In this document: positions 1 through 33,649 of the stretch, in pieces
Position numbering within the stretch: position 1 is the first letter of the stretch
Layout: the number at the start of each line of letters is the position of its first letter
NCBI GenBank assembly: GCA_031405995.1
Contig: JANOGJ010000260.1
Location: 1-33,649 of the forward strand
Direction of reading: 5' to 3'
DNA from: Acidobacteriota bacterium
GTDB lineage: Bacteria > Acidobacteriota > Vicinamibacteria > Vicinamibacterales > SCN-69-37
DNA length: 33,649 nucleotides
Notes under the pieces: generated by a model
What the model was told of the DNA's origin: nothing
Database searches by the model: none
Seen by the model: the letters and a program-made list of their open reading frames with translations, nothing else
Translations under genes and position numbers: made by a program

Positions 1-3000
1 GCGACGTGAGAGCCGTGCCAGTGTACGTCTTGAGGAACTGCGCCGACTGCGACTCGCCGCCGTAGACCTCCACCTGAGACGGCAGCGGTCCATTGCACCC
101 CGCACTTGCACCCGTACAGCAATCATAGGGATTGTCCACACCAGCGCACGACGCTGAATCGTTTGGGTTGTCCAGCATGATGTCGATGCCGCGGTTGACG
201 AACATGCACCCCTCAAAGCGCAGATATCCGCCCTTGGCAACGATCCCGACGCGGGCGTCTTGGTCAGCGTCGATCGAAGTGCCGATACTGAAAAAATGCG
301 AGTTTTGAAACGTGACGTTGTAGCTGTTCCATCCGCGGATGCGGAAGTGGCTCCCGGCCGTGATCTGCGACACGTCGCCAGCATCACTGCCGTTGAGGTC
401 GACTCCATTCGCGTTCGATGCTCGGCCCGATGGTCGATCGAACATGCACTGATTGAAGAGCGCCTGCGAGTAGTCCTCGTCGTAGGTAGGATCATCGCCA
501 CCGAAGTCGACACACACGCCGCGACATGCGAGGAAAGCGCTCCTGTCGAATCGCATGTTCCAACCCGACGCGGGCTGGCCGTCGACTGGCGCGGTGTCCG
601 TGCTCTGAACGCGCAGGACAGTTGCGGCAGAGAAGTCGCCGTCGAACGCGACGTTCTCGACGGTGATGCCGTCGGGGTTGATGATCGTGAACATCGTCCC
701 AGCGTCGGCGCCGTCCCAGATGAACGTCGGATACCCCGTGCCGGGACGGTACCCGCCCGTCTCGCCGCGCATGTTGAAGAATCGCCGCGTGACCGACACC
801 GCCGTCTGAATCTTGAACGTGCCACCGTGGAAGGTGAGGAACGTACCAGGCAGGACGTTGTTCAGGGCTGTCGTGATCGCCGGGCCGCAGTCGGCCGTCG
901 TGTTGGGGAAACAGCCCCACCATTGAATCGGGGCCTCAGAAATGCCAGCCGGGCCGTAGAGAACATCGGAGACCTGGGTCGGCCCAATGGCGACGGTGCC
1001 AGCACCTCCGAATATCTGGTAGGCGTCGGCGTCGATCGGTCCCTGAATGCGGATGGTGACGCCGCCGTCGGGTTTGAGAACGGCACCGGGCTCAAGACGG
1101 ATCGTGACGTTATATGGGATCGTGATGTTCGTGCTGATCTTGTAGCCGTTGGTCGATGACGGGAACTGGACCACGCCGCCAGATGTTGCCGCCGCCGTCA
1201 GCGTGGCATTGATTGCGGTGTAGTCGTTGGTCGACCCGTCGCCTACAGCGCCGTACCCCTTGACGTTGAACGTGCCGTTGAGGATTTTCGTCGTCACTGC
1301 TCCAGTCGCTGTGTTCGCGGTGAAGCCGGGCGAGACGCTAAACGACGCGCCGGAGTTGACCTGCACGTCATGGTCGACGCCAGCCGCGCTTCCACCGCCT
1401 CCGCCCGATCCTCCGTCTCCAATCGCCTGCCACGCCGACCCACTCCATCTACAGAATGACTTCGCCGTCCCGCCACCGGTGCATGACCCAGCCGAAGAGT
1501 CGTCCGTGACGATGTAGGTATCGCCCGTCGCGGGGCTGCCAGGGCGCGAGACATACGCCCCGCTCGGATAGCCGATAGCGGTGCCAGCCGTGATCTTGCC
1601 GGCCGCGGTGTAGTTTCCGCTGCCAAGCCACTCGTGCTGCGTGACTCCGCCTACGACGATCTTGTCGATGGAGGTCGTATAGGACGGTGGGAAGTGGCGC
1701 TGGTAGGTCCGCGCACCGCTGACGGCCTTCGCCAGCGAGTAGTTGCGGAACGTGCCAGCATCGTTCTGGAACTCGACCAGCGTGTCGTCGGATGACGAGT
1801 TGCGCTCCATGTGGTCAATCTCGATCTCTCTGATGTTCACCGAATCGCCGGCCGCGGTCACGCGGATGCCGTACATCGTCTGCGCTACTGGAAGCCTGCC
1901 GAACTCGGCGTTTCTTATCGTAGCGTGCCACAGCGCAGTTGTCGCACCGGGGACAGAGTGCGGGCCGTCGATTCGCACCATCTCGGTACAGCTCGACAGC
2001 GCGGTGTCGATCGTCAACATGAATAGGCCGTCGGACAGCACCCCAGTGCCGCACTGCTCGACCATGAAGTTGTCGAACTTAACGAGCCGATTGCTGCCGG
2101 TGAAGCTGAACCCAACGCCGCCGTGGAACACGACTTCGGACGCTGCGTGCTGGAACCGCGTCGGCGCTGACACGGTGATGGACCCAGACGCCACTGACGA
2201 AACCTTCGCAAGTTCGGCCGTATTCCCGATACCCAAGAGGACCATGTCGTCGGCTGCGAACGACGAGGACGACACGACGGACAGGACCGTCTGCCCTGCG
2301 GCTTCAAGGGCCGATAACGTCGTCTTGTCGTACTGGTTAGCGTGCGCGCCGTCGGAGATGATCGTCTGGTACTTCATGTTGGTGAACAGGAGATTGTGGA
2401 TGCCGACAGTCGAAGCGCGCGTAATGAAACACAGATCGCTCTGGCAGATGTTCGAGTCGAAGTGGAGCGTGTCGAGTTCTTCAGTGACCGTTGTGTCGTC
2501 GAGTTCGCCAAGGTACACGCGGCGGCCGTAGACGATATTGTTTCGGACGGACCCGGCCCCGTAGGTGTTGTCGAGTTCGAGCAAGTATCCGGTGTACGAG
2601 TTGTAAGTCGTTCCGCCGGACCCCGGGTAAAGCGGGCCGCCGTAGAGCGCCAGGTCGTGGATGTTCGGATGCTGCACGCGCTCGAATTCGATGATCCCGT
2701 GCGTGTACCCGAGGTCCTGGTCAAGCGCGAATGTCATTCCGCTGACTTCGGCACCGTAATGGCCCTGAGTTGCGCCGATCGCTGGGCCGATCTTCAGCAC
2801 CGGGGTAACGCGCGGATAGATGTAGACGCATCCGCCGGCCTCACCCTGCACACTCCACCGGCCCGCCCTGTCGGTTCCACTGTTAGCCTGAATCTGTTTC
2901 GTCGTGTTCCAAGCGTAGTGCCCGCATGGGAACTTGACGTTCGCCGGGCCAGAGTCAAATACGGTCTCGAACCCGGTCCAAGGATCGGCTGCGGTTCCGA

Positions 3001-3496
3001 CGCCGCCGGTCCTGTAGGCGTTGGCCTGCCGCTCGTTGTTGATGATTTTTGTCGTGACCGCGCCAGTCGTTGCATCCGCGGTGAACTCCGGGGCGTTGTC
3101 CAGCACTCCAGCGTTGTTGATCTGTACGTCACTGGTTGACCCGGCGACGGCCGCGCCGCCTCCGGTCATATTCGCCCAGTTCCCAGACCCGTCAGCACCG
3201 TAGATCGTGGCGGCGTTCGTCGTCTTGCAGATCGCCGTAGCCGTAGGCGCGGCTCCAGTCGGCGGATTCGCTGGACACGCAGGCAGGTCGGCCCTGACGT
3301 ACTTGCTCGTACCGGCATCGCACCGGAACACGGCCCCGGTCGAGTCGATTACGAGTTGTCCTGCCGGCGAGGTCGTCGGGAAGCACGCGGTAGTCCCTGG
3401 GACGACTGCGGTTGAGATGTACATCGCTGGAGCCGTGGCAGCGGCAGCCGCTCCACCGAGAACGAGTGCGAAGACGATGGCGAGTAGGCGACGCAT
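1..3496 (-). CDS. Partial (C-terminus lies beyond the left edge) >1165-aa beta-helix tailspike / polysaccharide-depolymerase-like protein. It has a signal-peptide-like N-terminus and two fibre modules joined by a Gly linker.
   Basis: Hand translation of the minus frame. ATG at 3496 follows the TAG of the 3508-4227 gene, with GGAG 7 nt upstream. I found no in-frame stop down to nt 2. All minus ORFs listed in 1-3500 are in the other two frames, so the track most likely omits this one because it lacks a stop. N-terminus is MRRLLAIVFALVLGGAAAAATAPA. Second module starts FNVKGYGAVGDGSTNDYTAINATL, a pectate-lyase-3-type beta-helix start. Confidence 0.75.
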   Translation of the reverse strand, partial: MRRLLAIVFALVLGGAAAAATAPAMYISTAVVPGTTACFPTTSPAGQLVIDSTGAVFRCDAGTSKYVRADLPACPANPPTGAAPTATAICKTTNAATIYGADGSGNWANMTGGGAAVAGSTSDVQINNAGVLDNAPEFTADATTGAVTTKIINNERQANAYRTGGVGTAADPWTGFETVFDSGPANVKFPCGHYAWNTTKQIQANSGTDRAGRWSVQGEAGGCVYIYPRVTPVLKIGPAIGATQGHYGAEVSGMTFALDQDLGYTHGIIEFERVQHPNIHDLALYGGPLYPGSGGTTYNSYTGYLLELDNTYGAGSVRNNIVYGRRVYLGELDDTTVTEELDTLHFDSNICQSDLCFITRASTVGIHNLLFTNMKYQTIISDGAHANQYDKTTLSALEAAGQTVLSVVSSSSFAADDMVLLGIGNTAELAKVSSVASGSITVSAPTRFQHAASEVVFHGGVGFSFTGSNRLVKFDNFMVEQCGTGVLSDGLFMLTIDTALSSCTEMVRIDGPHSVPGATTALWHATIRNAEFGRLPVAQTMYGIRVTAAGDSVNIREIEIDHMERNSSSDDTLVEFQNDAGTFRNYSLAKAVSGARTYQRHFPPSYTTSIDKIVVGGVTQHEWLGSGNYTAAGKITAGTAIGYPSGAYVSRPGSPATGDTYIVTDDSSAGSCTGGGTAKSFCRWSGSAWQAIGDGGSGGGGGSAAGVDHDVQVNSGASFSVSPGFTANTATGAVTTKILNGTFNVKGYGAVGDGSTNDYTAINATLTAAATSGGVVQFPSSTNGYKISTNITIPYNVTIRLEPGAVLKPDGGVTIRIQGPIDADAYQIFGGAGTVAIGPTQVSDVLYGPAGISEAPIQWWGCFPNTTADCGPAITTALNNVLPGTFLTFHGGTFKIQTAVSVTRRFFNMRGETGGYRPGTGYPTFIWDGADAGTMFTIINPDGITVENVAFDGDFSAATVLRVQSTDTAPVDGQPASGWNMRFDRSAFLACRGVCVDFGGDDPTYDEDYSQALFNQCMFDRPSGRASNANGVDLNGSDAGDVSQITAGSHFRIRGWNSYNVTFQNSHFFSIGTSIDADQDARVGIVAKGGYLRFEGCMFVNRGIDIMLDNPNDSASCAGVDNPYDCCTGASAGCNGPLPSQVEVYGGESQSAQFLKTYTGTALTS

Positions 3497-3507
3497 CACA
3501 AAGCTCC

Positions 3508-4227
3508 CTATGCCGAGGCTGCGGCGATGACAGTCCACTCGTAGGTGGCGCCGTCAGATTGGCGTACACAACACTTCAAGATGTCTGGGAGACCAGCGTC
3601 TCTCACGCGGTAGACGAGGCCGTCGTAGACCACGGACGGTGACGGTAGCGACGCCGCTGTAACAGTTGCCAACACGAACGATGACCCGCCGCCAACGGCC
3701 CCGCCGACCGCCGTGTCGACGTAGAGTTTCGTTGCGGCATCTTGATCTGCAGTTGGGTTGTCGAGGTTCTTGATGCGGTTCGAGAGAGCGTCGTAAGCCC
3801 CGGTCCCGATGATGTCGTTCACTCCGAGCAGCAAAGCCCTGGCGAGCGACGGATCGACGGTCGAGAGCAGGACCTCCATCTGCTGAATCATCATCACGAT
3901 GCGATCGAGTCCAGACTTCTCCAGCGTCTCAGGGAGGTAATTGCCCTGATTCCTCAAGTTGAGTTCCTGGACGACGTCGATGACCCTGGCAAGCAGGTAC
4001 GTGTCGCCAGCGACTGCCGGCGTCACGAGCAAGATCACGGAGCTTGCCTCGCCTATGTCGGCGATCGAGTAGTGTGTGCCGTAGATGAGGAGCGTCGCCG
4101 AGCCCCCCGACGGAGTTCGGTAGACCAGGAGGTCGTCGTTGCGCTGCACCGTGAACGGCACGGGGATCGACGTTGCCCCGGTGGACGTCGCCACTGTGAT
4201 CCGCGCGAGGCTGGAAAGAAGTGTCAT
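3508..4227 (-). CDS. Short tail fibre / fibre adaptor with a T7 gp17 N-terminal-like domain (239 aa)
   Basis: ATG 4227 has GGAGG 5 nt upstream, directly after the TAG of the 1911-aa gene. It sits after the ejection proteins, as gp17 does in T7. Contains NRIKNLDNPTADQDAATKLYVD, the widespread fibre motif (N-L-x-x-P-x-x-x-x-D-A-x-x-K-x-Y-V-D). Confidence 0.72.
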   Translation of the reverse strand: MTLLSSLARITVATSTGATSIPVPFTVQRNDDLLVYRTPSGGSATLLIYGTHYSIADIGEASSVILLVTPAVAGDTYLLARVIDVVQELNLRNQGNYLPETLEKSGLDRIVMMIQQMEVLLSTVDPSLARALLLGVNDIIGTGAYDALSNRIKNLDNPTADQDAATKLYVDTAVGGAVGGGSSFVLATVTAASLPSPSVVYDGLVYRVRDAGLPDILKCCVRQSDGATYEWTVIAAASA

Positions 4228-4229
4228 CG

Positions 4230-7200
4230 CTACCTCCGTCGTTCCTTGTCACGGCGGAAAATGAATTTGAGTGCGTCGCTTGGCTTGCGGAACCTCTCGC
4301 GTCCGGTTGCGAGGTCGCGGATGTAGCCTCCGGTGATCTGAGCCTGCGATACCGGCAGTCCGTAGAGCGTCGCGATCAAGGCCGCGGAGTCCTCAACGGC
4401 CGGTAGAATGTTGCCGCCCTTGAACGCCTTGACGTCGGATTCGATGGCACGAACCGTCGAGAGAGCGAGCGACTCCAAGCCGAAGAGCCGCGGGTCGTTC
4501 TTCTTGGCGAGGGCGCTCGACATCTCCTTCACGAACGGGATCATGCTCGCGTGATAGAGCGCGATCTGCGTCAGCGCCCAGTCCCAAGCCTTCTCTCCGT
4601 CTTTCGGGCCGCGACCGGACAGGATCTCCGACGCTACCGCCATGACGGCCACGCGCCAGAACTCGTTCATAATCGCGTGTTTCGCGGCCTTGGCGTAGCG
4701 CCCTTCGGCGGCCAAGCCCTTCGTTTCCCTTATCAGGCGACGCTGCTGGTTGTAGGCGTTGTTGAACCAGCCCGAGAACATCGAGAAGTACCGGAAGATT
4801 TGGTCATCCTGGAACGCCGCGATGTCCTTCACGCCGCCAGCACCGAAGTTCGTTCGGATCGTCGAGTCGGCGGATCGGACGGCCTGCTCGTGGGTGAGTT
4901 TGGCTGCGAGTTCCATTCGATACTTCGCAAGCCAAGTCGGGTAGTCGATCAGCGCGTTCGTCATGTTCGCCATCGTGTAACCGCTGCGGCGAACGGCTTG
5001 CACCCACGAGTCCCCGGTAACGGCTCGCTCGAACTCTCTCCTGACTTCGTTGTCCCGCGTCGTCATGCGGTAACGCATCTCAGGCGATGAGTTCTTGATG
5101 AACTCCATCGTCTCGGCGTGATTGTTGATGAGATCGACGGCGGCCTTGCCGAACTCCAATTCGCCGACGACCGTGTGAGCGATCGCCAGGTTAGCGAAGT
5201 TCTGCGTCGCGACGGTGCCCTTGTAACCCATCACCGCGGCGGCCATCGCGCTTTGCGCTGCCGCCATGTAGTCCCCGCCGAAAGACGACATCCCGCGCGC
5301 TCCAGCGATGCGGCGTAATCGCTCCAGCATCGCCTGGTAGTACGGGAGCCCAAGACGGTGCTTGATCTCCGCTGCGATCTCCGGCACTGTGATGAACCGC
5401 CATGCGTTGATGATCGCTTCTCGGTGCGTCGTATCGTGAACTACTTGCACGACGTGACCCGGTAGCCTGTTTATGTCTAGGTCTATCGCGAAGTTGGCCC
5501 CGGTGCGTTCGATGAGGTGGCCGTGGGGTGTGATAGCCGCGACGTAGCTTTTCGCATCGAACGGGCCGCCATCGGGGCCTGTCATCTTCTCGGCCAAGAG
5601 GCTTGAAAACTTAGGATGCGCGATGACGGGGTAGTACCCGCCCTCGTAGGTCTTGCTGGTGCCGTCCGCGAATTGCCGCGTGAACGATCGCCGCTCCACC
5701 TTGGGCGGCGCCAGCCCGGTTCGCCTCTTCTCCAGGGCCTCAGCTGCCGGCCAGAGCGCATCGAGGATGTTCCAGAAGTTTTGCACGTAGTCCCAGTGCG
5801 CTTCCGTCAGGTGGGACAGCGCCTCTTCGATCGTGGCGTCCGACCACTTGATGAGGCCGCCCTGCTCGGTCTGATAGCCTCCGAGCAGTTTCGAGTAGTT
5901 CGAGTCGTTCCCGTAGTTCGCCGCGATGCCGAGCAATCCCTTAAACGTAAAGGTCTGGTCGATCGACTTGACGTAGACGCGGCCGGTGTGGAGCAACCGC
6001 ATGTCGGCCTTTGGCATCTGCTCGAACGCGCGGAGCAACTTCGTTGCAGTCTCCATCCCGAGGGTCTTCTCGGCCGCCTGAGCATCTGCGGGCGCATGAA
6101 CCAGGAACTGCGAAAAGATCCCGTTTGGGTCGTTCCCGTCCATCTGGAGTGCGAGTTCTTCGAGGCGCACGGCCCAGGCGTCAAACTTGTTTCGGAACTG
6201 CGCAAATCGTTCGACGGCGCCAGCGGTCGTACTGTCGATGACGGCTCGCCCCGGATCAGGAATGTTCTTCTTGATGCTTTCGAGCGCCTCTTCCTTCACG
6301 GCCTCCGCGGCTCGCTCCTTGCCGACGACGATCAGTTTGTTCTTGATGCTGGCCGTGTACTGAATGCTCTTGACGGCGTTCCTCAGATCGAGGAGATCGT
6401 TGACGCTCAGGTTCTTCCAGTGCTCTTTGAACGACTCGATTCGGAGTTTCTGGGAGACAACTGGGTCGAACGACAGCGCCTCCTGCTCAGTGATCCAGTC
6501 CCCCAGAGCCTGCGTGCGGTCGATCGCCTTCAGCGTTCTATTTCTAAAGTCGAATCGCCCGAGGAGTGCGTCCTGCTGCTCCTGGTAGGTGCCGCCAGCC
6601 AGGCCGAGCTTCGCTCTGGCCGCTGGGCCGCCGCTGTTCCGTAGAAACCTGACCGCCGAGTCCGCTTCTCTCTTGGCCTCGGTCGCTTCCCGAGCGAGCG
6701 CGAAGTTGAGCAGCCGGCGACGCTGCCATTCGACGGCTTCATCGTATTTGCCCTTCCCGGCCGCCTTGATCGCATTCGTCGCGGCAGTCCGCTCGGCGCG
6801 TTGGTAGGACGCCGGATCAAGGTCGCGGACCTTGCCGGCGCGGATGTTCTCGAACGCCGCCGCCTTCAGGTCGGCCGCGGTGAGTCTCACGCGACGATTC
6901 CCGGCCCTGCGGTTGAGCGCGTCGAGTTCCTGGAGAAGCTGCGAGAGGCGGGCCTTGGAGTCCCTTGCCGCCTCCTGGGAGGCCTCTGGCAGCGTCCCGT
7001 CGTTCAAGATGTCGCCGTGCTTCTCGATCATGGCCGCGGCCGTCTGGCGGGTGATGCGGGCGTCAGGGTGGGCCTGGGTGGTCAAGGCCAGGAGTAATTC
7101 GTCGCCGCTTTCGTACCCAAACAGTGGCGCAACGGCGTCGGGATGGATGCCGCCAGTGGCCGTCATCCCGGAGCGGCCGAGCACCTTCCTGGCGGTCTGT

Positions 7201-9965
7201 GAGATGCCTGGATAGTCGGCGTCGATGGCCTTTGACGATAGTTTGAAAGGTTGCCCCTTTTCGTCGGCGAAGACCTGGAGATCGGCGCCCTCCGGCATCT
7301 GCCCTTGCGCGAAGTACCGGAAAGCCTCGACCTGGCGCTCCGAATTGATCTCGGCCGCGACCTGTTCCTGGACCTTGACCCGCTCTTCCTGCCACCACGT
7401 CTCAGTCTCGCGGCGCTTCTCGGCGGCGATCCTGGCACCCAAACCGCGAGCGGCCTCGTCGTGAGCCTGCGCGGCTTTGTTTTGGTATTCGGCGAAGGCG
7501 GCCTCGGACATGCCTGCCTCTGCCGCGCTTTTGAACATCGGGATGTAGGCTTGGGCGTTTTCGACGTTGGCGATGGCGTCGTCAGTGGCGATCATCCGGT
7601 CCATGACACCGCGGACCTCATCGCTCAACTCGACACCCAAACCACCGATCTTGCGGTAGATGGATTTGAGCCATGCCGAGAATCGCGCGAAAGTCCTGAC
7701 TAATTGCAGGGACGGTGCCTTGCCTTCCTGGAGGTACTTCTCGAAGGCACGGGCGAACTTCTCGTGGTGCTCCGGCGTGATCTCTTCCCGAGTTTTCACG
7801 TGGAAATAGCCTAGCAATGTCTCGAAGTCGGCGCGCGTCTGATCGGTCGACTCGCCCCGGTACGCCAGGTCGGCGAACGTCTCCAGGAAGTAGTGCCCGG
7901 TCTCGTGGAGGAACGTCGACCGATCGGCGTTCTTCGTCGAAAGGGTCATCGTGAACCCAGGCCCGCGGCGCTCCGTCAGCCCGATCGCTGCGCCGGCCTT
8001 GTTGAGCAGCGACGGCTCCCCGCCCTCGGTGAAGAACTTGATCGACCCGTTCGCTTCAAGCGAGACGTCGGACTTGATGTCCAGCGGGAAGATCGTGGAC
8101 AGGTCTTCCTCGGTCAGACCGGTGCGCGCCGCCTGCGCCTTGAAGTAGGACTCGTGCAGCTTGGCGTAGTGGTCGGCATCGGTCTCTGGAACCCCGATCG
8201 AGATGAGTTTCGAGAATCTGTCCATGTAGATCGGGCTCATTTTGCGCGCCGCGACGTCCGCTTCGGTCATCTGGAACGGTAGTTCGGTGAGGACCTTCTG
8301 ATGCTCCTGGGCCTCCTTCGGCGTCATCGACTCCTGGTAGAACTTGGCGTCAGGAACCAAGGCCGCGTGGTATTCGGTTGGGGCGATCTCGCTGACGTAC
8401 TTCCCGAACGGAATTGCCACGAATCCGCCGGTTTCCTTGGCGTTGGCGTACTCCTGACCGACTCCGATCTGTTCTGCTGCTGCGGCCGGGTCGATCCCCT
8501 TGGACTGGAAGAGAGTCGTCCATGCGTCGGCCGCCACGAGGACCGATTCGGGGTGCCCGTTGGCCGCCGCGGCGCCGTCGGCGAACTCTGCCATCGCCGC
8601 CGGGTTGGTTTCCGCCAGCCGCACGTTCCTGGCGATTCCGCCGAGCGATTCCAGCCGAGCCTTGGCAGCAAGCCCCTGCCTCATGGATGAGACATCGCTG
8701 TGGAATTGTCCTGCTGGGCCGGGGACGATCAGAAGGGCCAACGAAAGGGCGGCCTCCTTGGCCTCGGTTCCCATCTCGCCGATGATCCCGGCGAAGTTGG
8801 TTTGGCCGCCCTCCGAACCAACTACGGTCTCGCGGCCTAGCGCGGTCACGCCAGCCTGTCCGGTCTCCGTGCCGACTTCCGCGCCGAATGTCGCCATGTA
8901 CTTGACTGCGGCCTGCGCCATCGCCTTTCTCAGCGTCAGACCGCCGAAATCGGCCTTCTTCGAGATGCCTCCAAAGACTGGCTGTAGGAACGGGAAGAGC
9001 GTCATCGCGACCTTGGACCCGGCGACCTCTATGACCGCGTTGGCCGCACCGACGACCGACGCCGCAGCGGCTGCGGTACGGAAGTTCACCGCACCGCCGC
9101 GCTCTTTCATGGCCTCGACGATGTCTCCGTAGGCCGCTCCTGACTCTTGCTGCCATGTGTCGTACCCAACACCCGCCAGGAACCCGGCCGAAGCCGTGGC
9201 CGGGACCAGCGGAGCGGCCTCCGGGCCAGCCGCCATTGTCAGCGCCGCAGCTTCGGCCCCCATGGCAAGCCCACCGCCTACTCCAGACGCCAGTGACCCC
9301 AACGTCTCAAGGGTCCCGGTCGCCATGCGCGCGAACGTGCCGTGGCTCTCCTTGCCGTAGTCCTCCGACATGAACGATTCGAGTTCCGCAATCCTTGGGT
9401 TCTCGGAAGGGTCGGCGCCTGACAGCATGGCTCGCAGCAACAGGTCCGACCGCTCCCTCTGGGCGCCGCCGACACGGATCGCGCGCGACCAAGCCCCCTC
9501 GTCGTAGACCATACGTGGCCGGCCGAACGCCGCGGTCTCACCGCTTGGGTGCATTCGGCCGGTCCACCACTCAAGTCCTTGGAGCGACTTCAGGTCGTCC
9601 CTGGCCTGGGCCATGTTGTCGATCTTGGAGACCCACGACGCCAGAATTGGAGAGTGTGCCATCAGGCTTTCGAGATCGACGTCCTTCTGGGCCGCCACTT
9701 CCTTGACCTGGGCCTGGTTGCGCTCCACGACGTCGCGCGGGAGCCCGGTGCGGTCGGCCATGCGGATCACGTTGGCGTGAGCGGCCGGGTCCTTGGTCGC
9801 GGCGACGCGGGCGGACGTGTCGAGCGCCGACGCCTGCCTGCGCTGGAGCTCCGCAAACACGTCATCCGGCGACGGCTCGACGAGCGGAGCAGCATCCATC
9901 GCAGAGAACACGTCATCCGGCGACGGATCTGTGTCTGGCGCGGCGTTCGGATCGTATCCGCTCAT
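4230..9965 (-). CDS. Giant internal virion / ejection protein (gp16-slot analogue, 1911 aa) with a zincin-like HExxH motif
   Basis: Uninterrupted 5.7-kb ORF. ATG 9965 overlaps the stop of the upstream gene (ATGA). It lies between the gp15-like ORF and the fibre. FLHETGHYFLE is at nt 7893-7907 (residues 687-691). Confidence 0.85.
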   Translation of the reverse strand: MSGYDPNAAPDTDPSPDDVFSAMDAAPLVEPSPDDVFAELQRRQASALDTSARVAATKDPAAHANVIRMADRTGLPRDVVERNQAQVKEVAAQKDVDLESLMAHSPILASWVSKIDNMAQARDDLKSLQGLEWWTGRMHPSGETAAFGRPRMVYDEGAWSRAIRVGGAQRERSDLLLRAMLSGADPSENPRIAELESFMSEDYGKESHGTFARMATGTLETLGSLASGVGGGLAMGAEAAALTMAAGPEAAPLVPATASAGFLAGVGYDTWQQESGAAYGDIVEAMKERGGAVNFRTAAAAASVVGAANAVIEVAGSKVAMTLFPFLQPVFGGISKKADFGGLTLRKAMAQAAVKYMATFGAEVGTETGQAGVTALGRETVVGSEGGQTNFAGIIGEMGTEAKEAALSLALLIVPGPAGQFHSDVSSMRQGLAAKARLESLGGIARNVRLAETNPAAMAEFADGAAAANGHPESVLVAADAWTTLFQSKGIDPAAAAEQIGVGQEYANAKETGGFVAIPFGKYVSEIAPTEYHAALVPDAKFYQESMTPKEAQEHQKVLTELPFQMTEADVAARKMSPIYMDRFSKLISIGVPETDADHYAKLHESYFKAQAARTGLTEEDLSTIFPLDIKSDVSLEANGSIKFFTEGGEPSLLNKAGAAIGLTERRGPGFTMTLSTKNADRSTFLHETGHYFLETFADLAYRGESTDQTRADFETLLGYFHVKTREEITPEHHEKFARAFEKYLQEGKAPSLQLVRTFARFSAWLKSIYRKIGGLGVELSDEVRGVMDRMIATDDAIANVENAQAYIPMFKSAAEAGMSEAAFAEYQNKAAQAHDEAARGLGARIAAEKRRETETWWQEERVKVQEQVAAEINSERQVEAFRYFAQGQMPEGADLQVFADEKGQPFKLSSKAIDADYPGISQTARKVLGRSGMTATGGIHPDAVAPLFGYESGDELLLALTTQAHPDARITRQTAAAMIEKHGDILNDGTLPEASQEAARDSKARLSQLLQELDALNRRAGNRRVRLTAADLKAAAFENIRAGKVRDLDPASYQRAERTAATNAIKAAGKGKYDEAVEWQRRRLLNFALAREATEAKREADSAVRFLRNSGGPAARAKLGLAGGTYQEQQDALLGRFDFRNRTLKAIDRTQALGDWITEQEALSFDPVVSQKLRIESFKEHWKNLSVNDLLDLRNAVKSIQYTASIKNKLIVVGKERAAEAVKEEALESIKKNIPDPGRAVIDSTTAGAVERFAQFRNKFDAWAVRLEELALQMDGNDPNGIFSQFLVHAPADAQAAEKTLGMETATKLLRAFEQMPKADMRLLHTGRVYVKSIDQTFTFKGLLGIAANYGNDSNYSKLLGGYQTEQGGLIKWSDATIEEALSHLTEAHWDYVQNFWNILDALWPAAEALEKRRTGLAPPKVERRSFTRQFADGTSKTYEGGYYPVIAHPKFSSLLAEKMTGPDGGPFDAKSYVAAITPHGHLIERTGANFAIDLDINRLPGHVVQVVHDTTHREAIINAWRFITVPEIAAEIKHRLGLPYYQAMLERLRRIAGARGMSSFGGDYMAAAQSAMAAAVMGYKGTVATQNFANLAIAHTVVGELEFGKAAVDLINNHAETMEFIKNSSPEMRYRMTTRDNEVRREFERAVTGDSWVQAVRRSGYTMANMTNALIDYPTWLAKYRMELAAKLTHEQAVRSADSTIRTNFGAGGVKDIAAFQDDQIFRYFSMFSGWFNNAYNQQRRLIRETKGLAAEGRYAKAAKHAIMNEFWRVAVMAVASEILSGRGPKDGEKAWDWALTQIALYHASMIPFVKEMSSALAKKNDPRLFGLESLALSTVRAIESDVKAFKGGNILPAVEDSAALIATLYGLPVSQAQITGGYIRDLATGRERFRKPSDALKFIFRRDKERRR

Positions 9966-11698
9966 GGCCTCGCCTTCATGTTCTGCTCAACGTCGTAGTA
10001 CTGGCGAATCGACACTGGGTCTGACGGCCTCCCGGCGTTTCTCAGGATGGCTTCGATGCGTGCCGCGTCAGCCGAAGGAATGCCGACAGGGGCCTCGACG
10101 ACTTGTTCTTTGTCGGGGACGAAAGCGTCGCCACGCTTGGCTTCGAACTTTCGAATGTCCGTGTCGACCAGATACCACTTCCCGGTCTTCCGTTCACCTT
10201 CGATCAGGGCCTCGTCGATGATCTTCTGGGCCTCGATGCGGTTTGGTCGCCTACCTTCATGCGCTTGGAACGCATCGACCTCGTTGCGGACATATTTCTC
10301 GAAGCCGCCGACCTTCTCGTCGGACGTGATCTTGTCGCCCTCGTAGAAGAAAGCCGCGTTCTCCCTGATGGCCGTGTCGACCATGCCCTGAGTTGTCTCG
10401 TTATCGAGCGACGGCCCGGCCGGAGTCTTCCCGGCTGCGGACAGACCGCGGGCGAAGTTGTTCAGGTCCTCCACCTCTCGAAGCGCGTACCGCATGTCCT
10501 CGTCGGTGACTTTCCCTCTGAGGACCGTCATCGGGTGATTCTTCGGGTCTCGCTTCCACTCCGGGGACTGCAAAATCCAGTTGCCCCACAATGCCAGGTC
10601 GGAACGCTTCGGGCTGGAAGAGCGGTTCGCGTCCTGCTCCTCGATGTTCTTCATCTGCTGTTCTGTCTCGCCCGAGAACGCACGCATCTGCAAGAGCGTC
10701 TCTCGGGGAACAGCGGACAGCCTGCTGCCGCCGGCCTCGAAGGCTTCCCACGCCTTGTCGAGCACGCCGCGCTCGTAGTCCTTACGCACCTCGTCCCTCT
10801 CGGCGAATCGGACCTTGATCGCCTGGACTGCGTTCTCCTCTTCCTTGCCGGAAAGTGTTGCGCGGGCCGCGTCGATCGCAGCCCTCTGGTCGTTCGGGTT
10901 GTTTTTCAGAATGCCGTCGACCGTAGCCTGCTGTTTGGTCAGGTCGTCGGTCTGCGCGTAGACCTTCGACCAGTGCTCGCGATCCTTGGAGGTGAGTTCG
11001 CCCTCGTGCGCCACGTAGAACTTTAGGAACTCCGAGTGATTCGCGGCACCGTCGAGCGCGCCCAACACAGACGACAGCACGCCGCTGCGCGCTTCCGCTT
11101 GCTGTGCCTGAGTGATCTCGTCGGACCATCCGTTCGCGACAGCACGACTCGCGACGGCCGAATCCGCATCGGCCAAGGCTCCGGAGATCATCTCCGGGTA
11201 TTTGGCCGCCGCGTTCGACGCGTTGGCGATTCTGGCGACGGCCGATTGATCCGCGAGTACCTCAGCCTGTTTCGCCTCGTGGCGCAGCACCGCAGAACGC
11301 GCGTCGGTCGCCATACGCTGCGCGTTCGGAACGAACTTGTCCCGCTGCGAATCGTTCGCGAGCCCAGCCGAAAGCTCCTTGGCCCGTGCTTCGATCGCGG
11401 CATACGCATCGGCAGACGCCCCGATGGCGTCCTTCCCGTTCTTCTGTAGAGCCGCATCCGTAAGGGCCTGCCGCTCGGAGTCGAACGTCGCTAAGTCGGC
11501 GTTGACTCTGACGTAGTCGGCGCGCTCTTGCGCCGCCTGCTGCGCGTTCGACTGGACCGTCAGCGCGGCCCCGGCACGGCCGATGACCTCTGCCGTCTCC
11601 TGACCAAAAGCGTTTGGCGGGACGGACGAGTCCTGATAGCCGGGATCGTAACCACGCGGCTTGACCGTTCGGCCTGCGACGACAGGAATTTGGGGCAC
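9962..11698 (-). CDS. Internal virion protein (gp15-slot analogue, about 578 aa, helical, Ala/Gln-rich)
   Basis: The listed ORF starts at 11851 inside the upstream gene. GTG at 11698-11696 overlaps the upstream TAG by 1 nt (TAGTG) and gives the N-terminus (M)PQIPVVAGRTVKP. By recollection this resembles N-termini of podovirus internal virion proteins. There is no other start codon nearby. Confidence 0.68.
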   Translation of the reverse strand: MPQIPVVAGRTVKPRGYDPGYQDSSVPPNAFGQETAEVIGRAGAALTVQSNAQQAAQERADYVRVNADLATFDSERQALTDAALQKNGKDAIGASADAYAAIEARAKELSAGLANDSQRDKFVPNAQRMATDARSAVLRHEAKQAEVLADQSAVARIANASNAAAKYPEMISGALADADSAVASRAVANGWSDEITQAQQAEARSGVLSSVLGALDGAANHSEFLKFYVAHEGELTSKDREHWSKVYAQTDDLTKQQATVDGILKNNPNDQRAAIDAARATLSGKEEENAVQAIKVRFAERDEVRKDYERGVLDKAWEAFEAGGSRLSAVPRETLLQMRAFSGETEQQMKNIEEQDANRSSSPKRSDLALWGNWILQSPEWKRDPKNHPMTVLRGKVTDEDMRYALREVEDLNNFARGLSAAGKTPAGPSLDNETTQGMVDTAIRENAAFFYEGDKITSDEKVGGFEKYVRNEVDAFQAHEGRRPNRIEAQKIIDEALIEGERKTGKWYLVDTDIRKFEAKRGDAFVPDKEQVVEAPVGIPSADAARIEAILRNAGRPSDPVSIRQYYDVEQNMKARP

Positions 11699-12204
11699 TA
11701 GTTGAACACCCCGCTCTGGAGGCCGGTGCTGTACTGATTCAGCGCCCGAGAGCCCCCGGTCAGGAGTGTCGCGCCGGTATCGTTCCGGGCGGATGACAGC
11801 GTCAATCTCTTCTTGCGCGCGAACTCCTCCGCCTGGCTCTTGTAGCCCCACGCTTCGCGCTGCGCGTTCGAGCGGATGGTCAGTGCGTCGAGCTCACCGA
11901 ACATCGCGGTGTCCGCGGTCACTGAGGCTGGCGATCCTGAGCCTAGTTCAACGCCGGAGGCTGCGAAGGCCGCGCTCTGCTCACCGACGAGCATCCGCGT
12001 CCTGGTTCGCGCTGCGTCTTCCTCGATCTGGCCGCGATGAATCGCGTCGGCCGCAGCGAACGTCGCCTTTTTCTGATTCTCGGTCTCGACAGACGCCTGG
12101 TAGCCTGCGGTCTTCCTCTGCGCGTCAACAGACGCGGCTGTTGATGCCGCCGTCGCCACAAGCCCAGCGATCGCGATGATTTCCCCAACGCCTAGATCGG
12201 CCAT
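11698..12204 (-). CDS. Internal virion protein B (gp14-like, 168 aa)
   Basis: Position and size match (T7 gp14 is 196 aa). Hydrophobic N-terminal segment GEIIAIAGLVATAASTAAS, then an Ala/Gln-rich helical region. Confidence 0.6.
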   Translation of the reverse strand: MADLGVGEIIAIAGLVATAASTAASVDAQRKTAGYQASVETENQKKATFAAADAIHRGQIEEDAARTRTRMLVGEQSAAFAASGVELGSGSPASVTADTAMFGELDALTIRSNAQREAWGYKSQAEEFARKKRLTLSSARNDTGATLLTGGSRALNQYSTGLQSGVFN

Positions 12205-12653
12205 TCTGGCCCCCTTGACTTGTCGATGGTCAACAGCCGGTCAGAAGCCTCGGACGGTGCGACCACGAAGCCGAGCCGTTCTGCGAAGCGCACGCTCGCC
12301 GGGAACTCTTTGTCCACTGTCCCGAAGAGGCGCGGGTACGTCATCAACATCTCGTCGATGACGCGGCGCGCGACCGTTAACGTCAGCTTTGGCTTTTCGG
12401 AGATCCGCTCGGACACGTAAAGCCACGGGTAAGCTACGTCATCGTCGATCTCTGCCGCTCCCCACATCGCCATCAGTTCGTTGTCGACGCGACCCGACCA
12501 CGCCAGTTTCGAGCGCGAAAGAGCGCGCGTGATGGACTCGTAGTCGGTGCCTTCGCCGAGAGCCACGATCGACCCCTTGACGAGCGGGTGGAGTAGCCGC
12601 GCCATCAGACCGGCGTCCTCTGTCGTCGCTGGCGAGATGACAAGGTCAACCAC
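12192..12653 (-). CDS. gp13-slot internal virion protein A-like, possible GNAT-like fold (153 aa)
   Basis: Lies between the nozzle and the gp14-like genes, as T7 gp13 (138 aa) does. GTG 12653 overlaps the nozzle stop. The C-terminal FAERLGFV resembles the acetyltransferase-fold beta4-alpha3 region. The start is uncertain. Confidence 0.55.
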   Translation of the reverse strand: MVDLVISPATTEDAGLMARLLHPLVKGSIVALGEGTDYESITRALSRSKLAWSGRVDNELMAMWGAAEIDDDVAYPWLYVSERISEKPKLTLTVARRVIDEMLMTYPRLFGTVDKEFPASVRFAERLGFVVAPSEASDRLLTIDKSRGPEWPI

Positions 12654-15600
12654 CGAACGTCACCTCCGGCGTGATCGACGTGATCTCGCACGGGAGCGGG
12701 TCTCGCTGTTCGATCGTTACGCGACCGCTCGTTCCCCAGCCCCCAGAGATCGTCACGTAATCGCGCTGCGTTGCAAGCGGCATGGCGGCGCCAGCGTTCA
12801 CCGCGCCGTCTGCGACCTTACGCTGCTTCCACTCGCGCATCCTTCCGTCCTCGCCAATCCACAGTCCACGAGATGCCACGACCTCGAACCACACACGGCC
12901 GAGGATCTTCTTCACGGTCTGCATGGACCGGCCATCGAAGTTGATGTCGAGAGTTTCGAGCGTTGACGTGTACGGGAGACCGATGGTGACGACGCTGCCT
13001 GCGTGCGGGAGCGTCACATTGCCGGAGCCGTCGACTGTCAGATCGGTGACGACGCCACCGTCGACTACAGCCGAGACTTCCCGGCCTACACCGAGATGAG
13101 GGAATGAGAATACTGATAGCGCATGGGTCCAAACGGTCAACGGACCTCGCGCGCCGGGTGGGACGTCTCTCTGGAATCTGATGGTGACAGACGTGCCGGA
13201 CGTGACGACAAGGATCGTGGCGCGGTATTCGTTGCCGGCGGCGTCAGACCACACGATCTGCGATCCGACGTGCGACGCGACGAAGTAATCGAGGCCAGTG
13301 ATGCCTGCGACAGTGTCGACTCCAGCGAGCCAACCGTTATCAAAGATACTGAATACGACTCCCGCCGCAGCGAAGTCTGGAGAGCGATACGTCAGGGAGC
13401 AATCGAGGAACACGCCGTAGTTGGGCGTGTTGCTGATGCTGCGTGACGCGAACCTCTCGATGAACCTCTTGGGAGAACCATCCACCGTGCGCCTGACGAC
13501 GACGTACACGGCGGTCTCGTCACCCTCTGGGATGCACGCGACGGACTCGTAGAAGCCGTCGGTGTCGTGCTGGTGCCAGGCGATGACCTCGTGTGAAGGC
13601 AGATACGTCATGCCGAGCAGCACGCCGTCGTCGCGTACCATCCAGATCACGGAGTCCGGTCCCTTGGCGTAGGCCCAGTCGATGATCGTGTGGCCTTCGA
13701 GCAGATGCTTCGCGAGGACCGACCTCTCGTCTTCTGCCGTGTACCCGTCCTGCTGGAAGTCGAAACGGAACTCCCGGATGGCAGGGCCTTCGAGTTGGGA
13801 AAACAGCACTCGCCCGCCGACTGGGAGCGGTGCGATGGACCCCGACCCGTAGTGCGCGTGGGCCTTCGCGTCGATGGATGCCGGGCCGATCGGTGCGCCC
13901 CTGGAACCTTGGATCGCGTACTCCGACGATCCCGTGAACCCCATGAGGACGCGGGCGTGGACGAGGCCCAAGATCCGGTCGACCGTCAGAGCGCCAAGCG
14001 TGTACTCGAATGCATCGTCATCTCCAGCCGGAGACGAGGCAACGAAGTCTCTATAGTTCCCAGCGCGCGACCCGAAAAACGTGTCCGGCTTGTTGTCGGT
14101 CCCGGCCAAGATCAAACGCTGATCGTAGAACGCAGCGACTGACGGGCGATCGCCTTCGGTGTCGAACGAAATCGGCGGCGGGCCTGGAGCTTGAAACGGC
14201 GCCTTGAACAGCGGCTGCTGAGAGTAGTTGGGAGCGTTCCCCGTGTCTGCGAATGACAAGCCCGACATCGTGCCTATCAGGCCGAGCTGGGTTTTGGTGA
14301 CTCCGCGGTACACGCGGTATCCGGTCGCTCCGGTCACGCCAACGTGAAGCCTGACGTTAACGGGGGTGGCGGCGGATGGCGACCGCGCCACACCGTCAAA
14401 TCGCGGCACTGAGCCGAACGACTCTTGGACTCCGTCAACAGCGGAGATGGAGTACCAGTTCGAGTTTTGGACGAACGGCGCCCCGCCTTGGGATAAAAAT
14501 GGCTGGCCCGGCGTGCCGAGCGTTGGGTCCGGTGTCGCCGTATAAGCGGGGTCTGGGATCGGGACCACAGTGTAGTCCGGCACTTGAGCGTCGTCGTAGA
14601 ACACAAGCCCGTCGATCGAGCCGATGTACCCGTACACTCCGTAGTTCCGGCCGCGGTAGATGTTGTACCCCGAAGCCCCCGCGACCGCTGTTGGGATCGT
14701 CACCGTGGCGGGCTTGATCGTTGAGACGTTTATCGAGATGTTTTTCGGGATCGAACCGAACGATTCAGACCCTGTGGCCGCGTCGATCGCGGTCACGACG
14801 TACCACCACGACTTCAGAGGGTTGTTGACGTCTCCGGCGAGATCGCCAGTGATCGTCGGCGCTACTGGAGCCGGGAATTGCGGGCCGTTGATGAGATCAG
14901 ACAGCGCCCACGACTGCTCTGCGTAGCGTTTCAATTCGGCTGGGTTGTGAGCCCGATGAGGTATGAACAGAACGTCCGCGGACTGCGCCGTGCGACCCTT
15001 GATCTCCCGCACCTCGTTTTCGAGGTAGGTCGTTTCAATCTCCATCGGTCCAGGCGACACGAAGTCGCTCACCTCGAAGCGCAGATCAACGCCGACGATC
15101 TCCGTCCAGACTCCGCCGAGGTTGGTGAAGGCTGCTCCGGTTGGATGCTGGTCACCCGTGGTGCAAGAGATGAACACATGCCCGAGTCCAGAGCTGCTGT
15201 CTGACTGCACGACGATGTGAAGCGGCGTCCCGACGGGGATGATTGGAAGCGGCGCGGTCGGATCGACCAACGAGAACGTCTTCATAACTGGCTGCGGTAG
15301 CAGTTGCGACGCTGACACACTCGTAAAATCCAGAAACCCGAGATTCGTGAGCGGCGCGTCAGGCAAACCCGCGGCGTCCGAATACACGGCGACTCTTACG
15401 GTCGGGCTGCTGACAAAGAGTTTCCCGAGGCGCACGCGGATCTCGCGGATCGAAAACGGCACGGTGCTCGACGAGACGAATCTCTGAGCGCGCGACAGCC
15501 CAGCGGCCGTCGTCAACGCCTGAGATCCAGCCGGGGAAGCGACATCGTGCGACGCGATAATCGGCGTGTCTGATCTTGGAACCTGCGCTCCGTTCCTGAC

Positions 15601-15864
15601 GAAGCGCACGTACTCTCCGCCGAACTCCAGGATGTACGACTCATTCGAATTGAACACGAACGGCACGAGCATGGCTGGTCCTGAGTCCTTCGTCTCGACG
15701 CAGACTTCTGTGCCCGATCGGTTCTTGACGCCGCCTTGCGGGATGACGACGAAGTTCCGACACGTCTTCAACCACGATCGGTAGGCTTCGAGATCGACGC
15801 GCCCATGAACGGATGTAGAGACCTCTCCTCCGACGAATGCGCTCTTTCGGAACGGTGAGGCCAA
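12646..15864 (-). CDS. Tail tubular protein B / nozzle (gp12-like, 1072 aa) with inserted domains
   Basis: N-terminus SAFVGGEVSTSVHGRVDLEAYRSWLKTCRNFVVIPQGGVKNRSGTE matches the conserved start of gp12-type nozzle proteins. It directly follows the gp11-like gene. The only start that keeps this N-terminus is TTG 15864, adjacent to the upstream TAG. Confidence 0.85.
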   Translation of the reverse strand: MASPFRKSAFVGGEVSTSVHGRVDLEAYRSWLKTCRNFVVIPQGGVKNRSGTEVCVETKDSGPAMLVPFVFNSNESYILEFGGEYVRFVRNGAQVPRSDTPIIASHDVASPAGSQALTTAAGLSRAQRFVSSSTVPFSIREIRVRLGKLFVSSPTVRVAVYSDAAGLPDAPLTNLGFLDFTSVSASQLLPQPVMKTFSLVDPTAPLPIIPVGTPLHIVVQSDSSSGLGHVFISCTTGDQHPTGAAFTNLGGVWTEIVGVDLRFEVSDFVSPGPMEIETTYLENEVREIKGRTAQSADVLFIPHRAHNPAELKRYAEQSWALSDLINGPQFPAPVAPTITGDLAGDVNNPLKSWWYVVTAIDAATGSESFGSIPKNISINVSTIKPATVTIPTAVAGASGYNIYRGRNYGVYGYIGSIDGLVFYDDAQVPDYTVVPIPDPAYTATPDPTLGTPGQPFLSQGGAPFVQNSNWYSISAVDGVQESFGSVPRFDGVARSPSAATPVNVRLHVGVTGATGYRVYRGVTKTQLGLIGTMSGLSFADTGNAPNYSQQPLFKAPFQAPGPPPISFDTEGDRPSVAAFYDQRLILAGTDNKPDTFFGSRAGNYRDFVASSPAGDDDAFEYTLGALTVDRILGLVHARVLMGFTGSSEYAIQGSRGAPIGPASIDAKAHAHYGSGSIAPLPVGGRVLFSQLEGPAIREFRFDFQQDGYTAEDERSVLAKHLLEGHTIIDWAYAKGPDSVIWMVRDDGVLLGMTYLPSHEVIAWHQHDTDGFYESVACIPEGDETAVYVVVRRTVDGSPKRFIERFASRSISNTPNYGVFLDCSLTYRSPDFAAAGVVFSIFDNGWLAGVDTVAGITGLDYFVASHVGSQIVWSDAAGNEYRATILVVTSGTSVTIRFQRDVPPGARGPLTVWTHALSVFSFPHLGVGREVSAVVDGGVVTDLTVDGSGNVTLPHAGSVVTIGLPYTSTLETLDINFDGRSMQTVKKILGRVWFEVVASRGLWIGEDGRMREWKQRKVADGAVNAGAAMPLATQRDYVTISGGWGTSGRVTIEQRDPLPCEITSITPEVTFGG

Positions 15865-16470
15865 CTACTTGACCCGCGACGTGAAGAAGTCGGAGTCGGG
15901 CTGGCCGTCGTTCGTGTTCTCGTTGTATGCGGCCGCCGCAGCGCGACCCACGAGTTGCTCCGCGATTTCGAGGCATTGCGTGATGACCGACTCGCCACGA
16001 TCGAGCGGGCGAGCGATCTCGGCGGCCAACTGCCACGAGAGCGCCCGCACGAATGGCGGCGGGTACAGCACGACATTCTTGGCGCGCATCGTGTAGATGA
16101 GCGTCGCCGGATTCAGGTCCATCAAGATCACGCGCTTCTGCCCGGTGCCGTCGTTTTCGATCTGGTACTTCGTCATCGCGTCGAACGATCGAACGCGGAG
16201 ATTGTCGGCCACAGCGCGAACGCGGATGCAGTCCGACGGGAGTAGGTACTGGTATCCCCACTCAGGCGGCGGGGTGCCCTCTTCAGCCAACAGTTGCCGC
16301 TTTCTGGCGAACGGCCAGTCGGCCATCGACAGGACGAGATCCCGCGTGTCGTCGTAATGGATGCGGCAGGCTTGCGCCTCTTCGGAGCCCTCGTCGAGCG
16401 ACTCGATGAACTTCAGGGAACGGATGTGCGAGAGCGCGAGGTTCGCAATTTGCACTTGGTCTGCGGCCAT
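15865..16470 (-). CDS. Tail tubular protein A / adaptor (gp11-like, 201 aa)
   Basis: ATG 16470 is preceded by GGGGG. N-terminus QIANLALSHIRS..I.SLDEGSEEAQACRIHYDDTRDLVLSMADWPFA is typical of gp11-type adaptors. Size matches T7 gp11 (196 aa). Confidence 0.8.
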   Translation of the reverse strand: MAADQVQIANLALSHIRSLKFIESLDEGSEEAQACRIHYDDTRDLVLSMADWPFARKRQLLAEEGTPPPEWGYQYLLPSDCIRVRAVADNLRVRSFDAMTKYQIENDGTGQKRVILMDLNPATLIYTMRAKNVVLYPPPFVRALSWQLAAEIARPLDRGESVITQCLEIAEQLVGRAAAAAYNENTNDGQPDSDFFTSRVK

Positions 16471-16518
16471 CGTGCCCCCAAAGATGGGCCGGGAGCCTGT
16501 GCCCCCGGCCCGGATGAA

Positions 16519-16749
16519 CTACTCGCTCAGTGGTGTCCAGACTTTCTTCGGTCTTCCAGGTCCACGCTTCACCGGCACCTCGCCGCGGAACTTCGCCTGG
16601 ATCTCTTCGTCGCGTTCCTGTTGCAGCGCCGCGATTTCGGAGATCGTGTCGGGCGACTCAGAGTCACCACGCGGGAAGTCGTACTCTTTGCCCGCTTCGA
16701 TCACCCGGCCGTCCGGCGTGTACGTCGTTACCGTTGCGATGTACCTCAT
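16519..16749 (-). CDS. 76-aa protein with a C-terminal AT-hook-like motif (KRGPGRPKK)
   Basis: An internal ATG at 16749 lies 2 nt after the TAG of the cement-protein gene. The longer listed ORF (to 17106) overlaps that gene out of frame. Sequence MRYIATVTTYTPDGRVIEAGKEY... looks protein-like. Confidence 0.55.
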   Translation of the reverse strand: MRYIATVTTYTPDGRVIEAGKEYDFPRGDSESPDTISEIAALQQERDEEIQAKFRGEVPVKRGPGRPKKVWTPLSE

Positions 16750-16751
16750 GG

Positions 16752-17234
16752 CTAGAACGTGAAGCCGGAAGCGTAGGCCGTGCCGCCGGTTCCCATCTGC
16801 GGGTTGAGGAGCAAGAACGCCGACAACTGTACGGCGGCCACGGTCGAGGCGATCGTGTACTGCACGCCGAGATACCGCTTGTAGGCGGCCACGTTGTCGG
16901 CGATCGGGACGGCCGCAAGGAACCCCTGAGACGACAGGGGAACGCGGATGATCTCCGATCCGGCCACGAGATTCGTGCTGACGATCGCCGGAGACGTGTA
17001 GTGCGTGACCGGGGTCGTCTGGAGTGCCACGTCGGCACCGGAGACGAGGCTGATCGTGACGGTCCCGGCGCCGGTTCCGGTCGTGTCCACCTGGACCACG
17101 AACCACACCGTATGGCCGGCCCCGAGATCCTTGAGCGCGTTGGTGCCGCCAAGGTCGATGACGTTGGTCGAGATCGCCGACGCCGTGAGTGCGGCGCGGG
17201 TGTCGTCGAATTCGAGAGACTTGTCGAGTACCAT
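16752..17234 (-). CDS. Head decoration / cement protein (Bbp16-like, 160 aa)
   Basis: ATG 17234 has a perfect AGGAGG RBS immediately after the capsid gene. The pattern TSAISTNVIDLG...VWFVVQVDT..TGAGTVTISLVSGAD is as recalled for BPP-1-type cement proteins. Confidence 0.62.
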   Translation of the reverse strand: MVLDKSLEFDDTRAALTASAISTNVIDLGGTNALKDLGAGHTVWFVVQVDTTGTGAGTVTISLVSGADVALQTTPVTHYTSPAIVSTNLVAGSEIIRVPLSSQGFLAAVPIADNVAAYKRYLGVQYTIASTVAAVQLSAFLLLNPQMGTGGTAYASGFTF

Positions 17235-17244
17235 CTGTCCTCCT

Positions 17245-18252
17245 TTACGAGACCGCGGTGACGGCGTTGCTGATCGTGTCGCTGATGTGGACCGGCACGC
17301 CCAGGAAGCTCGTGTCGATCTGCTTCAAGCCGGCTTCGATCCCCATGGCGTTCGAAGACTTGTTCATCCCCATCTTCCGCAGGTTCGCCCGGACTGTCCG
17401 GTTGCAGTAGAAAACGGGCTTGGACATGCCGAGTGACGGGATGCGCTCCAGTGCGTCCGACATGAGGTTGATGATGCAGGTCCCGGCCGTCAGGGCTTGG
17501 GTGCCGGTCTGCGCGGCGAGGGCCACGGTGTCGATGTTCGGGATGCGAACAGCGTACCGCCAATCCTTCACCATCAGGCCGGCATCCCATGCGTACCGAT
17601 CCGCGTAGGCGCGGTAGGGAGCCGGAGGCGTCTGCGCGTCGAAGGCGTCGATGAGATCGAGGTCCTCGTGGACGATCCCGGCCTTCGAGCCCTTCGGGAA
17701 GATCCCGGCGATGGTCTGGTCGCCCCAGCCGACGAGCCAGATTTCGGTCAGGTTGGTCGAGCCGCCAGCCGTCAGGACGTTCTGCGACGCCGCGCCCGAC
17801 AGCGACGGGTAACGGAGCCGCAGGCCCATGAACTGCTCCGGGTTGACGGTCGTGTCGCCGGCAAAGAGCGCCGTCAGGAACGTCTGGTTCATGCCTTCGA
17901 AACAGGGCATGGACTCGGACAGGCGGAATGCCGCCGTGTTTCCGTTCAGCGCGACGAGTTTCGCGTCCGGCTGCGAGCGCATTTCGAGCATCGCGGTCGC
18001 ATCCACGATCTGAGCGGTCGTCGACTTGGTAGGCTGGACGCCGCCGTACAGTTTGCGCCACGTCGCCGCCGGAAGGCCCGTGCGGATCGTGGTCTGGTTG
18101 CCCGTGGGGAGGTTGCCCTCGATCCACAGCATGTCATTCAAGGGCTCGTTGGTCTGGTTGAGAAGCTCCACGACTTGCGCCGTGTTGCCGTCCGGGTCCG
18201 TGCGCTTCGCCCAGTCAAGCAGGGTCAGCGCGGTTGCTCCGAGTGTTGCCAT
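17245..18252 (-). CDS. Major capsid protein (HK97 fold, N4 gp56/BPP-1/epsilon15 type, 335 aa)
   Basis: ATG 18252 has a GGGAGA RBS. It lies after the scaffold gene. N-terminus MATLGATALTLLDWAKRTDPDGN...NEPLNDMLWIEGNLPTG and size fit this capsid family by recollection. Confidence 0.88.
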   Translation of the reverse strand: MATLGATALTLLDWAKRTDPDGNTAQVVELLNQTNEPLNDMLWIEGNLPTGNQTTIRTGLPAATWRKLYGGVQPTKSTTAQIVDATAMLEMRSQPDAKLVALNGNTAAFRLSESMPCFEGMNQTFLTALFAGDTTVNPEQFMGLRLRYPSLSGAASQNVLTAGGSTNLTEIWLVGWGDQTIAGIFPKGSKAGIVHEDLDLIDAFDAQTPPAPYRAYADRYAWDAGLMVKDWRYAVRIPNIDTVALAAQTGTQALTAGTCIINLMSDALERIPSLGMSKPVFYCNRTVRANLRKMGMNKSSNAMGIEAGLKQIDTSFLGVPVHISDTISNAVTAVS

Positions 18253-18275
18253 TCAAGTTCTCCCGCGGCCTGCTA

Positions 18276-18911
18276 TCAGGCCACCTTGGGTGCGTTGGGT
18301 TTCTTGGCCTTGTCGTAAAACGACTGTGCGAATTCCGTAGACCCCGAGGCCCCTGTGCTTTGCGTTCCCGCAGACGAATCCTCTTTGATCGCGTGCCCGA
18401 CTTTGAGCGCGAATCGGGCAAACGCCAGGTAGGAGTCCGGCTGCTGTTTGTCGAGGAACGCTTTGAACTCAGTCCCCCCGAATGCTTCGACGGCGCGCTG
18501 CATGGTGGCGGCATTCGCCACGGCATCCTTGCCGCCTAAGACGGGGTCATTCGCGATCGCCAGTTGGATCTTCCCTGGGCGGGCTTTTTCGTCTTCCGCC
18601 ATCTGGGCTTCGTAGGCTGCGATCTCTCCCTTGACGAAGCCGGTCTGGAACGTGACGAGCGCCTGCGCTTGCTCTTGCGTCAGGTTGTTTGCTTTCGCCA
18701 GCTCCTTGAATCCTTCGACGGCCTTGGCGTTTAGCGTCACGCCGTCAGCCACGAAGTCGGTGTACGTTTCAGGCGCTCCCTGGGAGACCGCTACGGCTTT
18801 CGCCTGGTCTCCGGGAGTCACCGTTGGTACCGTGGGTGGAACGACCGTCGGCGTGGCCGCGACTACTGGCGGCGTGACGACGGGCGGGATTGCGACTGCG
18901 GCTTCACTCAT
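18276..18911 (-). CDS. Scaffolding protein (211 aa)
   Basis: Lies between the portal and capsid genes. Pro/Val/Thr-rich N-terminus followed by a helical, charged body. Confidence 0.65.
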   Translation of the reverse strand: MSEAAVAIPPVVTPPVVAATPTVVPPTVPTVTPGDQAKAVAVSQGAPETYTDFVADGVTLNAKAVEGFKELAKANNLTQEQAQALVTFQTGFVKGEIAAYEAQMAEDEKARPGKIQLAIANDPVLGGKDAVANAATMQRAVEAFGGTEFKAFLDKQQPDSYLAFARFALKVGHAIKEDSSAGTQSTGASGSTEFAQSFYDKAKKPNAPKVA

Positions 18912-19218
18912 CTTCGATCTCCTTGGGTGCGTTGGTCGGGTCGATGCGCTTGGCGATGATCTCTTTCTCTATGTCGTGCCAAACGCTCTCACCGCATTTC
19001 AGTGCCGCAGCGCGCAGACCCAGTGCCACGCTGCGCTTTCCCATGTCTGGGTTCGCCGCATACAGGCCGCACTCAAAGATCAGTTGCGCGACGAAGCGGA
19101 GGCCAGACGGACTCGTGAACACGTATTTCTTATCGAGATCCAACTGTTTCTTGCGCTCGGCTGCGGTGTCGCGCACGAACTTTCTGACGGTCTGGTTGGC
19201 GGCGTCGCCTTCGCTCAT
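18904..19218 (-). CDS. Hypothetical protein (104 aa)
   Basis: ATG overlaps the portal stop (ATGA), and its own stop overlaps the scaffold start. Composition is protein-like. Confidence 0.6.
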   Translation of the reverse strand: MSEGDAANQTVRKFVRDTAAERKKQLDLDKKYVFTSPSGLRFVAQLIFECGLYAANPDMGKRSVALGLRAAALKCGESVWHDIEKEIIAKRIDPTNAPKEIEDE

Positions 19219-20897
19219 CGCGCGCCTCCCGCGACCTGGCCGAGCCGCTCAAGAGGGTTCCCTGGGACCGGCTTCGTCTCCGCGCCGACCTGTAGGGCGA
19301 CGGCAGCGTCCTTCATCGGCTTCGCCATCGCAGCCATCTGCTCCATCTGAGCCTGGCGCTCGCGGTCCTGACGGATCGCAGCGATTGCGGCGGCGTCCCG
19401 TACAACCTTGGGAGGAGTCCCGACGCCCTTCGCGAATTCGGCAAGTGCGACGTCTTGGTCGTAGCCATCGAGGATCGACGCCGTGACCGGGGCCATCTGG
19501 AGCACGAACTCCGACGTGCGCTTGATCGAATCGACGGCGAGCAGCCGGAGCGCAGAAGACAGCGGCCCGATGAACTCGACCCCGAGATTGACCCCGGAGA
19601 GCTCCGGCGGAGGCGGCTCGATCTCACCGCGGCGCCACATGATCGCGAAGATGCGGTCGATCGCCGGCTTCAGTTTCTCCTGCTCCATGCGCTGAATCGT
19701 TGGGCCGACCTGCAAGAGGCGCTCTTCCTTCTTGGCCCGGATCTCCTCCGCTGTGACGCCGGAGCGGTCCTCATTTGCGATCATCAGGAACAGGTCGACG
19801 GCGAGTGCCTCGTTAATCATGTTCTCGATGTCGTGGAGTTCTTCGCGAGCCTCGACGAAGATGCGAGGATCGACGACGACGGCGGGTTCGATTTTGGCGT
19901 GCGGCCCCGAGGGATCGTAGTAGTTCGTGTCTCCCGGAAGAATCGTTGTCCCGCCGCCGTCGCGATGAGCAATGGGCGCGTTCATGGGCGGGCGCACCAG
20001 CATGTCCAATGCTTGCAGCCTGGCCTTTTCGAACTTCTGGAGCCCCATCGCGGCGCCCAAAGCGTCCGCAGCCGGTGGAATACCGTAGGAGTCCTCGCCG
20101 ACCTTGTCCCACCGCGAGCACATGACGGGGAACTCACGGAAGCCGGATTCGCGCAGGTACTTGTCTTCGTTCCCGGCCGTCTCGAACCAGCACGACGAGA
20201 ACGGCATGTTCTTTGTGTCCTGGTATCCGTAGGCTCTGCCGCTTCTGGGTTTGACACCGTGGACAATCTCGATCATCTTGTGCCGGCCCGAGGCGTTCTC
20301 GTTCAAGGCCCGCGTGGCTTGGCTCACATTCTCAATGCCGAACATAGCGATCAGGTTCTTCACGCTCATCGTGGTGCGGCGATACCAGGTGTCGACCACC
20401 CCACGCGCGTTGTTCGCGATCACGAACGATCCCACCGGAGCGACGTAGGCCCTGAACAGGTCCAGGTCGTCTTCCTCGATGTTCAAAGAGGACGTGCCGA
20501 ACGTGACGTCGTCGCCGTAGGTCTCGTGGCATCCGTCGTACAGATTCGTCTTTGCGATCTGTCGGAACATCCGAAGCTGCTGCCGGTAGAGCCAATCCCT
20601 GACCGGGGGGTGTTCGGCCAGATCCGGGTCTTCCGTCGTCAGCCCGAACCACGGCCGCGCCCGAGGAGTGAGGCCACCCATGAGTCCAGCGCGCGCCACG
20701 CGCACCGCCAAAATCGCACGGTTCCGCGCGTTCTTGCTGTTGCGCTTCGGCTTGTTGGCGTCGGACGACAGGAAGCGAGACCGGGACGGCTGGAAGTAGT
20801 CCGACAGGTCTCGATACCAGGCATCGAACCACGATCGGTCGCTTAACAGCGCCGCGTTCTCGCTCCTGGACTCTGAGACCGGGGACGGGTTCATCAC
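19215..20897 (-). CDS. Portal (head-tail connector) protein, 560 aa
   Basis: Size and position fit. N-terminal region ...RNRAILAVRVARAGLMGGLTPRARPWFGL is typical of podovirus connector proteins. GAAGGG lies upstream of the ATG. Confidence 0.88.
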   Translation of the reverse strand: MMNPSPVSESRSENAALLSDRSWFDAWYRDLSDYFQPSRSRFLSSDANKPKRNSKNARNRAILAVRVARAGLMGGLTPRARPWFGLTTEDPDLAEHPPVRDWLYRQQLRMFRQIAKTNLYDGCHETYGDDVTFGTSSLNIEEDDLDLFRAYVAPVGSFVIANNARGVVDTWYRRTTMSVKNLIAMFGIENVSQATRALNENASGRHKMIEIVHGVKPRSGRAYGYQDTKNMPFSSCWFETAGNEDKYLRESGFREFPVMCSRWDKVGEDSYGIPPAADALGAAMGLQKFEKARLQALDMLVRPPMNAPIAHRDGGGTTILPGDTNYYDPSGPHAKIEPAVVVDPRIFVEAREELHDIENMINEALAVDLFLMIANEDRSGVTAEEIRAKKEERLLQVGPTIQRMEQEKLKPAIDRIFAIMWRRGEIEPPPPELSGVNLGVEFIGPLSSALRLLAVDSIKRTSEFVLQMAPVTASILDGYDQDVALAEFAKGVGTPPKVVRDAAAIAAIRQDRERQAQMEQMAAMAKPMKDAAVALQVGAETKPVPGNPLERLGQVAGGAR

Positions 20898-21060
20898 GCA
20901 GCCCTTCGTGATAGGCTTTGAGCATGGCTGACGTAGACGCGGCTACGTTCGATCGCATGGTCGAGGCGCTTTACGCCATCAAGGTCCACGAGCGACAACT
21001 CTTGGCGGATGGGTACGGCATCTACCTGTGCCGCGGGCGCTGGATCTGGGCGAAACCTCA

Positions 21061-21255
21061 TCACGCCCCCAACAGCGTCGGGGCCGACAGCGACGATTCG
21101 CCGACGCCCGATCCGGTCAAGATGGTCGACCGGCGCCCATAGAGCGCCTTCTGCCGGCGGAGCTCGTTCTGGCGGGCCGCGAGCACGGCGTCATCCTGCT
21201 CGCGTGGGGCTGGGGCCGGCGGCGGAGGTGTCGGCGTTACCTTCGGCATGTGCAT
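21061..21255 (-). CDS. Small conserved phage protein (64 aa) with a Pro-rich N-terminus and a GRRSTILTG motif
   Basis: ATG overlaps the upstream stop (ATGA). The pattern (PPPP...RRQ..GR.STILTG..G) recurs in small ORFs next to podovirus portals, by recollection. Confidence 0.55.
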   Translation of the reverse strand: MHMPKVTPTPPPPAPAPREQDDAVLAARQNELRRQKALYGRRSTILTGSGVGESSLSAPTLLGA

Positions 21256-21545
21256 CAGTTCACCTGTACCCCTGGGGGCACGACGATGCGAGATTCCTGG
21301 TCGGACGGCTTCGGCTCGTGCCCGCGGGCTTCAACGCGCGCATTGAACCGGGCGGCCATCTCCGTATAGAACTTCTTGAACGCTTCCGGCCCGATCGCGT
21401 CGTACCCTGTCAGGACGGCCATCTTCTGTTCCGACGTCGCGTGATCGAGGATGTACTTCGTGAGGGTCTTCCCGGTCCACGACACACCGAGATCGATCGG
21501 CGGCACGATGACTGGGAGTATGACGGTCTTTCTACCGTTTTCCAT
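21255..21545 (-). CDS. Hypothetical protein (96 aa)
   Basis: ATG 21545 has GGAGG about 5 nt upstream. The listed start at 21557 is a non-ATG extension. Confidence 0.6.
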   Translation of the reverse strand: MENGRKTVILPVIVPPIDLGVSWTGKTLTKYILDHATSEQKMAVLTGYDAIGPEAFKKFYTEMAARFNARVEARGHEPKPSDQESRIVVPPGVQVN

Positions 21546-21590
21546 GACTACCTCCACTCCGGGGCTGGAGGTACCGAGCGGCGCCTCCGA

Positions 21591-21902
21591 TTAATCTTTG
21601 CGGTGGCGCAGACCGTGGCAGATGGCACAGAGCCAAATGACTTCAAGCGGTTTGCTGTAGTCCTCGTGGTGGCCGTGAGGTACACACTCGAAGCCGCATT
21701 GAGAGCATTCCTTTGGCTTGACCGTCTTGCCCTTGCGGACGGACTCCGTGAGAATCTTCCTCGCACGGCGCTTGTATGGATCGAACCGCTTCTGATAGGT
21801 GGGCGAGCTTCGGTAAGCCTTGTCGTAGGCTGCTCGTTGCTCCCGTCGCCGATACGACAGTTCGCGGTCAGCCGCACGCCGCTGTTCAGGAGTTCTAGCC
21901 AT
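21591..21902 (-). CDS. Small HNH-family endonuclease (103 aa) adjacent to the terminase
   Basis: ECSQCGFECVPHGHHEDYSKPLEVIWLCAICHGLRH is a CxxC...HH...CxxCH HNH/zinc-finger core. I chose ATG 21902; an alternative ATG at 21965 would overlap TerL by 35 nt. Confidence 0.8.
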   Translation of the reverse strand: MARTPEQRRAADRELSYRRREQRAAYDKAYRSSPTYQKRFDPYKRRARKILTESVRKGKTVKPKECSQCGFECVPHGHHEDYSKPLEVIWLCAICHGLRHRKD

Positions 21903-21930
21903 GTCGCTAGTGTAACAGGTGTATGCGGTG

Positions 21931-23259
21931 TCACAAATACTCCGGATCAAGTGGATTCCAGTCATTCAGCCGCTTATTGGGCGGAATGTAGAACGACGTC
22001 TGAGGCGCCGCGATGGGGAAGGCAAACGTGCAGGCCAAAGCGTCCGCGATGTCCGGCGACGCCATCCCACGGGCGCGCATGTCCTCTTTCGACTCCAACG
22101 AGAACTTCCCGCGGGTGTTGTGGTAGTCGTACTCGGTCGAGCACAGATCCGCCAAAAGCTCCTGGTTGTCCGGGATGATCCCCCCGTCCTTCAACCAGTC
22201 CCGCATGGCGACCCACATCTCCGCCCGCTTGTTCTGGAACCGCCGATCGACCGGAGACGACCCGAAGTCGACCGCATGGACAGGCCAGCGCATCTTCTTG
22301 ATCCCGTCGTACACCCCGGCATTCCCGCCGACGTCGACAAAGATCGCGTGCGGGTTGTACGTCTCGGCCGTCCGCACGATGCGGGAGATCACTTCCCCCG
22401 TGTCCAGCCCACGGTACGTGACCGGCTGCGACATGAAGATCCCCTGCCGCATCACAATCGCCGTCCGATCGTCCCCGTACCGCGCCGCGTCGACACCCAT
22501 AAGCCGAGGCGCGTGCTGGTACTGGTCGACACGGGCAAACCGCCGCGTCGCGTTCCGCGCAATGTCGAGCGCGATCAACGTCGAATCCGACCCGGCCGAG
22601 AAGTCGCACATCATCTCCGCCGCGAACTGCCGCGGCGTCATCGTCTTCCGAGCCAGGTCGATCTCATCCGGCGACAACACATTCGTCCGGTCCACGTCGT
22701 ACAGGCCGGCGAACCACAGCGGGTCGGCAACGGCGTGGTAATACATCTGCGACATCAGGTTGATCCCCTTGGCCGTCCCGATGAACCCGCACCACGCCTC
22801 GTGCGACGTCAGCATCGGCCGCACAATCTCGCCCCACACCTCGGGCTTCATGTCCTTGCACTCGTCCATCACAACGCCGTGAGGATGCATTCCTCTGAGG
22901 GCGTCAGGGTTGTCCGCACCGTACAAGCACACCCATGCACCGTTAGGCAGTCGCACCTGAAGCGCCGACTCCTGGTACTCGACCCCAGGAACGTTCCGCG
23001 TCGCCGACTTCAAGTAGGCCCACACCACATCCCGCGCCTGCTTCAAAAACGGCGAGATGAACAGGTAACGCCCGTTCGGACCCTGCACAGAATCGTCGTG
23101 CTCCATCGCCTCGATCGCCAGTTGATGCGCGGCGAGATACGACTTCCCACTCCCACGGTGCGCCACGATCACCCAGAACCGATGCGCGGCAATCCCGCGA
23201 TGGACGTCCAACGCCCACGGACGAGGGGTGTAGTCGATCGAGGCCAGGATCTCAGGCAA
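21931..23259 (-). CDS. terL: Terminase large subunit (442 aa)
   Basis: Walker A VIVAHRGSGKSY, Walker B HGVVMDE, nuclease-domain motif MGVDAARYGDDRTAIV. The first start after the in-frame TAA (23263-23265) is TTG 23259. The next Met lies beyond Walker A. Confidence 0.92.
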   Translation of the reverse strand: MPEILASIDYTPRPWALDVHRGIAAHRFWVIVAHRGSGKSYLAAHQLAIEAMEHDDSVQGPNGRYLFISPFLKQARDVVWAYLKSATRNVPGVEYQESALQVRLPNGAWVCLYGADNPDALRGMHPHGVVMDECKDMKPEVWGEIVRPMLTSHEAWCGFIGTAKGINLMSQMYYHAVADPLWFAGLYDVDRTNVLSPDEIDLARKTMTPRQFAAEMMCDFSAGSDSTLIALDIARNATRRFARVDQYQHAPRLMGVDAARYGDDRTAIVMRQGIFMSQPVTYRGLDTGEVISRIVRTAETYNPHAIFVDVGGNAGVYDGIKKMRWPVHAVDFGSSPVDRRFQNKRAEMWVAMRDWLKDGGIIPDNQELLADLCSTEYDYHNTRGKFSLESKEDMRARGMASPDIADALACTFAFPIAAPQTSFYIPPNKRLNDWNPLDPEYL

Positions 23260-23310
23260 TGGTTATGGTCCTATAAGAATTGAAGGCTGAGAAAAAGGCT
23301 TGGAAAGATG

Positions 23311-23338
23311 AAAAAACTGTACGTGGGGGTTCCCCGCG
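23311..23338 (-). terminator. Hairpin plus T-run between TerS and TerL (weak intrinsic-terminator or attenuator candidate)
   Basis: A 7-bp stem (23322-23328 pairs with 23332-23338, one G-U pair, 3-nt loop). On the minus strand it is followed by TACAG-TTTTTT. The T-run is 5 nt from the stem, so this is not canonical. Confidence 0.3.
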
Positions 23339-23411
23339 GGACCCGGCGCCATCGCGAATCTGCCCCCGGCCCTCCGGCCGCAAAGGGGACCCACCATGCG
23401 AGGTGCGCGCG

Positions 23412-24014
23412 TCACGCCCCCGACCCATCGTCCCCGTTCTCGCTACGCGCAACGGTATCGGGCTGGCCGTGGGCATCCGCCATCCATTCGGCACGGGCCG
23501 CGGCTCGTCGCTGCTCTGCGGTCATGGCCACGCTCGGATGGGCCTTTAGGCGCCCGACGCGGTGCAGCGTCCCGGCTTCCATAACATCAACTGCCATAAC
23601 GGCAGGCTCAGAAGCCGCGTCATCTCCATCCTTTTCAGTTGACGGAATATACGTTATCGGACCTTGTTGCAAACAAAGGACTTCCGGCTCGCTTGTCGCA
23701 ACTAGCGCGGCTTTCGCCTCTCGGAGCATCCCTGCGCGGGTGGGGATGGGGGACTGGACTACGATGGTCACGGAGCCGGTTAGCTCGTGTTCTTGTTTAG
23801 GCTTTGGGAGCGCGTACTCAAGTTTGGTACGTAGAGCTAAGAGCCTAACGCCAGCGTGCCGTCCAAGGCTCTCTCCGTCCACTAGGCGGTCCAGAACTGC
23901 GAAGTCGGACGGTCGCATAACTATTTTCGCGGTGTCCCCCGCTCCCCCGGATGGAGCGGGCGTCTCCGGCGTCTGAGTCGGATGTCCCACGAGCCCACTA
24001 CTACAACACTCCAT
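23412..24014 (-). CDS. Putative terminase small subunit (up to 200 aa; start uncertain, alternative ATG at 23918)
   Basis: Immediately upstream of TerL on the same strand. The segment LRTKLEYALPKPKQEHELTGSV resembles the ...GKPKQ..E.TG stretch of several TerS families. No strong RBS at either ATG. Confidence 0.5.
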   Translation of the reverse strand: MECCSSGLVGHPTQTPETPAPSGGAGDTAKIVMRPSDFAVLDRLVDGESLGRHAGVRLLALRTKLEYALPKPKQEHELTGSVTIVVQSPIPTRAGMLREAKAALVATSEPEVLCLQQGPITYIPSTEKDGDDAASEPAVMAVDVMEAGTLHRVGRLKAHPSVAMTAEQRRAAARAEWMADAHGQPDTVARSENGDDGSGA

Positions 24015-24019
24015 CACAC

Positions 24020-24037
24020 TGTGTCAACTTTGACACA
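24020..24037. promoter_or_regulatory. Perfect palindrome TGTGTCAA-CT-TTGACACA carrying TTGACA on both strands
   Basis: Read directly from the sequence. It sits at the 5' edge of the TerS ORF, at the start of the 408-nt divergent intergenic region. Confidence 0.3.
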
Positions 24038-24390
24038 CCTTGGGCAATTAGATTGGTGGGGATTGGAGGCGCGCGTAATGCCTTCCATCCGGCAGGTCCG
24101 GTGCCCGGTTCCGGGTCTGCGGTCATCCTTCAAGCGTGTCGCCGCGAGCGGCCCCGAAGGGGCGCAGAGCGAGTGGGCGTCACGCGCCTTGGCGCGATCT
24201 CCCATCAAATCAGAATGCGTAAGAGCGCGCGCTTTTCAAGCGCTCTTACATCATTAGGCGGTACGGCGATATCGGACGGTAGGCCGGTTTTGGGCTATAC
24301 CGCCCGTGTACTCTTCTTAGCGCCCTTGGCGGTATCGACTTTGTAAGAATTCTGCGGCCGGGGAAACGTACGGTATGAGGGCGTAAACAC

Positions 24391-24419
24391 TTGCACTCAG
24401 TTCTAGCAGTTGATAACAT
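24391..24419 (+). promoter_or_regulatory. Sigma70-like promoter candidate TTGCAC-N17-(TGa)TAACAT; the predicted TSS falls near the ATG of the HNH paralog (leaderless)
   Basis: -35 at 24391-24396, extended -10 TG at 24411-24412, -10 at 24414-24419. ATG 24426 is 7 nt downstream and has no SD. Confidence 0.25.
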
Positions 24420-24425
24420 CGCGGC

Positions 24426-24680
24426 ATGGACACAAACGACCCGTACAAGCGCAGAGCCCACGCGGCTGTTTGGAAGGCATTGAAGTCTGGGGCCTTGATT
24501 CGCCCCGAGAAATGCTCGGCGTGCTGTTGGCCGTGCAAGCCTGACGGGCATCATGCCGATTATTCGAAACCGCTCGAAGTTGAATGGCTTTGCAGAATTT
24601 GCCATTGCAAGCGCAGGCCGAGCATAAAGGGTTATCACTACAAGCCATTCAAACAAAGCAAGAGAATGATTCGTACCTAG
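24426..24680 (+). CDS. HNH-like paralog (84 aa)
   Basis: DPYKRRAH...[36 protein letters not shown] aligns by eye with the 21591-21902 protein (DPYKRRAR...[25 protein letters not shown]). The last His of that motif is Arg here. Confidence 0.72.
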   Translation: [84 protein letters not shown]

Positions 24681-24766
24681 CATTTTCCCCGTGCATAACC
24701 GTTGTGCTAACGGTAGATTCCCCTTGCACAACATTCCCGCCCTACACGGGCATGAGGAGAGAGTCG

Positions 24767-25075
24767 ATGGAACAAATCAACGTTACAAGCGAAGTCTTAA
24801 GAGCCGAGGTCGTGACCCTCCGCGCGCAGCTTGCGGAAGCGGTGAAGCATTTGCGCTCGCTCGTTGAAGTGTCAGCGCTTGACGGGGCTCTGCTTGAAGC
24901 GCGGGAGCTTCGGGCCGAAAACACCGCGCTGCGGGAGGCGCTTGACGCTTGCTACGCCGCGCTCCTCGACCTATCGGACGATCCCCACAATGACGGTAAG
25001 GAATGGAACGAAGGCGGATCGGTGTATGAGGCGTGTAAGCGCGCAGGGGCCGCCCTGGCGAAGGGGGGGGAGTGA
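24767..25075 (+). CDS. Coiled-coil protein (102 aa)
   Basis: ATG 24767 is preceded by GGAGAGAG. The listed start at 24584 is an alternative-codon extension overlapping the HNH gene. Leu/Ala/Glu heptad-like sequence. Confidence 0.55.
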   Translation: MEQINVTSEVLRAEVVTLRAQLAEAVKHLRSLVEVSALDGALLEARELRAENTALREALDACYAALLDLSDDPHNDGKEWNEGGSVYEACKRAGAALAKGGE

Positions 25076-25224
25076 TGCTAGTACCAAAGGATTTCCCCGT
25101 TAAGGTGTTGACCGCGCGTACTTACGGCAAGGCGAAAGATCCCGTCACTTGTGACATGCGTAACCCTTCCAGCTTCCACCTAGCCTTATGGCGCGGAGAC
25201 GGAGTAGACCATGCGAATCAATAA
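25075..25224 (+). CDS. Possible 49-aa ORF (below the track cut-off)
   Basis: ATG overlaps the upstream TGA by 1 nt (TGATG). Translation MLVPKDFPVKVLTARTYGKAKDPVTCDMRNPSSFHLALWRGDGVDHANQ. Start/stop coupling is the only support. Confidence 0.25.
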   Translation: MLVPKDFPVKVLTARTYGKAKDPVTCDMRNPSSFHLALWRGDGVDHANQ

Positions 25225-25435
25225 AGGTTCCGACGCGCATTTGCGCCACCTATGCAATACCTACAACTACGCGACTAACCCTAGTATCGGACGAACGGAG
25301 CACGAGCATAAGCGGTGTTCGCAGCTGGCCCGCTCGTGTCGGCGGATTCTCTCCTGGTACTTCCCGCAGCGACGGTACGGTGAGGGAGAGTCCGGTCGCC
25401 TGTACCCCTTCTCTGGCGAACGTGTAACCCGTTAA
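25211..25435 (+). CDS. Possible 74-aa ORF
   Basis: ATG 25211 has GGAG 6 nt upstream. By hand count, third-position G+C is higher in this frame than in the overlapping 25188 frame. No recognisable motif. Confidence 0.3.
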   Translation: MRINKGSDAHLRHLCNTYNYATNPSIGRTEHEHKRCSQLARSCRRILSWYFPQRRYGEGESGRLYPFSGERVTR

Positions 25436-25462
25436 CCCGCCGCGATGCGGCATGAGGTTTCT

Positions 25463-25753
25463 ATGGCAGAGATCACACTAGCGACAGTCAAGAGTTTTAT
25501 TCGCAAGAATCAAGGCCGCCTGTACGTACGCACGCTTAGCGACTTTGACCCGATGACAGACGCTTGCCAACGATGCGAAGACCGATCCTTTCGGCCCGCG
25601 GAGCCCGGAGTTAACTCGAATTCTCTAGGTATTGCCGGCGCGTGGTTCGTTGGCCGGTCCCGGGACTATTTGTCCCCTATCGCGGAGGAAGGGTTCTCGG
25701 GATTCCGCGTTTACAATTCGTGCGGATCTTTTGATTTAGCTATCAGGAAGTAA
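25463..25753 (+). CDS. Hypothetical protein (96 aa)
   Basis: ATG 25463 is preceded by GAGG. MAEITLATVKSFIRKNQGRLYV...GAWFVGRSRDYLSPIAEEGFSGFRVYNSCGSFDLAIRK looks globular. Confidence 0.6.
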   Translation: MAEITLATVKSFIRKNQGRLYVRTLSDFDPMTDACQRCEDRSFRPAEPGVNSNSLGIAGAWFVGRSRDYLSPIAEEGFSGFRVYNSCGSFDLAIRK

Positions 25754-25760
25754 GCGCGAA

Positions 25761-25797
25761 ACGGGGCGTTCTGCCCCGTCCGGCAGTAAGTCTGCCG
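25761..25797 (+). terminator. Two adjacent GC-rich hairpins after the 96-aa gene (no U-tract)
   Basis: ACGGGGC-GTTCT-GCCCCGT (25761-25779) and CGGCAG-TAAGT-CTGCCG (25781-25797). A third hairpin (ACCCG..CGGGT) precedes the RBS of the next gene. Confidence 0.3.
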
Positions 25798-25845
25798 CTG
25801 ACGAGCGCAAGTAACCCGGCCCGCTTCGGGTCACGAGGTGAGCGT

Positions 25846-26196
25846 ATGGACTGGTTTGCCTATGAACCGAGTTTCCGCGAACGGATGGACGAAGCGCAGG
25901 ACGCTGCAAGGCGACGGATCGAGGACAATGCCTACATGGCGGTACGGATCGACCGCAAGCGCCGGAAGCGGACCATGAAGGTAGATCAGGCCGCTGCCCT
26001 CCTCGAGATGTCAACGGCACGGGTTAGGCTGCTCTGCCAGCAAGGCCGCCTGGTCGGGGCAATGCGAGCCGAAAAGGGTAAAGGCAGACCTTGGGTCATC
26101 CCCGAGCCCGTGACGATGACCGAGGGTTCGCGCGGACCTCAATTAAAACGAGCAGATTCCGTTACGATGCAAAGGCGACCAGATATGCCTTTCTAG
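25846..26196 (+). CDS. HTH DNA-binding protein (excisionase/MerR-type HTH_17-like), 116 aa; alternative start at Met44
   Basis: GAGGTGAGCGT-ATG RBS. MKVDQAAALLEMSTARVRLLCQQGRLVGAMRAEKGKGRPWVIP fits the HTH_17 pattern (helix-turn-helix, then ...W.IP). Confidence 0.68.
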   Translation: MDWFAYEPSFRERMDEAQDAARRRIEDNAYMAVRIDRKRRKRTMKVDQAAALLEMSTARVRLLCQQGRLVGAMRAEKGKGRPWVIPEPVTMTEGSRGPQLKRADSVTMQRRPDMPF

Positions 26197-26210
26197 GCCG
26201 AGGTTAACCA

Positions 26211-26393
26211 ATGCCCAGCATTCGCATTCCGGGCCGAATTCCGTCCGAGCTGTGGGTAGCTATCTGCGTCGCGGCCGACCGAGTCGGGCTGCATCCGATT
26301 GACTGGATTCGCCAGGCAATCGCGCGAGCCCTACGAGAGTCCGAAGCCGCGGGACGACCGAGTCAGGCGCCGAACGATCCAGATTACCGTTGA
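26211..26393 (+). CDS. Ribbon-helix-helix (CopG/Arc-like) protein, 60 aa
   Basis: IRIPGRIPSELWVAICVAADRVGLHPIDWIRQAIARAL reads as strand-helix-helix with the usual spacing. Confidence 0.55.
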   Translation: MPSIRIPGRIPSELWVAICVAADRVGLHPIDWIRQAIARALRESEAAGRPSQAPNDPDYR

Positions 26394-26398
26394 GGCGG

Positions 26399-27862
26399 TC
26401 ATTCCGCTTCTGCTGGCGCATTCTGCGTCAGCCACAACCTGACGAGCTTCCCGTGATCCTTGCCGCGCTTGACCTTGCCTTGGCTCGTCATCGTCGCCAG
26501 GGCCTTTTCGAGTCCGCGCCGACCGAACCCGGCCGTTACGGCCTGGTCGAAAACGTCCTTCCTGAGAGCTCCATCGTCACCTGAACGAGCCAGGTGAGTC
26601 CAGATCGCCATGTCGCACCCGGCTTTCGGCGCCGTTGCCTCGACCCGAGCCCACGGGTCCTCAGAATCACCACCCTTGACCCATTTCGTCGTCAGGAATC
26701 CAGGCAGAGCCTCGCCGGATCGGTTCTTTCGGCACTCGAACGTGCGCTCGTCCGTGTTCCGGTCGCCGTAGATCACCCAACCCGTGTCGGTGATGTCCAT
26801 TTTTGACCCGGCGCCGCGGATGCGGTGGGCTACCTCTTGTTTTTCGTCGTCCTTCCCCGGCTTCCGCATGTGGTCAAGGATCACGAACGCGCACCCGTAG
26901 TCGATGCAGAGAGGCATCAGGGCCTCGTCCAGAAAGGCCGACATCTCGGAGTTGTCGTTCTCCGATCGGGTGTGGAAGCGAGCCATCGAGTCGAGAATCA
27001 CCAGGACAGGCCGCTGAACATCCATCACGCGGCGAAGTGCTGCTAGGCCGCGCGGCTGATCGAGCTTGATACGATTGCGTGTCAGGTAGCGGATCGGCCG
27101 GCGTTCTGTCGGGTCAAGCCCGCGGCCCCGCACCATCCGGTAGAATCGGCTCTCGACGACGCGACTCGGGTTCTCTTCGTCGACGTAGAGCACCGGCCCG
27201 GTCTTGATGACCGGGATCATCCCCATCCAGTCGATCCCGCTCGTAACAGCCAGGACCAAGTCGTCGACAATCAGGCTCTTCCCCGTTCCCCACTCCCCGC
27301 CGAAGATGACCCGATCGTCCTCAGCGAGCCAGCCTTCCGCGATCCACGGGATCGGAGATATGGGTGTGTTGCAGGCAGCCCAAATGTCGATCTCACGCAG
27401 CGCGGGCTCGTCCTGCCGCTCCAACCGCTTCGACAGACTGACCAGCACGGCCCGGACGGCCTCAGAGCCTTCCGTCTGGGCGAGCGTGGCAGCGGCTGTC
27501 GCCCCAGTGATCGCGTCCCTGCGGGCTTCCAACTCACGCAGGACCCCAGCGTAGTGGGTGATGTTGCTGGCCGTCCAAGCGCCAGCGTGGAGCTCGGCCA
27601 GGTATTTGGCGCCACCGGCCCCTTTCAGTTGGTCCGTGTCGCACAGATGCCGATGCAACAGGATCAGGTCACAGGTCCCGTGCTTGACCAGTGTCTGGGC
27701 GATGCCGCGGAAGATGAACCGATGCCGCTCGGAATAGAAAGCCGTGACCGGGAGCGCCGCCACCTCGCCAACGCGGTGTGGCTCCAGCAATAGGGAACCG
27801 ATGACGGCACGCTCAGTGAACAGATCGTGCGGCAGAGCGTCAGGCAACGCTTGGGCTTCCAA
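26399..27862 (-). CDS. Replicative helicase: DnaB N-terminal-like domain fused to a RepA/AAA_25-type RecA-fold ATPase (487 aa)
   Basis: LPHDLFTERAVIGSLLLEP is a DnaB-N signature. Walker A is GGEWGTGKS and Walker B is VLVILDSM. The start is TTG 27862 with GGGGG 6-7 nt upstream; no in-frame ATG precedes the DnaB-N motif. Confidence 0.88.
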   Translation of the reverse strand: MEAQALPDALPHDLFTERAVIGSLLLEPHRVGEVAALPVTAFYSERHRFIFRGIAQTLVKHGTCDLILLHRHLCDTDQLKGAGGAKYLAELHAGAWTASNITHYAGVLRELEARRDAITGATAAATLAQTEGSEAVRAVLVSLSKRLERQDEPALREIDIWAACNTPISPIPWIAEGWLAEDDRVIFGGEWGTGKSLIVDDLVLAVTSGIDWMGMIPVIKTGPVLYVDEENPSRVVESRFYRMVRGRGLDPTERRPIRYLTRNRIKLDQPRGLAALRRVMDVQRPVLVILDSMARFHTRSENDNSEMSAFLDEALMPLCIDYGCAFVILDHMRKPGKDDEKQEVAHRIRGAGSKMDITDTGWVIYGDRNTDERTFECRKNRSGEALPGFLTTKWVKGGDSEDPWARVEATAPKAGCDMAIWTHLARSGDDGALRKDVFDQAVTAGFGRRGLEKALATMTSQGKVKRGKDHGKLVRLWLTQNAPAEAE

Positions 27863-27889
27863 TGTTCGACCCCCGGCGGTAGCGCGACG

Positions 27890-28039
27890 CTACAACAACT
27901 TTTTTAGTTTGGGAATGGCCTTGCGGATTCTCTTGCGATAGTCGCAGGGAGGCTTTTGTCCGTTCTCGATCCAACGTGCCAGGGCTAACGCCGTGCCGGC
28001 GGTTCGTGGAAGACGGGCCTCGACGTCTTTCTTGGTCAC
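27890..28039 (-). CDS. Possible 49-aa basic protein (below the track cut-off)
   Basis: GTG 28039 overlaps the upstream TGA (GTGA) and is preceded by GGGGGAGGG. Translation (M)TKKDVEARLPRTAGTALALARWIENGQKPPCDYRKRIRKAIPKLKKLL. Confidence 0.45.
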   Translation of the reverse strand: MTKKDVEARLPRTAGTALALARWIENGQKPPCDYRKRIRKAIPKLKKLL

Positions 28040-28344
28040 AAGCGGACCCTCCCCCGTATCGCATCAACCGTCGTCGTCAGCCCGGTTATCTGCACGATCC
28101 AGCGCAAGCTGCCAGGGCCAGTCTCGTCGGAAGCGAACCACTTGATCGCGTCGTCTCGGTCCATCGTCGCCCGGCTCTTGCTCCATTGCCACCTGTGGAC
28201 CACCGTCGCATCGCGAAATGCCTGCTCCAACACCGCGAACCACAGATTGCGCTCGCATTCACACTCGCACGACGGTCGTAGCAGCGCGTCGTCAGGGTCG
28301 CCCATGTCGAGATCGAGTGTCTCTTCAAATGCTTGGTTCGCCAT
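28036..28344 (-). CDS. Hypothetical protein (102 aa)
   Basis: ATG 28344 has GGAG 9 nt upstream. The C-terminal AIKWFASDETGPGSLRWIVQITGLTTTVDAIRGRV resembles a recurrent small phage protein pattern (W....SF.W.C..LG.D...R). Confidence 0.6.
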   Translation of the reverse strand: MANQAFEETLDLDMGDPDDALLRPSCECECERNLWFAVLEQAFRDATVVHRWQWSKSRATMDRDDAIKWFASDETGPGSLRWIVQITGLTTTVDAIRGRVRL

Positions 28345-28750
28345 TGGGCGGCTCCATGCTCTCGATGGCAACCTCGCATCGAGGGTTCCCGTACATCTTG
28401 ACAGCGTGCAGACACACGACCCTGGAATCGTCGGCCCAAATACCGGCCTGGTTGCAGCCGTCGAGCACGGCCTTGACCATGTTGTCGAGATCGGGTTTCG
28501 TCGCGGGGAGAATGACGCGCTTGGGCGCGCTTTTTGGCCTTGGCATGTAGAACAGCGCCGTCACCTTGAGCGGCCCGTCCATTGGCGGCCGGCCGCGGTG
28601 CGCCGTTGATGCAGACATGGCGACCAAGTTTTCGTAAGCCGCAGTCTTGTCGTCGGTGTAGGCCCGAACGAAGTCCCCACGCCGAGCGATTCGCGGGCGA
28701 CCTTTCCCCCGCGGTGCGCCTGGAACTGTGAACGAGACGGTGTCCCTCAC
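28325..28750 (-). CDS. rusA: RusA-family Holliday junction resolvase (141 aa)
   Basis: VSFTVPGAPRGKGRPR...YTDDKTAAYE...LKVTALFYMPRPKS...KPDLDNMVKAVLDGCNQAGIWADDSRV is the RusA signature, including the catalytic Asp cluster. GTG 28750 overlaps the upstream TGA (GTGA) behind GAGGGGGGAGAA. The listed 215-aa form is an out-of-context extension. Confidence 0.85.
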   Translation of the reverse strand: MRDTVSFTVPGAPRGKGRPRIARRGDFVRAYTDDKTAAYENLVAMSASTAHRGRPPMDGPLKVTALFYMPRPKSAPKRVILPATKPDLDNMVKAVLDGCNQAGIWADDSRVVCLHAVKMYGNPRCEVAIESMEPPNGEPSI

Positions 28751-29019
28751 TTCTCCCCCCTCGCCACCTCTTCCACCGTCACCTTGACACGCACTGGGCG
28801 CGGCATACGCCAACAGTGCGGCTCGATTCGGAGATCCTTGCGGCCCTTGATGTACCCGAAGTGCTTCTCGGCCCATTCTCGCGCCGCCTTGCGTGTTAGA
28901 AACGTCTTGAACTGGAGGGCGTCCCAAAGCATGAGGTGTCGCGACGGGTTCCTCCTTGATCGCGAATCCCACAGTACGGCCCAGCGATGGTAAGTGTGCT
29001 TAGCTTTTTGTGGTTCCAT
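28747..29019 (-). CDS. Hypothetical protein (90 aa)
   Basis: ATG 29019 is preceded by GGGGGGA. Its stop is coupled to the RusA start. Confidence 0.6.
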   Translation of the reverse strand: MEPQKAKHTYHRWAVLWDSRSRRNPSRHLMLWDALQFKTFLTRKAAREWAEKHFGYIKGRKDLRIEPHCWRMPRPVRVKVTVEEVARGEK

Positions 29020-29935
29020 CTACGTCCCCCCTAGCAACTGAGCGCGAGAGCTGCTCCGCGAGGGAGTCGCGGTCGGCTTCGGCGGCATCCGCTCGGTCTG
29101 TCGCAACTAGCGCAACACCATGCGCCTTCGCCGCGTTTGCCATTTCGTCGAGTCGATGCTTGTCGCATTCGATCCGCGCCTTCCGCTCGGCCTCGATTTG
29201 CGCTTCCATCTGCGCGACGACGTTCGCCACACCGCTGCGCGTCTCAGCCGCTTTCACTTCACCCTTTAGAAACTCGACCTCGGCGCGGAGGCGCACGATC
29301 TCGTTGTTCGCTTCGTCAAGCACCGCTTGGCCCTCAAGCGAGATCACAGGCTTCGCCTCGTACGCCGCGATGACGGCGGCGCGGGCTTTGGCTCGTCGCT
29401 GTGTGCCCTGCGCCGACGTGTCCCCGGTGTGCCAGGAACGTTCGCACATGAGCGCGTAATCCAACGCCTTCTCGAACTTCCCACTCCCCGGCGCGGGCTT
29501 GGGTGTGGCTGCGCTTCGGAATGACGCGGCGACCTCCGGGCTCAGTTGAACTACAGGCATCGCGTAGGGGTCGCCAATCGCCTCGGGGTTGAGCACCACC
29601 GATCCGGTAAGGCGCATGTGCTCATGTTGCTCCGGTGCTAATAGCCCGCCCGATGGTGGCGTGGGCGAGGGCGCGGGAACACACTCGGCGCATGGTACAG
29701 CGCCGGGAGGCGAGTGAACGCACCCACCGTCTCGCGTGGGCACGCTCGGGGCCGCAGAAGAATGCAGAACGTGGTACTCCCAATCGACACCACATTCGGG
29801 ACAGTACCCGAAGCGACTTGGCTTGAATCGACTTGGCCCCGGCTCGGTGAGGGTGAGGAGCATTTCTTCAGCCTTACCGGAGTCGCCCCACGCCTCTGAT
29901 AACCACCGCGCCGCCTCCTGCCTACTTGTGGTCAT
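29000..29935 (-). CDS. Hypothetical protein (311 aa): shared 31-aa leader, CxxC...CxxC zinc-ribbon-like segment, C-terminal coiled coil
   Basis: ATG 29935 overlaps the end of the 70-aa gene. MTTSRQEAARWLSEAWGDSGKAEEMLLTLTE, then CPEC...CAEC, then a long heptad region. The listed 371-aa form overlaps the upstream gene. Confidence 0.6.
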   Translation of the reverse strand: MTTSRQEAARWLSEAWGDSGKAEEMLLTLTEPGPSRFKPSRFGYCPECGVDWEYHVLHSSAAPSVPTRDGGCVHSPPGAVPCAECVPAPSPTPPSGGLLAPEQHEHMRLTGSVVLNPEAIGDPYAMPVVQLSPEVAASFRSAATPKPAPGSGKFEKALDYALMCERSWHTGDTSAQGTQRRAKARAAVIAAYEAKPVISLEGQAVLDEANNEIVRLRAEVEFLKGEVKAAETRSGVANVVAQMEAQIEAERKARIECDKHRLDEMANAAKAHGVALVATDRADAAEADRDSLAEQLSRSVARGDVDGTTKS

Positions 29936-29938
29936 CGC
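29842..29938. repeat. Copy 1 of a perfect 97-bp direct repeat
   Basis: Base-for-base identical to 30758-30854 by manual alignment. The flanking bases differ. Confidence 0.95.
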
Positions 29939-30134
29939 TGGACTCCTCCTGCGGCTCGATTCGTCCGAGTAGTTTGACAACATAATCGGCATGGCGCGTA
30001 GCAAACGCCTCAGCTTTGTCAATCGTTGCGTGGGTGTTAATGCCGATTTGTAACCACACAGGGAGCCACCAGCGCCACAGTTGAACCTCGTAACCGGCGT
30101 GGCCGTCGCGGACAATCCGGTAGTGGGCGCTCAT
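29922..30134 (-). CDS. Hypothetical protein (70 aa)
   Basis: ATG 30134 (ATGA overlap with the upstream stop) is preceded by GGAGGGGA. MSAHYRIVRDGHAGYEVQLWRWWLPVWLQIG... Confidence 0.55.
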   Translation of the reverse strand: MSAHYRIVRDGHAGYEVQLWRWWLPVWLQIGINTHATIDKAEAFATRHADYVVKLLGRIEPQEESSDDHK

Positions 30135-30466
30135 TTCGTCCCCTCCTTCACAATCCTGTTTGCGATGCGGGCGAGGGCTTCGCAGGCTGCCAACCATCGC
30201 TCCGTATAGAGACTTTCGCTTTCACCCGCAGCGACGACCATGTTCGGTATCACCGCGTATTCCTCGTCGGGGAACTCGTGAACAATCCACGGCCCCGCCT
30301 TCGCCACGATCTCCCGGTCGCGAGCGTCGGCTGTCTTGGCGTAGCGTGGGACGTGCTGCCTACACGTCACTCCAGTAGTTGCGCGGCGCAAACAGCGCGG
30401 CCCGAAACCATTTGCGACCCTAGCAACACATTGGTCGGCTGAGAGGCGCTTACGACTCATCGCCAT
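30131..30466 (-). CDS. Hypothetical protein (111 aa) with a C-x10-C-x10-C-x2-H motif
   Basis: ATG 30466 or 30460 overlaps the end of the upstream gene. CVARVANGFGPRCLRRATTGVTCRQH looks like a small zinc-binding motif. Confidence 0.55.
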   Translation of the reverse strand: MAMSRKRLSADQCVARVANGFGPRCLRRATTGVTCRQHVPRYAKTADARDREIVAKAGPWIVHEFPDEEYAVIPNMVVAAGESESLYTERWLAACEALARIANRIVKEGTK

Positions 30467-30851
30467 CCCCCAACGCACCGCAGGCGCGGGCCAGTTGTCG
30501 CAAGTTGCCAACGGTGTGATGACACGGGATCTCACGTTCAAGGGGCGAATCGTGCGTGTCCCCGCAGCAATCGCAATCGCGGGTCGCGTCCGATGGTGGC
30601 GTGGGGGTGTCTTGGTCGGGAGTCCCAGGAGTCGAACCTGGGCGGGGCTTTTTCGGCATCGGCGTACCGGCCACAAGCACCTCACGCTCCTCGCCAATCT
30701 GCTCACGGGTGCGACCCGCTGTCCTGCCGCTGGACTCATCTTCCCGATTCGATTCTCGCTCGGTGAGGGTGAGGAGCATTTCTTCAGCCTTACCGGAGTC
30801 GCCCCACGCCTCTGATAACCACCGCGCCGCCTCCTGCCTACTTGTGGTCAT
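30450..30851 (-). CDS. Hypothetical protein (133 aa) with the same 31-aa leader as the 29000-29935 gene; Cys/His cluster CDCCGDTH...CHH
   Basis: ATG 30851 (ATGA overlap) sits directly behind a G10 tract. The first 31 residues are identical to the paralog. Confidence 0.55.
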   Translation of the reverse strand: MTTSRQEAARWLSEAWGDSGKAEEMLLTLTERESNREDESSGRTAGRTREQIGEEREVLVAGTPMPKKPRPGSTPGTPDQDTPTPPSDATRDCDCCGDTHDSPLEREIPCHHTVGNLRQLARACGALGDGDES

Positions 30852-30854
30852 CGC
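30758..30854. repeat. Copy 2 of the perfect 97-bp direct repeat
   Basis: Identical to 29842-29938. Confidence 0.95.
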
Positions 30855-31135
30855 CCCCCCCCCAACGCACCGCAAGCGATTGCCTTCATATCCTCGATGG
30901 TGTTCATCGCGTGTTCGTGGTGGTCAAGGCTAAAGCGGCCACGACCCTCAGCGATCTCAGCTAACGCAGCCCTCAACGCATCCCGCTGCTCGGTGAGCTT
31001 CGCCACCTCAGCGCGGGCGTCGAGAAGGTCGGCGGCGAGGTCGTCGTGCAAGGAGTCCGTGTCGATCTCGTCTCCGTCACATTCATAGGTGCCAGTCTTG
31101 GTTATCTGCTCAACGTAATCGGTGTTAACCCTCAT
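30848..31135 (-). CDS. Hypothetical coiled-coil protein (95 aa)
   Basis: ATG 31135 is preceded by GGAGGTGGGGG. It ends ...IACGALGGGR; compare ...RACGALGDGDES at the end of the next gene. Confidence 0.55.
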   Translation of the reverse strand: MRVNTDYVEQITKTGTYECDGDEIDTDSLHDDLAADLLDARAEVAKLTEQRDALRAALAEIAEGRGRFSLDHHEHAMNTIEDMKAIACGALGGGR

Positions 31136-31577
31136 CCCCCACCTCCACCCCGGCTGCGCGAAGGATGGCGCGGGCCGCGACCCTTGCCGCGTCCGTCACG
31201 TCACCGCTCATCCAGTCGGCCTTGACCAGAGCCAGACGGATCGCTTCCATCAACTCCGTCTCGCCCACGGCTTGCGGAGCGGGCTCGCGTTTCAGCCGCT
31301 CGAACTCCGCGCGCACGTCCTCGACAATCGCCATCGAATCGTAGTCGCCGCGATTGACCCCACCGGAGTCTAAGATGTCACCTGCAATCGACTTGAGCAG
31401 AGCGCGATGGCGACAGCTTGTGTTCACCGCCGCCTCCTGCGCATCCGGCTCCCACTTGGGGATGCGCTTGACAGCGGCAACAGTGAATGCGTAGGTGTCG
31501 TCGTGCGTGAATTGACTGCGGAGTAGCGTCTCCAACGCCTTCCACCGCTCCACCAAGTCCCTACCCGACTTCGACAT
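31125..31577 (-). CDS. Hypothetical protein (150 aa)
   Basis: ATG 31577 is preceded by GGAGG, 9 nt after the TAA of the upstream gene. The listed 214-aa form is an Arg-rich extension overlapping that gene. Confidence 0.6.
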   Translation of the reverse strand: MSKSGRDLVERWKALETLLRSQFTHDDTYAFTVAAVKRIPKWEPDAQEAAVNTSCRHRALLKSIAGDILDSGGVNRGDYDSMAIVEDVRAEFERLKREPAPQAVGETELMEAIRLALVKADWMSGDVTDAARVAARAILRAAGVEVGDEG

Positions 31578-31588
31578 CTGAGCCTCCG

Positions 31589-32287
31589 TTAGCGCCGCGA
31601 GTGCGTGAGGATCGACACAGCCTTGACGCCAGGGATCGCCATCGCGCCCTTCTCGGCACGAGCGCGGGAGTTGAGCGCGACCATGTTCGGTTCGACGTAG
31701 AAGTTGTTCGACTGGTTGCCGCCAGCCCACGCCTTGAATGCGGCCATGTCTACGATCTCCGCGCCCCACGTCTCGCGCGTGGACACGCCGGCCACCTTCG
31801 CCACCTCGGGGCGCACGATCGCAACAGGAGGAGGCGGCAACGGAGCCGTCAACGCATCTTCGGCCTCATCCTCGGTGTCGGCCATCGCGGCGTCTAGCTC
31901 GCGCTGCGCGTCCTGCTTGGCGAGCGCTTCGGCGTGGAGGTGCTCTTGCACCTTGGCCGCTGCCTGCCTCTCGGCTGCCTCGAACGCTTTGCACGTTCCG
32001 CTCGCCGTATCGAGCGCGGTTAAGATCGGCGCCAGGAAGTGATCCTGCGCCGCGACGACCTCCTGGCGCGCCGCCTCGGCCTTGCGCTTGGACTCCATCG
32101 CGGCTTCGATGGACGGCTTGAAGAACAGCTTCACGCGGTCGCGTGCGTCCATGATGCGAGCGATCAGCGCCAGCCCCGCCGCGTGCTCTTCCACGTTGCG
32201 GACGACGAGGGCGTCTGCGGCGGCGATAACAGGGGCGACCTCGCGCTCGACCTGTTCGGTGTTGATGGTGGCGATGGCGTCACTCAC
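31589..32287 (-). CDS. Coiled-coil protein (232 aa), likely partner of the adjacent recombination protein
   Basis: Long Ala/Glu/Gln helical region plus a C-terminal globular part (VAGVSTRETWGAEIVDMAAFKAW). Its start overlaps the upstream stop. Confidence 0.65.
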   Translation of the reverse strand: MSDAIATINTEQVEREVAPVIAAADALVVRNVEEHAAGLALIARIMDARDRVKLFFKPSIEAAMESKRKAEAARQEVVAAQDHFLAPILTALDTASGTCKAFEAAERQAAAKVQEHLHAEALAKQDAQRELDAAMADTEDEAEDALTAPLPPPPVAIVRPEVAKVAGVSTRETWGAEIVDMAAFKAWAGGNQSNNFYVEPNMVALNSRARAEKGAMAIPGVKAVSILTHSRR

Positions 32288-33092
32288 TGAAAGGCGCCTC
32301 CTCTGTCGTCACGTCCCGGTACTCTGTGATGGTCGCGTTGCCCTTCGCCGTCATCTCGGAAATGATCTCGACGAAGTGCCCGTCGAGAGCGATCAGGCCC
32401 TCCGCGATGGTCTTGGAGAACGTCCCGAACTTCTCGCCGTAAGCACCGTGGAACGTGTAGAGCGTCCACGGTCCCTTTGGCGACTTGCCTTCCTTCGTCT
32501 CGAACTTGACGAGCTTCCCGCGCCAGGCCGGCGAGGCGTCACGGGCAGGCGGTCGGCTCGTAGCCGCCTGTTGTGTCCCCAGTGACGTTGGGTCGGTGCG
32601 CTCCTCACTGAATGAGCCGACGTGATCCATCTCCTCCGCTGGCGTCGTTTCGTACCGTTTTGCCAGCGACAGCACCCAAGCGAACGCGATGCGGCACGCC
32701 TTCCCGGTGGCACGAGTGATCGCCATGCTGCGGCGCGCGTTCTGCGGGCGCCCCATCCACACGCGATCGTCCGGCCCGCCGCACTCGGCCGACGCGCGGG
32801 TCAGCACCATCCCGTCGCTCATGCGGACCAGCTCGACCTCGGCCACGTACCGACCCTCCGGCATCTCGTGCACGGCGACCTCACGCGGGAGGCAGCCGCG
32901 GAGCGTGGCGAGTGTCACCCACCCCTCGACGCGGACGAACTTCTTTCCCTGGATCATCGAGAACAGCCTTTGCCCCTCGATCACTTCCGCGAGGACGTTG
33001 GCTTCCTCGGTGGCTTGTCGGATGATGGCACGCGGCGATGGTCGGTCCATCGCGGTGCCGATGTCCTCGATCTTGACTAGCGATTCGGTCAT
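32280..33092 (-). CDS. Putative single-strand annealing / ssDNA-binding protein with an OB-like C-terminal domain (270 aa)
   Basis: ATG 33092 is preceded by GGAGGAG. NARRSMAITRATGKACRIAFAWVLSLAKRYETTPAEEM resembles the terminal helix plus acidic linker of phage SSAPs. The C-terminal WRGKLVKFETKEGKSPKGPWTLYTF...FVEIISEMTAKGNATI looks like a beta-barrel. The function call is tentative. Confidence 0.65.
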   Translation of the reverse strand: MTESLVKIEDIGTAMDRPSPRAIIRQATEEANVLAEVIEGQRLFSMIQGKKFVRVEGWVTLATLRGCLPREVAVHEMPEGRYVAEVELVRMSDGMVLTRASAECGGPDDRVWMGRPQNARRSMAITRATGKACRIAFAWVLSLAKRYETTPAEEMDHVGSFSEERTDPTSLGTQQAATSRPPARDASPAWRGKLVKFETKEGKSPKGPWTLYTFHGAYGEKFGTFSKTIAEGLIALDGHFVEIISEMTAKGNATITEYRDVTTEEAPFSE

Positions 33093-33164
33093 TGTGTTAC
33101 TCTCCTCCCAACGGTTAAGACTTCCCTAGATGGGGCCTGGACTCACGATCCCGGCCCGCGTTGT

Positions 33165-33230
33165 TTAGAACGGAACCCCGTCGTCGACCACGACTCCGAG
33201 GATCACGGACAGGAACAGCACGGTCAGCAT
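33165..33230 (-). CDS. Possible 21-aa hydrophobic micropeptide (MLTVLFLSVILGVVVDDGVPF)
   Basis: ATG 33230 overlaps the stop of the Ala-rich gene and has AGGAG about 10 nt upstream. It is too short to judge statistically. Confidence 0.25.
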   Translation of the reverse strand: MLTVLFLSVILGVVVDDGVPF

Positions 33231-33649
33231 TCGGCATCACTCCTTTCGCCCATGTACGCCGTGATGGACGGCGCGTCGATGGCCTTCGAACAGGGATCAA
33301 TCAACCGATCAAGAAGCGCGAACGCCGACTCCTGTAGGCCAATCTTCGTCGGTTCGAGTTTCTTGCTCGCGGCATCCAACGCGGCATTCCACGCGGCATC
33401 CAACGCGGCATTCAACGCGGCAACCCACGCGGCAACCCACGCGGCATTCAACGCGGCAGCCGACGCGGCATCCCGCGCGGCAGCCCGCGCGGCAGCCGAC
33501 GCGGCAGCCAACGCGGCAACCCACGCGGCAACCCACGCGGCATTCAACGCGGCAGCCGACGCGGCATCCAACGCGGCATCCCGCGCGGCAGCCCACGCGG
33601 CAGCCGACGCGGAGGCCGATGTCGTTCGGGCGTCCTCGATGCTTGCGAT
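33224..33649 (-). CDS. Partial (N-terminus beyond the right edge) Ala/Trp-rich tetrapeptide-repeat protein with a unique 47-aa C-terminal tail
   Basis: The frame is open to nt 33649 (IASIEDARTTSASASAAAWAAARDAALDAAS...). The listed start at 33571 is only a TTG inside the repeat. The non-repeat tail SKKLEPTKIGLQESAFALLDRLIDPCSKAIDAPSITAYMGERSDAEC argues that this is the coding frame. Confidence 0.6.
   Translation of the reverse strand: MASIEDARTTSASASAAAWAAARDAALDAASAAALNAAWVAAWVAALAAASAAARAAARDAASAAALNAAWVAAWVAALNAALDAAWNAALDAASKKLEPTKIGLQESAFALLDRLIDPCSKAIDAPSITAYMGERSDAEC
33369..33620. repeat. Tandem array of about 21 units of a 12-nt repeat (plus strand GCGGCAnyCnrC)
   Basis: Units read directly from the sequence: gcggcatccaac, gcggcattccac, gcggcatccaac, gcggcattcaac, gcggcaacccac (x2), and so on. 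A higher-order repeat of about 96 nt is also visible. Confidence 0.95.

Follow-up and report, generated by a model that had tools for sequence, protein, structure and literature searches.

A predicted Sec-type signal peptide on the tail-fibre gene of an uncultured epsilon15/T7-like podovirus and a possible periplasmic route to the virion

Why should a gene that sits where a tailed phage encodes its tail fibre begin with what looks like a Sec-type signal peptide? The question arises at the left end of a 33,649-nt stretch of DNA (the window), where a minus-strand frame opens at ATG 3496 and runs off the edge. Translation from 3496 to 2 gave 1,165 sense codons and no stop, as an earlier sequence-only reading had stated; the frame is missing from the list of open reading frames because it runs past the window edge. 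The plus-strand ORFs at 260-1159, 1743-2531 and 2342-3139 are antisense to this frame, again as stated, and we found no support for them. The description of the product as longer than 1,165 aa was right about the open frame, and leftward extension on a public contig supplied the full length: contig SRR20217207_14755, which matches the window at 100% identity across 14,227 nt, carries a fibre gene of 2,863 aa. The window holds the 5' part of this gene (2..3496, on the minus strand, as are all features below), that is, the first 1,165 of 2,863 codons (41%). The remainder extends leftward out of the window (L003 10732-19323, equal to L036 10001-18592), and the gene, at 8.6 kb, takes up 20% of a 43.5-kb genome.

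The assignment of the start codon bears directly on the question. A Shine-Dalgarno sequence, GGGAG (3504..3508), stands before ATG 3496-3494 with a 7-nt spacer, and the in-frame Met25 (ATG 3424) lacks one; ATG 3496 is a credible start on these features. The stop codon of the preceding adaptor gene, TAG at 3510-3508, shares its last base with the fibre Shine-Dalgarno, leaving a gap of 11 nt between the genes. Given this overlap, the adaptor and fibre genes are probably co-transcribed and translationally coupled.

Judged from sequence, the source genome is that of an uncultured epsilon15/T7-like podovirus, with the operon order TerL-portal-scaffold-MCP-tubA (tubular A)-tubB (tubular B)-gp14/15/16-like-adaptor-fibre. 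A gp16-like giant internal virion protein of 1,911 aa with an LPD22 domain (4230..9965; PF18834, E 1.8e-15; phrog_9880, E 1e-274) marks where the cytoplasmic virion genes end. Next comes the 239-aa adaptor gene (3508..4227), and the tail-fibre or tailspike gene does lie directly 3' of the latter, as the sequence-only reading proposed. The adaptor matched phrog_1640 (E 1.7e-31 over aa 16-172) and, weakly, PF03906. It consists of an N-terminal particle-binding domain of the T7 gp17/epsilon15-tailspike type plus a short C-terminal piece, has neither a signal peptide nor a receptor-binding body, and in tblastn matched long tailspikes at their N-termini only. The particle-binding domain of the T7 gp17/epsilon15 gp20 type (PF03906/phrog_1640) was not found on the giant ORF and sits on this separate protein instead. 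No further fibre candidate was found in the structural operon of the window's phage or in the 8.5 kb downstream. Lysis genes were found in relatives; putative ones in the window's phage were read from the sequence by eye, without family matches.

Among cultured phages, the nearest relatives in capsid and anchor domain are epsilon15, phiV10, SPN1S, Pseudomonas Ab31 and Limnohabitans DC33, which share the virion gene order (capsid about 50% and anchor domain 31-39% identical). Their anchor and body form one fusion of 780-1,070 aa, with few Cys and no signal peptide, whereas here the anchor stands alone as a 239-aa protein, with predicted exported partners. In this respect the window's phage resembles SP6/K1-5, with a gp37 adaptor and exchangeable tailspikes, and KP32-type systems, with an anchor and branching receptor-binding proteins (RBPs): a short T7 gp17-type anchor precedes exchangeable tailspikes encoded by genes of their own, each with a conserved N-terminal docking part and a variable body. 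To our knowledge, however, all components of those systems are cytoplasmic and lack signal peptides, whereas the putative docking partner in the window's phage and its neighbours are Cys-rich and bear predicted Sec-type signals.

The fibre N-terminus reads MRRLLAIVFALVLGGAAAAATAPAMY, exactly as given earlier. We predict a Sec-type signal peptide at aa 1-20 (3437..3496), with n-region MRR, h-region LLAIVFALVLGG and c-region AAAAA. The earlier claim of such a signal gained support from ten homologues only 31-59% identical, in whose alignment the sequence is variable and the n-h-c architecture constant: each begins with basic residues, continues with a short hydrophobic core and a small-x-small site, and then enters a domain with four invariant Cys. 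The sites are AAA or APA in the window protein and, in homologues, ALA before D, ALA before A, AFA before V, ATA before I and others, all without a lipobox Cys; an invariant Pro23 lies 2-4 residues past the site in every homologue. Cleavage had been placed between APA and MY, which is probably four residues off, as the homologue alignment puts the likely site at AAA(18-20)/TAPA. We infer cleavage there, possibly as far on as aa 24 (nt 3425).

Across 23 module proteins, two basic residues precede the core in 21, with one in one protein and three in another, and a small-x-small site follows the core by inspection. Median Kyte-Doolittle hydrophobicity is 2.82 over 10 residues and 1.76 over 19; measured over 19 residues, the core appears too short for a typical membrane anchor. 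The window protein has the longest uncharged stretch (2.31 over 19 residues). Our own signal heuristic, applied to the window genes as a control, detected a signal-like N-terminus in 0 of 33 other genes, and none occurs on the upstream virion genes. Taken with the conserved architecture, the signal-like N-terminus is not a chance feature. We favor Sec over Tat, as RR is missing in 10 of the 23 proteins and fibre aa 1-700 drew no match to any NCBIfam family. The Tat motif S/T-R-R-x-F-L-K was not found, RR occupying residues 2-3 in only 13/23 (the rest have RT, RK, KR or KK), and the core is strongly hydrophobic, in contrast to the weakly hydrophobic core of Tat signals.

The element is not confined to the fibre. 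The next three genes past it in the window's phage also encode a signal-like N-terminus, as do the equivalent genes of eight other lineages, so that the same element stands on unrelated neighbouring proteins of 231-1,159 aa. The adaptor is kept in 9/9 lineages, each time directly upstream of a signal-bearing fibre; the first gene after it is signal-bearing in all nine, and 24 such module genes were counted altogether. This synteny recurs in lineages from different runs. The one sampled distant lineage with a short adaptor and called downstream genes (L009/L021) likewise has signal-bearing genes there. In the sampled relatives with a long fused tailspike, Ab31 and DC33 among them, signal-bearing genes do not lie directly downstream.

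Past the signal, the predicted mature protein opens with a conserved N-terminal domain (aa 21-120; 3137..3436), delimited by profile search and alignment. This N-domain is small and beta-rich, with Cys38, Cys59, Cys74 and Cys90 invariant or near-invariant; a third Cys pair is present in 7 of 10 homologues, missing in 3 and single in none. AlphaFold modelled six strands, with pLDDT mostly 64-86 (blocks of ten residues, aa 21-110). The profile search matched P0001 and P0003-P0018, at protein N-termini only and on bodies of 393-2,863 aa, and the family had no match among PHROG and Pfam models. The N-terminal 173 aa of the fibre are 59% identical to P0001, and the remainder is unrelated to it. By sequence comparison, the fibre fits the mosaicism of RBPs: a constant attachment part and an exchangeable distal body, within the tail operon. 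We propose that the N-domain docks on the adaptor.

Of the 45 Cys in the fibre protein, 40 lie no more than 25 residues from another Cys (24.5 +/- 3.8 expected, P < 5e-5). Partner proteins contain up to 4-5% Cys; one, with 43 Cys in 826 aa, showed a weak match, below the Pfam cut-off, to the Cys-rich repeat DUF4215. The gp14/15/16-like proteins, the giant gp16-like one included, have no Cys. Comparison with other tailspikes nevertheless indicates that Cys richness is not specific to export, signal-less homologues P0041-43 retaining the WWGCFPNTTxDCGP pair and a comparable Cys content. Disulfides can also form in phage virions without export, as described for phage Milano (PMC10811340).

The fibre runs in the order signal peptide, Cys-containing N-domain, junction motif, module 1, cap motif, Gly linker, junction motif, module 2 and cap motif; shaft and tip make up some 1,560 aa beyond module 2. 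The two junction motifs reported earlier are real: aa 123-171 (2984..3130; core VQINNAG...FTADATTGAVTTKIIN) and aa 710-758 (1223..1369; running into the start of module 2) are 43% identical over 49 aa (E 9e-8). What had been called an 'end of fibre' motif also recurs, as the cap motif: aa 638-693 (1418..1585; GDTYIVTDDSSAGSCTGGGTAKSFCRWSGSAWQAIG), closing module 1, is 51% identical to aa 1243-1299 (E 1e-14). The second copy lies past the window edge, and hhalign recovered the alignment again. A likeness of the adaptor C-terminus to this motif was unsupported by BLAST. Translation also confirmed the Gly-rich linker between the halves, GDGGSGGGGGSAAG (aa 692-705; 1382..1423). A two-module protein is a fair description of the window fragment only; at 2,863 aa the whole fibre has more modules.

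A beta-helix had been proposed for both modules, and it held for the second. Module 2 (aa 738-1165 in the window, 2..1285, and on to about aa 1243) starts, as predicted, with PF12708 at aa 743-827 (31.3 bits against a cut-off of 27, E 2e-7), and matched tailspike PHROGs 7458, 2234 and 12123 as well as P0041-43 (48-54% identity). Its AlphaFold model (pTM 0.63, pLDDT 64) gave top Foldseek matches that are all beta-helix (PfbA, Sf6 tailspike, phi29 gp12, K2 tailspike; probability about 1.0), with TM-scores of only 0.15-0.36 because the model is mediocre. From family matches and the model, module 2 is a pectate-lyase-type right-handed beta-helix. This fold, with PF12708 above threshold and the model match, is shared with the Sf6/P22 tailspikes, phi29 gp12 and the Klebsiella K2 tailspike; unlike in those proteins, it is internal to a 2,863-aa chain, between repeated junction and cap motifs. 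Module 1 (aa ~172-637; 1586..2983) is an orphan domain: it had no homologue among 5.8 billion clusters, no match in Pfam, PHROG or NCBIfam and no significant Foldseek match, with AlphaFold pLDDT < 50. A count of rung motifs did not discriminate, even for module 2.

How, then, would a protein with such an N-terminus serve a phage assembled in the cytoplasm? We tentatively favor, at close to an even call, a Sec-exported receptor-binding fibre, probably disulfide-bonded, that joins the virion via the adaptor at lysis; both export and virion membership are what we infer from the sequence evidence above. Cleavable Sec signal peptides would direct the newly made fibre and its partner proteins, still unfolded, to the periplasm, where the signal would be cut near AAA/TAPA and the proteins would fold and oligomerise, probably with disulfide bonds. 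Capsid, tail and adaptor would assemble in the cytoplasm as usual. Holin and endolysin would then merge the compartments, and the N-domain would dock on the adaptor at that point or later in the lysate. More speculatively, the same exported proteins might have a second role as enzymes on nascent surface polysaccharide in the infected cell. If true, this suggests that the host-recognition apparatus of this uncultured phage group is built outside the cytoplasm. No tailed phage assembling a virion protein from the periplasm was found in the literature searched, and we know of none. That an exported protein might still be the fibre of the virion was an option missing from the earlier explanations.

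One of those explanations, an exported depolymerase outside the virion, we consider plausible if somewhat unlikely. The proteins would then form a periplasmic or secreted set, polysaccharide-active and adhesin-like, that might strip or modify the nascent receptor (superinfection exclusion, lysogenic conversion) or loosen capsule and biofilm for egress, and the host would be bound via the adaptor stub or another fibre. The signal-peptide evidence serves this possibility equally. Surface-modifying genes are common beside the tailspike gene in temperate epsilon15/P22-like phages, an O-acetyltransferase gene lies beside the Ab31 fibre, and one signal-bearing partner matched a PHROG filed as moron or polysaccharide deacetylase. 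Signal-less fibre candidates also occur nearby in three lineages (L038, 360 aa with a Collar domain; L001, 560 aa; L005, 788 aa), so the signal-bearing proteins need not be the sole fibres. Yet the conserved N-domain on swapped bodies is a signature of virion-attached RBPs, and the gene lies 11 nt past the adaptor within the structural operon of a phage in which no other fibre was found. An 8.6-kb gene with a long shaft and tip domain would be costly for an accessory enzyme, and the adaptor would be left without anything to adapt.

Cytoplasmic assembly is the default expectation for tailed phages, and the hydrophobic N-terminus might be an element of it, bundling at the adaptor or trimerising, on a fibre that joins the virion without export. 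AlphaFold places a helix at aa 2-18, and Cys pairs are found in signal-less homologues too. We consider this improbable. A docking helix should keep its sequence or co-vary with its partner, whereas conservation here is limited to charge, hydrophobicity and the small-x-small site, and most members have a core of insufficient length to form a stable bundle or membrane helix. The docking helix of the sequence-only reading was the least likely of its three explanations, because the segment varies as signal peptides do and sits on unrelated neighbours. The Sec machinery would in any case recognise an exposed 10-15-residue hydrophobic N-terminus after two basic residues.

An uncleaved signal anchor of the SAR type would hold the fibre on the inner membrane in the periplasm until holin depolarisation freed it, timing attachment to lysis. 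The SAR domains of phage endolysins are long, uncharged, Gly/Ala-rich stretches, and the window protein has such a stretch (LLAIVFALVLGGAAAAATAPA; Kyte-Doolittle 2.3 over 19) with a SAR-like tail, GGAAAAATAPA; a 1,159-aa partner in L038 also resembles an anchor. Most homologues, however, have 14-16 uncharged residues ending in AxA and then Asp, a pattern usual for cleaved signals and a length insufficient for an anchor; we consider a tether improbable, if conceivable for the window protein itself. An artefact is very unlikely and largely refuted, whether a misassigned start codon, chimerism in the assembly or, given the GC-rich genome, an N-terminus hydrophobic by chance. Ala, Leu, Val, Arg and Gly do abound in high-GC ORFs, and an alternative GTG start lies 42 nt upstream. 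The Shine-Dalgarno of the ATG is good, however, independent samples show protein-level conservation of the N-terminal peptide from its first residue, and neither the nine-lineage synteny nor the clean control genes fit this account.

A Sec-exported, virion-joining fibre would share features with several known systems. SAR endolysins (P1 Lyz, phiKMV gp45), the spanins Rz/Rz1 and T4 Spackle are also phage-encoded, carry a signal or signal-anchor at the N-terminus and function in the periplasm at about the time of lysis. They are small and non-structural in the virion, whereas the signal-bearing proteins here are fibre-like, at 231-2,863 aa. Filamentous phage pIII and pVIII are virion proteins with Sec signal peptides, and the disulfides of pIII are formed in the periplasm. 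Inoviruses, however, assemble by extrusion through the envelope without lysis, whereas the window's phage group has the cytoplasmic capsid and tail of a tailed phage, and lysis genes. FhaB-type two-partner secretion proteins and autotransporters illustrate that beta-helix proteins of several thousand residues are able to pass Sec, and like the fibre they combine an N-terminal signal with a repetitive beta-rich body. No TPS domain or autotransporter beta-barrel was matched by Pfam or NCBIfam anywhere in the 2,863-aa fibre and, unlike those adhesins, it is encoded within a phage structural operon.

The window's phage appears to carry a tail-fibre module that has been converted to Sec export, headed by a giant open reading frame on the minus strand. 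Translation of the window from ATG 3496 to base 2 gave 1,165 sense codons and no stops, bearing out the edge-open frame of the sequence-only reading; the frame was absent from the ORF list solely because the list leaves out any ORF crossing the window's edge. The giant ORF starts 11 nt past the stop codon (3510-3508) of the gene for a 239-aa adaptor, with a Shine-Dalgarno sequence, GGGAG (3508-3504), 7 nt before the ATG, and we regard this predicted start as credible. A 43.5-kb Logan contig, SRR20217207_14755, also encodes the adaptor and matches the window at 14,227 of 14,227 overlapping bases; on this contig the giant frame reaches a stop after 2,863 codons, so that 41% of the gene, its first part, lies in the window. 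The earlier description of a two-module protein of more than 1165 aa held for the open frame but understated the protein, which is much longer. The right end of the window (~29900-33649) corresponds to a separate 2.5-kb Logan contig (SRR20217207_372040) that is not part of the 43.5-kb one, so the window must derive from another assembly of this phage, one that extends further. We also considered an in-frame ATG at 3424-3422 (Met25), which adjoins the predicted cleavage region and would encode a nearly exact mature protein, as an internal start for a cytoplasmic isoform. This candidate was rejected: it has no Shine-Dalgarno sequence and is conserved in no homologue, making a dual cytoplasmic and exported product unlikely.

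Upstream of the giant gene, the minus strand of the window carries a podovirus structural operon. It comprises a large terminase (21931-23259; phrog_2, E 2.9e-42), portal (19215-20897), scaffold/protease-like protein (18276-18911), major capsid protein (17245-18252), tail tubular proteins A (15865-16470) and B (12646-15864), two gp14-like internal proteins (12192-12653 and 11698-12204), a gp15-like protein (9962-11851), a 1,911-aa gp16-like protein with an LPD22 domain (4230-9965) and the adaptor (3508-4227; phrog_1640, E 1.7e-31). The longest ORF at 21919-23283, on the plus strand, is a shadow of the real terminase gene. The capsid protein shares ~50% identity with its counterparts in Limnohabitans phage DC33 and the epsilon15/phiV10 group. 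DC33 (GenBank PQ492659.1) is the nearest cultured relative by capsid (51%); its record describes a 39-kb genome with podovirus-type structural genes under the taxonomy line Inoviridae, which looks like a mis-assignment. By tblastn, the adaptor's similarity to long tailspikes and fibres is confined to their N-terminal particle-binding part (aa ~1-170 of the SPN1S, phiV10 and Ab31 fibres), and we interpret it as a body-less anchor; genome searches with adaptors returned only anchors of ~35% identity, in MAGs (Rhodospirillales, Syntrophaceae, Desulfovibrio and others), and gave no host assignment. Since the anchor domain sits on this separate adaptor, the giant protein does not itself count as a T7 gp17-type fibre. 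In SP6/K1-5 and KP32-type phages, split adaptor-plus-tailspike systems would share the working principle, with the difference that here the partners carry predicted export signals.

The full-length protein begins with a predicted signal peptide (aa 1-~20) and a conserved N-domain (to about aa 120), followed by junction 1 (aa 123-171), module 1 (aa ~172-637), cap 1 (aa 638-693), the linker GDGGSGGGGGSAAG, junction 2 (aa 710-758), module 2 (aa ~738-1243), cap 2 (aa 1243-1299) and ~1,560 aa of Thr/Gly/Ala-rich shaft and C-terminal tip. Fragment-against-whole BLAST recovered both repeats noted from the sequence alone, namely the junction motif (aa 123-171 with 710-758; 43% identity, E 9e-8) and the "end of fibre" or cap motif GDxYIVTDDS..C..C.W.G.AW (aa 638-693 with 1243-1299; 51% identity, E 1e-14), and added one more (aa 1548-1602 with 2220-2274). 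Module 2 matches Pfam PF12708 (31.3 bits; cut-off 27), the beta-helix family to which it belongs, as well as tailspike PHROGs and three tailspike-like homologues (48-54% identical). The best PDB matches of its AlphaFold model (pTM 0.63) were all beta-helices (PfbA, GH87, alginate epimerase, Sf6 tailspike, phi29 gp12 and K2 tailspike), and module 2 is a pectate-lyase-type right-handed beta-helix. Sequence searches of the PDB found nothing except its PfbA-like start. Module 1, by these searches and models, is an orphan: it had no homologue among 5.8 billion clusters and no family match, its AlphaFold pLDDT was <50 with no significant Foldseek fold match, and hhalign of the two modules aligned the cap motif alone. 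The proposal of two beta-helix modules was thus upheld for module 2 and not for module 1. A beta-helix rung regex failed to discriminate even for module 2 and was dropped.

The strongest evidence for a signal peptide is, in our view, the module-wide spread of predicted signals. In the window's phage, the next three genes after the giant ORF also begin with classic signals, encoding in order proteins of 253 aa (VKRLVALFVILAASIASA↓Q; the arrow marks predicted cleavage), 231 aa (MRRTIAVCLLLVSLMGAS) and 341 aa (MRRLLVFLFLVAAFGSVRA↓EE). They lie just past the window's left edge, at 18589-21064 of L036, the locus with the full giant gene, with 4-nt overlaps and 6-8 Cys each, and matched no family in Pfam, PHROG or NCBIfam. 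Eight further lineages, from independent samples, show a signal-less adaptor of 239-312 aa, then a signal-bearing fibre with the N-domain and, usually, further proteins that bear signals; upstream, wherever the contig extends that far, lies a gp16-like protein or a fragment of one. The first gene past the adaptor carries a signal in 9 of 9 lineages (24 module genes in all), while of the 33 other genes called in the window the same heuristic flagged none, and it flagged no upstream virion gene in any lineage. One lineage at a greater distance, represented by a Syntrophaceae MAG and an IMG/VR contig, pairs a short, 188-aa adaptor with several genes that bear signals; in relatives whose tailspike is long and fused, including Ab31 and DC33, no such genes lie directly downstream. 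A Sec-signal fibre module appears to be conserved across at least nine uncultured lineages.

Observed directly were the fibre-type architecture, its place after an anchor-only adaptor, the conserved N-domain on exchangeable bodies and the conserved, module-wide signal architecture. Our preferred reading, to which we give somewhat less than an even chance, is that this phage clade builds its virion in two compartments, with a receptor-binding apparatus that is Sec-exported, folded in the periplasm and attached at lysis. Head, tail and adaptor would form in the cytoplasm, and the receptor-binding apparatus, consisting of the giant fibre and one or more partners (three here), would be exported by Sec. 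After signal cleavage, it would fold and oligomerise in the oxidative periplasm, and the N-domain would dock on the adaptor of cytoplasm-built particles once holin and endolysin have opened one compartment to the other, or afterwards in the lysate. Late attachment is physically plausible, given that holin lesions are big enough for folded complexes to pass and that T4 and T7 particles lacking fibres can be completed in vitro. Speculatively, the gains might be disulfide-stabilised fibres, polysaccharide-active enzymes kept from the cytoplasm and destruction of receptor on the dying cell. A clearly less probable explanation, though one with some claim, is that these proteins are exported without joining the virion and act as enzymes of conversion, exclusion or egress. 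Three lineages have signal-less fibre candidates, which would fit this, but the RBP-like mosaicism of the fibre, the operon position and 8.6-kb size of its gene, and the finding of no other fibre in the window's phage argue against it. Even an exported non-virion protein of this kind, fibre-like, 2,863 aa long and occupying 20% of a podovirus genome, would represent a new kind of phage accessory function.

The case for the signal peptide itself was built on sequence comparison and on the heuristic with its 33-gene control. Homology searching with the whole fragment gave one match only, and a related-locus search with a two-sequence N-domain alignment recovered only the lineage of P0001, an N-domain homologue; the family was revealed by an N-domain HMM, a profile of the first 177 aa, which had 40 matches at E <= 0.001 among 1.84 billion representative proteins. 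Among the matches covering it, the N-domain proper was always at the very N-terminus, in proteins of 393-2,863 aa. All ten aligned members have two basic residues, a 10-16-residue hydrophobic core and a small-x-small site (ALA↓D, ALA↓A, AFA↓V, ATA↓I and others), with an invariant Pro 2-4 residues beyond it and then a domain in which Cys38, Cys59, Cys74 and Cys90 are invariant or nearly so. This n-h-c-like architecture, together with the signals across the module genes, favours the Sec-type N-terminus first proposed; the alignment places its more likely cleavage at AAA(18-20)↓TAPA rather than at the APA↓MY of that proposal. The hydrophobic segment varies in sequence between members and keeps its physico-chemical pattern, a signal-peptide mode of evolution and not that of a docking helix. 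A cytoplasmic docking helix, contradicted by this variation and by the same element on unrelated neighbouring proteins, is unlikely. More doubtful still is an uncleaved anchor or SAR-like tether, which the long Gly/Ala-rich stretch of the giant fibre alone fits; the cores are short in most homologues. Conservation from residue 1 and synteny recurring across lineages make an artefact highly improbable. For the favoured signal peptide, Sec export is more likely than Tat, which we rejected because twin arginines occur in only 13 of 23 module proteins, and so are not conserved, and aa 1-700 matched no NCBIfam family of any kind.

Cysteine content bears on where the fibre may fold. The giant fibre has 45 Cys (1.6%), 40 of them with another Cys within 25 residues (random expectation 24.5 +/- 3.8, P < 5e-5). 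No Cys occurs in the gp14-, gp15- and gp16-like proteins (4230-12653, minus strand; together 2,861 aa) or in the scaffold, versus 1.6-5% in the exported module, whose partner proteins reach 4-5%; one has 43 Cys in 826 aa and a weak match to the Cys-rich repeat DUF4215 (E 0.0022, below the Pfam cut-off). A third Cys pair in the N-domain is present in 7 of 10 homologues and absent from 3, never as a single Cys, an all-or-none pattern that would be expected of a disulfide. The fibre cysteines support oxidative folding and fall short of proving it, as signal-less module-2 homologues likewise contain the WWGCFPNTTxDCGP pair at a comparable Cys content, weakening Cys richness as proof of export, and disulfides can form in phage virions without export, as described for Milano (PMC10811340).

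No match to window 1-8000 (megablast) or to the 1,165-aa product (tblastn) was found in 50,697 phage records, and no cultured relative among them appears to carry the giant gene. Nor did searches of the open-access literature turn up any tailed phage described as having a Sec-exported tail fibre, although such absence is no proof. Textbook tailed-phage morphogenesis is cytoplasmic throughout. Among Sec-dependent phage proteins, the SAR endolysins, spanins and Spackle do not form part of the virion, and the exported virion proteins of inoviruses, pIII and pVIII, belong to a non-lytic extrusion pathway. If the two-compartment reading is true, virion completion could wait until the moment of lysis, tail fibres could draw on the host's periplasmic disulfide machinery, and host factors such as SecA/SecYEG, signal peptidase and DsbA would turn into phage dependency factors. 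Annotation pipelines and RBP or depolymerase finders may drop signal-bearing proteins as "not structural", and engineered fibres of this type would require periplasmic expression.

Several smaller features were noted in the adaptors and neighbouring genes. A relationship between the adaptor C-terminus and the cap motif was dropped, as BLAST gave no alignment between them. Adaptors are otherwise poor in Cys, yet five of the six C-termini read (window 3508-3600, minus strand, and related loci L001, L006, L042 and L043; not L005) retain one within a conserved motif, (K/L/M)x C x (R/E)Q(S/A)..G..(Y/F).W, and an intermolecular role for this residue is possible. In a related lineage, L039, the gp16-like giant protein (1075-9261; 2,728 aa) has ART-PolyVal and RadC-like matches, and a signal-bearing 533-aa partner (15776-17377) has a K1-lyase_C / polysaccharide-deacetylase-like C-terminus. 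In at least three lineages (L036 21061-21429, L038 15208-15579 and L039 17374-17844), the last protein of the exported module is a small one of 122-156 aa with a hydrophobic, lipobox-like N-terminus (MIAALILAAVC, VIALLAIAC, MIALALALLISPGC); those of L036 and L038 have the motif YRV(F/Y)A..P.D(A/S)SW.W in common. Further along L036, at 23142-23783, a 213-aa protein has a predicted signal peptide (VKAVALAVLLVLATGASA↓DD), 13 Cys and only weak Zn-ribbon and Bowman-Birk-like matches; its neighbours have no family matches and resemble lysis genes by eye.

What the first reader, a model, noticed from the sequence alone, without database searches (positions are those of the whole stretch)
24426..26393. 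Inverted, partly low-GC accessory block (small ORFs plus HTH plus RHH): candidate anti-defence or regulatory island
Eight plus-strand ORFs are wedged between two long minus-strand operons. Hand counts of individual 60-nt lines in 24540-25760 give about 45-52% G+C, against about 62% in the capsid and HTH genes. I did not compute this for the whole block.

The block contains an HNH paralog and four small proteins without recognisable motifs (102, 49, 74 and 96 aa). These are translationally coupled or have good RBSs. They are followed by hairpins, an HTH_17-type protein and an RHH protein.

Small unknown genes followed by a small HTH or RHH regulator is the architecture of acr-aca (anti-CRISPR) and other anti-defence operons (established pattern). 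The alternative is a lysis-lysogeny or early/late switch.

This is inference only. No Acr family is recognisable by eye.
Basis: inference. Interest (0 to 1): 0.6.

Follow-up and report, generated by a model that had tools for sequence, protein, structure and literature searches.

The report
Hammerhead ribozyme splitting a phage cassette
The "hairpins" in this reverse-oriented phage gene block are a self-cutting hammerhead RNA, sitting between a set of changeable small genes and a conserved pair of DNA-binding regulators; this is a known kind of element in a newly recognised, recurring position, and nothing here shows an anti-defence role.

Summary
The plus-strand block is real. It lies between the terminase genes and a DnaB-like helicase of a podovirus-like phage contig and is the lowest-GC stretch of that contig.

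- The motif occurs once in the 3.9-Mb assembly and never in ten simulated genomes.
- It scores 60.5 bits with a model built from other phage hammerheads.
- It recurs at the same place in two independent relatives (L184, L188). There it also starts at the stop codon of an unrelated upstream gene and ends 34-37 nt before the same regulator gene.

The downstream genes form a conserved pair: an Xis/Cox/BldC-like winged HTH (HTH_17) and a small RHH protein. The layout [terminase <-][-> small ORFs, HTH, RHH][<- helicase] recurs in relatives, but the upstream small ORFs are not shared between them.

One of those ORFs, the 96-aa protein, belongs to a large unnamed phage family with no match among solved folds.

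The "variable cargo plus conserved regulator" layout is therefore confirmed. An anti-defence function is untested and has no positive support. Most likely the ribozyme uncouples the cargo mRNA from the regulator mRNA.

The parts
24018..24425 (.). Divergent intergenic region between TerS (minus) and the cassette (plus). It presumably holds the promoters. It contains a 10-bp-arm hairpin at 24219-24249 and GGCGGTA repeats.
   Evidence: No ORF with support. Inverted and direct repeats listed. The consensus sigma-70 scan found nothing here. Function inferred only.
24426..24680 (+). 84-aa HNH endonuclease, paralog of the HNH gene downstream of TerL
   Evidence: phrog_2340, E 4e-20. 55% identity to 21591-21965, E 1e-23. 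No Shine-Dalgarno site seen.
24767..25075 (+). 102-aa coiled-coil-like orphan protein
   Evidence: GGAGAGAG Shine-Dalgarno site. Best codon score of the block, 0.39. Only itself among 5.8 billion proteins. No phage match.
25075..25224 (+). 49-aa ORF, start overlaps the previous stop (TGATG); coding status unverified
   Evidence: Sequence. Frame 0 is the best of six but weak, 0.09. No family hit.
25211..25435 (+). 74-aa ORF; coding status unverified
   Evidence: Frame 0 is the best of six but weak, 0.08. No homolog in phage records. No family hit.
25463..25753 (+). 96-aa protein of a large, unnamed, conserved phage family
   Evidence: 125 homolog clusters, E down to 3e-40. The alignment fixes the start at 25463. 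AF2 pLDDT 90.5. No PDB fold match; one viral match. Found in early regions next to RecT, DUF3799, RadC and AAA_24 genes.
25754..25808 (+). Type II hammerhead ribozyme. Stem II GCGC/GCGC (open), GAAA, stem III ACGGGGC/GCCCCGU, cleavage triplet GUC, stem I CGGCAG/CUGCCG, CUGACGA. Predicted cut is 3' of C25780.
   Evidence: Rfam RF02276, 29.4 bits, E 0.003. My own descriptor hits once in 3.88 Mb and 0 times in 10 simulated genomes. The MFE fold is the three-way junction. Model R1 gives 60.5 bits. Orthologous hammerheads lie in L184 (39.7 bits, above the Rfam cut-off) and L188.
25809..25845 (+). Leader of the regulator mRNA: small GC hairpin (about 25819-25831), then Shine-Dalgarno GAGGTGA (25835-25841)
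   Evidence: Sequence. An equivalent small hairpin plus Shine-Dalgarno site precedes the HTH gene in all seven loci.
25846..26196 (+). 116-aa winged-HTH (HTH_17) protein with an N-terminal long helix and a conserved C-terminal ...PF tail. It is the conserved anchor of the cassette.
   Evidence: 102 remote relatives, about 35 of them full length. 31 of 35 match PF12728. AF2 pLDDT 82.6. The domain superposes on Pukovnik Xis, BldC, the P2 DNA-binding protein and HK022 Xis.
26211..26393 (+). 60-aa ribbon-helix-helix-like protein, conserved partner of the HTH gene
   Evidence: Homologs directly downstream of the HTH gene in L183 (40% identity, E 1e-9), L184 and L186. The profile hits VapB26 at E 2.4e-4.

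Best explanation
The block is a reverse-oriented "cargo plus regulator" cassette that is a conserved landmark of this phage group. It sits between the packaging genes and the replication genes.

Its left part is a changeable set of small genes. Here these are an HNH paralog, an orphan coiled-coil protein, two doubtful mini-ORFs and a member of a large phage family of unknown function. Its right part is a conserved pair of small DNA-binding proteins: an Xis/Cox/BldC-like winged HTH and an RHH.

A type II hammerhead ribozyme lies exactly at the junction. It begins at the base after the stop codon of the last cargo gene and ends 37 nt before the HTH start codon.

**Inferred mechanism**
1. The cassette is transcribed as one RNA from the divergent region next to TerS.
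2. The ribozyme cuts it after C25780.
3. The cargo mRNA then ends in the stem III hairpin with a cyclic phosphate.
4. The regulator mRNA begins with a 5'-OH, the stem I hairpin, a second small hairpin and an exposed ribosome-binding site.
5. Stability and translation of the regulators thereby become independent of whichever cargo lies upstream.

The regulators probably act on the divergent promoter region. They would either autoregulate the cassette or time the packaging/late genes.

**Shown:** the motif, its non-random occurrence, its recurrence at the same junction, the conserved gene order and the variable cargo.

**Inferred:** self-cleavage in vivo, co-transcription, the insulating effect and the regulators' targets.
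For: **The hammerhead motif is not chance**
- All core nucleotides and three perfect helices are present.
- It is the only hit of a permissive descriptor in the 3.88-Mb assembly, with 0 hits in 10 simulated genomes.
- It is the only hammerhead of any topology in the window.
- The isolated 63-nt RNA folds into the three-way junction as its MFE and centroid structure.

**It belongs to a phage subclass**
- The pattern search found more than 116 viral contigs and 39 genomes with hammerheads of this build. 92% of the raw matches have a stem I of 6 bp or more.
- The window aligns without gaps to a subclass with a 4-bp stem II and a 7-bp stem I. It shares features that were not in my search pattern, T34 and A36.
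- Stems I and II covary across that subclass.
- Model R1, built without the window, scores it 60.5 bits. The next best hit in 94 kb scores 13 bits.

**It recurs at the same junction**
- L184 carries an Rfam hit of 39.7 bits (cut-off 37). L188 scores 51.6 bits with R1.
- In both, the hammerhead starts at the stop codon of a non-homologous upstream ORF and ends 34-37 nt before the HTH-family gene.
- The stem sequences differ between the three loci but still pair.

**Gene order and regulators**
- The gene order is conserved in L184, L186, L188 and L189.
- The cargo ORFs are not shared between loci. The HTH gene is shared by all, and the RHH by at least four.
- HTH and RHH assignments rest.

**Literature**
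- Prophage hammerheads flank genes of varying identity and are proposed to process polycistronic transcripts (PMC3088659, PMC6765202).
Against: - The Rfam score of the window copy is below the gathering cut-off (29.4 against 37). Three hits of similar score in related genomes were false positives inside housekeeping genes.
- There is no complementarity between loop I and the 3' tail, so the pseudoknot that most type II hammerheads use for fast cleavage is missing. One closing pair of stem I is a U-U mismatch.
- In a 181-nt context, the 5' strand of stem II and part of GAAA pair instead with upstream coding sequence (25717-25723).
- Four of the seven related loci have no hammerhead at this junction, so it is dispensable for the cassette.
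- No promoter was detected by the consensus scan, so co-transcription is assumed.
- Part of the R1 score is by construction. The training set was collected with the window's own stem III sequence.
Confidence: 0.7

Rival explanations
1. acr-aca-type anti-defence operon. The variable small genes are inhibitors of host defence systems, and the HTH and/or RHH is the Aca-like repressor that shuts the operon's strong early promoter.
For: - The layout fits. Variable, mostly orphan small ORFs lie upstream of a conserved small DNA-binding pair at a fixed genome position.
- Composition and codon usage are atypical.
- Hammerheads have been seen directly upstream of the anti-restriction gene ardA in Legionella (PMC3088659).
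Against: - No cargo protein matches anything annotated as anti-defence in PHROGs, Pfam, NCBIfam or PADLOC.
- The only cargo gene with relatives (96 aa) is broadly conserved, at 43-73% identity, across many phages. It sits in replication/recombination neighbourhoods, which is unlike typical Acrs.
- One cargo gene is an HNH nuclease paralog tied to the terminase region.
- No Acr/Aca HMM library or Acr predictor was available, so this reading is untested, not refuted.
Confidence: 0.13
2. Developmental switch module. The HTH (Cox/Xis-like) and RHH (Arc/Mnt-like) proteins are the phage's early/late or lysis/lysogeny regulators. They act on the divergent TerS promoter region, and the upstream small genes are ordinary early genes. 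Any hammerhead only trims the message.
For: - The pair holds a conserved, core-like position between the replication and packaging modules.
- The HTH domain superposes best on Xis proteins, BldC and the phage P2 DNA-binding protein.
- The RHH resembles repressor/antitoxin RHH domains.
- The cassette is divergent from the packaging operon across a 408-nt repeat-rich region.
Against: - No integrase, CI/Cro-like repressor or attachment site was seen in the 33.6-kb contig.
- Fold-search E-values are not significant (0.14-0.5), although probabilities are 0.96-0.99 over about 45 residues.
- No operator sites have been shown.
- This reading is largely compatible with the best explanation. It differs only in what the regulators control.
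Confidence: 0.35
3. The hammerhead-like sequence is inactive. It is a decayed or chance motif that now serves only as two hairpins, for example as a terminator or an RNase site between two transcription units.
For: - The Rfam score is below the cut-off.
- There is no tertiary pseudoknot.
- Stem I has a U-U mismatch at its top.
- There is a competing upstream pairing.
- Relatives without a hammerhead carry a strong GC hairpin at the same site.
Against: - Every invariant core nucleotide and every core-adjacent pair is intact.
- Chance expectation is below 0.1 per genome.
- The same motif, with different but still pairing stems, sits at the same junction in L184 and L188. That argues for selection on the ribozyme fold, not merely on hairpins.
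Confidence: 0.1

Closest known systems
Type II hammerhead ribozymes of bacteria and prophages (Rfam RF02276; Perreault et al. 2011, PMC3088659)
   Same: - Same core (CUGANGA, GAAA, GUC) and same permutation: stems I and III closed, stem II open.
- Intergenic position between phage genes of varying identity.
- Presumed role in cutting polycistronic RNA.
   Different: - No loop I/3'-tail pseudoknot. It belongs to a compact subclass with a 4-bp stem II and a 7-bp stem I carrying a 3-nt loop.
- The window copy scores below the Rfam cut-off.
- It is tied to a specific junction, stop codon | hammerhead | hairpin-SD | HTH_17-family gene, and this junction recurs in 3 of 7 related loci.
acr-aca (anti-CRISPR plus anti-CRISPR-associated regulator) operons
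   Same: Variable small ORFs followed by a conserved small DNA-binding regulator. The composition is atypical.
   Different: - No recognised Acr or Aca family member.
- Two regulators (wHTH plus RHH) instead of one.
- A ribozyme lies between cargo and regulator.
- One cargo gene is a broadly conserved phage family and another is an HNH nuclease.
Small Xis/Cox/BldC-type winged-helix proteins (HTH_17; e.g. mycobacteriophage Pukovnik Xis 4j2n, phage P2 DNA-binding protein 4lhf, BldC 6ama)
   Same: The roughly 45-residue DNA-binding domain superposes at 1.8-2.7 A rmsd. The gene is phage-borne and small.
   Different: - It has an extra N-terminal 20-residue helix with a conserved SFxERM..DAA motif, and a conserved C-terminal GxRGP...PF tail.
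- No integrase is nearby.
- Sequence similarity is limited to the HTH_17 profile.
RiboJ-type synthetic ribozyme insulators (Lou et al. 2012, recalled from memory, not checked here)
   Same: A hammerhead followed by a small hairpin just upstream of the ribosome-binding site. This removes the variable upstream RNA context from the downstream gene.
   Different: This one is natural, type II rather than a satellite-RNA type III ribozyme, and its function is untested.

Membership tests
Hammerhead ribozyme, type II (RF02276) | Invariant core: CUGANGA, GAAA, and an NUH cleavage triplet with A15.1-U16.1 | tested here: met
   CUGACGA, GAAA, GUC, and an A-U pair closing stem III.
Hammerhead ribozyme, type II (RF02276) | Three helices around the core, with stems I and III hairpin-closed and stem II open | tested here: met
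   Stem I is 6 bp, stem II 4 bp, stem III 7-8 bp. This is the MFE and centroid fold of the 63-nt RNA.
Hammerhead ribozyme, type II (RF02276) | Score at or above Rfam's gathering cut-off (37 bits) | tested here: not met
   The window scores 29.4 bits, E 0.003. The orthologous copy in L184 scores 39.7 bits. The subclass model R1 gives the window 60.5 bits.
Hammerhead ribozyme, type II (RF02276) | [quoted passage not shown] | tested here: not met
   Loop UAAGU and tail AAGUAAC are not complementary (sequence). About 20 viral-contig members of the same compact subclass also lack it.
Hammerhead ribozyme, type II (RF02276) | Conservation with compensatory changes in relatives | tested here: met
   L184 and L188 carry the motif at the same junction with different, still pairing stems. 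Covariation in the subclass is shown; stem III there was fixed by my search pattern.
Hammerhead ribozyme, type II (RF02276) | Site-specific self-cleavage | not testable with these tools
No biochemistry.
acr-aca anti-defence operon | At least one cargo protein belonging to, or shown to act as, an anti-defence family | not testable with these tools
   No Acr/dbAPIS library was available. PHROGs, Pfam, NCBIfam and PADLOC give nothing suggestive.
acr-aca anti-defence operon | Conserved small DNA-binding regulator downstream of variable small ORFs | tested here: met
   The HTH_17-family gene is conserved in all six further loci and the RHH in at least three of them. The cargo is not shared.
acr-aca anti-defence operon | Regulator belongs to a described Aca family | not tested
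   No Aca profiles were available.
HTH_17 (PF12728) winged-helix DNA-binding proteins | Profile match above the curated cut-off and an Xis/MerR-like wHTH fold | tested here: inconclusive
   The window protein scores 24.9 bits against a cut-off of 27. 31 of 35 family members match, with best E 1.3e-10. The fold is nearest Xis/BldC/P2 proteins with probability 0.96-0.99 but E 0.2-0.5.
Ribbon-helix-helix (CopG/Arc/MetJ-like) proteins | N-terminal beta-strand plus two helices; profile similarity to known RHH proteins | tested here: inconclusive
   No Pfam hit for the window protein. The 4-sequence profile hits VapB26 (5x3t) at E 2.4e-4 over strand, helix A and helix B. One homolog hits HicB at E 7e-4.
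CI/Cro-type (HTH_XRE) switch | HTH_3/XRE-type repressor pair at divergent promoters | tested here: not met
   No HTH_3/XRE hit for either protein.

The most novel reading that the evidence does not exclude
The hammerhead, the small hairpin and the ribosome-binding site form a natural "insulator" that belongs to the conserved HTH-RHH module. Its 5' edge, which coincides with the stop codon of whatever gene lies upstream, marks the boundary at which cargo genes are exchanged between phages.

Translation termination of the last cargo gene would gate ribozyme folding. Two observations make this possible. The stop codon abuts stem II. An upstream coding segment can also pair with stem II and GAAA. 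So the regulators' mRNA would be released in step with translation of the cargo.

The four relatives without the ribozyme would be natural controls for what bacterial and phage hammerheads are for.
Probability: 0.2. Interest if true: 0.65.

Novelty: new member of a known kind. Interest (0 to 1): 0.42.

Why it matters
Hammerhead ribozymes are common in phages, but their biological role is still described as elusive (PMC6765202). This locus offers an unusually clean case.
- The ribozyme sits at one defined junction, between changeable cargo and a conserved regulator pair.
- The junction geometry (stop codon, ribozyme, hairpin, ribosome-binding site) is the same in three loci.
- Close relatives have the same gene order without the ribozyme.

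That makes a specific hypothesis, insulation of regulator expression from upstream context, directly testable.

The work also defines two unnamed protein families:
- a 96-aa phage early protein with a confidently predicted fold that matches no solved structure;
- a wHTH-RHH pair that marks a conserved inverted cassette in a group of podovirus-like phages.

For the original question, it shows that "anti-defence island" is so far only an analogy of layout.

Tried and rejected
- **DNA search of phage records** with 23400-26500: no match.
- **tblastn of the 102-aa, 116-aa, 60-aa and 74-aa proteins against phage records:** no match.
- **Relatives found through TerL.** The closest (L009, 69% identity) shares the structural module. 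The contig starts only 954 nt upstream of its TerS, and that stretch does not match the block, so it was uninformative. More distant TerL relatives have a different architecture.
- **TerL in genome contigs:** nothing.
- **HTH gene in viral contigs,** by single sequence and by alignment: nothing.
- **Link between the hammerhead and the 96-aa family:** rejected. None of nine other loci with that gene has a hammerhead.
- **Link between this hammerhead subclass and a particular downstream gene in viral contigs:** rejected. 68 downstream ORFs fall into 58 clusters, and none resembles the window's proteins.
- **Rfam scan of the whole window and the genome search on the window's own genome:** both missed the hammerhead because of stricter filters. 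Absence in those runs therefore means little.
- **Three Rfam-level hits of 29-33 bits in related genomes:** false positives inside housekeeping ORFs.
- **A second hammerhead of any topology in the window:** none.
- **PDB sequence search with the HTH and RHH as single sequences:** nothing.
- **PADLOC:** only a marginal mad1 hit, E 0.003.
- **Terminal repeat of the contig:** none.
Full report
**Setting**

The window is a whole 33.6-kb contig of a metagenome-assembled genome. It is phage-like.
- On the minus strand lie tail, capsid and portal genes, then TerL (21931-23259) and a TerS-like gene (23412-24017).
- Further right, also on the minus strand, lie a DnaB/AAA_25 helicase (26399-27862), RusA and other early genes.
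- A second public assembly (Logan, 43.5 kb) is 100% identical over 15846-29871.
- No tRNA, terminal repeat or integrase was seen.

**The observation**

Seven plus-strand ORFs occupy 24426-26393, between the two minus-strand operons.

The block is the lowest-GC part of the contig. The 24426-25753 stretch is 56.5% and the whole block 58.2%, against 62.6% for the contig.

Third-position GC is 57-69%, against 69-88% in the long genes. Codon scores are low, although TerS and some early genes score just as low.

The individual ORFs:
- The 84-aa protein is an HNH endonuclease and a paralog of the HNH gene downstream of TerL.
- The 102-aa protein is a true orphan.
- The 49-aa and 74-aa ORFs have ribosome-binding sites and the best frame score of six. 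They have no relatives, so they remain unverified.
- The 96-aa protein is anything but an orphan. It has 125 homolog clusters of about 100 aa with strongly conserved motifs, and the alignment fixes its start at 25463. Its AlphaFold model is confident (pLDDT 90.5). It matches no solved structure and only one viral prediction, a Flavobacterium phage homolog. Its relatives lie in phage early regions beside RecT, DUF3799, RadC, AAA_24 or a Q-like antiterminator, often as the first gene of a short divergent unit.

**The "hairpins" are a hammerhead ribozyme**

An Rfam scan of 23900-26500 gave Hammerhead_II at 25754-25816, with 29.4 bits and E 0.003. That is below the 37-bit cut-off.

Read directly, the sequence is GCGC|GAAA|CGGGGC-guucu-GCCCCG|UC^|CGGCAG-uaagu-CUGCCG|CUGACGA|GCGC. 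Every invariant core nucleotide is present, as is the A15.1-U16.1 pair, a GUC cleavage triplet and three perfect helices, with stem II open.

Evidence that this is not chance:
- A permissive descriptor of my own finds this site and nothing else in the 3.88-Mb assembly on both strands. It finds nothing in ten simulated genomes of the same dinucleotide make-up.
- No other hammerhead of any topology is in the window.
- The 63-nt RNA folds into exactly this junction as its minimum-energy and centroid structure.

The covariance score alone would not have been enough. Three hits of 29-33 bits in related genomes lie inside housekeeping genes and lack the core.

**Relation to other phage hammerheads**

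A pattern keeping the core and this stem III found more than 116 viral contigs and 39 genomes. Of the 158 raw matches, 92% have a stem I of 6 bp or more, although the pattern did not ask for pairing.

About twenty of them form a compact subclass with a 4-bp stem II, a 7-bp stem I closed by a U-G pair, a 3-nt loop and no pseudoknot. The window's copy aligns to them without gaps. It shares conserved positions that were not in my pattern, and its only deviation is a U-U in place of the U-G pair. Stems I and II covary strongly in that set; those sequences were selected for pairing, so one search is the fairer figure.

The genes downstream of these ribozymes are highly diverse: 68 ORFs fall into 58 clusters. 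They start 14-46 nt after the ribozyme, as they do here. This agrees with Perreault et al. 2011 (PMC3088659).

**The conserved module**

A full HMMER search found about 100 remote relatives of the 116-aa protein, about 35 of them full length. They share N-terminal (SFxERM..DAA), HTH and C-terminal (GxRGP...PF) motifs. Of those 35, 31 match HTH_17. The model (pLDDT 82.6) has a winged-helix domain closest to Pukovnik Xis, BldC, the phage P2 DNA-binding protein and HK022 Xis. The probabilities are high (0.96-0.99) but the E-values are not significant.

Contexts of six relatives:

| Locus | Layout | Hammerhead before the HTH gene |
|---|---|---|
| L189 | [portal, TerL, TerS <-][-> 86 aa, 76 aa, HTH, 45 aa][<- DnaB/AAA_25 helicase]; the window's layout exactly | no |
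| L184 | same inverted cassette, with 4 upstream small ORFs | yes |
| L186 | same inverted cassette, with 2 upstream small ORFs | no |
| L188 | same inverted cassette, with 8 upstream small ORFs | yes |
| L183 | 942-nt fragment | no |
| L185 | 650-nt fragment | no |

An RHH homolog follows the HTH gene in L183, L184 and L186. The RHH profile hits the RHH antitoxin VapB26 at E 2.4e-4. None of the window's five cargo ORFs has a homolog in the other cassettes.

**The ribozyme recurs at the same junction**

- In L184, Rfam reports Hammerhead_II above its cut-off (39.7 bits, E 1.2e-5). It lies exactly in the 90-nt gap before the HTH gene.
- In L188 the gap holds a hammerhead with the common extra U after CUGAUGA.
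- Model R1 was built from the viral-contig subclass plus L184, without the window or L188. It scores the window at 60.5 bits and L188 at 51.6 bits. The next best hit in 94 kb scores 13 bits.
- R1 confirms that L183, L185, L186 and L189 have no hammerhead.
- In all three positive loci the ribozyme begins at, or one base inside, the stop codon of a different upstream gene. It ends 34-37 nt before the ATG, and a small hairpin and a Shine-Dalgarno site lie in between.
- The stems differ between the three loci but still pair.

**Interpretation**

The most economical reading is a conserved regulator module (hammerhead, leader, wHTH, RHH) attached to a variable cargo region.

Cleavage would leave the cargo RNA ending in the stem III hairpin. 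The regulator RNA would start with a 5'-OH and the stem I hairpin. This uncouples their stability and translation, as proposed in general for prophage hammerheads (PMC3088659, PMC6765202).

Weak points:
- There is no loop I/tail pseudoknot.
- An upstream coding segment can compete with stem II in a longer fold.
- Four of the seven loci lack the ribozyme.

**Anti-defence?**

However, there is no positive evidence. No anti-defence profiles were available, and PHROGs, Pfam, NCBIfam and PADLOC give nothing suggestive. The one cargo gene with relatives is broadly conserved.

A role of the Cox/Xis-like HTH and the RHH as timing or switch regulators, acting on the repeat-rich 408-nt divergent region, is at least as likely.

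**Verdict**

The definite result is a type II hammerhead. It is a new member of a known kind, in a recurring and well-defined junction of a conserved phage cassette.

Earlier notes of this scan show that phage hammerheads are frequent finds, so interest is moderate.

Noticed in passing
window 25463-25753; alignment A1: The 96-aa protein belongs to a large unnamed phage family: at least 125 clusters, with invariant T11, F18, F34, D39, G65, W67, N91 and F96. It has a confident AlphaFold model (pLDDT 90.5), no significant PDB fold match and no Pfam or PHROG family.
   Followed up: partly
L183:140-175, L185:109-150, L186:5899-5940, L189:4929-4960: Relatives without the hammerhead carry, directly after the upstream stop codon, a C-rich start (CCCCTCCCGG, CCCTCCCCGC, CACCCGCCCCCGG) and a strong GC hairpin. 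L185 and L186 share a conserved element of about 45 nt. This may be a functional substitute for the ribozyme, or a terminator.
   Followed up: no
window 25819-25831 and the equivalent sites in L183-L189: In all seven loci a small 4-5-bp hairpin with a 3-4-nt loop sits just upstream of the Shine-Dalgarno site of the HTH gene. The stem sequences differ between loci.
   Followed up: partly
window 25717-25723 against 25754-25760: In a 181-nt fold, the coding sequence UUCGUGC of the 96-aa gene pairs with GCGCGAA (the 5' strand of stem II plus part of the core). This competes with the active ribozyme fold, and ribosomes translating the upstream gene would remove the competitor.
   Followed up: no
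window 25748-25753, 25787-25792, 25809-25814: The hexamer AAGTAA/GTAAGT occurs three times around the ribozyme: at the stop codon, in loop I and in the 3' tail. It is same-sense, not complementary, so it cannot form the usual pseudoknot.
   Followed up: no
viral contig loci L022-L137: 96 of the 158 pattern-matched type II hammerheads score a stem II of zero when A9 is paired directly. In the printed rows these carry one extra U between A9 and stem II (CUGAnGA-U-GGC). The variant is frequent, and naive descriptors miss it.
   Followed up: no
L009:1417-2667: The closest structural relative (TerL 69% identical) has two extra ORFs (104 and 243 aa) inserted between TerS and TerL. In the window only a 152-nt spacer lies there.
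   Followed up: no
window 29871: The independent 43.5-kb Logan contig is identical to the window over 15846-29871. That contig extends about 13.7 kb beyond the window's left end.
   Followed up: no
whole window; G000: The hammerhead is reported by Rfam only when a short stretch is given. It is lost in the whole-window scan and in the genome search on the window's own genome. Negative ribozyme scans over long stretches are therefore unreliable.
   Followed up: yes

Follow-up and report, generated by a model that had tools for sequence, protein, structure and literature searches.

The window, the whole 33,649-nucleotide stretch of DNA analysed here, includes the early region of a podovirus-like phage, encoded on the minus strand, in which a 97-bp direct repeat was found (Table 1). 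The two copies are identical at 97 of 97 positions, are spaced 916 nt apart and are exactly two in a repeat search of the window; no further or partial copies appeared in a scan with 20-mers at up to four mismatches, which returned only four chance-level matches. Read on the coding strand, each copy comprises GCG, the start codon ATG and 31 codons (MTTSRQEAARWLSEAWGDSGKAEEMLLTLTE), and stands at the start of an open reading frame of 311 aa (gene A) or 133 aa (ORF B). A preliminary description of this DNA, made from the sequence alone, had reported the perfect identity, the common 31-codon head of the two frames and two small genes in the 819 bp between the copies, and these observations are borne out: the identity is far beyond chance, both frames are annotated in the NCBI record, and the intervening genes are g7 and g8.

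Table 1 Features of the repeat region in the window, and copies of the tRNA-like RNA T at other loci
Feature	Position	Strand	Description
Gene A	29000..29935	-	311 aa: leader, CxxC..CxxC region, coiled coil
Patch c-prime	29647..29665	-	lies in gene A, 177 nt after repeat copy 2; matches c at 18/19
Repeat copy 2	29842..29938	-	true 5' end of gene A; g8 stop (TAG) 14 nt inside
g8	29922..30134	-	70 aa; phrog_8363; last gene between the repeats
GAGTCCAGCG	29936..29945	-	straddles start of repeat copy 2; same 10-mer in T D arm (30728-30737)
g7	30131..30463	-	110 aa; weak match to phrog_16145; between the repeats
ORF B	30450..30851	-	133 aa; annotated in NCBI record
g5' stretch after T (putative remnant)	30450..30612	-	no start codon of its own; DCDCC motif; 3' end 19/20 identical to g5 3' end
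Patch a-prime (g5' to g7 junction)	30457..30486	-	CGCCTGCGGTGCGTTGGGGGATGGCGATGA; GCGATGA also the first 7 nt of both repeat copies
Patch c	30587..30605	-	CCCACGCCACCATCGGACG; 153 nt after repeat copy 1
tRNA-like RNA T	30613..30747	-	135 nt; begins 10 nt after repeat copy 1
GAGCGAGAA	30753..30761	-	straddles end of repeat copy 1, whose last 4 nt are GAGC
Repeat copy 1	30758..30854	-	upstream in transcription direction; heads ORF B; its ATG overlaps g5 stop (ATGA)
g5	30848..31135	-	95 aa, coiled-coil protein; last codon and stop inside repeat copy 1
Patch a (g5 to B junction)	30848..30878	-	CGCTTGCGGTGCGTTGGGGGGGGGGCGATGA; homologous to g5' to g7 junction
T homolog	L002:7372-7504
T homolog	L003:257-389
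T homolog	L004:1525-1657
T homolog	L005:652-784
T homolog	L009:1271-1403
T homolog	L010:276-408
T homolog	L011:188-320

The phage carries neighbouring RusA and exonuclease-like genes, the latter identified by weak matches. Searches of g2-g8, g10 and A against Pfam, PHROGs and NCBIfam returned only RusA, the weak exonuclease-like matches and PHROGs of unknown function, and g2, the one protein compared with the PDB, gave no match. Homologs of gene A are limited to its coiled coil (P0002). Two records reached through this coiled coil (L007 and L008) were considered as relatives and set aside as too distant to show the ancestral gene order, and no close relatives of this phage were found in INPHARED, in IMG/VR (by DnaB) or in the protein collections searched.

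The edges of the repeat are sharp, with alignment of the copies losing identity at both ends. In an independent assembly of run SRR20217207 (Logan), one unitig (L001) ends in copy 2 on the gene A side and another (L006) in copy 1 on the g5 side, each exactly 30 nt (k-1, with k=31) inside the outer edge of the repeat. Breaks at k-1 are what reads with two different contexts on either side of the repeat should produce, and both outer edges are branch points of the assembly graph. It is very improbable that the assembler produced the repeat, or the segment order, out of strain variants. The contig is metagenomic, short-read graphs alone cannot fix copy number across a repeat, and the unitig of the intervening cassette was not recovered from the Logan record, in which g8 (70 and 91 aa) and the 202-aa ORF are absent. 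Against an artefact, the contig requires both ends of the cassette to be joined to the repeat in reads, the independent unitigs break at the same k-1 position inside both outer edges, and g5 and g8 end on proper stop codons inside the repeat in two different frames; a typical read is longer than 97 nt and can cross the repeat by itself.

The sequences flanking the copies had been described as unalignable. While identity does stop at both ends, two more collinear patches accompany the repeat. Among direct repeats matching at 18 of 19 positions or better, three were observed between 27000 and 33300 against 0.03 expected, and these correspond to the collinear patches a, R (the repeat itself) and c. 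Patch a aligns with a-prime over 31 nt at 87% identity (E 2e-4), the heptamer GCGATGA included; within this alignment 30467-30486 and 30859-30878 agree at 19 of 20 positions, and the 16-mer TGCGGTGCGTTGGGGG occurs exactly twice. The near-identical stretch that gives the 95-aa and 133-aa proteins a shared ACGALG(G/D)G ending is thus real, but it is not an independent protein motif: the endings are a 20-31 nt homologous gene junction that includes a G-rich Shine-Dalgarno region and the next start codon. Were patches a and c the product of an old duplication, the leader, at 100% identity, would call for a recent conversion event of its own or for selection.

Short homologies were also found at the repeat boundaries. 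The 9-mer GAGCGAGAA is the native 5' flank of T, the tRNA-like RNA described below, in two other loci (L003 and L004), which makes it a candidate microhomology junction. The 10-mer GAGTCCAGCG has three matches in the window compared to 0.27 expected. These homologies measure no more than 4-10 nt, and some of them barely exceed chance. A selected RNA element or recombination site within the 97 nt, as the preliminary description suggested, may exist; neither promoter nor terminator consensus was detected inside the repeat on the coding strand, and the window has no dispersed copies of it.

After codon 31, ORF B continues through a 10-nt spacer into a 135-nt tRNA-like RNA, here called T, and then runs for about 55 codons. 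T folds into a cloverleaf in which an acceptor stem of 5-6 bp is followed by ACCA and six unpaired nucleotides precede the D stem. The D arm (GUCC-AGCGGCA-GGAC) is followed by an 'anticodon' arm with a 5-bp stem, a covarying closing pair and a 5-nt loop of variable sequence (UCGCA, UCGCG or UAGCU), a variable arm of about 60 nt, and a 6-bp T arm with the loop UUCGACU. Across six sequences this cloverleaf comprises 40 pairs with 99.6% of cells paired and 9 pairs compensatory; when partners were slid by 1-3 columns as a control, about 40% were paired and at most one pair was compensatory. A coordinated base-pair indel was also observed in the acceptor stem. Substitutions in T fall almost equally on the three codon positions (10/12/11, no codon-position bias), T is open in five of six frames, and GC3 is flat across the T part of ORF B. 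T is a structured RNA and not coding.

T shares the D arm, a T arm with a UUCRANY loop and the covariation-backed cloverleaf order with tRNAs, and departs from them in having neither a 7-bp acceptor stem nor a 7-nt anticodon loop with U33 and a conserved anticodon. ARAGORN missed it even with lowered thresholds or introns allowed, and the Rfam tRNA model RF00005 gave T 16.8 bits in the window and its copy in L003 12.1 bits, relative to a gathering score of 29. A tmRNA was rejected: ARAGORN in tmRNA mode was negative, no Rfam tmRNA match was returned at E up to 10, and 135 nt is too short. A literature search on an RNA of this kind yielded nothing specific. T is most likely a tRNA mimic that would be cut from the early polycistronic transcript. 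A covariance model (R1) scored T at 149.5 bits, the single match in the window. Behind the leader copy of gene A, the region 29742-29846, which starts CGGGGCC...GGCCCCG, also folds well (z -2.97); as a second tRNA-like element it was rejected, with a best R1 score below 7 bits without filters and no homologs, and none is claimed.

The last 55 or so codons of ORF B show similarity only to the C-terminal end of the g5-like gene family that neighbours them. In two other loci (L002 and L003) a g5-like gene comes after T, and from this synteny the stretch 30450..30612 appears to be a remnant (g5') of such a gene. The matches behind this assignment are weak (BLASTP E 0.004-0.03), and it is made from a motif of five residues, a match of 20 nt and the position; no longer stretch of protein homology was found to join g5 to the C-terminus of ORF B, where only about 10 residues match (E 0.004). 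We read ORF B as a chimera of the leader (aa 1-31), a spacer, T read as protein (approximately aa 35-79) and the putative g5-like C-terminal remnant (approximately aa 90-133). Given plausible starts at both leader copies and 133 open codons, the chimeric protein may well be made.

The composition of ORF B bears on the proposal, made in the preliminary description, that an exchangeable leader is carried by two genuine and otherwise unrelated genes. This did not hold, since ORF B mostly overlies the RNA gene and the putative g5-like remnant, and the leader was found on no other protein. No homologs of the leader exist among approximately 15 billion proteins; only ORF B was matched when 5.8 billion clusters were searched twice by word index and 1.84 billion representatives were scanned in full with phmmer, and a degenerate-codon DNA scan of IMG/VR was empty. 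A shared N-terminal domain family would place the leader, with variation, on other proteins, and only ORF B was matched; likewise, the leader was attached to other C-termini in neither the protein collections nor IMG/VR. The leader is an orphan.

It is nevertheless conceivable that the 31 residues form a functional N-terminal module, a two-helix docking or targeting leader of A and B kept identical by conversion, or by very recent duplication, under selection. Both copies have a Shine-Dalgarno-like sequence and a start codon (the Shine-Dalgarno of gene A, AGGAGGAG, lies 7 nt upstream and outside repeat copy 2), the ATG of ORF B is coupled to the stop codon of g5, the annotated ORF B is uninterrupted over its whole length, and the GC3 of the leader (0.74) is coding-like. 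For the leader AlphaFold predicted a self-contained two-helix hairpin (residues 3-16 and 19-30) that ends exactly at the repeat boundary and would also fit such a module; the model is of low confidence, being computed from a single sequence with pLDDT 60-73. We regard a functional module as unlikely, since about a third of ORF B is a covarying tRNA-like RNA without codon-position bias and the remainder resembles a gene remnant, homologs of the leader were nowhere found, and selection on the peptide does not explain the zero synonymous differences between the copies.

The distribution of T was then considered. Exact D-arm and T-loop patterns gave no matches in IMG/VR and GTDB genomes, and a JGI metagenome scan with T patterns gave one match; further copies were found by searching protein collections with the five open-frame translations of T, and in every public record examined T is seen as a called protein. 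T is 80-98% identical across at least five contexts with unrelated flanks (the window, L002, L003/L004, the group of L005, L009 and L010, and L011), and its length is 133-135 nt. The 3' ACCA is present in most copies, with CCA not kept in L002 (CCG) or L011 (CCT). This pattern, a conserved segment between unrelated neighbours, indicates that T is a discrete unit that moves.

An ORF that carries a start codon of its own enters T in the same frame in every context, and that frame is open through T in all copies. The ORF is coupled to an upstream gene in the window, L002 and L003, and in L003 and L004 a strong GGAGGAG lies 4 nt before an ATG that is itself 15 nt upstream of T. This arrangement would be compatible with a regulatory upstream ORF, in which translation from g5 into T controls its folding or processing, or T insulates downstream translation, with the leader supplying an efficient initiation region. 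We attach only a small probability to this model: with five of six frames open, GC-rich DNA would be expected to yield ORF calls across T, and the upstream ORFs are unrelated in sequence and length.

The context in L002 is also informative with respect to the repeat. There, a 36-nt leader starting 3 nt before an ATG and duplicated from a neighbouring gene lies near T, and a 221-nt direct repeat (93% identity) brackets a cassette of approximately 740 nt that ends with T; the sequence of this repeat differs from that in the window. A bracketed cassette comparable to that of the window could indicate a programmed deletion or cassette switch, in which the repeats are kept for excision and re-insertion of the 916-bp unit (T, g7 and g8) by a recombinase, giving mixed plus and minus genomes or an att-like mini mobile element. 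Perfect direct repeats of 97 bp, separated by 819 bp and carried by a phage that has RusA and exonuclease-like genes, accord with this scenario, and the de Bruijn topology equally fits a mixture of genomes with zero and one copy of the cassette or a 916-bp circle. The scenario is quite unlikely, as the annotated ORFs of the window include no integrase or site-specific recombinase, neither an inverted or core-type site structure nor other repeat copies were found, the L002 repeat is a different sequence at 93% identity and hence indicates no conserved site, and any duplication passively permits deletion between direct repeats. An att-flanked integrative element was rejected on related grounds: in the part of the phage that the window covers, all but about 14 kb, neither the scanned ORFs nor the gene table of the Logan assembly includes an integrase or recombinase family. 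A diversity-generating retroelement was rejected because the repeats are identical and no reverse transcriptase occurs in the neighbouring ORFs (Pfam, PHROG, NCBIfam).

Taken together, these results favour a model (probability roughly 0.55) in which microhomology mediated a recent duplication or conversion of the 5' end of gene A, next to a mobile module with a tRNA-like RNA, and so gave rise to the repeat. A recent origin by recombination or gene conversion, already raised in the preliminary description, is the best reading of a repeat far beyond chance. The edges are sharp, the junction homologies span 4-10 nt and no site is shared with L002, as expected of phage mosaic junctions. The first 94 nt of gene A and the 3 nt upstream would have been copied next to a module consisting of T, the g5-like remnant, g7 and g8, either by template switching or gene conversion, or by illegitimate and homologous crossover between related phages. 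Both routes would use the short homologies of the junctions: the left edge offers GCGATGA, the right edge of copy 1 GAGC(GAGAA) and the left edge of copy 2 GAGTCCAGCG. The repeat, T with its covariation, the junction homologies and the lack of leader homologs are direct observations; the order of events, the direction of copying and the processing of T we infer. Phage recombinases, including lambda Red and Rad52-like enzymes, recombine short or diverged homologies, and this relaxed homologous recombination generates phage mosaic junctions (PMC2327257, PMC3945230).

As a consequence of such an event, gene A would retain an intact copy of its 5' end with its own ribosome-binding site, and the upstream copy, coupled to the g5 stop codon, would head the chimeric ORF B through T and the gene remnant. 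The 916-bp unit would become deletable between the perfect repeats by phage recombination functions. The excision of 916 bp foreseen in the preliminary description stands, but the accompanying exchange of C-terminal 'cargo' does not, the product being g5-leader-A.

A broader and decidedly speculative model would treat T as a mobile unit of phage early regions that settles within small ORFs or at their heads, always leaves the host frame open, and provokes or rides on local duplications of neighbouring gene ends such as those in the window and L002. The passage from leader to T might then be functional, with the coupled upstream ORF controlling the release of a tRNA-mimic decoy or substrate for host tRNA-directed enzymes.

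The repeat in the window is a neat but ordinary case of phage genome reshuffling; the duplication mechanism is ordinary and the tRNA-like RNA is the novel part. The locus illustrates that a duplication can leave a scar that raw sequence presents as a shared leader, and that an RNA gene can account for most of a protein annotated at 133 aa. In T the locus offers a candidate for a new RNA family of phages: a tRNA mimic whose variable arm measures 60 nt and whose 'anticodon' loop has 5 nt, which Rfam does not contain and tRNA finders overlook. If processed like a tRNA, T would cut early polycistronic transcripts, and it could interact with host tRNA enzymes or with tRNA-targeting defences. The covariance model R1 is now available to seek further copies.

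Among known RNAs, class II tRNAs and allo-tRNAs with unusual cloverleaves provide the comparison set for T (PMC5389517). T resembles tRNA (RF00005) in the four-arm cloverleaf order, the GG of the D loop, the T loop UUCGACU and the 3' ACCA of most copies, and class II tRNAs in its long variable arm, while differing from tRNA in its 5-6 bp acceptor stem, the six unpaired nucleotides before the D stem, the variable 5-nt 'anticodon' loop and the variable arm of about 60 nt. Below the Rfam threshold, T was matched best by mascRNA/MEN-beta (RF01684; 20-25 bits, gathering score 42.5). mascRNA is released by RNase P and RNase Z, and processing of T would be modelled on this release. Both are tRNA mimics embedded in a longer transcript, whereas mascRNA is a product of about 60 nt from a eukaryotic nuclear lncRNA, and no homology is implied. 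The species 1 and 2 RNAs of phage T4 are stable RNAs, some 120-140 nt long, whose ends resemble those of tRNAs and which have no assigned function; they are processed from a polycistronic transcript and located in a tRNA gene cluster. In size and tRNA-like ends T would be comparable to these; unlike them, it lies inside an ORF of an early operon and not in a tRNA cluster.

Similarities to mobile elements were also apparent. Rickettsia palindromic elements are selfish structured repeats inserted in frame into protein genes, and T is comparable in its length of about 130 nt, its RNA structure, its location in called ORFs with the host frame always open, and its encoded hydrophilic peptide under no evident selection. 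It differs from them in occurring once per genome in the loci seen, in being shaped like a tRNA and not as a simple palindrome, and in showing no target-site duplication. Perfect direct repeats on either side of a small insert, one edge of which is tRNA-like, recall the attL/attR repeats of integrative elements at tRNA genes; in contrast to these, the repeat is the 5' end of a protein gene outside the tRNA-like sequence, and no integrase was found.

The closest framework for the repeat is the mosaicism model of Hendrix and Hatfull, in which phage mosaic junctions and partial gene duplications arise by illegitimate or relaxed homologous recombination. The window conforms to such junctions in its sharp breakpoints, one of which lies within 3 nt of a gene start, its short junction homologies, its neighbouring modules of very different divergence and its location in an early region with recombination genes. 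Unlike typical mosaic junctions, it holds a perfect 97-bp in-frame duplicate that is still translationally coupled, one of its breakpoints abuts a tRNA-like RNA, and a similar duplication surrounds T in the unrelated phage L002.

A 97-nt sequence (R) is present in exactly two copies in the window, which a repeat search found to be 100% identical. Their starts lie 916 nt apart, alignment reveals an abrupt loss of similarity on both sides, and no partial copies occur elsewhere in the window. On the minus strand each copy consists of GCG-ATG followed by 31 codons (MTTSRQEAARWLSEAWGDSGKAEEMLLTLTE). The preliminary description of two identical copies heading gene A and ORF B was accurate with respect to repeat search, alignment and ORFs, and the second short repeat that it placed at the ends of ORF B and the neighbouring small gene g5 is real (19/20 identity). 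Markov-1 simulations predict 0.03 direct-repeat pairs matching at 18/19 or better within 27000-33300, where three were observed. We consider it somewhat better than an even chance (roughly 55%) that R arose recently through duplication or conversion mediated by microhomology; with microhomology at the junctions, the recent gene conversion proposed at the outset is among the best-supported origins.

Features of the repeat region, with paired positions for sequence patches shared between its two halves
Feature	Position	Strand	Description
Gene A	29000-29935	minus	311 aa, headed by a copy of R
ORF B	30450-30851	minus	133 aa, headed by a copy of R
R, copy 1 / copy 2	30758-30854 / 29842-29938	minus	97/97 identical
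T (tRNA-like RNA)	30747-30613	minus	starts 10 nt after copy 1 of R
Patch a	30848-30878 / 30457-30486	minus	87% over 31 nt, next start codon included
Patch c	30587-30605 / 29647-29665	minus	18/19 identical

It is very unlikely that R, or the order of the segments, is an assembly artefact. Although the unitig of the cassette itself was not found in an independent assembly of the same phage (Logan, run SRR20217207, k=31), contig L001 (43.5 kb) stops exactly 30 nt inside copy 2 from the A side and contig L006 exactly 30 nt inside copy 1 from the g5 side. A de Bruijn graph breaks in this way, k-1 inside each outer edge, when a repeat can be entered from two sequences and left into two others. Moreover, the stop codons of g5 and of a second small gene, g8, both fall inside R in different frames.

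The 31-residue leader encoded by R is an orphan. Among 5.8 billion protein clusters the only leader homolog of A and B was B itself, a full phmmer search of A residues 1-106 against 1.84 billion representatives retrieved only B, and a degenerate-codon scan of IMG/VR for the leader returned nothing beyond B; these searches placed the leader on no other C-terminus. Only the coiled coil of A has homologs (P0002), and these lack the leader. AlphaFold, run on A as a single sequence (mean pLDDT 54), models the leader as helices 3-16 and 19-30 (pLDDT 60-73) that end at the repeat boundary, followed by low-confidence sequence. Such predicted helices are compatible with a small autonomous module, for which they are weak evidence. 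It is unlikely that R encodes a genuinely functional two-helix module common to A and B. Separately, the sequence right after copy 2 (29742-29846, minus; A codons ~31-65) is predicted to form a four-way junction whose closing 9-bp stem (GCCGGGGCC/GGCCCCG.GC) begins in the last bases of R. The fold has a z-score of -2.97 (2 of 200 shuffles) and a low local GC3 (0.60); neither homologs nor a match to the tRNA-like model were found for this segment.

Beyond the leader, ORF B contains T, which appears to represent an undescribed tRNA-like RNA family. Searching B against the 5.8 billion clusters yielded three 'proteins' (P0004-P0006) that match only B residues ~36-78 (65-80% identity) and are unrelated at both termini. 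Their DNA is 86% identical to that of B over ~135 nt, with 1-nt indels and a T-stem switch between the two (CCAGG/CCUGG to UUGGG/CCCAA). A gapped DNA pattern search gave a further copy (L005), and searching the protein collection with five stop-free frame translations of T gave three more (L009, L010 and L011). A cloverleaf was drawn by hand and tested on six distinct sequences (four for an earlier version). Standard pairs occupied 99.6% of cells in the proposed structure versus 37-49% when partners were slid by 1-3 columns, and compensatory changes supported nine pairs versus 0-1; in 500 column shuffles, values this high were never obtained, and a coordinated indel gains or loses one acceptor pair. 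In this structure the acceptor stem has 5-6 bp and leads into ACCA (replaced by ACCG in L002 and by ACCT in L011). The D arm reads GUCC-AGCGGCA-GGAC; the 'anticodon' stem, of 5 bp, closes a loop of only 5 nt and variable sequence; the variable arm is ~60 nt long; and the 6-bp T arm carries the loop UUCGACU.

Each of the seven records wrongly annotates T as protein. Because five of its six frames are stop-free in the window, an ORF across T is no evidence of coding; four or five of six are stop-free in three other copies checked, and its two sense frames are open in all four. Variable columns fall 10/12/11 at positions 1/2/3 of the called frame, GC3 is flat over the T part of B, and T is, as judged from its sequence, free of coding constraint. 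That the leader serves as a regulatory upstream ORF translated into T is very doubtful. The covariance model R1, built on T, detects a single copy in the window and none behind the other leader copy, at gene A. We infer that T would be cut out of the early transcript by tRNA-processing enzymes. The frame of g7, another small gene, is open backwards for 202 codons, into T (30131-30739, minus).

In two other loci (L002 and L003) the next gene after T is a small member of the g5 family, marked by a coiled coil (DARAEIATLR) and an end rich in Cys (CPRGDCDC). In the window, the 163 nt beyond T are without their own start codon, carry DCDCC and end in 19/20 nt identical to the g5 3′ end; we read them as a possible remnant (g5′) of a gene of this kind, to which the protein-level similarity is weak. 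ORF B can be read as leader, T and g5′, and would be a by-product. Three collinear patches (a, R and c) link the units g5-R-T and g5′-g7-g8-R-A, and short homologies coincide with the edges of R. GCGATGA is common to the g5-to-B, g5′-to-g7 and g8-to-A junctions; GAGCGAGAA spans the end of copy 1 and, in L003 and L004, natively flanks T on its 5′ side; GAGTCCAGCG occurs in the D arm of T and across the start of copy 2 (three matches versus 0.27 expected). The AGGAGGAG belonging to gene A lies outside R, 7 nt upstream, and B depends for its start on a G10 run and an ATGA overlap with g5.

This 10-G homopolymer (30854-30863, minus) forms the last Gly codons of g5 directly before the ATG of B. With one additional G, g5 and the leader ORF would become a single frame (..ALGGGAMTTSRQ..), and with one fewer g5 would end at a TAG 14 nt inside R; slippage may occur at this run, or the sequence may just be error-prone. 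A CTGCGGTG...GGGGG(A)GGGG motif closes small early genes at their 3′ ends, immediately ahead of the following start codon, in two unrelated phages (L003, 676-698 and 1138-1160; window, 30467-30482 and 30859-30874), and may be a common strong ribosome-binding junction or a recombination-prone linker.

If R arose by duplication or conversion, the first 94 nt of gene A and 3 nt upstream would have been copied to the 5′ side of a module starting with T, an order of events and a direction of copying that we infer. This could have occurred within one genome, by template switching or gene conversion, or between related phages, by one illegitimate and one homologous crossover. Recombination between the copies could remove the 916-bp unit (T, remnant, g7 and g8) and place g5 immediately ahead of A. 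It is quite unlikely that the unit is maintained as an excision switch or as an att-like cassette.

A parallel case is provided by L002, an unrelated phage early region, where the neighbourhood of T (7372-7504) is scrambled like that of the window. The ORF running into T opens with a 36-nt segment, starting 3 nt before the ATG, that is an 89% duplicate from the gene immediately upstream (6992-7027 / 7198-7233). A 221-nt direct repeat (93%; 6551-6771 / 7511-7728), holding the 3′ end of another gene and a hexamer array, brackets a ~740-nt cassette with T as its last element, the second copy beginning 7 nt after T. Both copies are followed by long hexamer arrays of the (GCTGGA)n type. Since the L005/L009/L010 lineage has no such duplication within 4.8 kb, the association of T with local duplications is suggestive, not established. 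The discrete boundaries of T in unrelated contexts suggest that it may be mobile.

The window is a complete 33,649-bp NCBI metagenomic contig from a podovirus-like phage. It encodes a T7-type portal (PF12236), GP7 capsid, terminase and DnaB, with RusA and exonuclease-like early genes; almost all genes lie on the minus strand, and no close relative was found in the collections searched. ORFs of 629, 1072 and then 1911 aa (4230-9965, minus), the first two without a Pfam hit, presumably encode internal virion or tail proteins. The genome runs ~14 kb past window position 1 in a Logan contig. At the contig end, an Ala/Trp-rich minus-strand ORF contains a 12-nt tandem array (33368-33612; 20.4 copies, 84% matches), at which L006 starts; L003 (1162-1521) and L002 (DUF6745 gene, 9587-10675; repeats 9812-10041) contain comparable Ala-rich repeat ORFs.

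The general mosaicism model of phages fits the reading of R as a duplication. R adds one more example to a process already known. Phage recombination systems act on short or diverged homology (PMC2327257, PMC3945230), a behaviour with which this reading of R agrees. T has no Rfam entry and a non-canonical architecture. It was undetected by ARAGORN, and an Rfam search of 5.6 kb at E up to 10 gave no match. On T alone, the tRNA model scored 16.8 bits (gathering score 29) and the tRNA-like mascRNA model 20-25 bits (gathering score 42.5), both sub-threshold. The tRNA alignment assigns the arms of T in the same way and has a 60-nt insertion in the variable region.

Follow-up and report, generated by a model that had tools for sequence, protein, structure and literature searches.

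The window, i.e. the whole stretch of 33,649 nucleotides that was analysed, corresponds to a phage of podovirus-like type whose genes all lie on the minus strand. Besides the portal and the major head protein (Table 1) it encodes tail proteins, a virion protein of 1,911 aa, a RusA and a DnaB-like helicase. The most upstream gene seen in the window, described in an earlier note on this DNA as the first visible gene of the early operon, contains a tandem array of 12-nt units. It is followed by the genes for a 270-aa protein of phrog_19042 and for an exonuclease-like protein, and the exonuclease-like, RusA and DnaB-like genes all lie downstream of it on the same strand.

The tandem array and the truncated gene

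The 12-nt tandem array reported in the earlier note is real. Tandem Repeats Finder (TRF) assigned to positions 33368-33612 a repeat of period 12 with 20.4 copies, 84% matches, no indels and a score of 287, and gave each of the other repeats in the window a score of at most 51. At the level of individual units the array comprises 19 perfect units with one degenerate unit on each side (Table 1), every perfect unit encoding two alanines and two variable residues, x1 and x2. Over the 19 units x1 is W6/L7/S3/R3 and x2 is A6/D5/N4/V4, so that both the peptide that had been written out before and its alphabets (W/L/S/R and A/D/N/V) match the translation. The variable positions of the unit are 7, 8, 10 and 11, with changes T/C, G/T/C, G/A and C/A/T, respectively. 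There is no synonymous difference among the 76 codons of the array, and all variation resides at codon positions 1 and 2 of the x codons. A super-repeat of 8 units (96 nt), also proposed before, is weakly confirmed by the self-identity of the array, which peaks at 0.903 at a lag of 96 nt versus 0.808-0.856 at all other lags.

Table 1. Positions of the features discussed, numbered along the window
Feature	Position	Strand	Basis
Major head protein	17245-18252	-	
Portal	19215-20897	-	38% identical to epsilon15-type portals
Hydrophobic ORF of 21 codons (MLTVLFLSVILGVVVDDGVPF); its ATG overlaps the array-gene stop	33165..33230	-	
Array gene: 5'-truncated CDS, 141 codons and stop	33224..33649	-	translation; P0001-P0008 align over the pre-array residues and tail
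Conserved family tail KLEPTKIGLQESAFALLDRLIDP	33287..33361	-	alignment A1: invariant P-T and S-A..L columns
Trailing half-unit GCC GCG AGC AAG (A-A-S-K), array-tail junction	33362..33373	-	unit table
19 perfect 12-nt units GCC GCG YNG RNT = (A-A-x1-x2)19	33374..33601	-	unit table, TRF
Degenerate leading unit TCC GCG TCG GCT (S-A-S-A)	33602..33613	-	unit table

The earlier statement that the array is open in all three minus frames proved wrong: the minus frame that starts at 33648 contains three TGA stops inside the array, all of which derive from TTG AAT units. The array is open in the remaining five of the six frames, i.e. in two other minus frames and in three plus frames, and an (A-A-x-x)n reading is found on the antisense strand too, GCN GCN being almost its own complement once shifted by one base.

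The coding frame of the array gene starts at 33649 on the minus strand, reads through the array and ends at a TGA stop (33226..33224). It specifies 12 pre-array residues (IASIEDARTTSA), the AAxx array and a C-terminal tail of 45 aa, and the non-repetitive sequence that follows the array (AASKKLEPTKIGLQESAFALLDRLIDPCSKAIDAPSITAYMGERSDAEC) agrees with the normal C-terminal tail into which the array had been said to run. That this minus frame, the one chosen in the earlier note, is the coding frame follows from the alignment of both the tail and the 12 pre-array residues with homologous proteins. More specifically, the pre-array residues align with PTIENARVV in the closest homolog (P0001) and with ASLEEARTR in another one (P0006), and the tail (KKLEPTK..LQESAFALLDRLIDP) is common to the homologous family. 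The segment KKLEPTKIGLQESAFALLDRLIDP is 85% identical to the corresponding part of P0001 and fits the invariant P-T and S-A..L columns of the family alignment (A1). At the nucleotide level the tail is about 82% identical to that of P0001 over its first 75 nt, and the array-tail junction of P0001 (GCC GCG ACC AAG AAA CTC GAA CC) is the same as that in the window.

Within the window no in-frame ATG, GTG or TTG is present upstream of the array, and the window edge, which lies 36 nt upstream of the array, thus truncates the array gene at its 5' end. The N-domain of about 140 aa found in relatives falls beyond this edge. One Logan contig of 439 nt, from the source runs (for example SRR20217207), shares 33583-33649 with the window and extends 372 nt past the edge. 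Exact-pattern scans of IMG/VR and of the JGI metagenomes gave no match to the upstream part of this gene, a protein-guided scan of the JGI metagenomes for the N-terminus yielded distant relatives only, on contigs that also started at the array, and a word search with an array-specific N-terminal peptide had no match. The N-domain is not encoded at the opposite end of the window either, and the window is not circularly closed on the array gene. As the N-terminus lies outside the window, it is the tail, the array and the 12 pre-array residues that support full membership of the family described below. For the four source runs, all of them freshwater sediment metagenomes, the Logan k-mer contigs are without exception interrupted within the array. 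For the window array a number of about 20 units, as assembled, is plausible, since no exact repeat within it is longer than about 56 nt.

A large unnamed family of phage and prophage proteins

A protein search retrieved eight homologs (P0001-P0008) that carry the AAxx array. Seven of these share one architecture (type 1), in which a helical N-domain of about 140 aa with conserved His and Cys residues and the motifs GxH..GxCxME..GE..SDxPxCVSP..F..WND..DD..R is followed by an (AAxx)n array and by a tail of the form L-x-P-T...LQxSAxxLLDRMI, as defined in alignment A1. The closest of the eight (P0001) has the same GCC GCG backbone and junctions as the window array, but only 3 units. The eighth homolog (P0003) combines a different N-domain with the same array and the same tail, and matches phrog_18326 at 2.4e-52.

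The profile of alignment A1 was searched against 1.84 billion representative proteins (clusters at 50% identity) and gave 8,327 matches at E<=0.001, 5,249 at E<=1e-10 and 1,431 at E<=1e-30. The gene is present at no fewer than 80 confirmed viral loci in IMG/VR (a lower bound) and at prophage-like loci in species-representative genomes of Actinomycetota, Alphaproteobacteria, Gemmatimonadota, Planctomycetota, Verrucomicrobiota and Dormibacteria. The N-domain was encountered in only 2 of 50,697 deposited phage records, one of which is that of the cultured Ralstonia phage RS-CA1; its member (XDQ96087.1) has a 13-unit array and is annotated as hypothetical. All family members carry the source name 'hypothetical protein' and have no precomputed Pfam domain attached. 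The earlier note could not place the protein in a named family, and we likewise found no match for the family in Pfam, NCBIfam or PADLOC, only weak matches in PHROGs to families of unknown function (phrog_3416, phrog_13065 and phrog_8332), and no relative of solved structure in a sequence search of the PDB. Judged by its sequence, the array gene is a member of a very large unnamed phage and prophage family of high-GC bacteria. The family comprises at least 1,431 clusters without a name, a domain model or a structure, and we found no paper on it: searches on the family motif strings, on PF21805/Imm5_like and on phage tandem repeats returned no relevant literature.

No family member lacks the array, which also occurs in a second architecture. 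The x alphabet of the window array is unusual in the family in that it includes L, S, N and V and lacks Gly; in the other members L and S together make up 18 of about 1,400 x1 residues. The second architecture is that of the Imm5_like (PF21805)/phrog_18326 proteins, which share the (AAxx)n array and its nucleotide rule with the type-1 family but differ from it in their N-terminal domain. A representative is gp43 of Erwinia phage phiEt88 (YP_004327346.1), a short protein of the P0003 type whose array (GCT GCG KGG GMT) is 77% identical to the window array at the nucleotide level and whose gene is located in the early-left operon, upstream of exoVIII/RecT. A gp43-like gene of this phage was not found in E. 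coli genomes. Membership of Imm5_like is not supported for the window gene: neither the window fragment nor P0002, P0005, P0006 or P0007 matched PF21805, and P0003 scored 15.6 bits against a cut-off of 25. The description 'putative immunity protein' for PF21805 is a putative name given by Pfam, no toxin gene is found near the window gene and no toxin domain among the window neighbours that were scanned. PMC3482391 contains no usable description of Imm5.

In relatives the gene is positioned among small early genes that adjoin a helicase, primase-polymerase, RusA, VRR-NUC, methylase or recombinase gene. A conserved partner gene was not detected, as no neighbour family occurs in more than 8 of the 80 IMG/VR loci listed.

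Homogenised units with two hypervariable nucleotides

The nucleotide composition of the units was analysed over 75 related arrays of at least 6 units each. The mean fraction of units that deviate from the modal base of their array is 0.456 at position 7 and 0.329 at position 11, and the ten remaining positions have values of 0.015-0.054. At the Ala codons, synonymous deviations are rare (8/1338 and 7/1318). In addition, the modal Ala-Ala codon pairs are of 12 different kinds across the 75 arrays, each array having one private pair. Since synonymous sites are thus fixed within arrays and different between arrays, each array is a recently homogenised backbone with two hypervariable nucleotides.

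The codons at these hypervariable sites follow a simple rule in the 75 arrays, x1 being essentially NGG (W, R or G) and x2 being GMY (A or D). Trp is encoded by TGG (456 times), Gly by GGG (404) and never by GGC, and Arg by AGG (262) or CGG (136) and never by CGC; in the N-domains of the same genes GGC accounts for 51% of the Gly codons and CGC for 42% of the Arg codons. Counted as distinct codon alleles per slot, 34 synonymous alleles stand against 340 non-synonymous ones. A similar picture is obtained for closely related sequences: in the ten members of equal length of one cluster (cluster 1), 5 of 28 x sites are variable and, outside the array, 4 of 174 (Fisher p=0.003).

In 106 complete representatives the arrays have 2 to 31 units (median 8.5, strictly counted) and in the IMG/VR loci listed 4 to 37, which places the window array in the upper part of the family range. 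Within clusters of at least 90% identity the lengths of the members differ by multiples of 4 aa. Moreover, genes with 100% identical N-domains and tails were found with 10, 11, 14, 8 and 7 units, with 10 versus 28, with 13, 24 and 8, with 7 versus 4, and with 6, 18 and 13 units, differences that come from short-read metagenome assemblies in which tandem units may be miscounted. The recovery of one 14-unit form in identical shape on 60 contigs suggests that assembly is often reproducible. The in-frame gain and loss of units anticipated in the earlier note is therefore seen among relatives, as far as short-read assemblies can tell, in arrays of about 2 to 37 units.

These observations could be accounted for by concerted evolution, in which unequal crossover or slippage with breakpoints inside the units would keep the backbone uniform, combined with selection or a high local mutability that would keep x1 and x2 heterogeneous. 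Changes in unit number would come about through slipped-strand mispairing or unequal recombination, 12 nt or a block of several units at a time, and the 8-unit higher-order repeat of the window would be one such block. The repeats of TAL effectors follow the same logic of a uniform backbone with heterogeneous sites.

In-frame VNTRs are found in phage and bacterial genes, for instance as the collagen-like G-X-Y repeats of phage tail fibres and as coding repeats of the contingency type. The AAxx arrays resemble them in that the unit is a multiple of 3, indels are absent and short-read assemblies are interrupted at the array; in such assemblies the copy number also appears to differ between near-identical relatives. 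They differ from the collagen-like VNTRs in that the AAxx gene is early and non-structural and in that the repeat is helical and Ala-rich rather than collagen-like or beta.

Predicted fold and possible function

AF2 models were made for two full-length relatives, P0007 and P0006, on basis of a 7-sequence alignment. Both are all-helical. The model of P0007 (16 units) has a mean pLDDT of 79 and shows two helices, 121-164 and 168-218, separated by a turn at the central AAGD unit. Its pLDDT is 66-81 over the array and exceeds 90 at the contacts of the pre-array helix and the tail with the N-domain. The model of P0006 has the same topology, with helices 135-162 and 167-203. In both models the tail forms the base of the second helix of the hairpin and packs on the N-domain. 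With moderate confidence the array is thus predicted to fold back at its midpoint into an Ala-packed antiparallel hairpin of two helices, the base of which would be clamped to the N-domain by the tail. With such a fold the unit number would set the length of a projecting stalk, which would measure some 60 Å for about 80 residues and would display x1 and x2 on its surface. If the hairpin were centred on the array, mirrored units should be complementary to some extent. Tests of W-G, R-R and other pairs in 134 arrays revealed no such relation (all |z|<2.5), and this negative result counts against the hairpin.

Long Ala-rich helices that fold into a hairpin, as in the AF2 models, are known from alacoil/ROP-type pairs and from the type I antifreeze 'Maxi' (PDB 4ke2). 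The latter was among the non-significant Foldseek matches (E=5.5); Foldseek gave no match with E<1 in the PDB, and in BFVD it found only an uncharacterised phage homolog. The period is 7 in the alacoil and 11 in the antifreeze protein as opposed to 4 in AAxx, and the biology is unrelated. A canonical coiled coil or alacoil was rejected, considering the exact 4-residue period as opposed to the heptad (3.5-residue) one and the lack of a fold match in the PDB.

Two ideas of the earlier note, the AAxx helix and the variation in length by in-frame steps, are supported, the former by the helical prediction for the repeat in the two relatives. Its further structural suggestions fared less well. An alpha-helix advances by 100 degrees per residue, and a 4-residue period consequently rotates the Ala pair by 40 degrees per unit, so that 9 units complete a turn. 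On a straight helix the Ala face that had been proposed cannot, therefore, be maintained along the array. Instead of the solenoid surface that had been envisaged, or of a single helix with a fixed Ala face, AF2 gives a two-helix hairpin. The suggested binding of a periodic ligand such as nucleic acid finds no support in the net charge of the window array, which is -2 (3 Arg, 5 Asp), or in the order of the unit types, which is near random in 134 arrays; binding of nucleic acid is unlikely because the array is mildly acidic.

Taken as a whole, the data are best explained if the array encodes the repeat module of an accessory early protein of a phage, a module that would form an expandable helical stalk, and we put the probability of this reading at roughly 0.6. 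As to function, our guess is that the stalk may provide a host-takeover, anti-defence or exclusion protein with an interaction surface that evolves fast. Such a candidate surface in phage-host or phage-phage conflict ranks as the most likely function, considering that the gene lies in the early region, that its array is hypervariable and also occurs in Imm5-like proteins, and that no partner gene regularly accompanies it. Ten homogenised and two hypervariable nucleotides per unit of 12, together with a copy number that changes between genes otherwise alike, form a pattern that is commonly linked to specificity-determining repeats in conflict systems. This signature and the apparent changes in copy number render the family worth an experiment, and the cultured member in Ralstonia phage RS-CA1 makes the function testable.

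The array could also have arisen by neutral low-complexity expansion. The module would then be a tolerant helical linker whose length is altered by slippage and in which x1 and x2 drift, so that neither length nor pattern carries information. The near-random order of the unit types and the absence of mirror complementarity are in line with this possibility. So are the spread of unit numbers in genes that look intact, from 2-3 to over 30, and the fact that the common x1 residues are all single-nucleotide neighbours of TGG. However, old and neutral variation would be expected to affect the fourfold-degenerate third positions of the Ala codons to the same extent as positions 7 and 11, and these third positions vary about 20 times less. 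In addition, L, S and C are also one step away from TGG, yet they occupy only 13, 5 and 1 of about 1,400 x1 units, and the array is retained throughout the family and in the second architecture. We therefore consider neutral expansion to be unlikely on balance.

A more far-reaching version of the stalk reading would be that the AAxx array is a minimal programmable recognition module with four residues per unit, two of which determine specificity, that is rapidly expanded, contracted and rewritten to track a target in the host or in a rival phage. The rewriting could proceed either via strong diversifying selection or via an unknown site-directed mutability at two nucleotides per unit. The repeats of TAL effectors are kept near-identical by concerted evolution, have two adjacent hypervariable residues per unit and vary in number. 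A TALE unit has 33-35 aa, forms a helical hairpin and reads one DNA base. The AAxx arrays share with these repeats the homogenised tandem DNA, the two hypervariable residues per unit and the variable number, but their unit has only 4 aa, the window array is mildly acidic, and the order of the units looks random and without sign of a code between unit and ligand. If the array were programmable it would define a new hypervariable class of counter-defence or exclusion proteins, common to at least two unrelated N-terminal domains. We nevertheless hold this extension of the stalk reading to be quite improbable.

A role at the membrane or in lysis is a minor alternative to the conflict surface. The array would in that case form a Trp/Arg-studded, Ala-rich amphipathic hairpin at the inner membrane, active, for example, in exclusion or in lysis timing together with the hydrophobic peptide encoded downstream. 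A hydrophobic ORF of 21 aa does overlap the stop of the array gene (Table 1); it may represent a translationally coupled micro-peptide, but its status as a gene is uncertain. A small TM-like ORF occupies the same downstream position in about 11 of 57 complete family loci, and the gene of RS-CA1 is flanked by ORFs annotated as endolysin and holin. Against such a role, most loci lack a small TM-like neighbour, the N-domain has no predicted TM segment or signal peptide, the endolysin and holin labels in RS-CA1 are annotations made by the depositors, and the 21-aa ORF is possibly no gene. A decidedly small probability is therefore assigned to it.

The confinement of the variation to two nucleotides per unit in 75 independent arrays, next to neutral sites that are invariant, might also suggest targeted hypermutation, in which a DGR-like process or a damage hotspot at runs of G rewrites these two nucleotides. 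Indeed, both variable positions would be adenines in a template unit AGG GAY. DGR-like, adenine-directed mutagenesis was rejected, however, because the A is invariant in arrays with GCA Ala codons, which shows that the process is not adenine-specific, because the variable positions of the window array (7, 8, 10 and 11) are not adenine-linked, and because neither a second (template) copy of the array in the window nor a reverse transcriptase among the window ORFs scanned was seen. As concerted evolution together with selection suffices and has precedent, targeted hypermutation is very improbable; a site-specific mutability other than that of an adenine-directed DGR is possible.

Finally, hardly any credit is given to a non-coding DNA element (iterons or an origin, a packaging site, a G-quadruplex tract) or an assembly artefact with an incidental open frame, since, in spite of the five open frames, the GGG run every 12 nt in most family arrays and the ending of the window and of many related contigs at the array, the frame is continuous with a conserved protein tail and, in relatives, with an N-domain that is conserved too, arrays with different Ala codons all preserve the AA pair (a constraint at the amino-acid level), most GGG runs are interrupted in the window array, no Rfam family matches the array, and arrays are present in the finished isolate phage genomes of RS-CA1 and phiEt88. 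The ending of contigs at the array has a practical side. Among the 80 IMG/VR contigs listed, 17 end inside the gene, 15 of them within the array and 2 (L014 and L040) in the tail directly behind it. The arrays thus break metagenome assemblies at a predictable place, which affects estimates of the completeness of viral contigs.

The array and the ends of contigs

The (Ala-Ala-x-x)n array is a systematic breakpoint of assembly. Among the matches listed, 17 of the 80 IMG/VR contigs that carry the family have their end inside the gene (L009, L011, L012, L014, L020, L023, L034, L040, L049, L052, L060, L061, L065-L067, L069 and L080). The break lies within the array itself in 15 of them and in the tail just past it in the other two (L014 and L040), while the JGI contigs L089, L090 and L092 have their first base just past an array. 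The window stops 36 nt beyond the array, probably because the array broke the assembly here as well.

A second Logan contig (493 nt, runs X1-X3 of the source metagenomes) matches the tail-coding region at window 33319-33373 with 3 mismatches and 2 indels, and diverges downstream; its depth is similar. This contig is a strain variant or a sister gene from the same community.

The array outside the main architecture

The same array is carried by an unrelated N-domain (phrog_18326, with a sub-threshold Imm5_like match) in the homolog P0003 and in gp43 of Erwinia phage phiEt88, and in P0003 the tail too is that of the family. Array and tail behave as a module that is common to different families. 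In the family member P0134 no repetition is left in the array region, and the helix keeps Trp at every fourth residue (segments WNAVWESSWD and WSIGWDAAWIAGLNAARA). The segment looks like an old array in which homogenisation has ceased.

The cultured Ralstonia phage RS-CA1 has an array of 13 units (GCC GCC NGG GMC), in a gene flanked by ORFs that its depositors annotated as endolysin and holin, and is fit for use as an experimental model.

The plus strand of the window likewise reads as (Ala-Ala-x-x)n across the array (33362-33613; AASNAAFHAASNAAFNAATH...). Each of the three frames on that strand stays open there too. Both features are a by-product of the GCN GCN repeat and do not speak for a second gene.

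Neighbouring genes

Positions of features in the window and in two phage loci
Feature	Position	Strand	Remark
Hydrophobic ORF, 21 codons (MLTVLFLSVILGVVVDDGVPF)	33165-33230	minus	ATG overlaps array-gene stop
270-aa protein	32280-33092	minus	PHROG match phrog_19042, function unknown
232-aa protein	31589-32287	minus	weak match to exonuclease PHROG phrog_10477
ORF pair touched by repeat	29000-30115; 30450-30875	minus	adjacent
97-nt direct repeat	29842-29938; 30758-30854		perfect; spacing 916 nt
phiEt88 gp43	L001:2949-3239		array on unrelated N-domain
RS-CA1 array gene	L088:5001-5657		cultured phage

In about 11 of the family's 57 complete loci, L033, L041, L043, L045 and L068 among them, a coupled small TM-like ORF occupies the position equivalent to that of the hydrophobic ORF. 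The 270-aa and 232-aa genes, which follow the array gene and whose products had no match in Pfam, may constitute a recombination module. Further along, the direct repeat gives both ORFs of the pair the same N-terminal ~31 residues (MTTSRQEAARWLSEAWGDSGKAEEMLLTLTE), and may represent either a genuine duplication of a gene start or one that stems from assembly.
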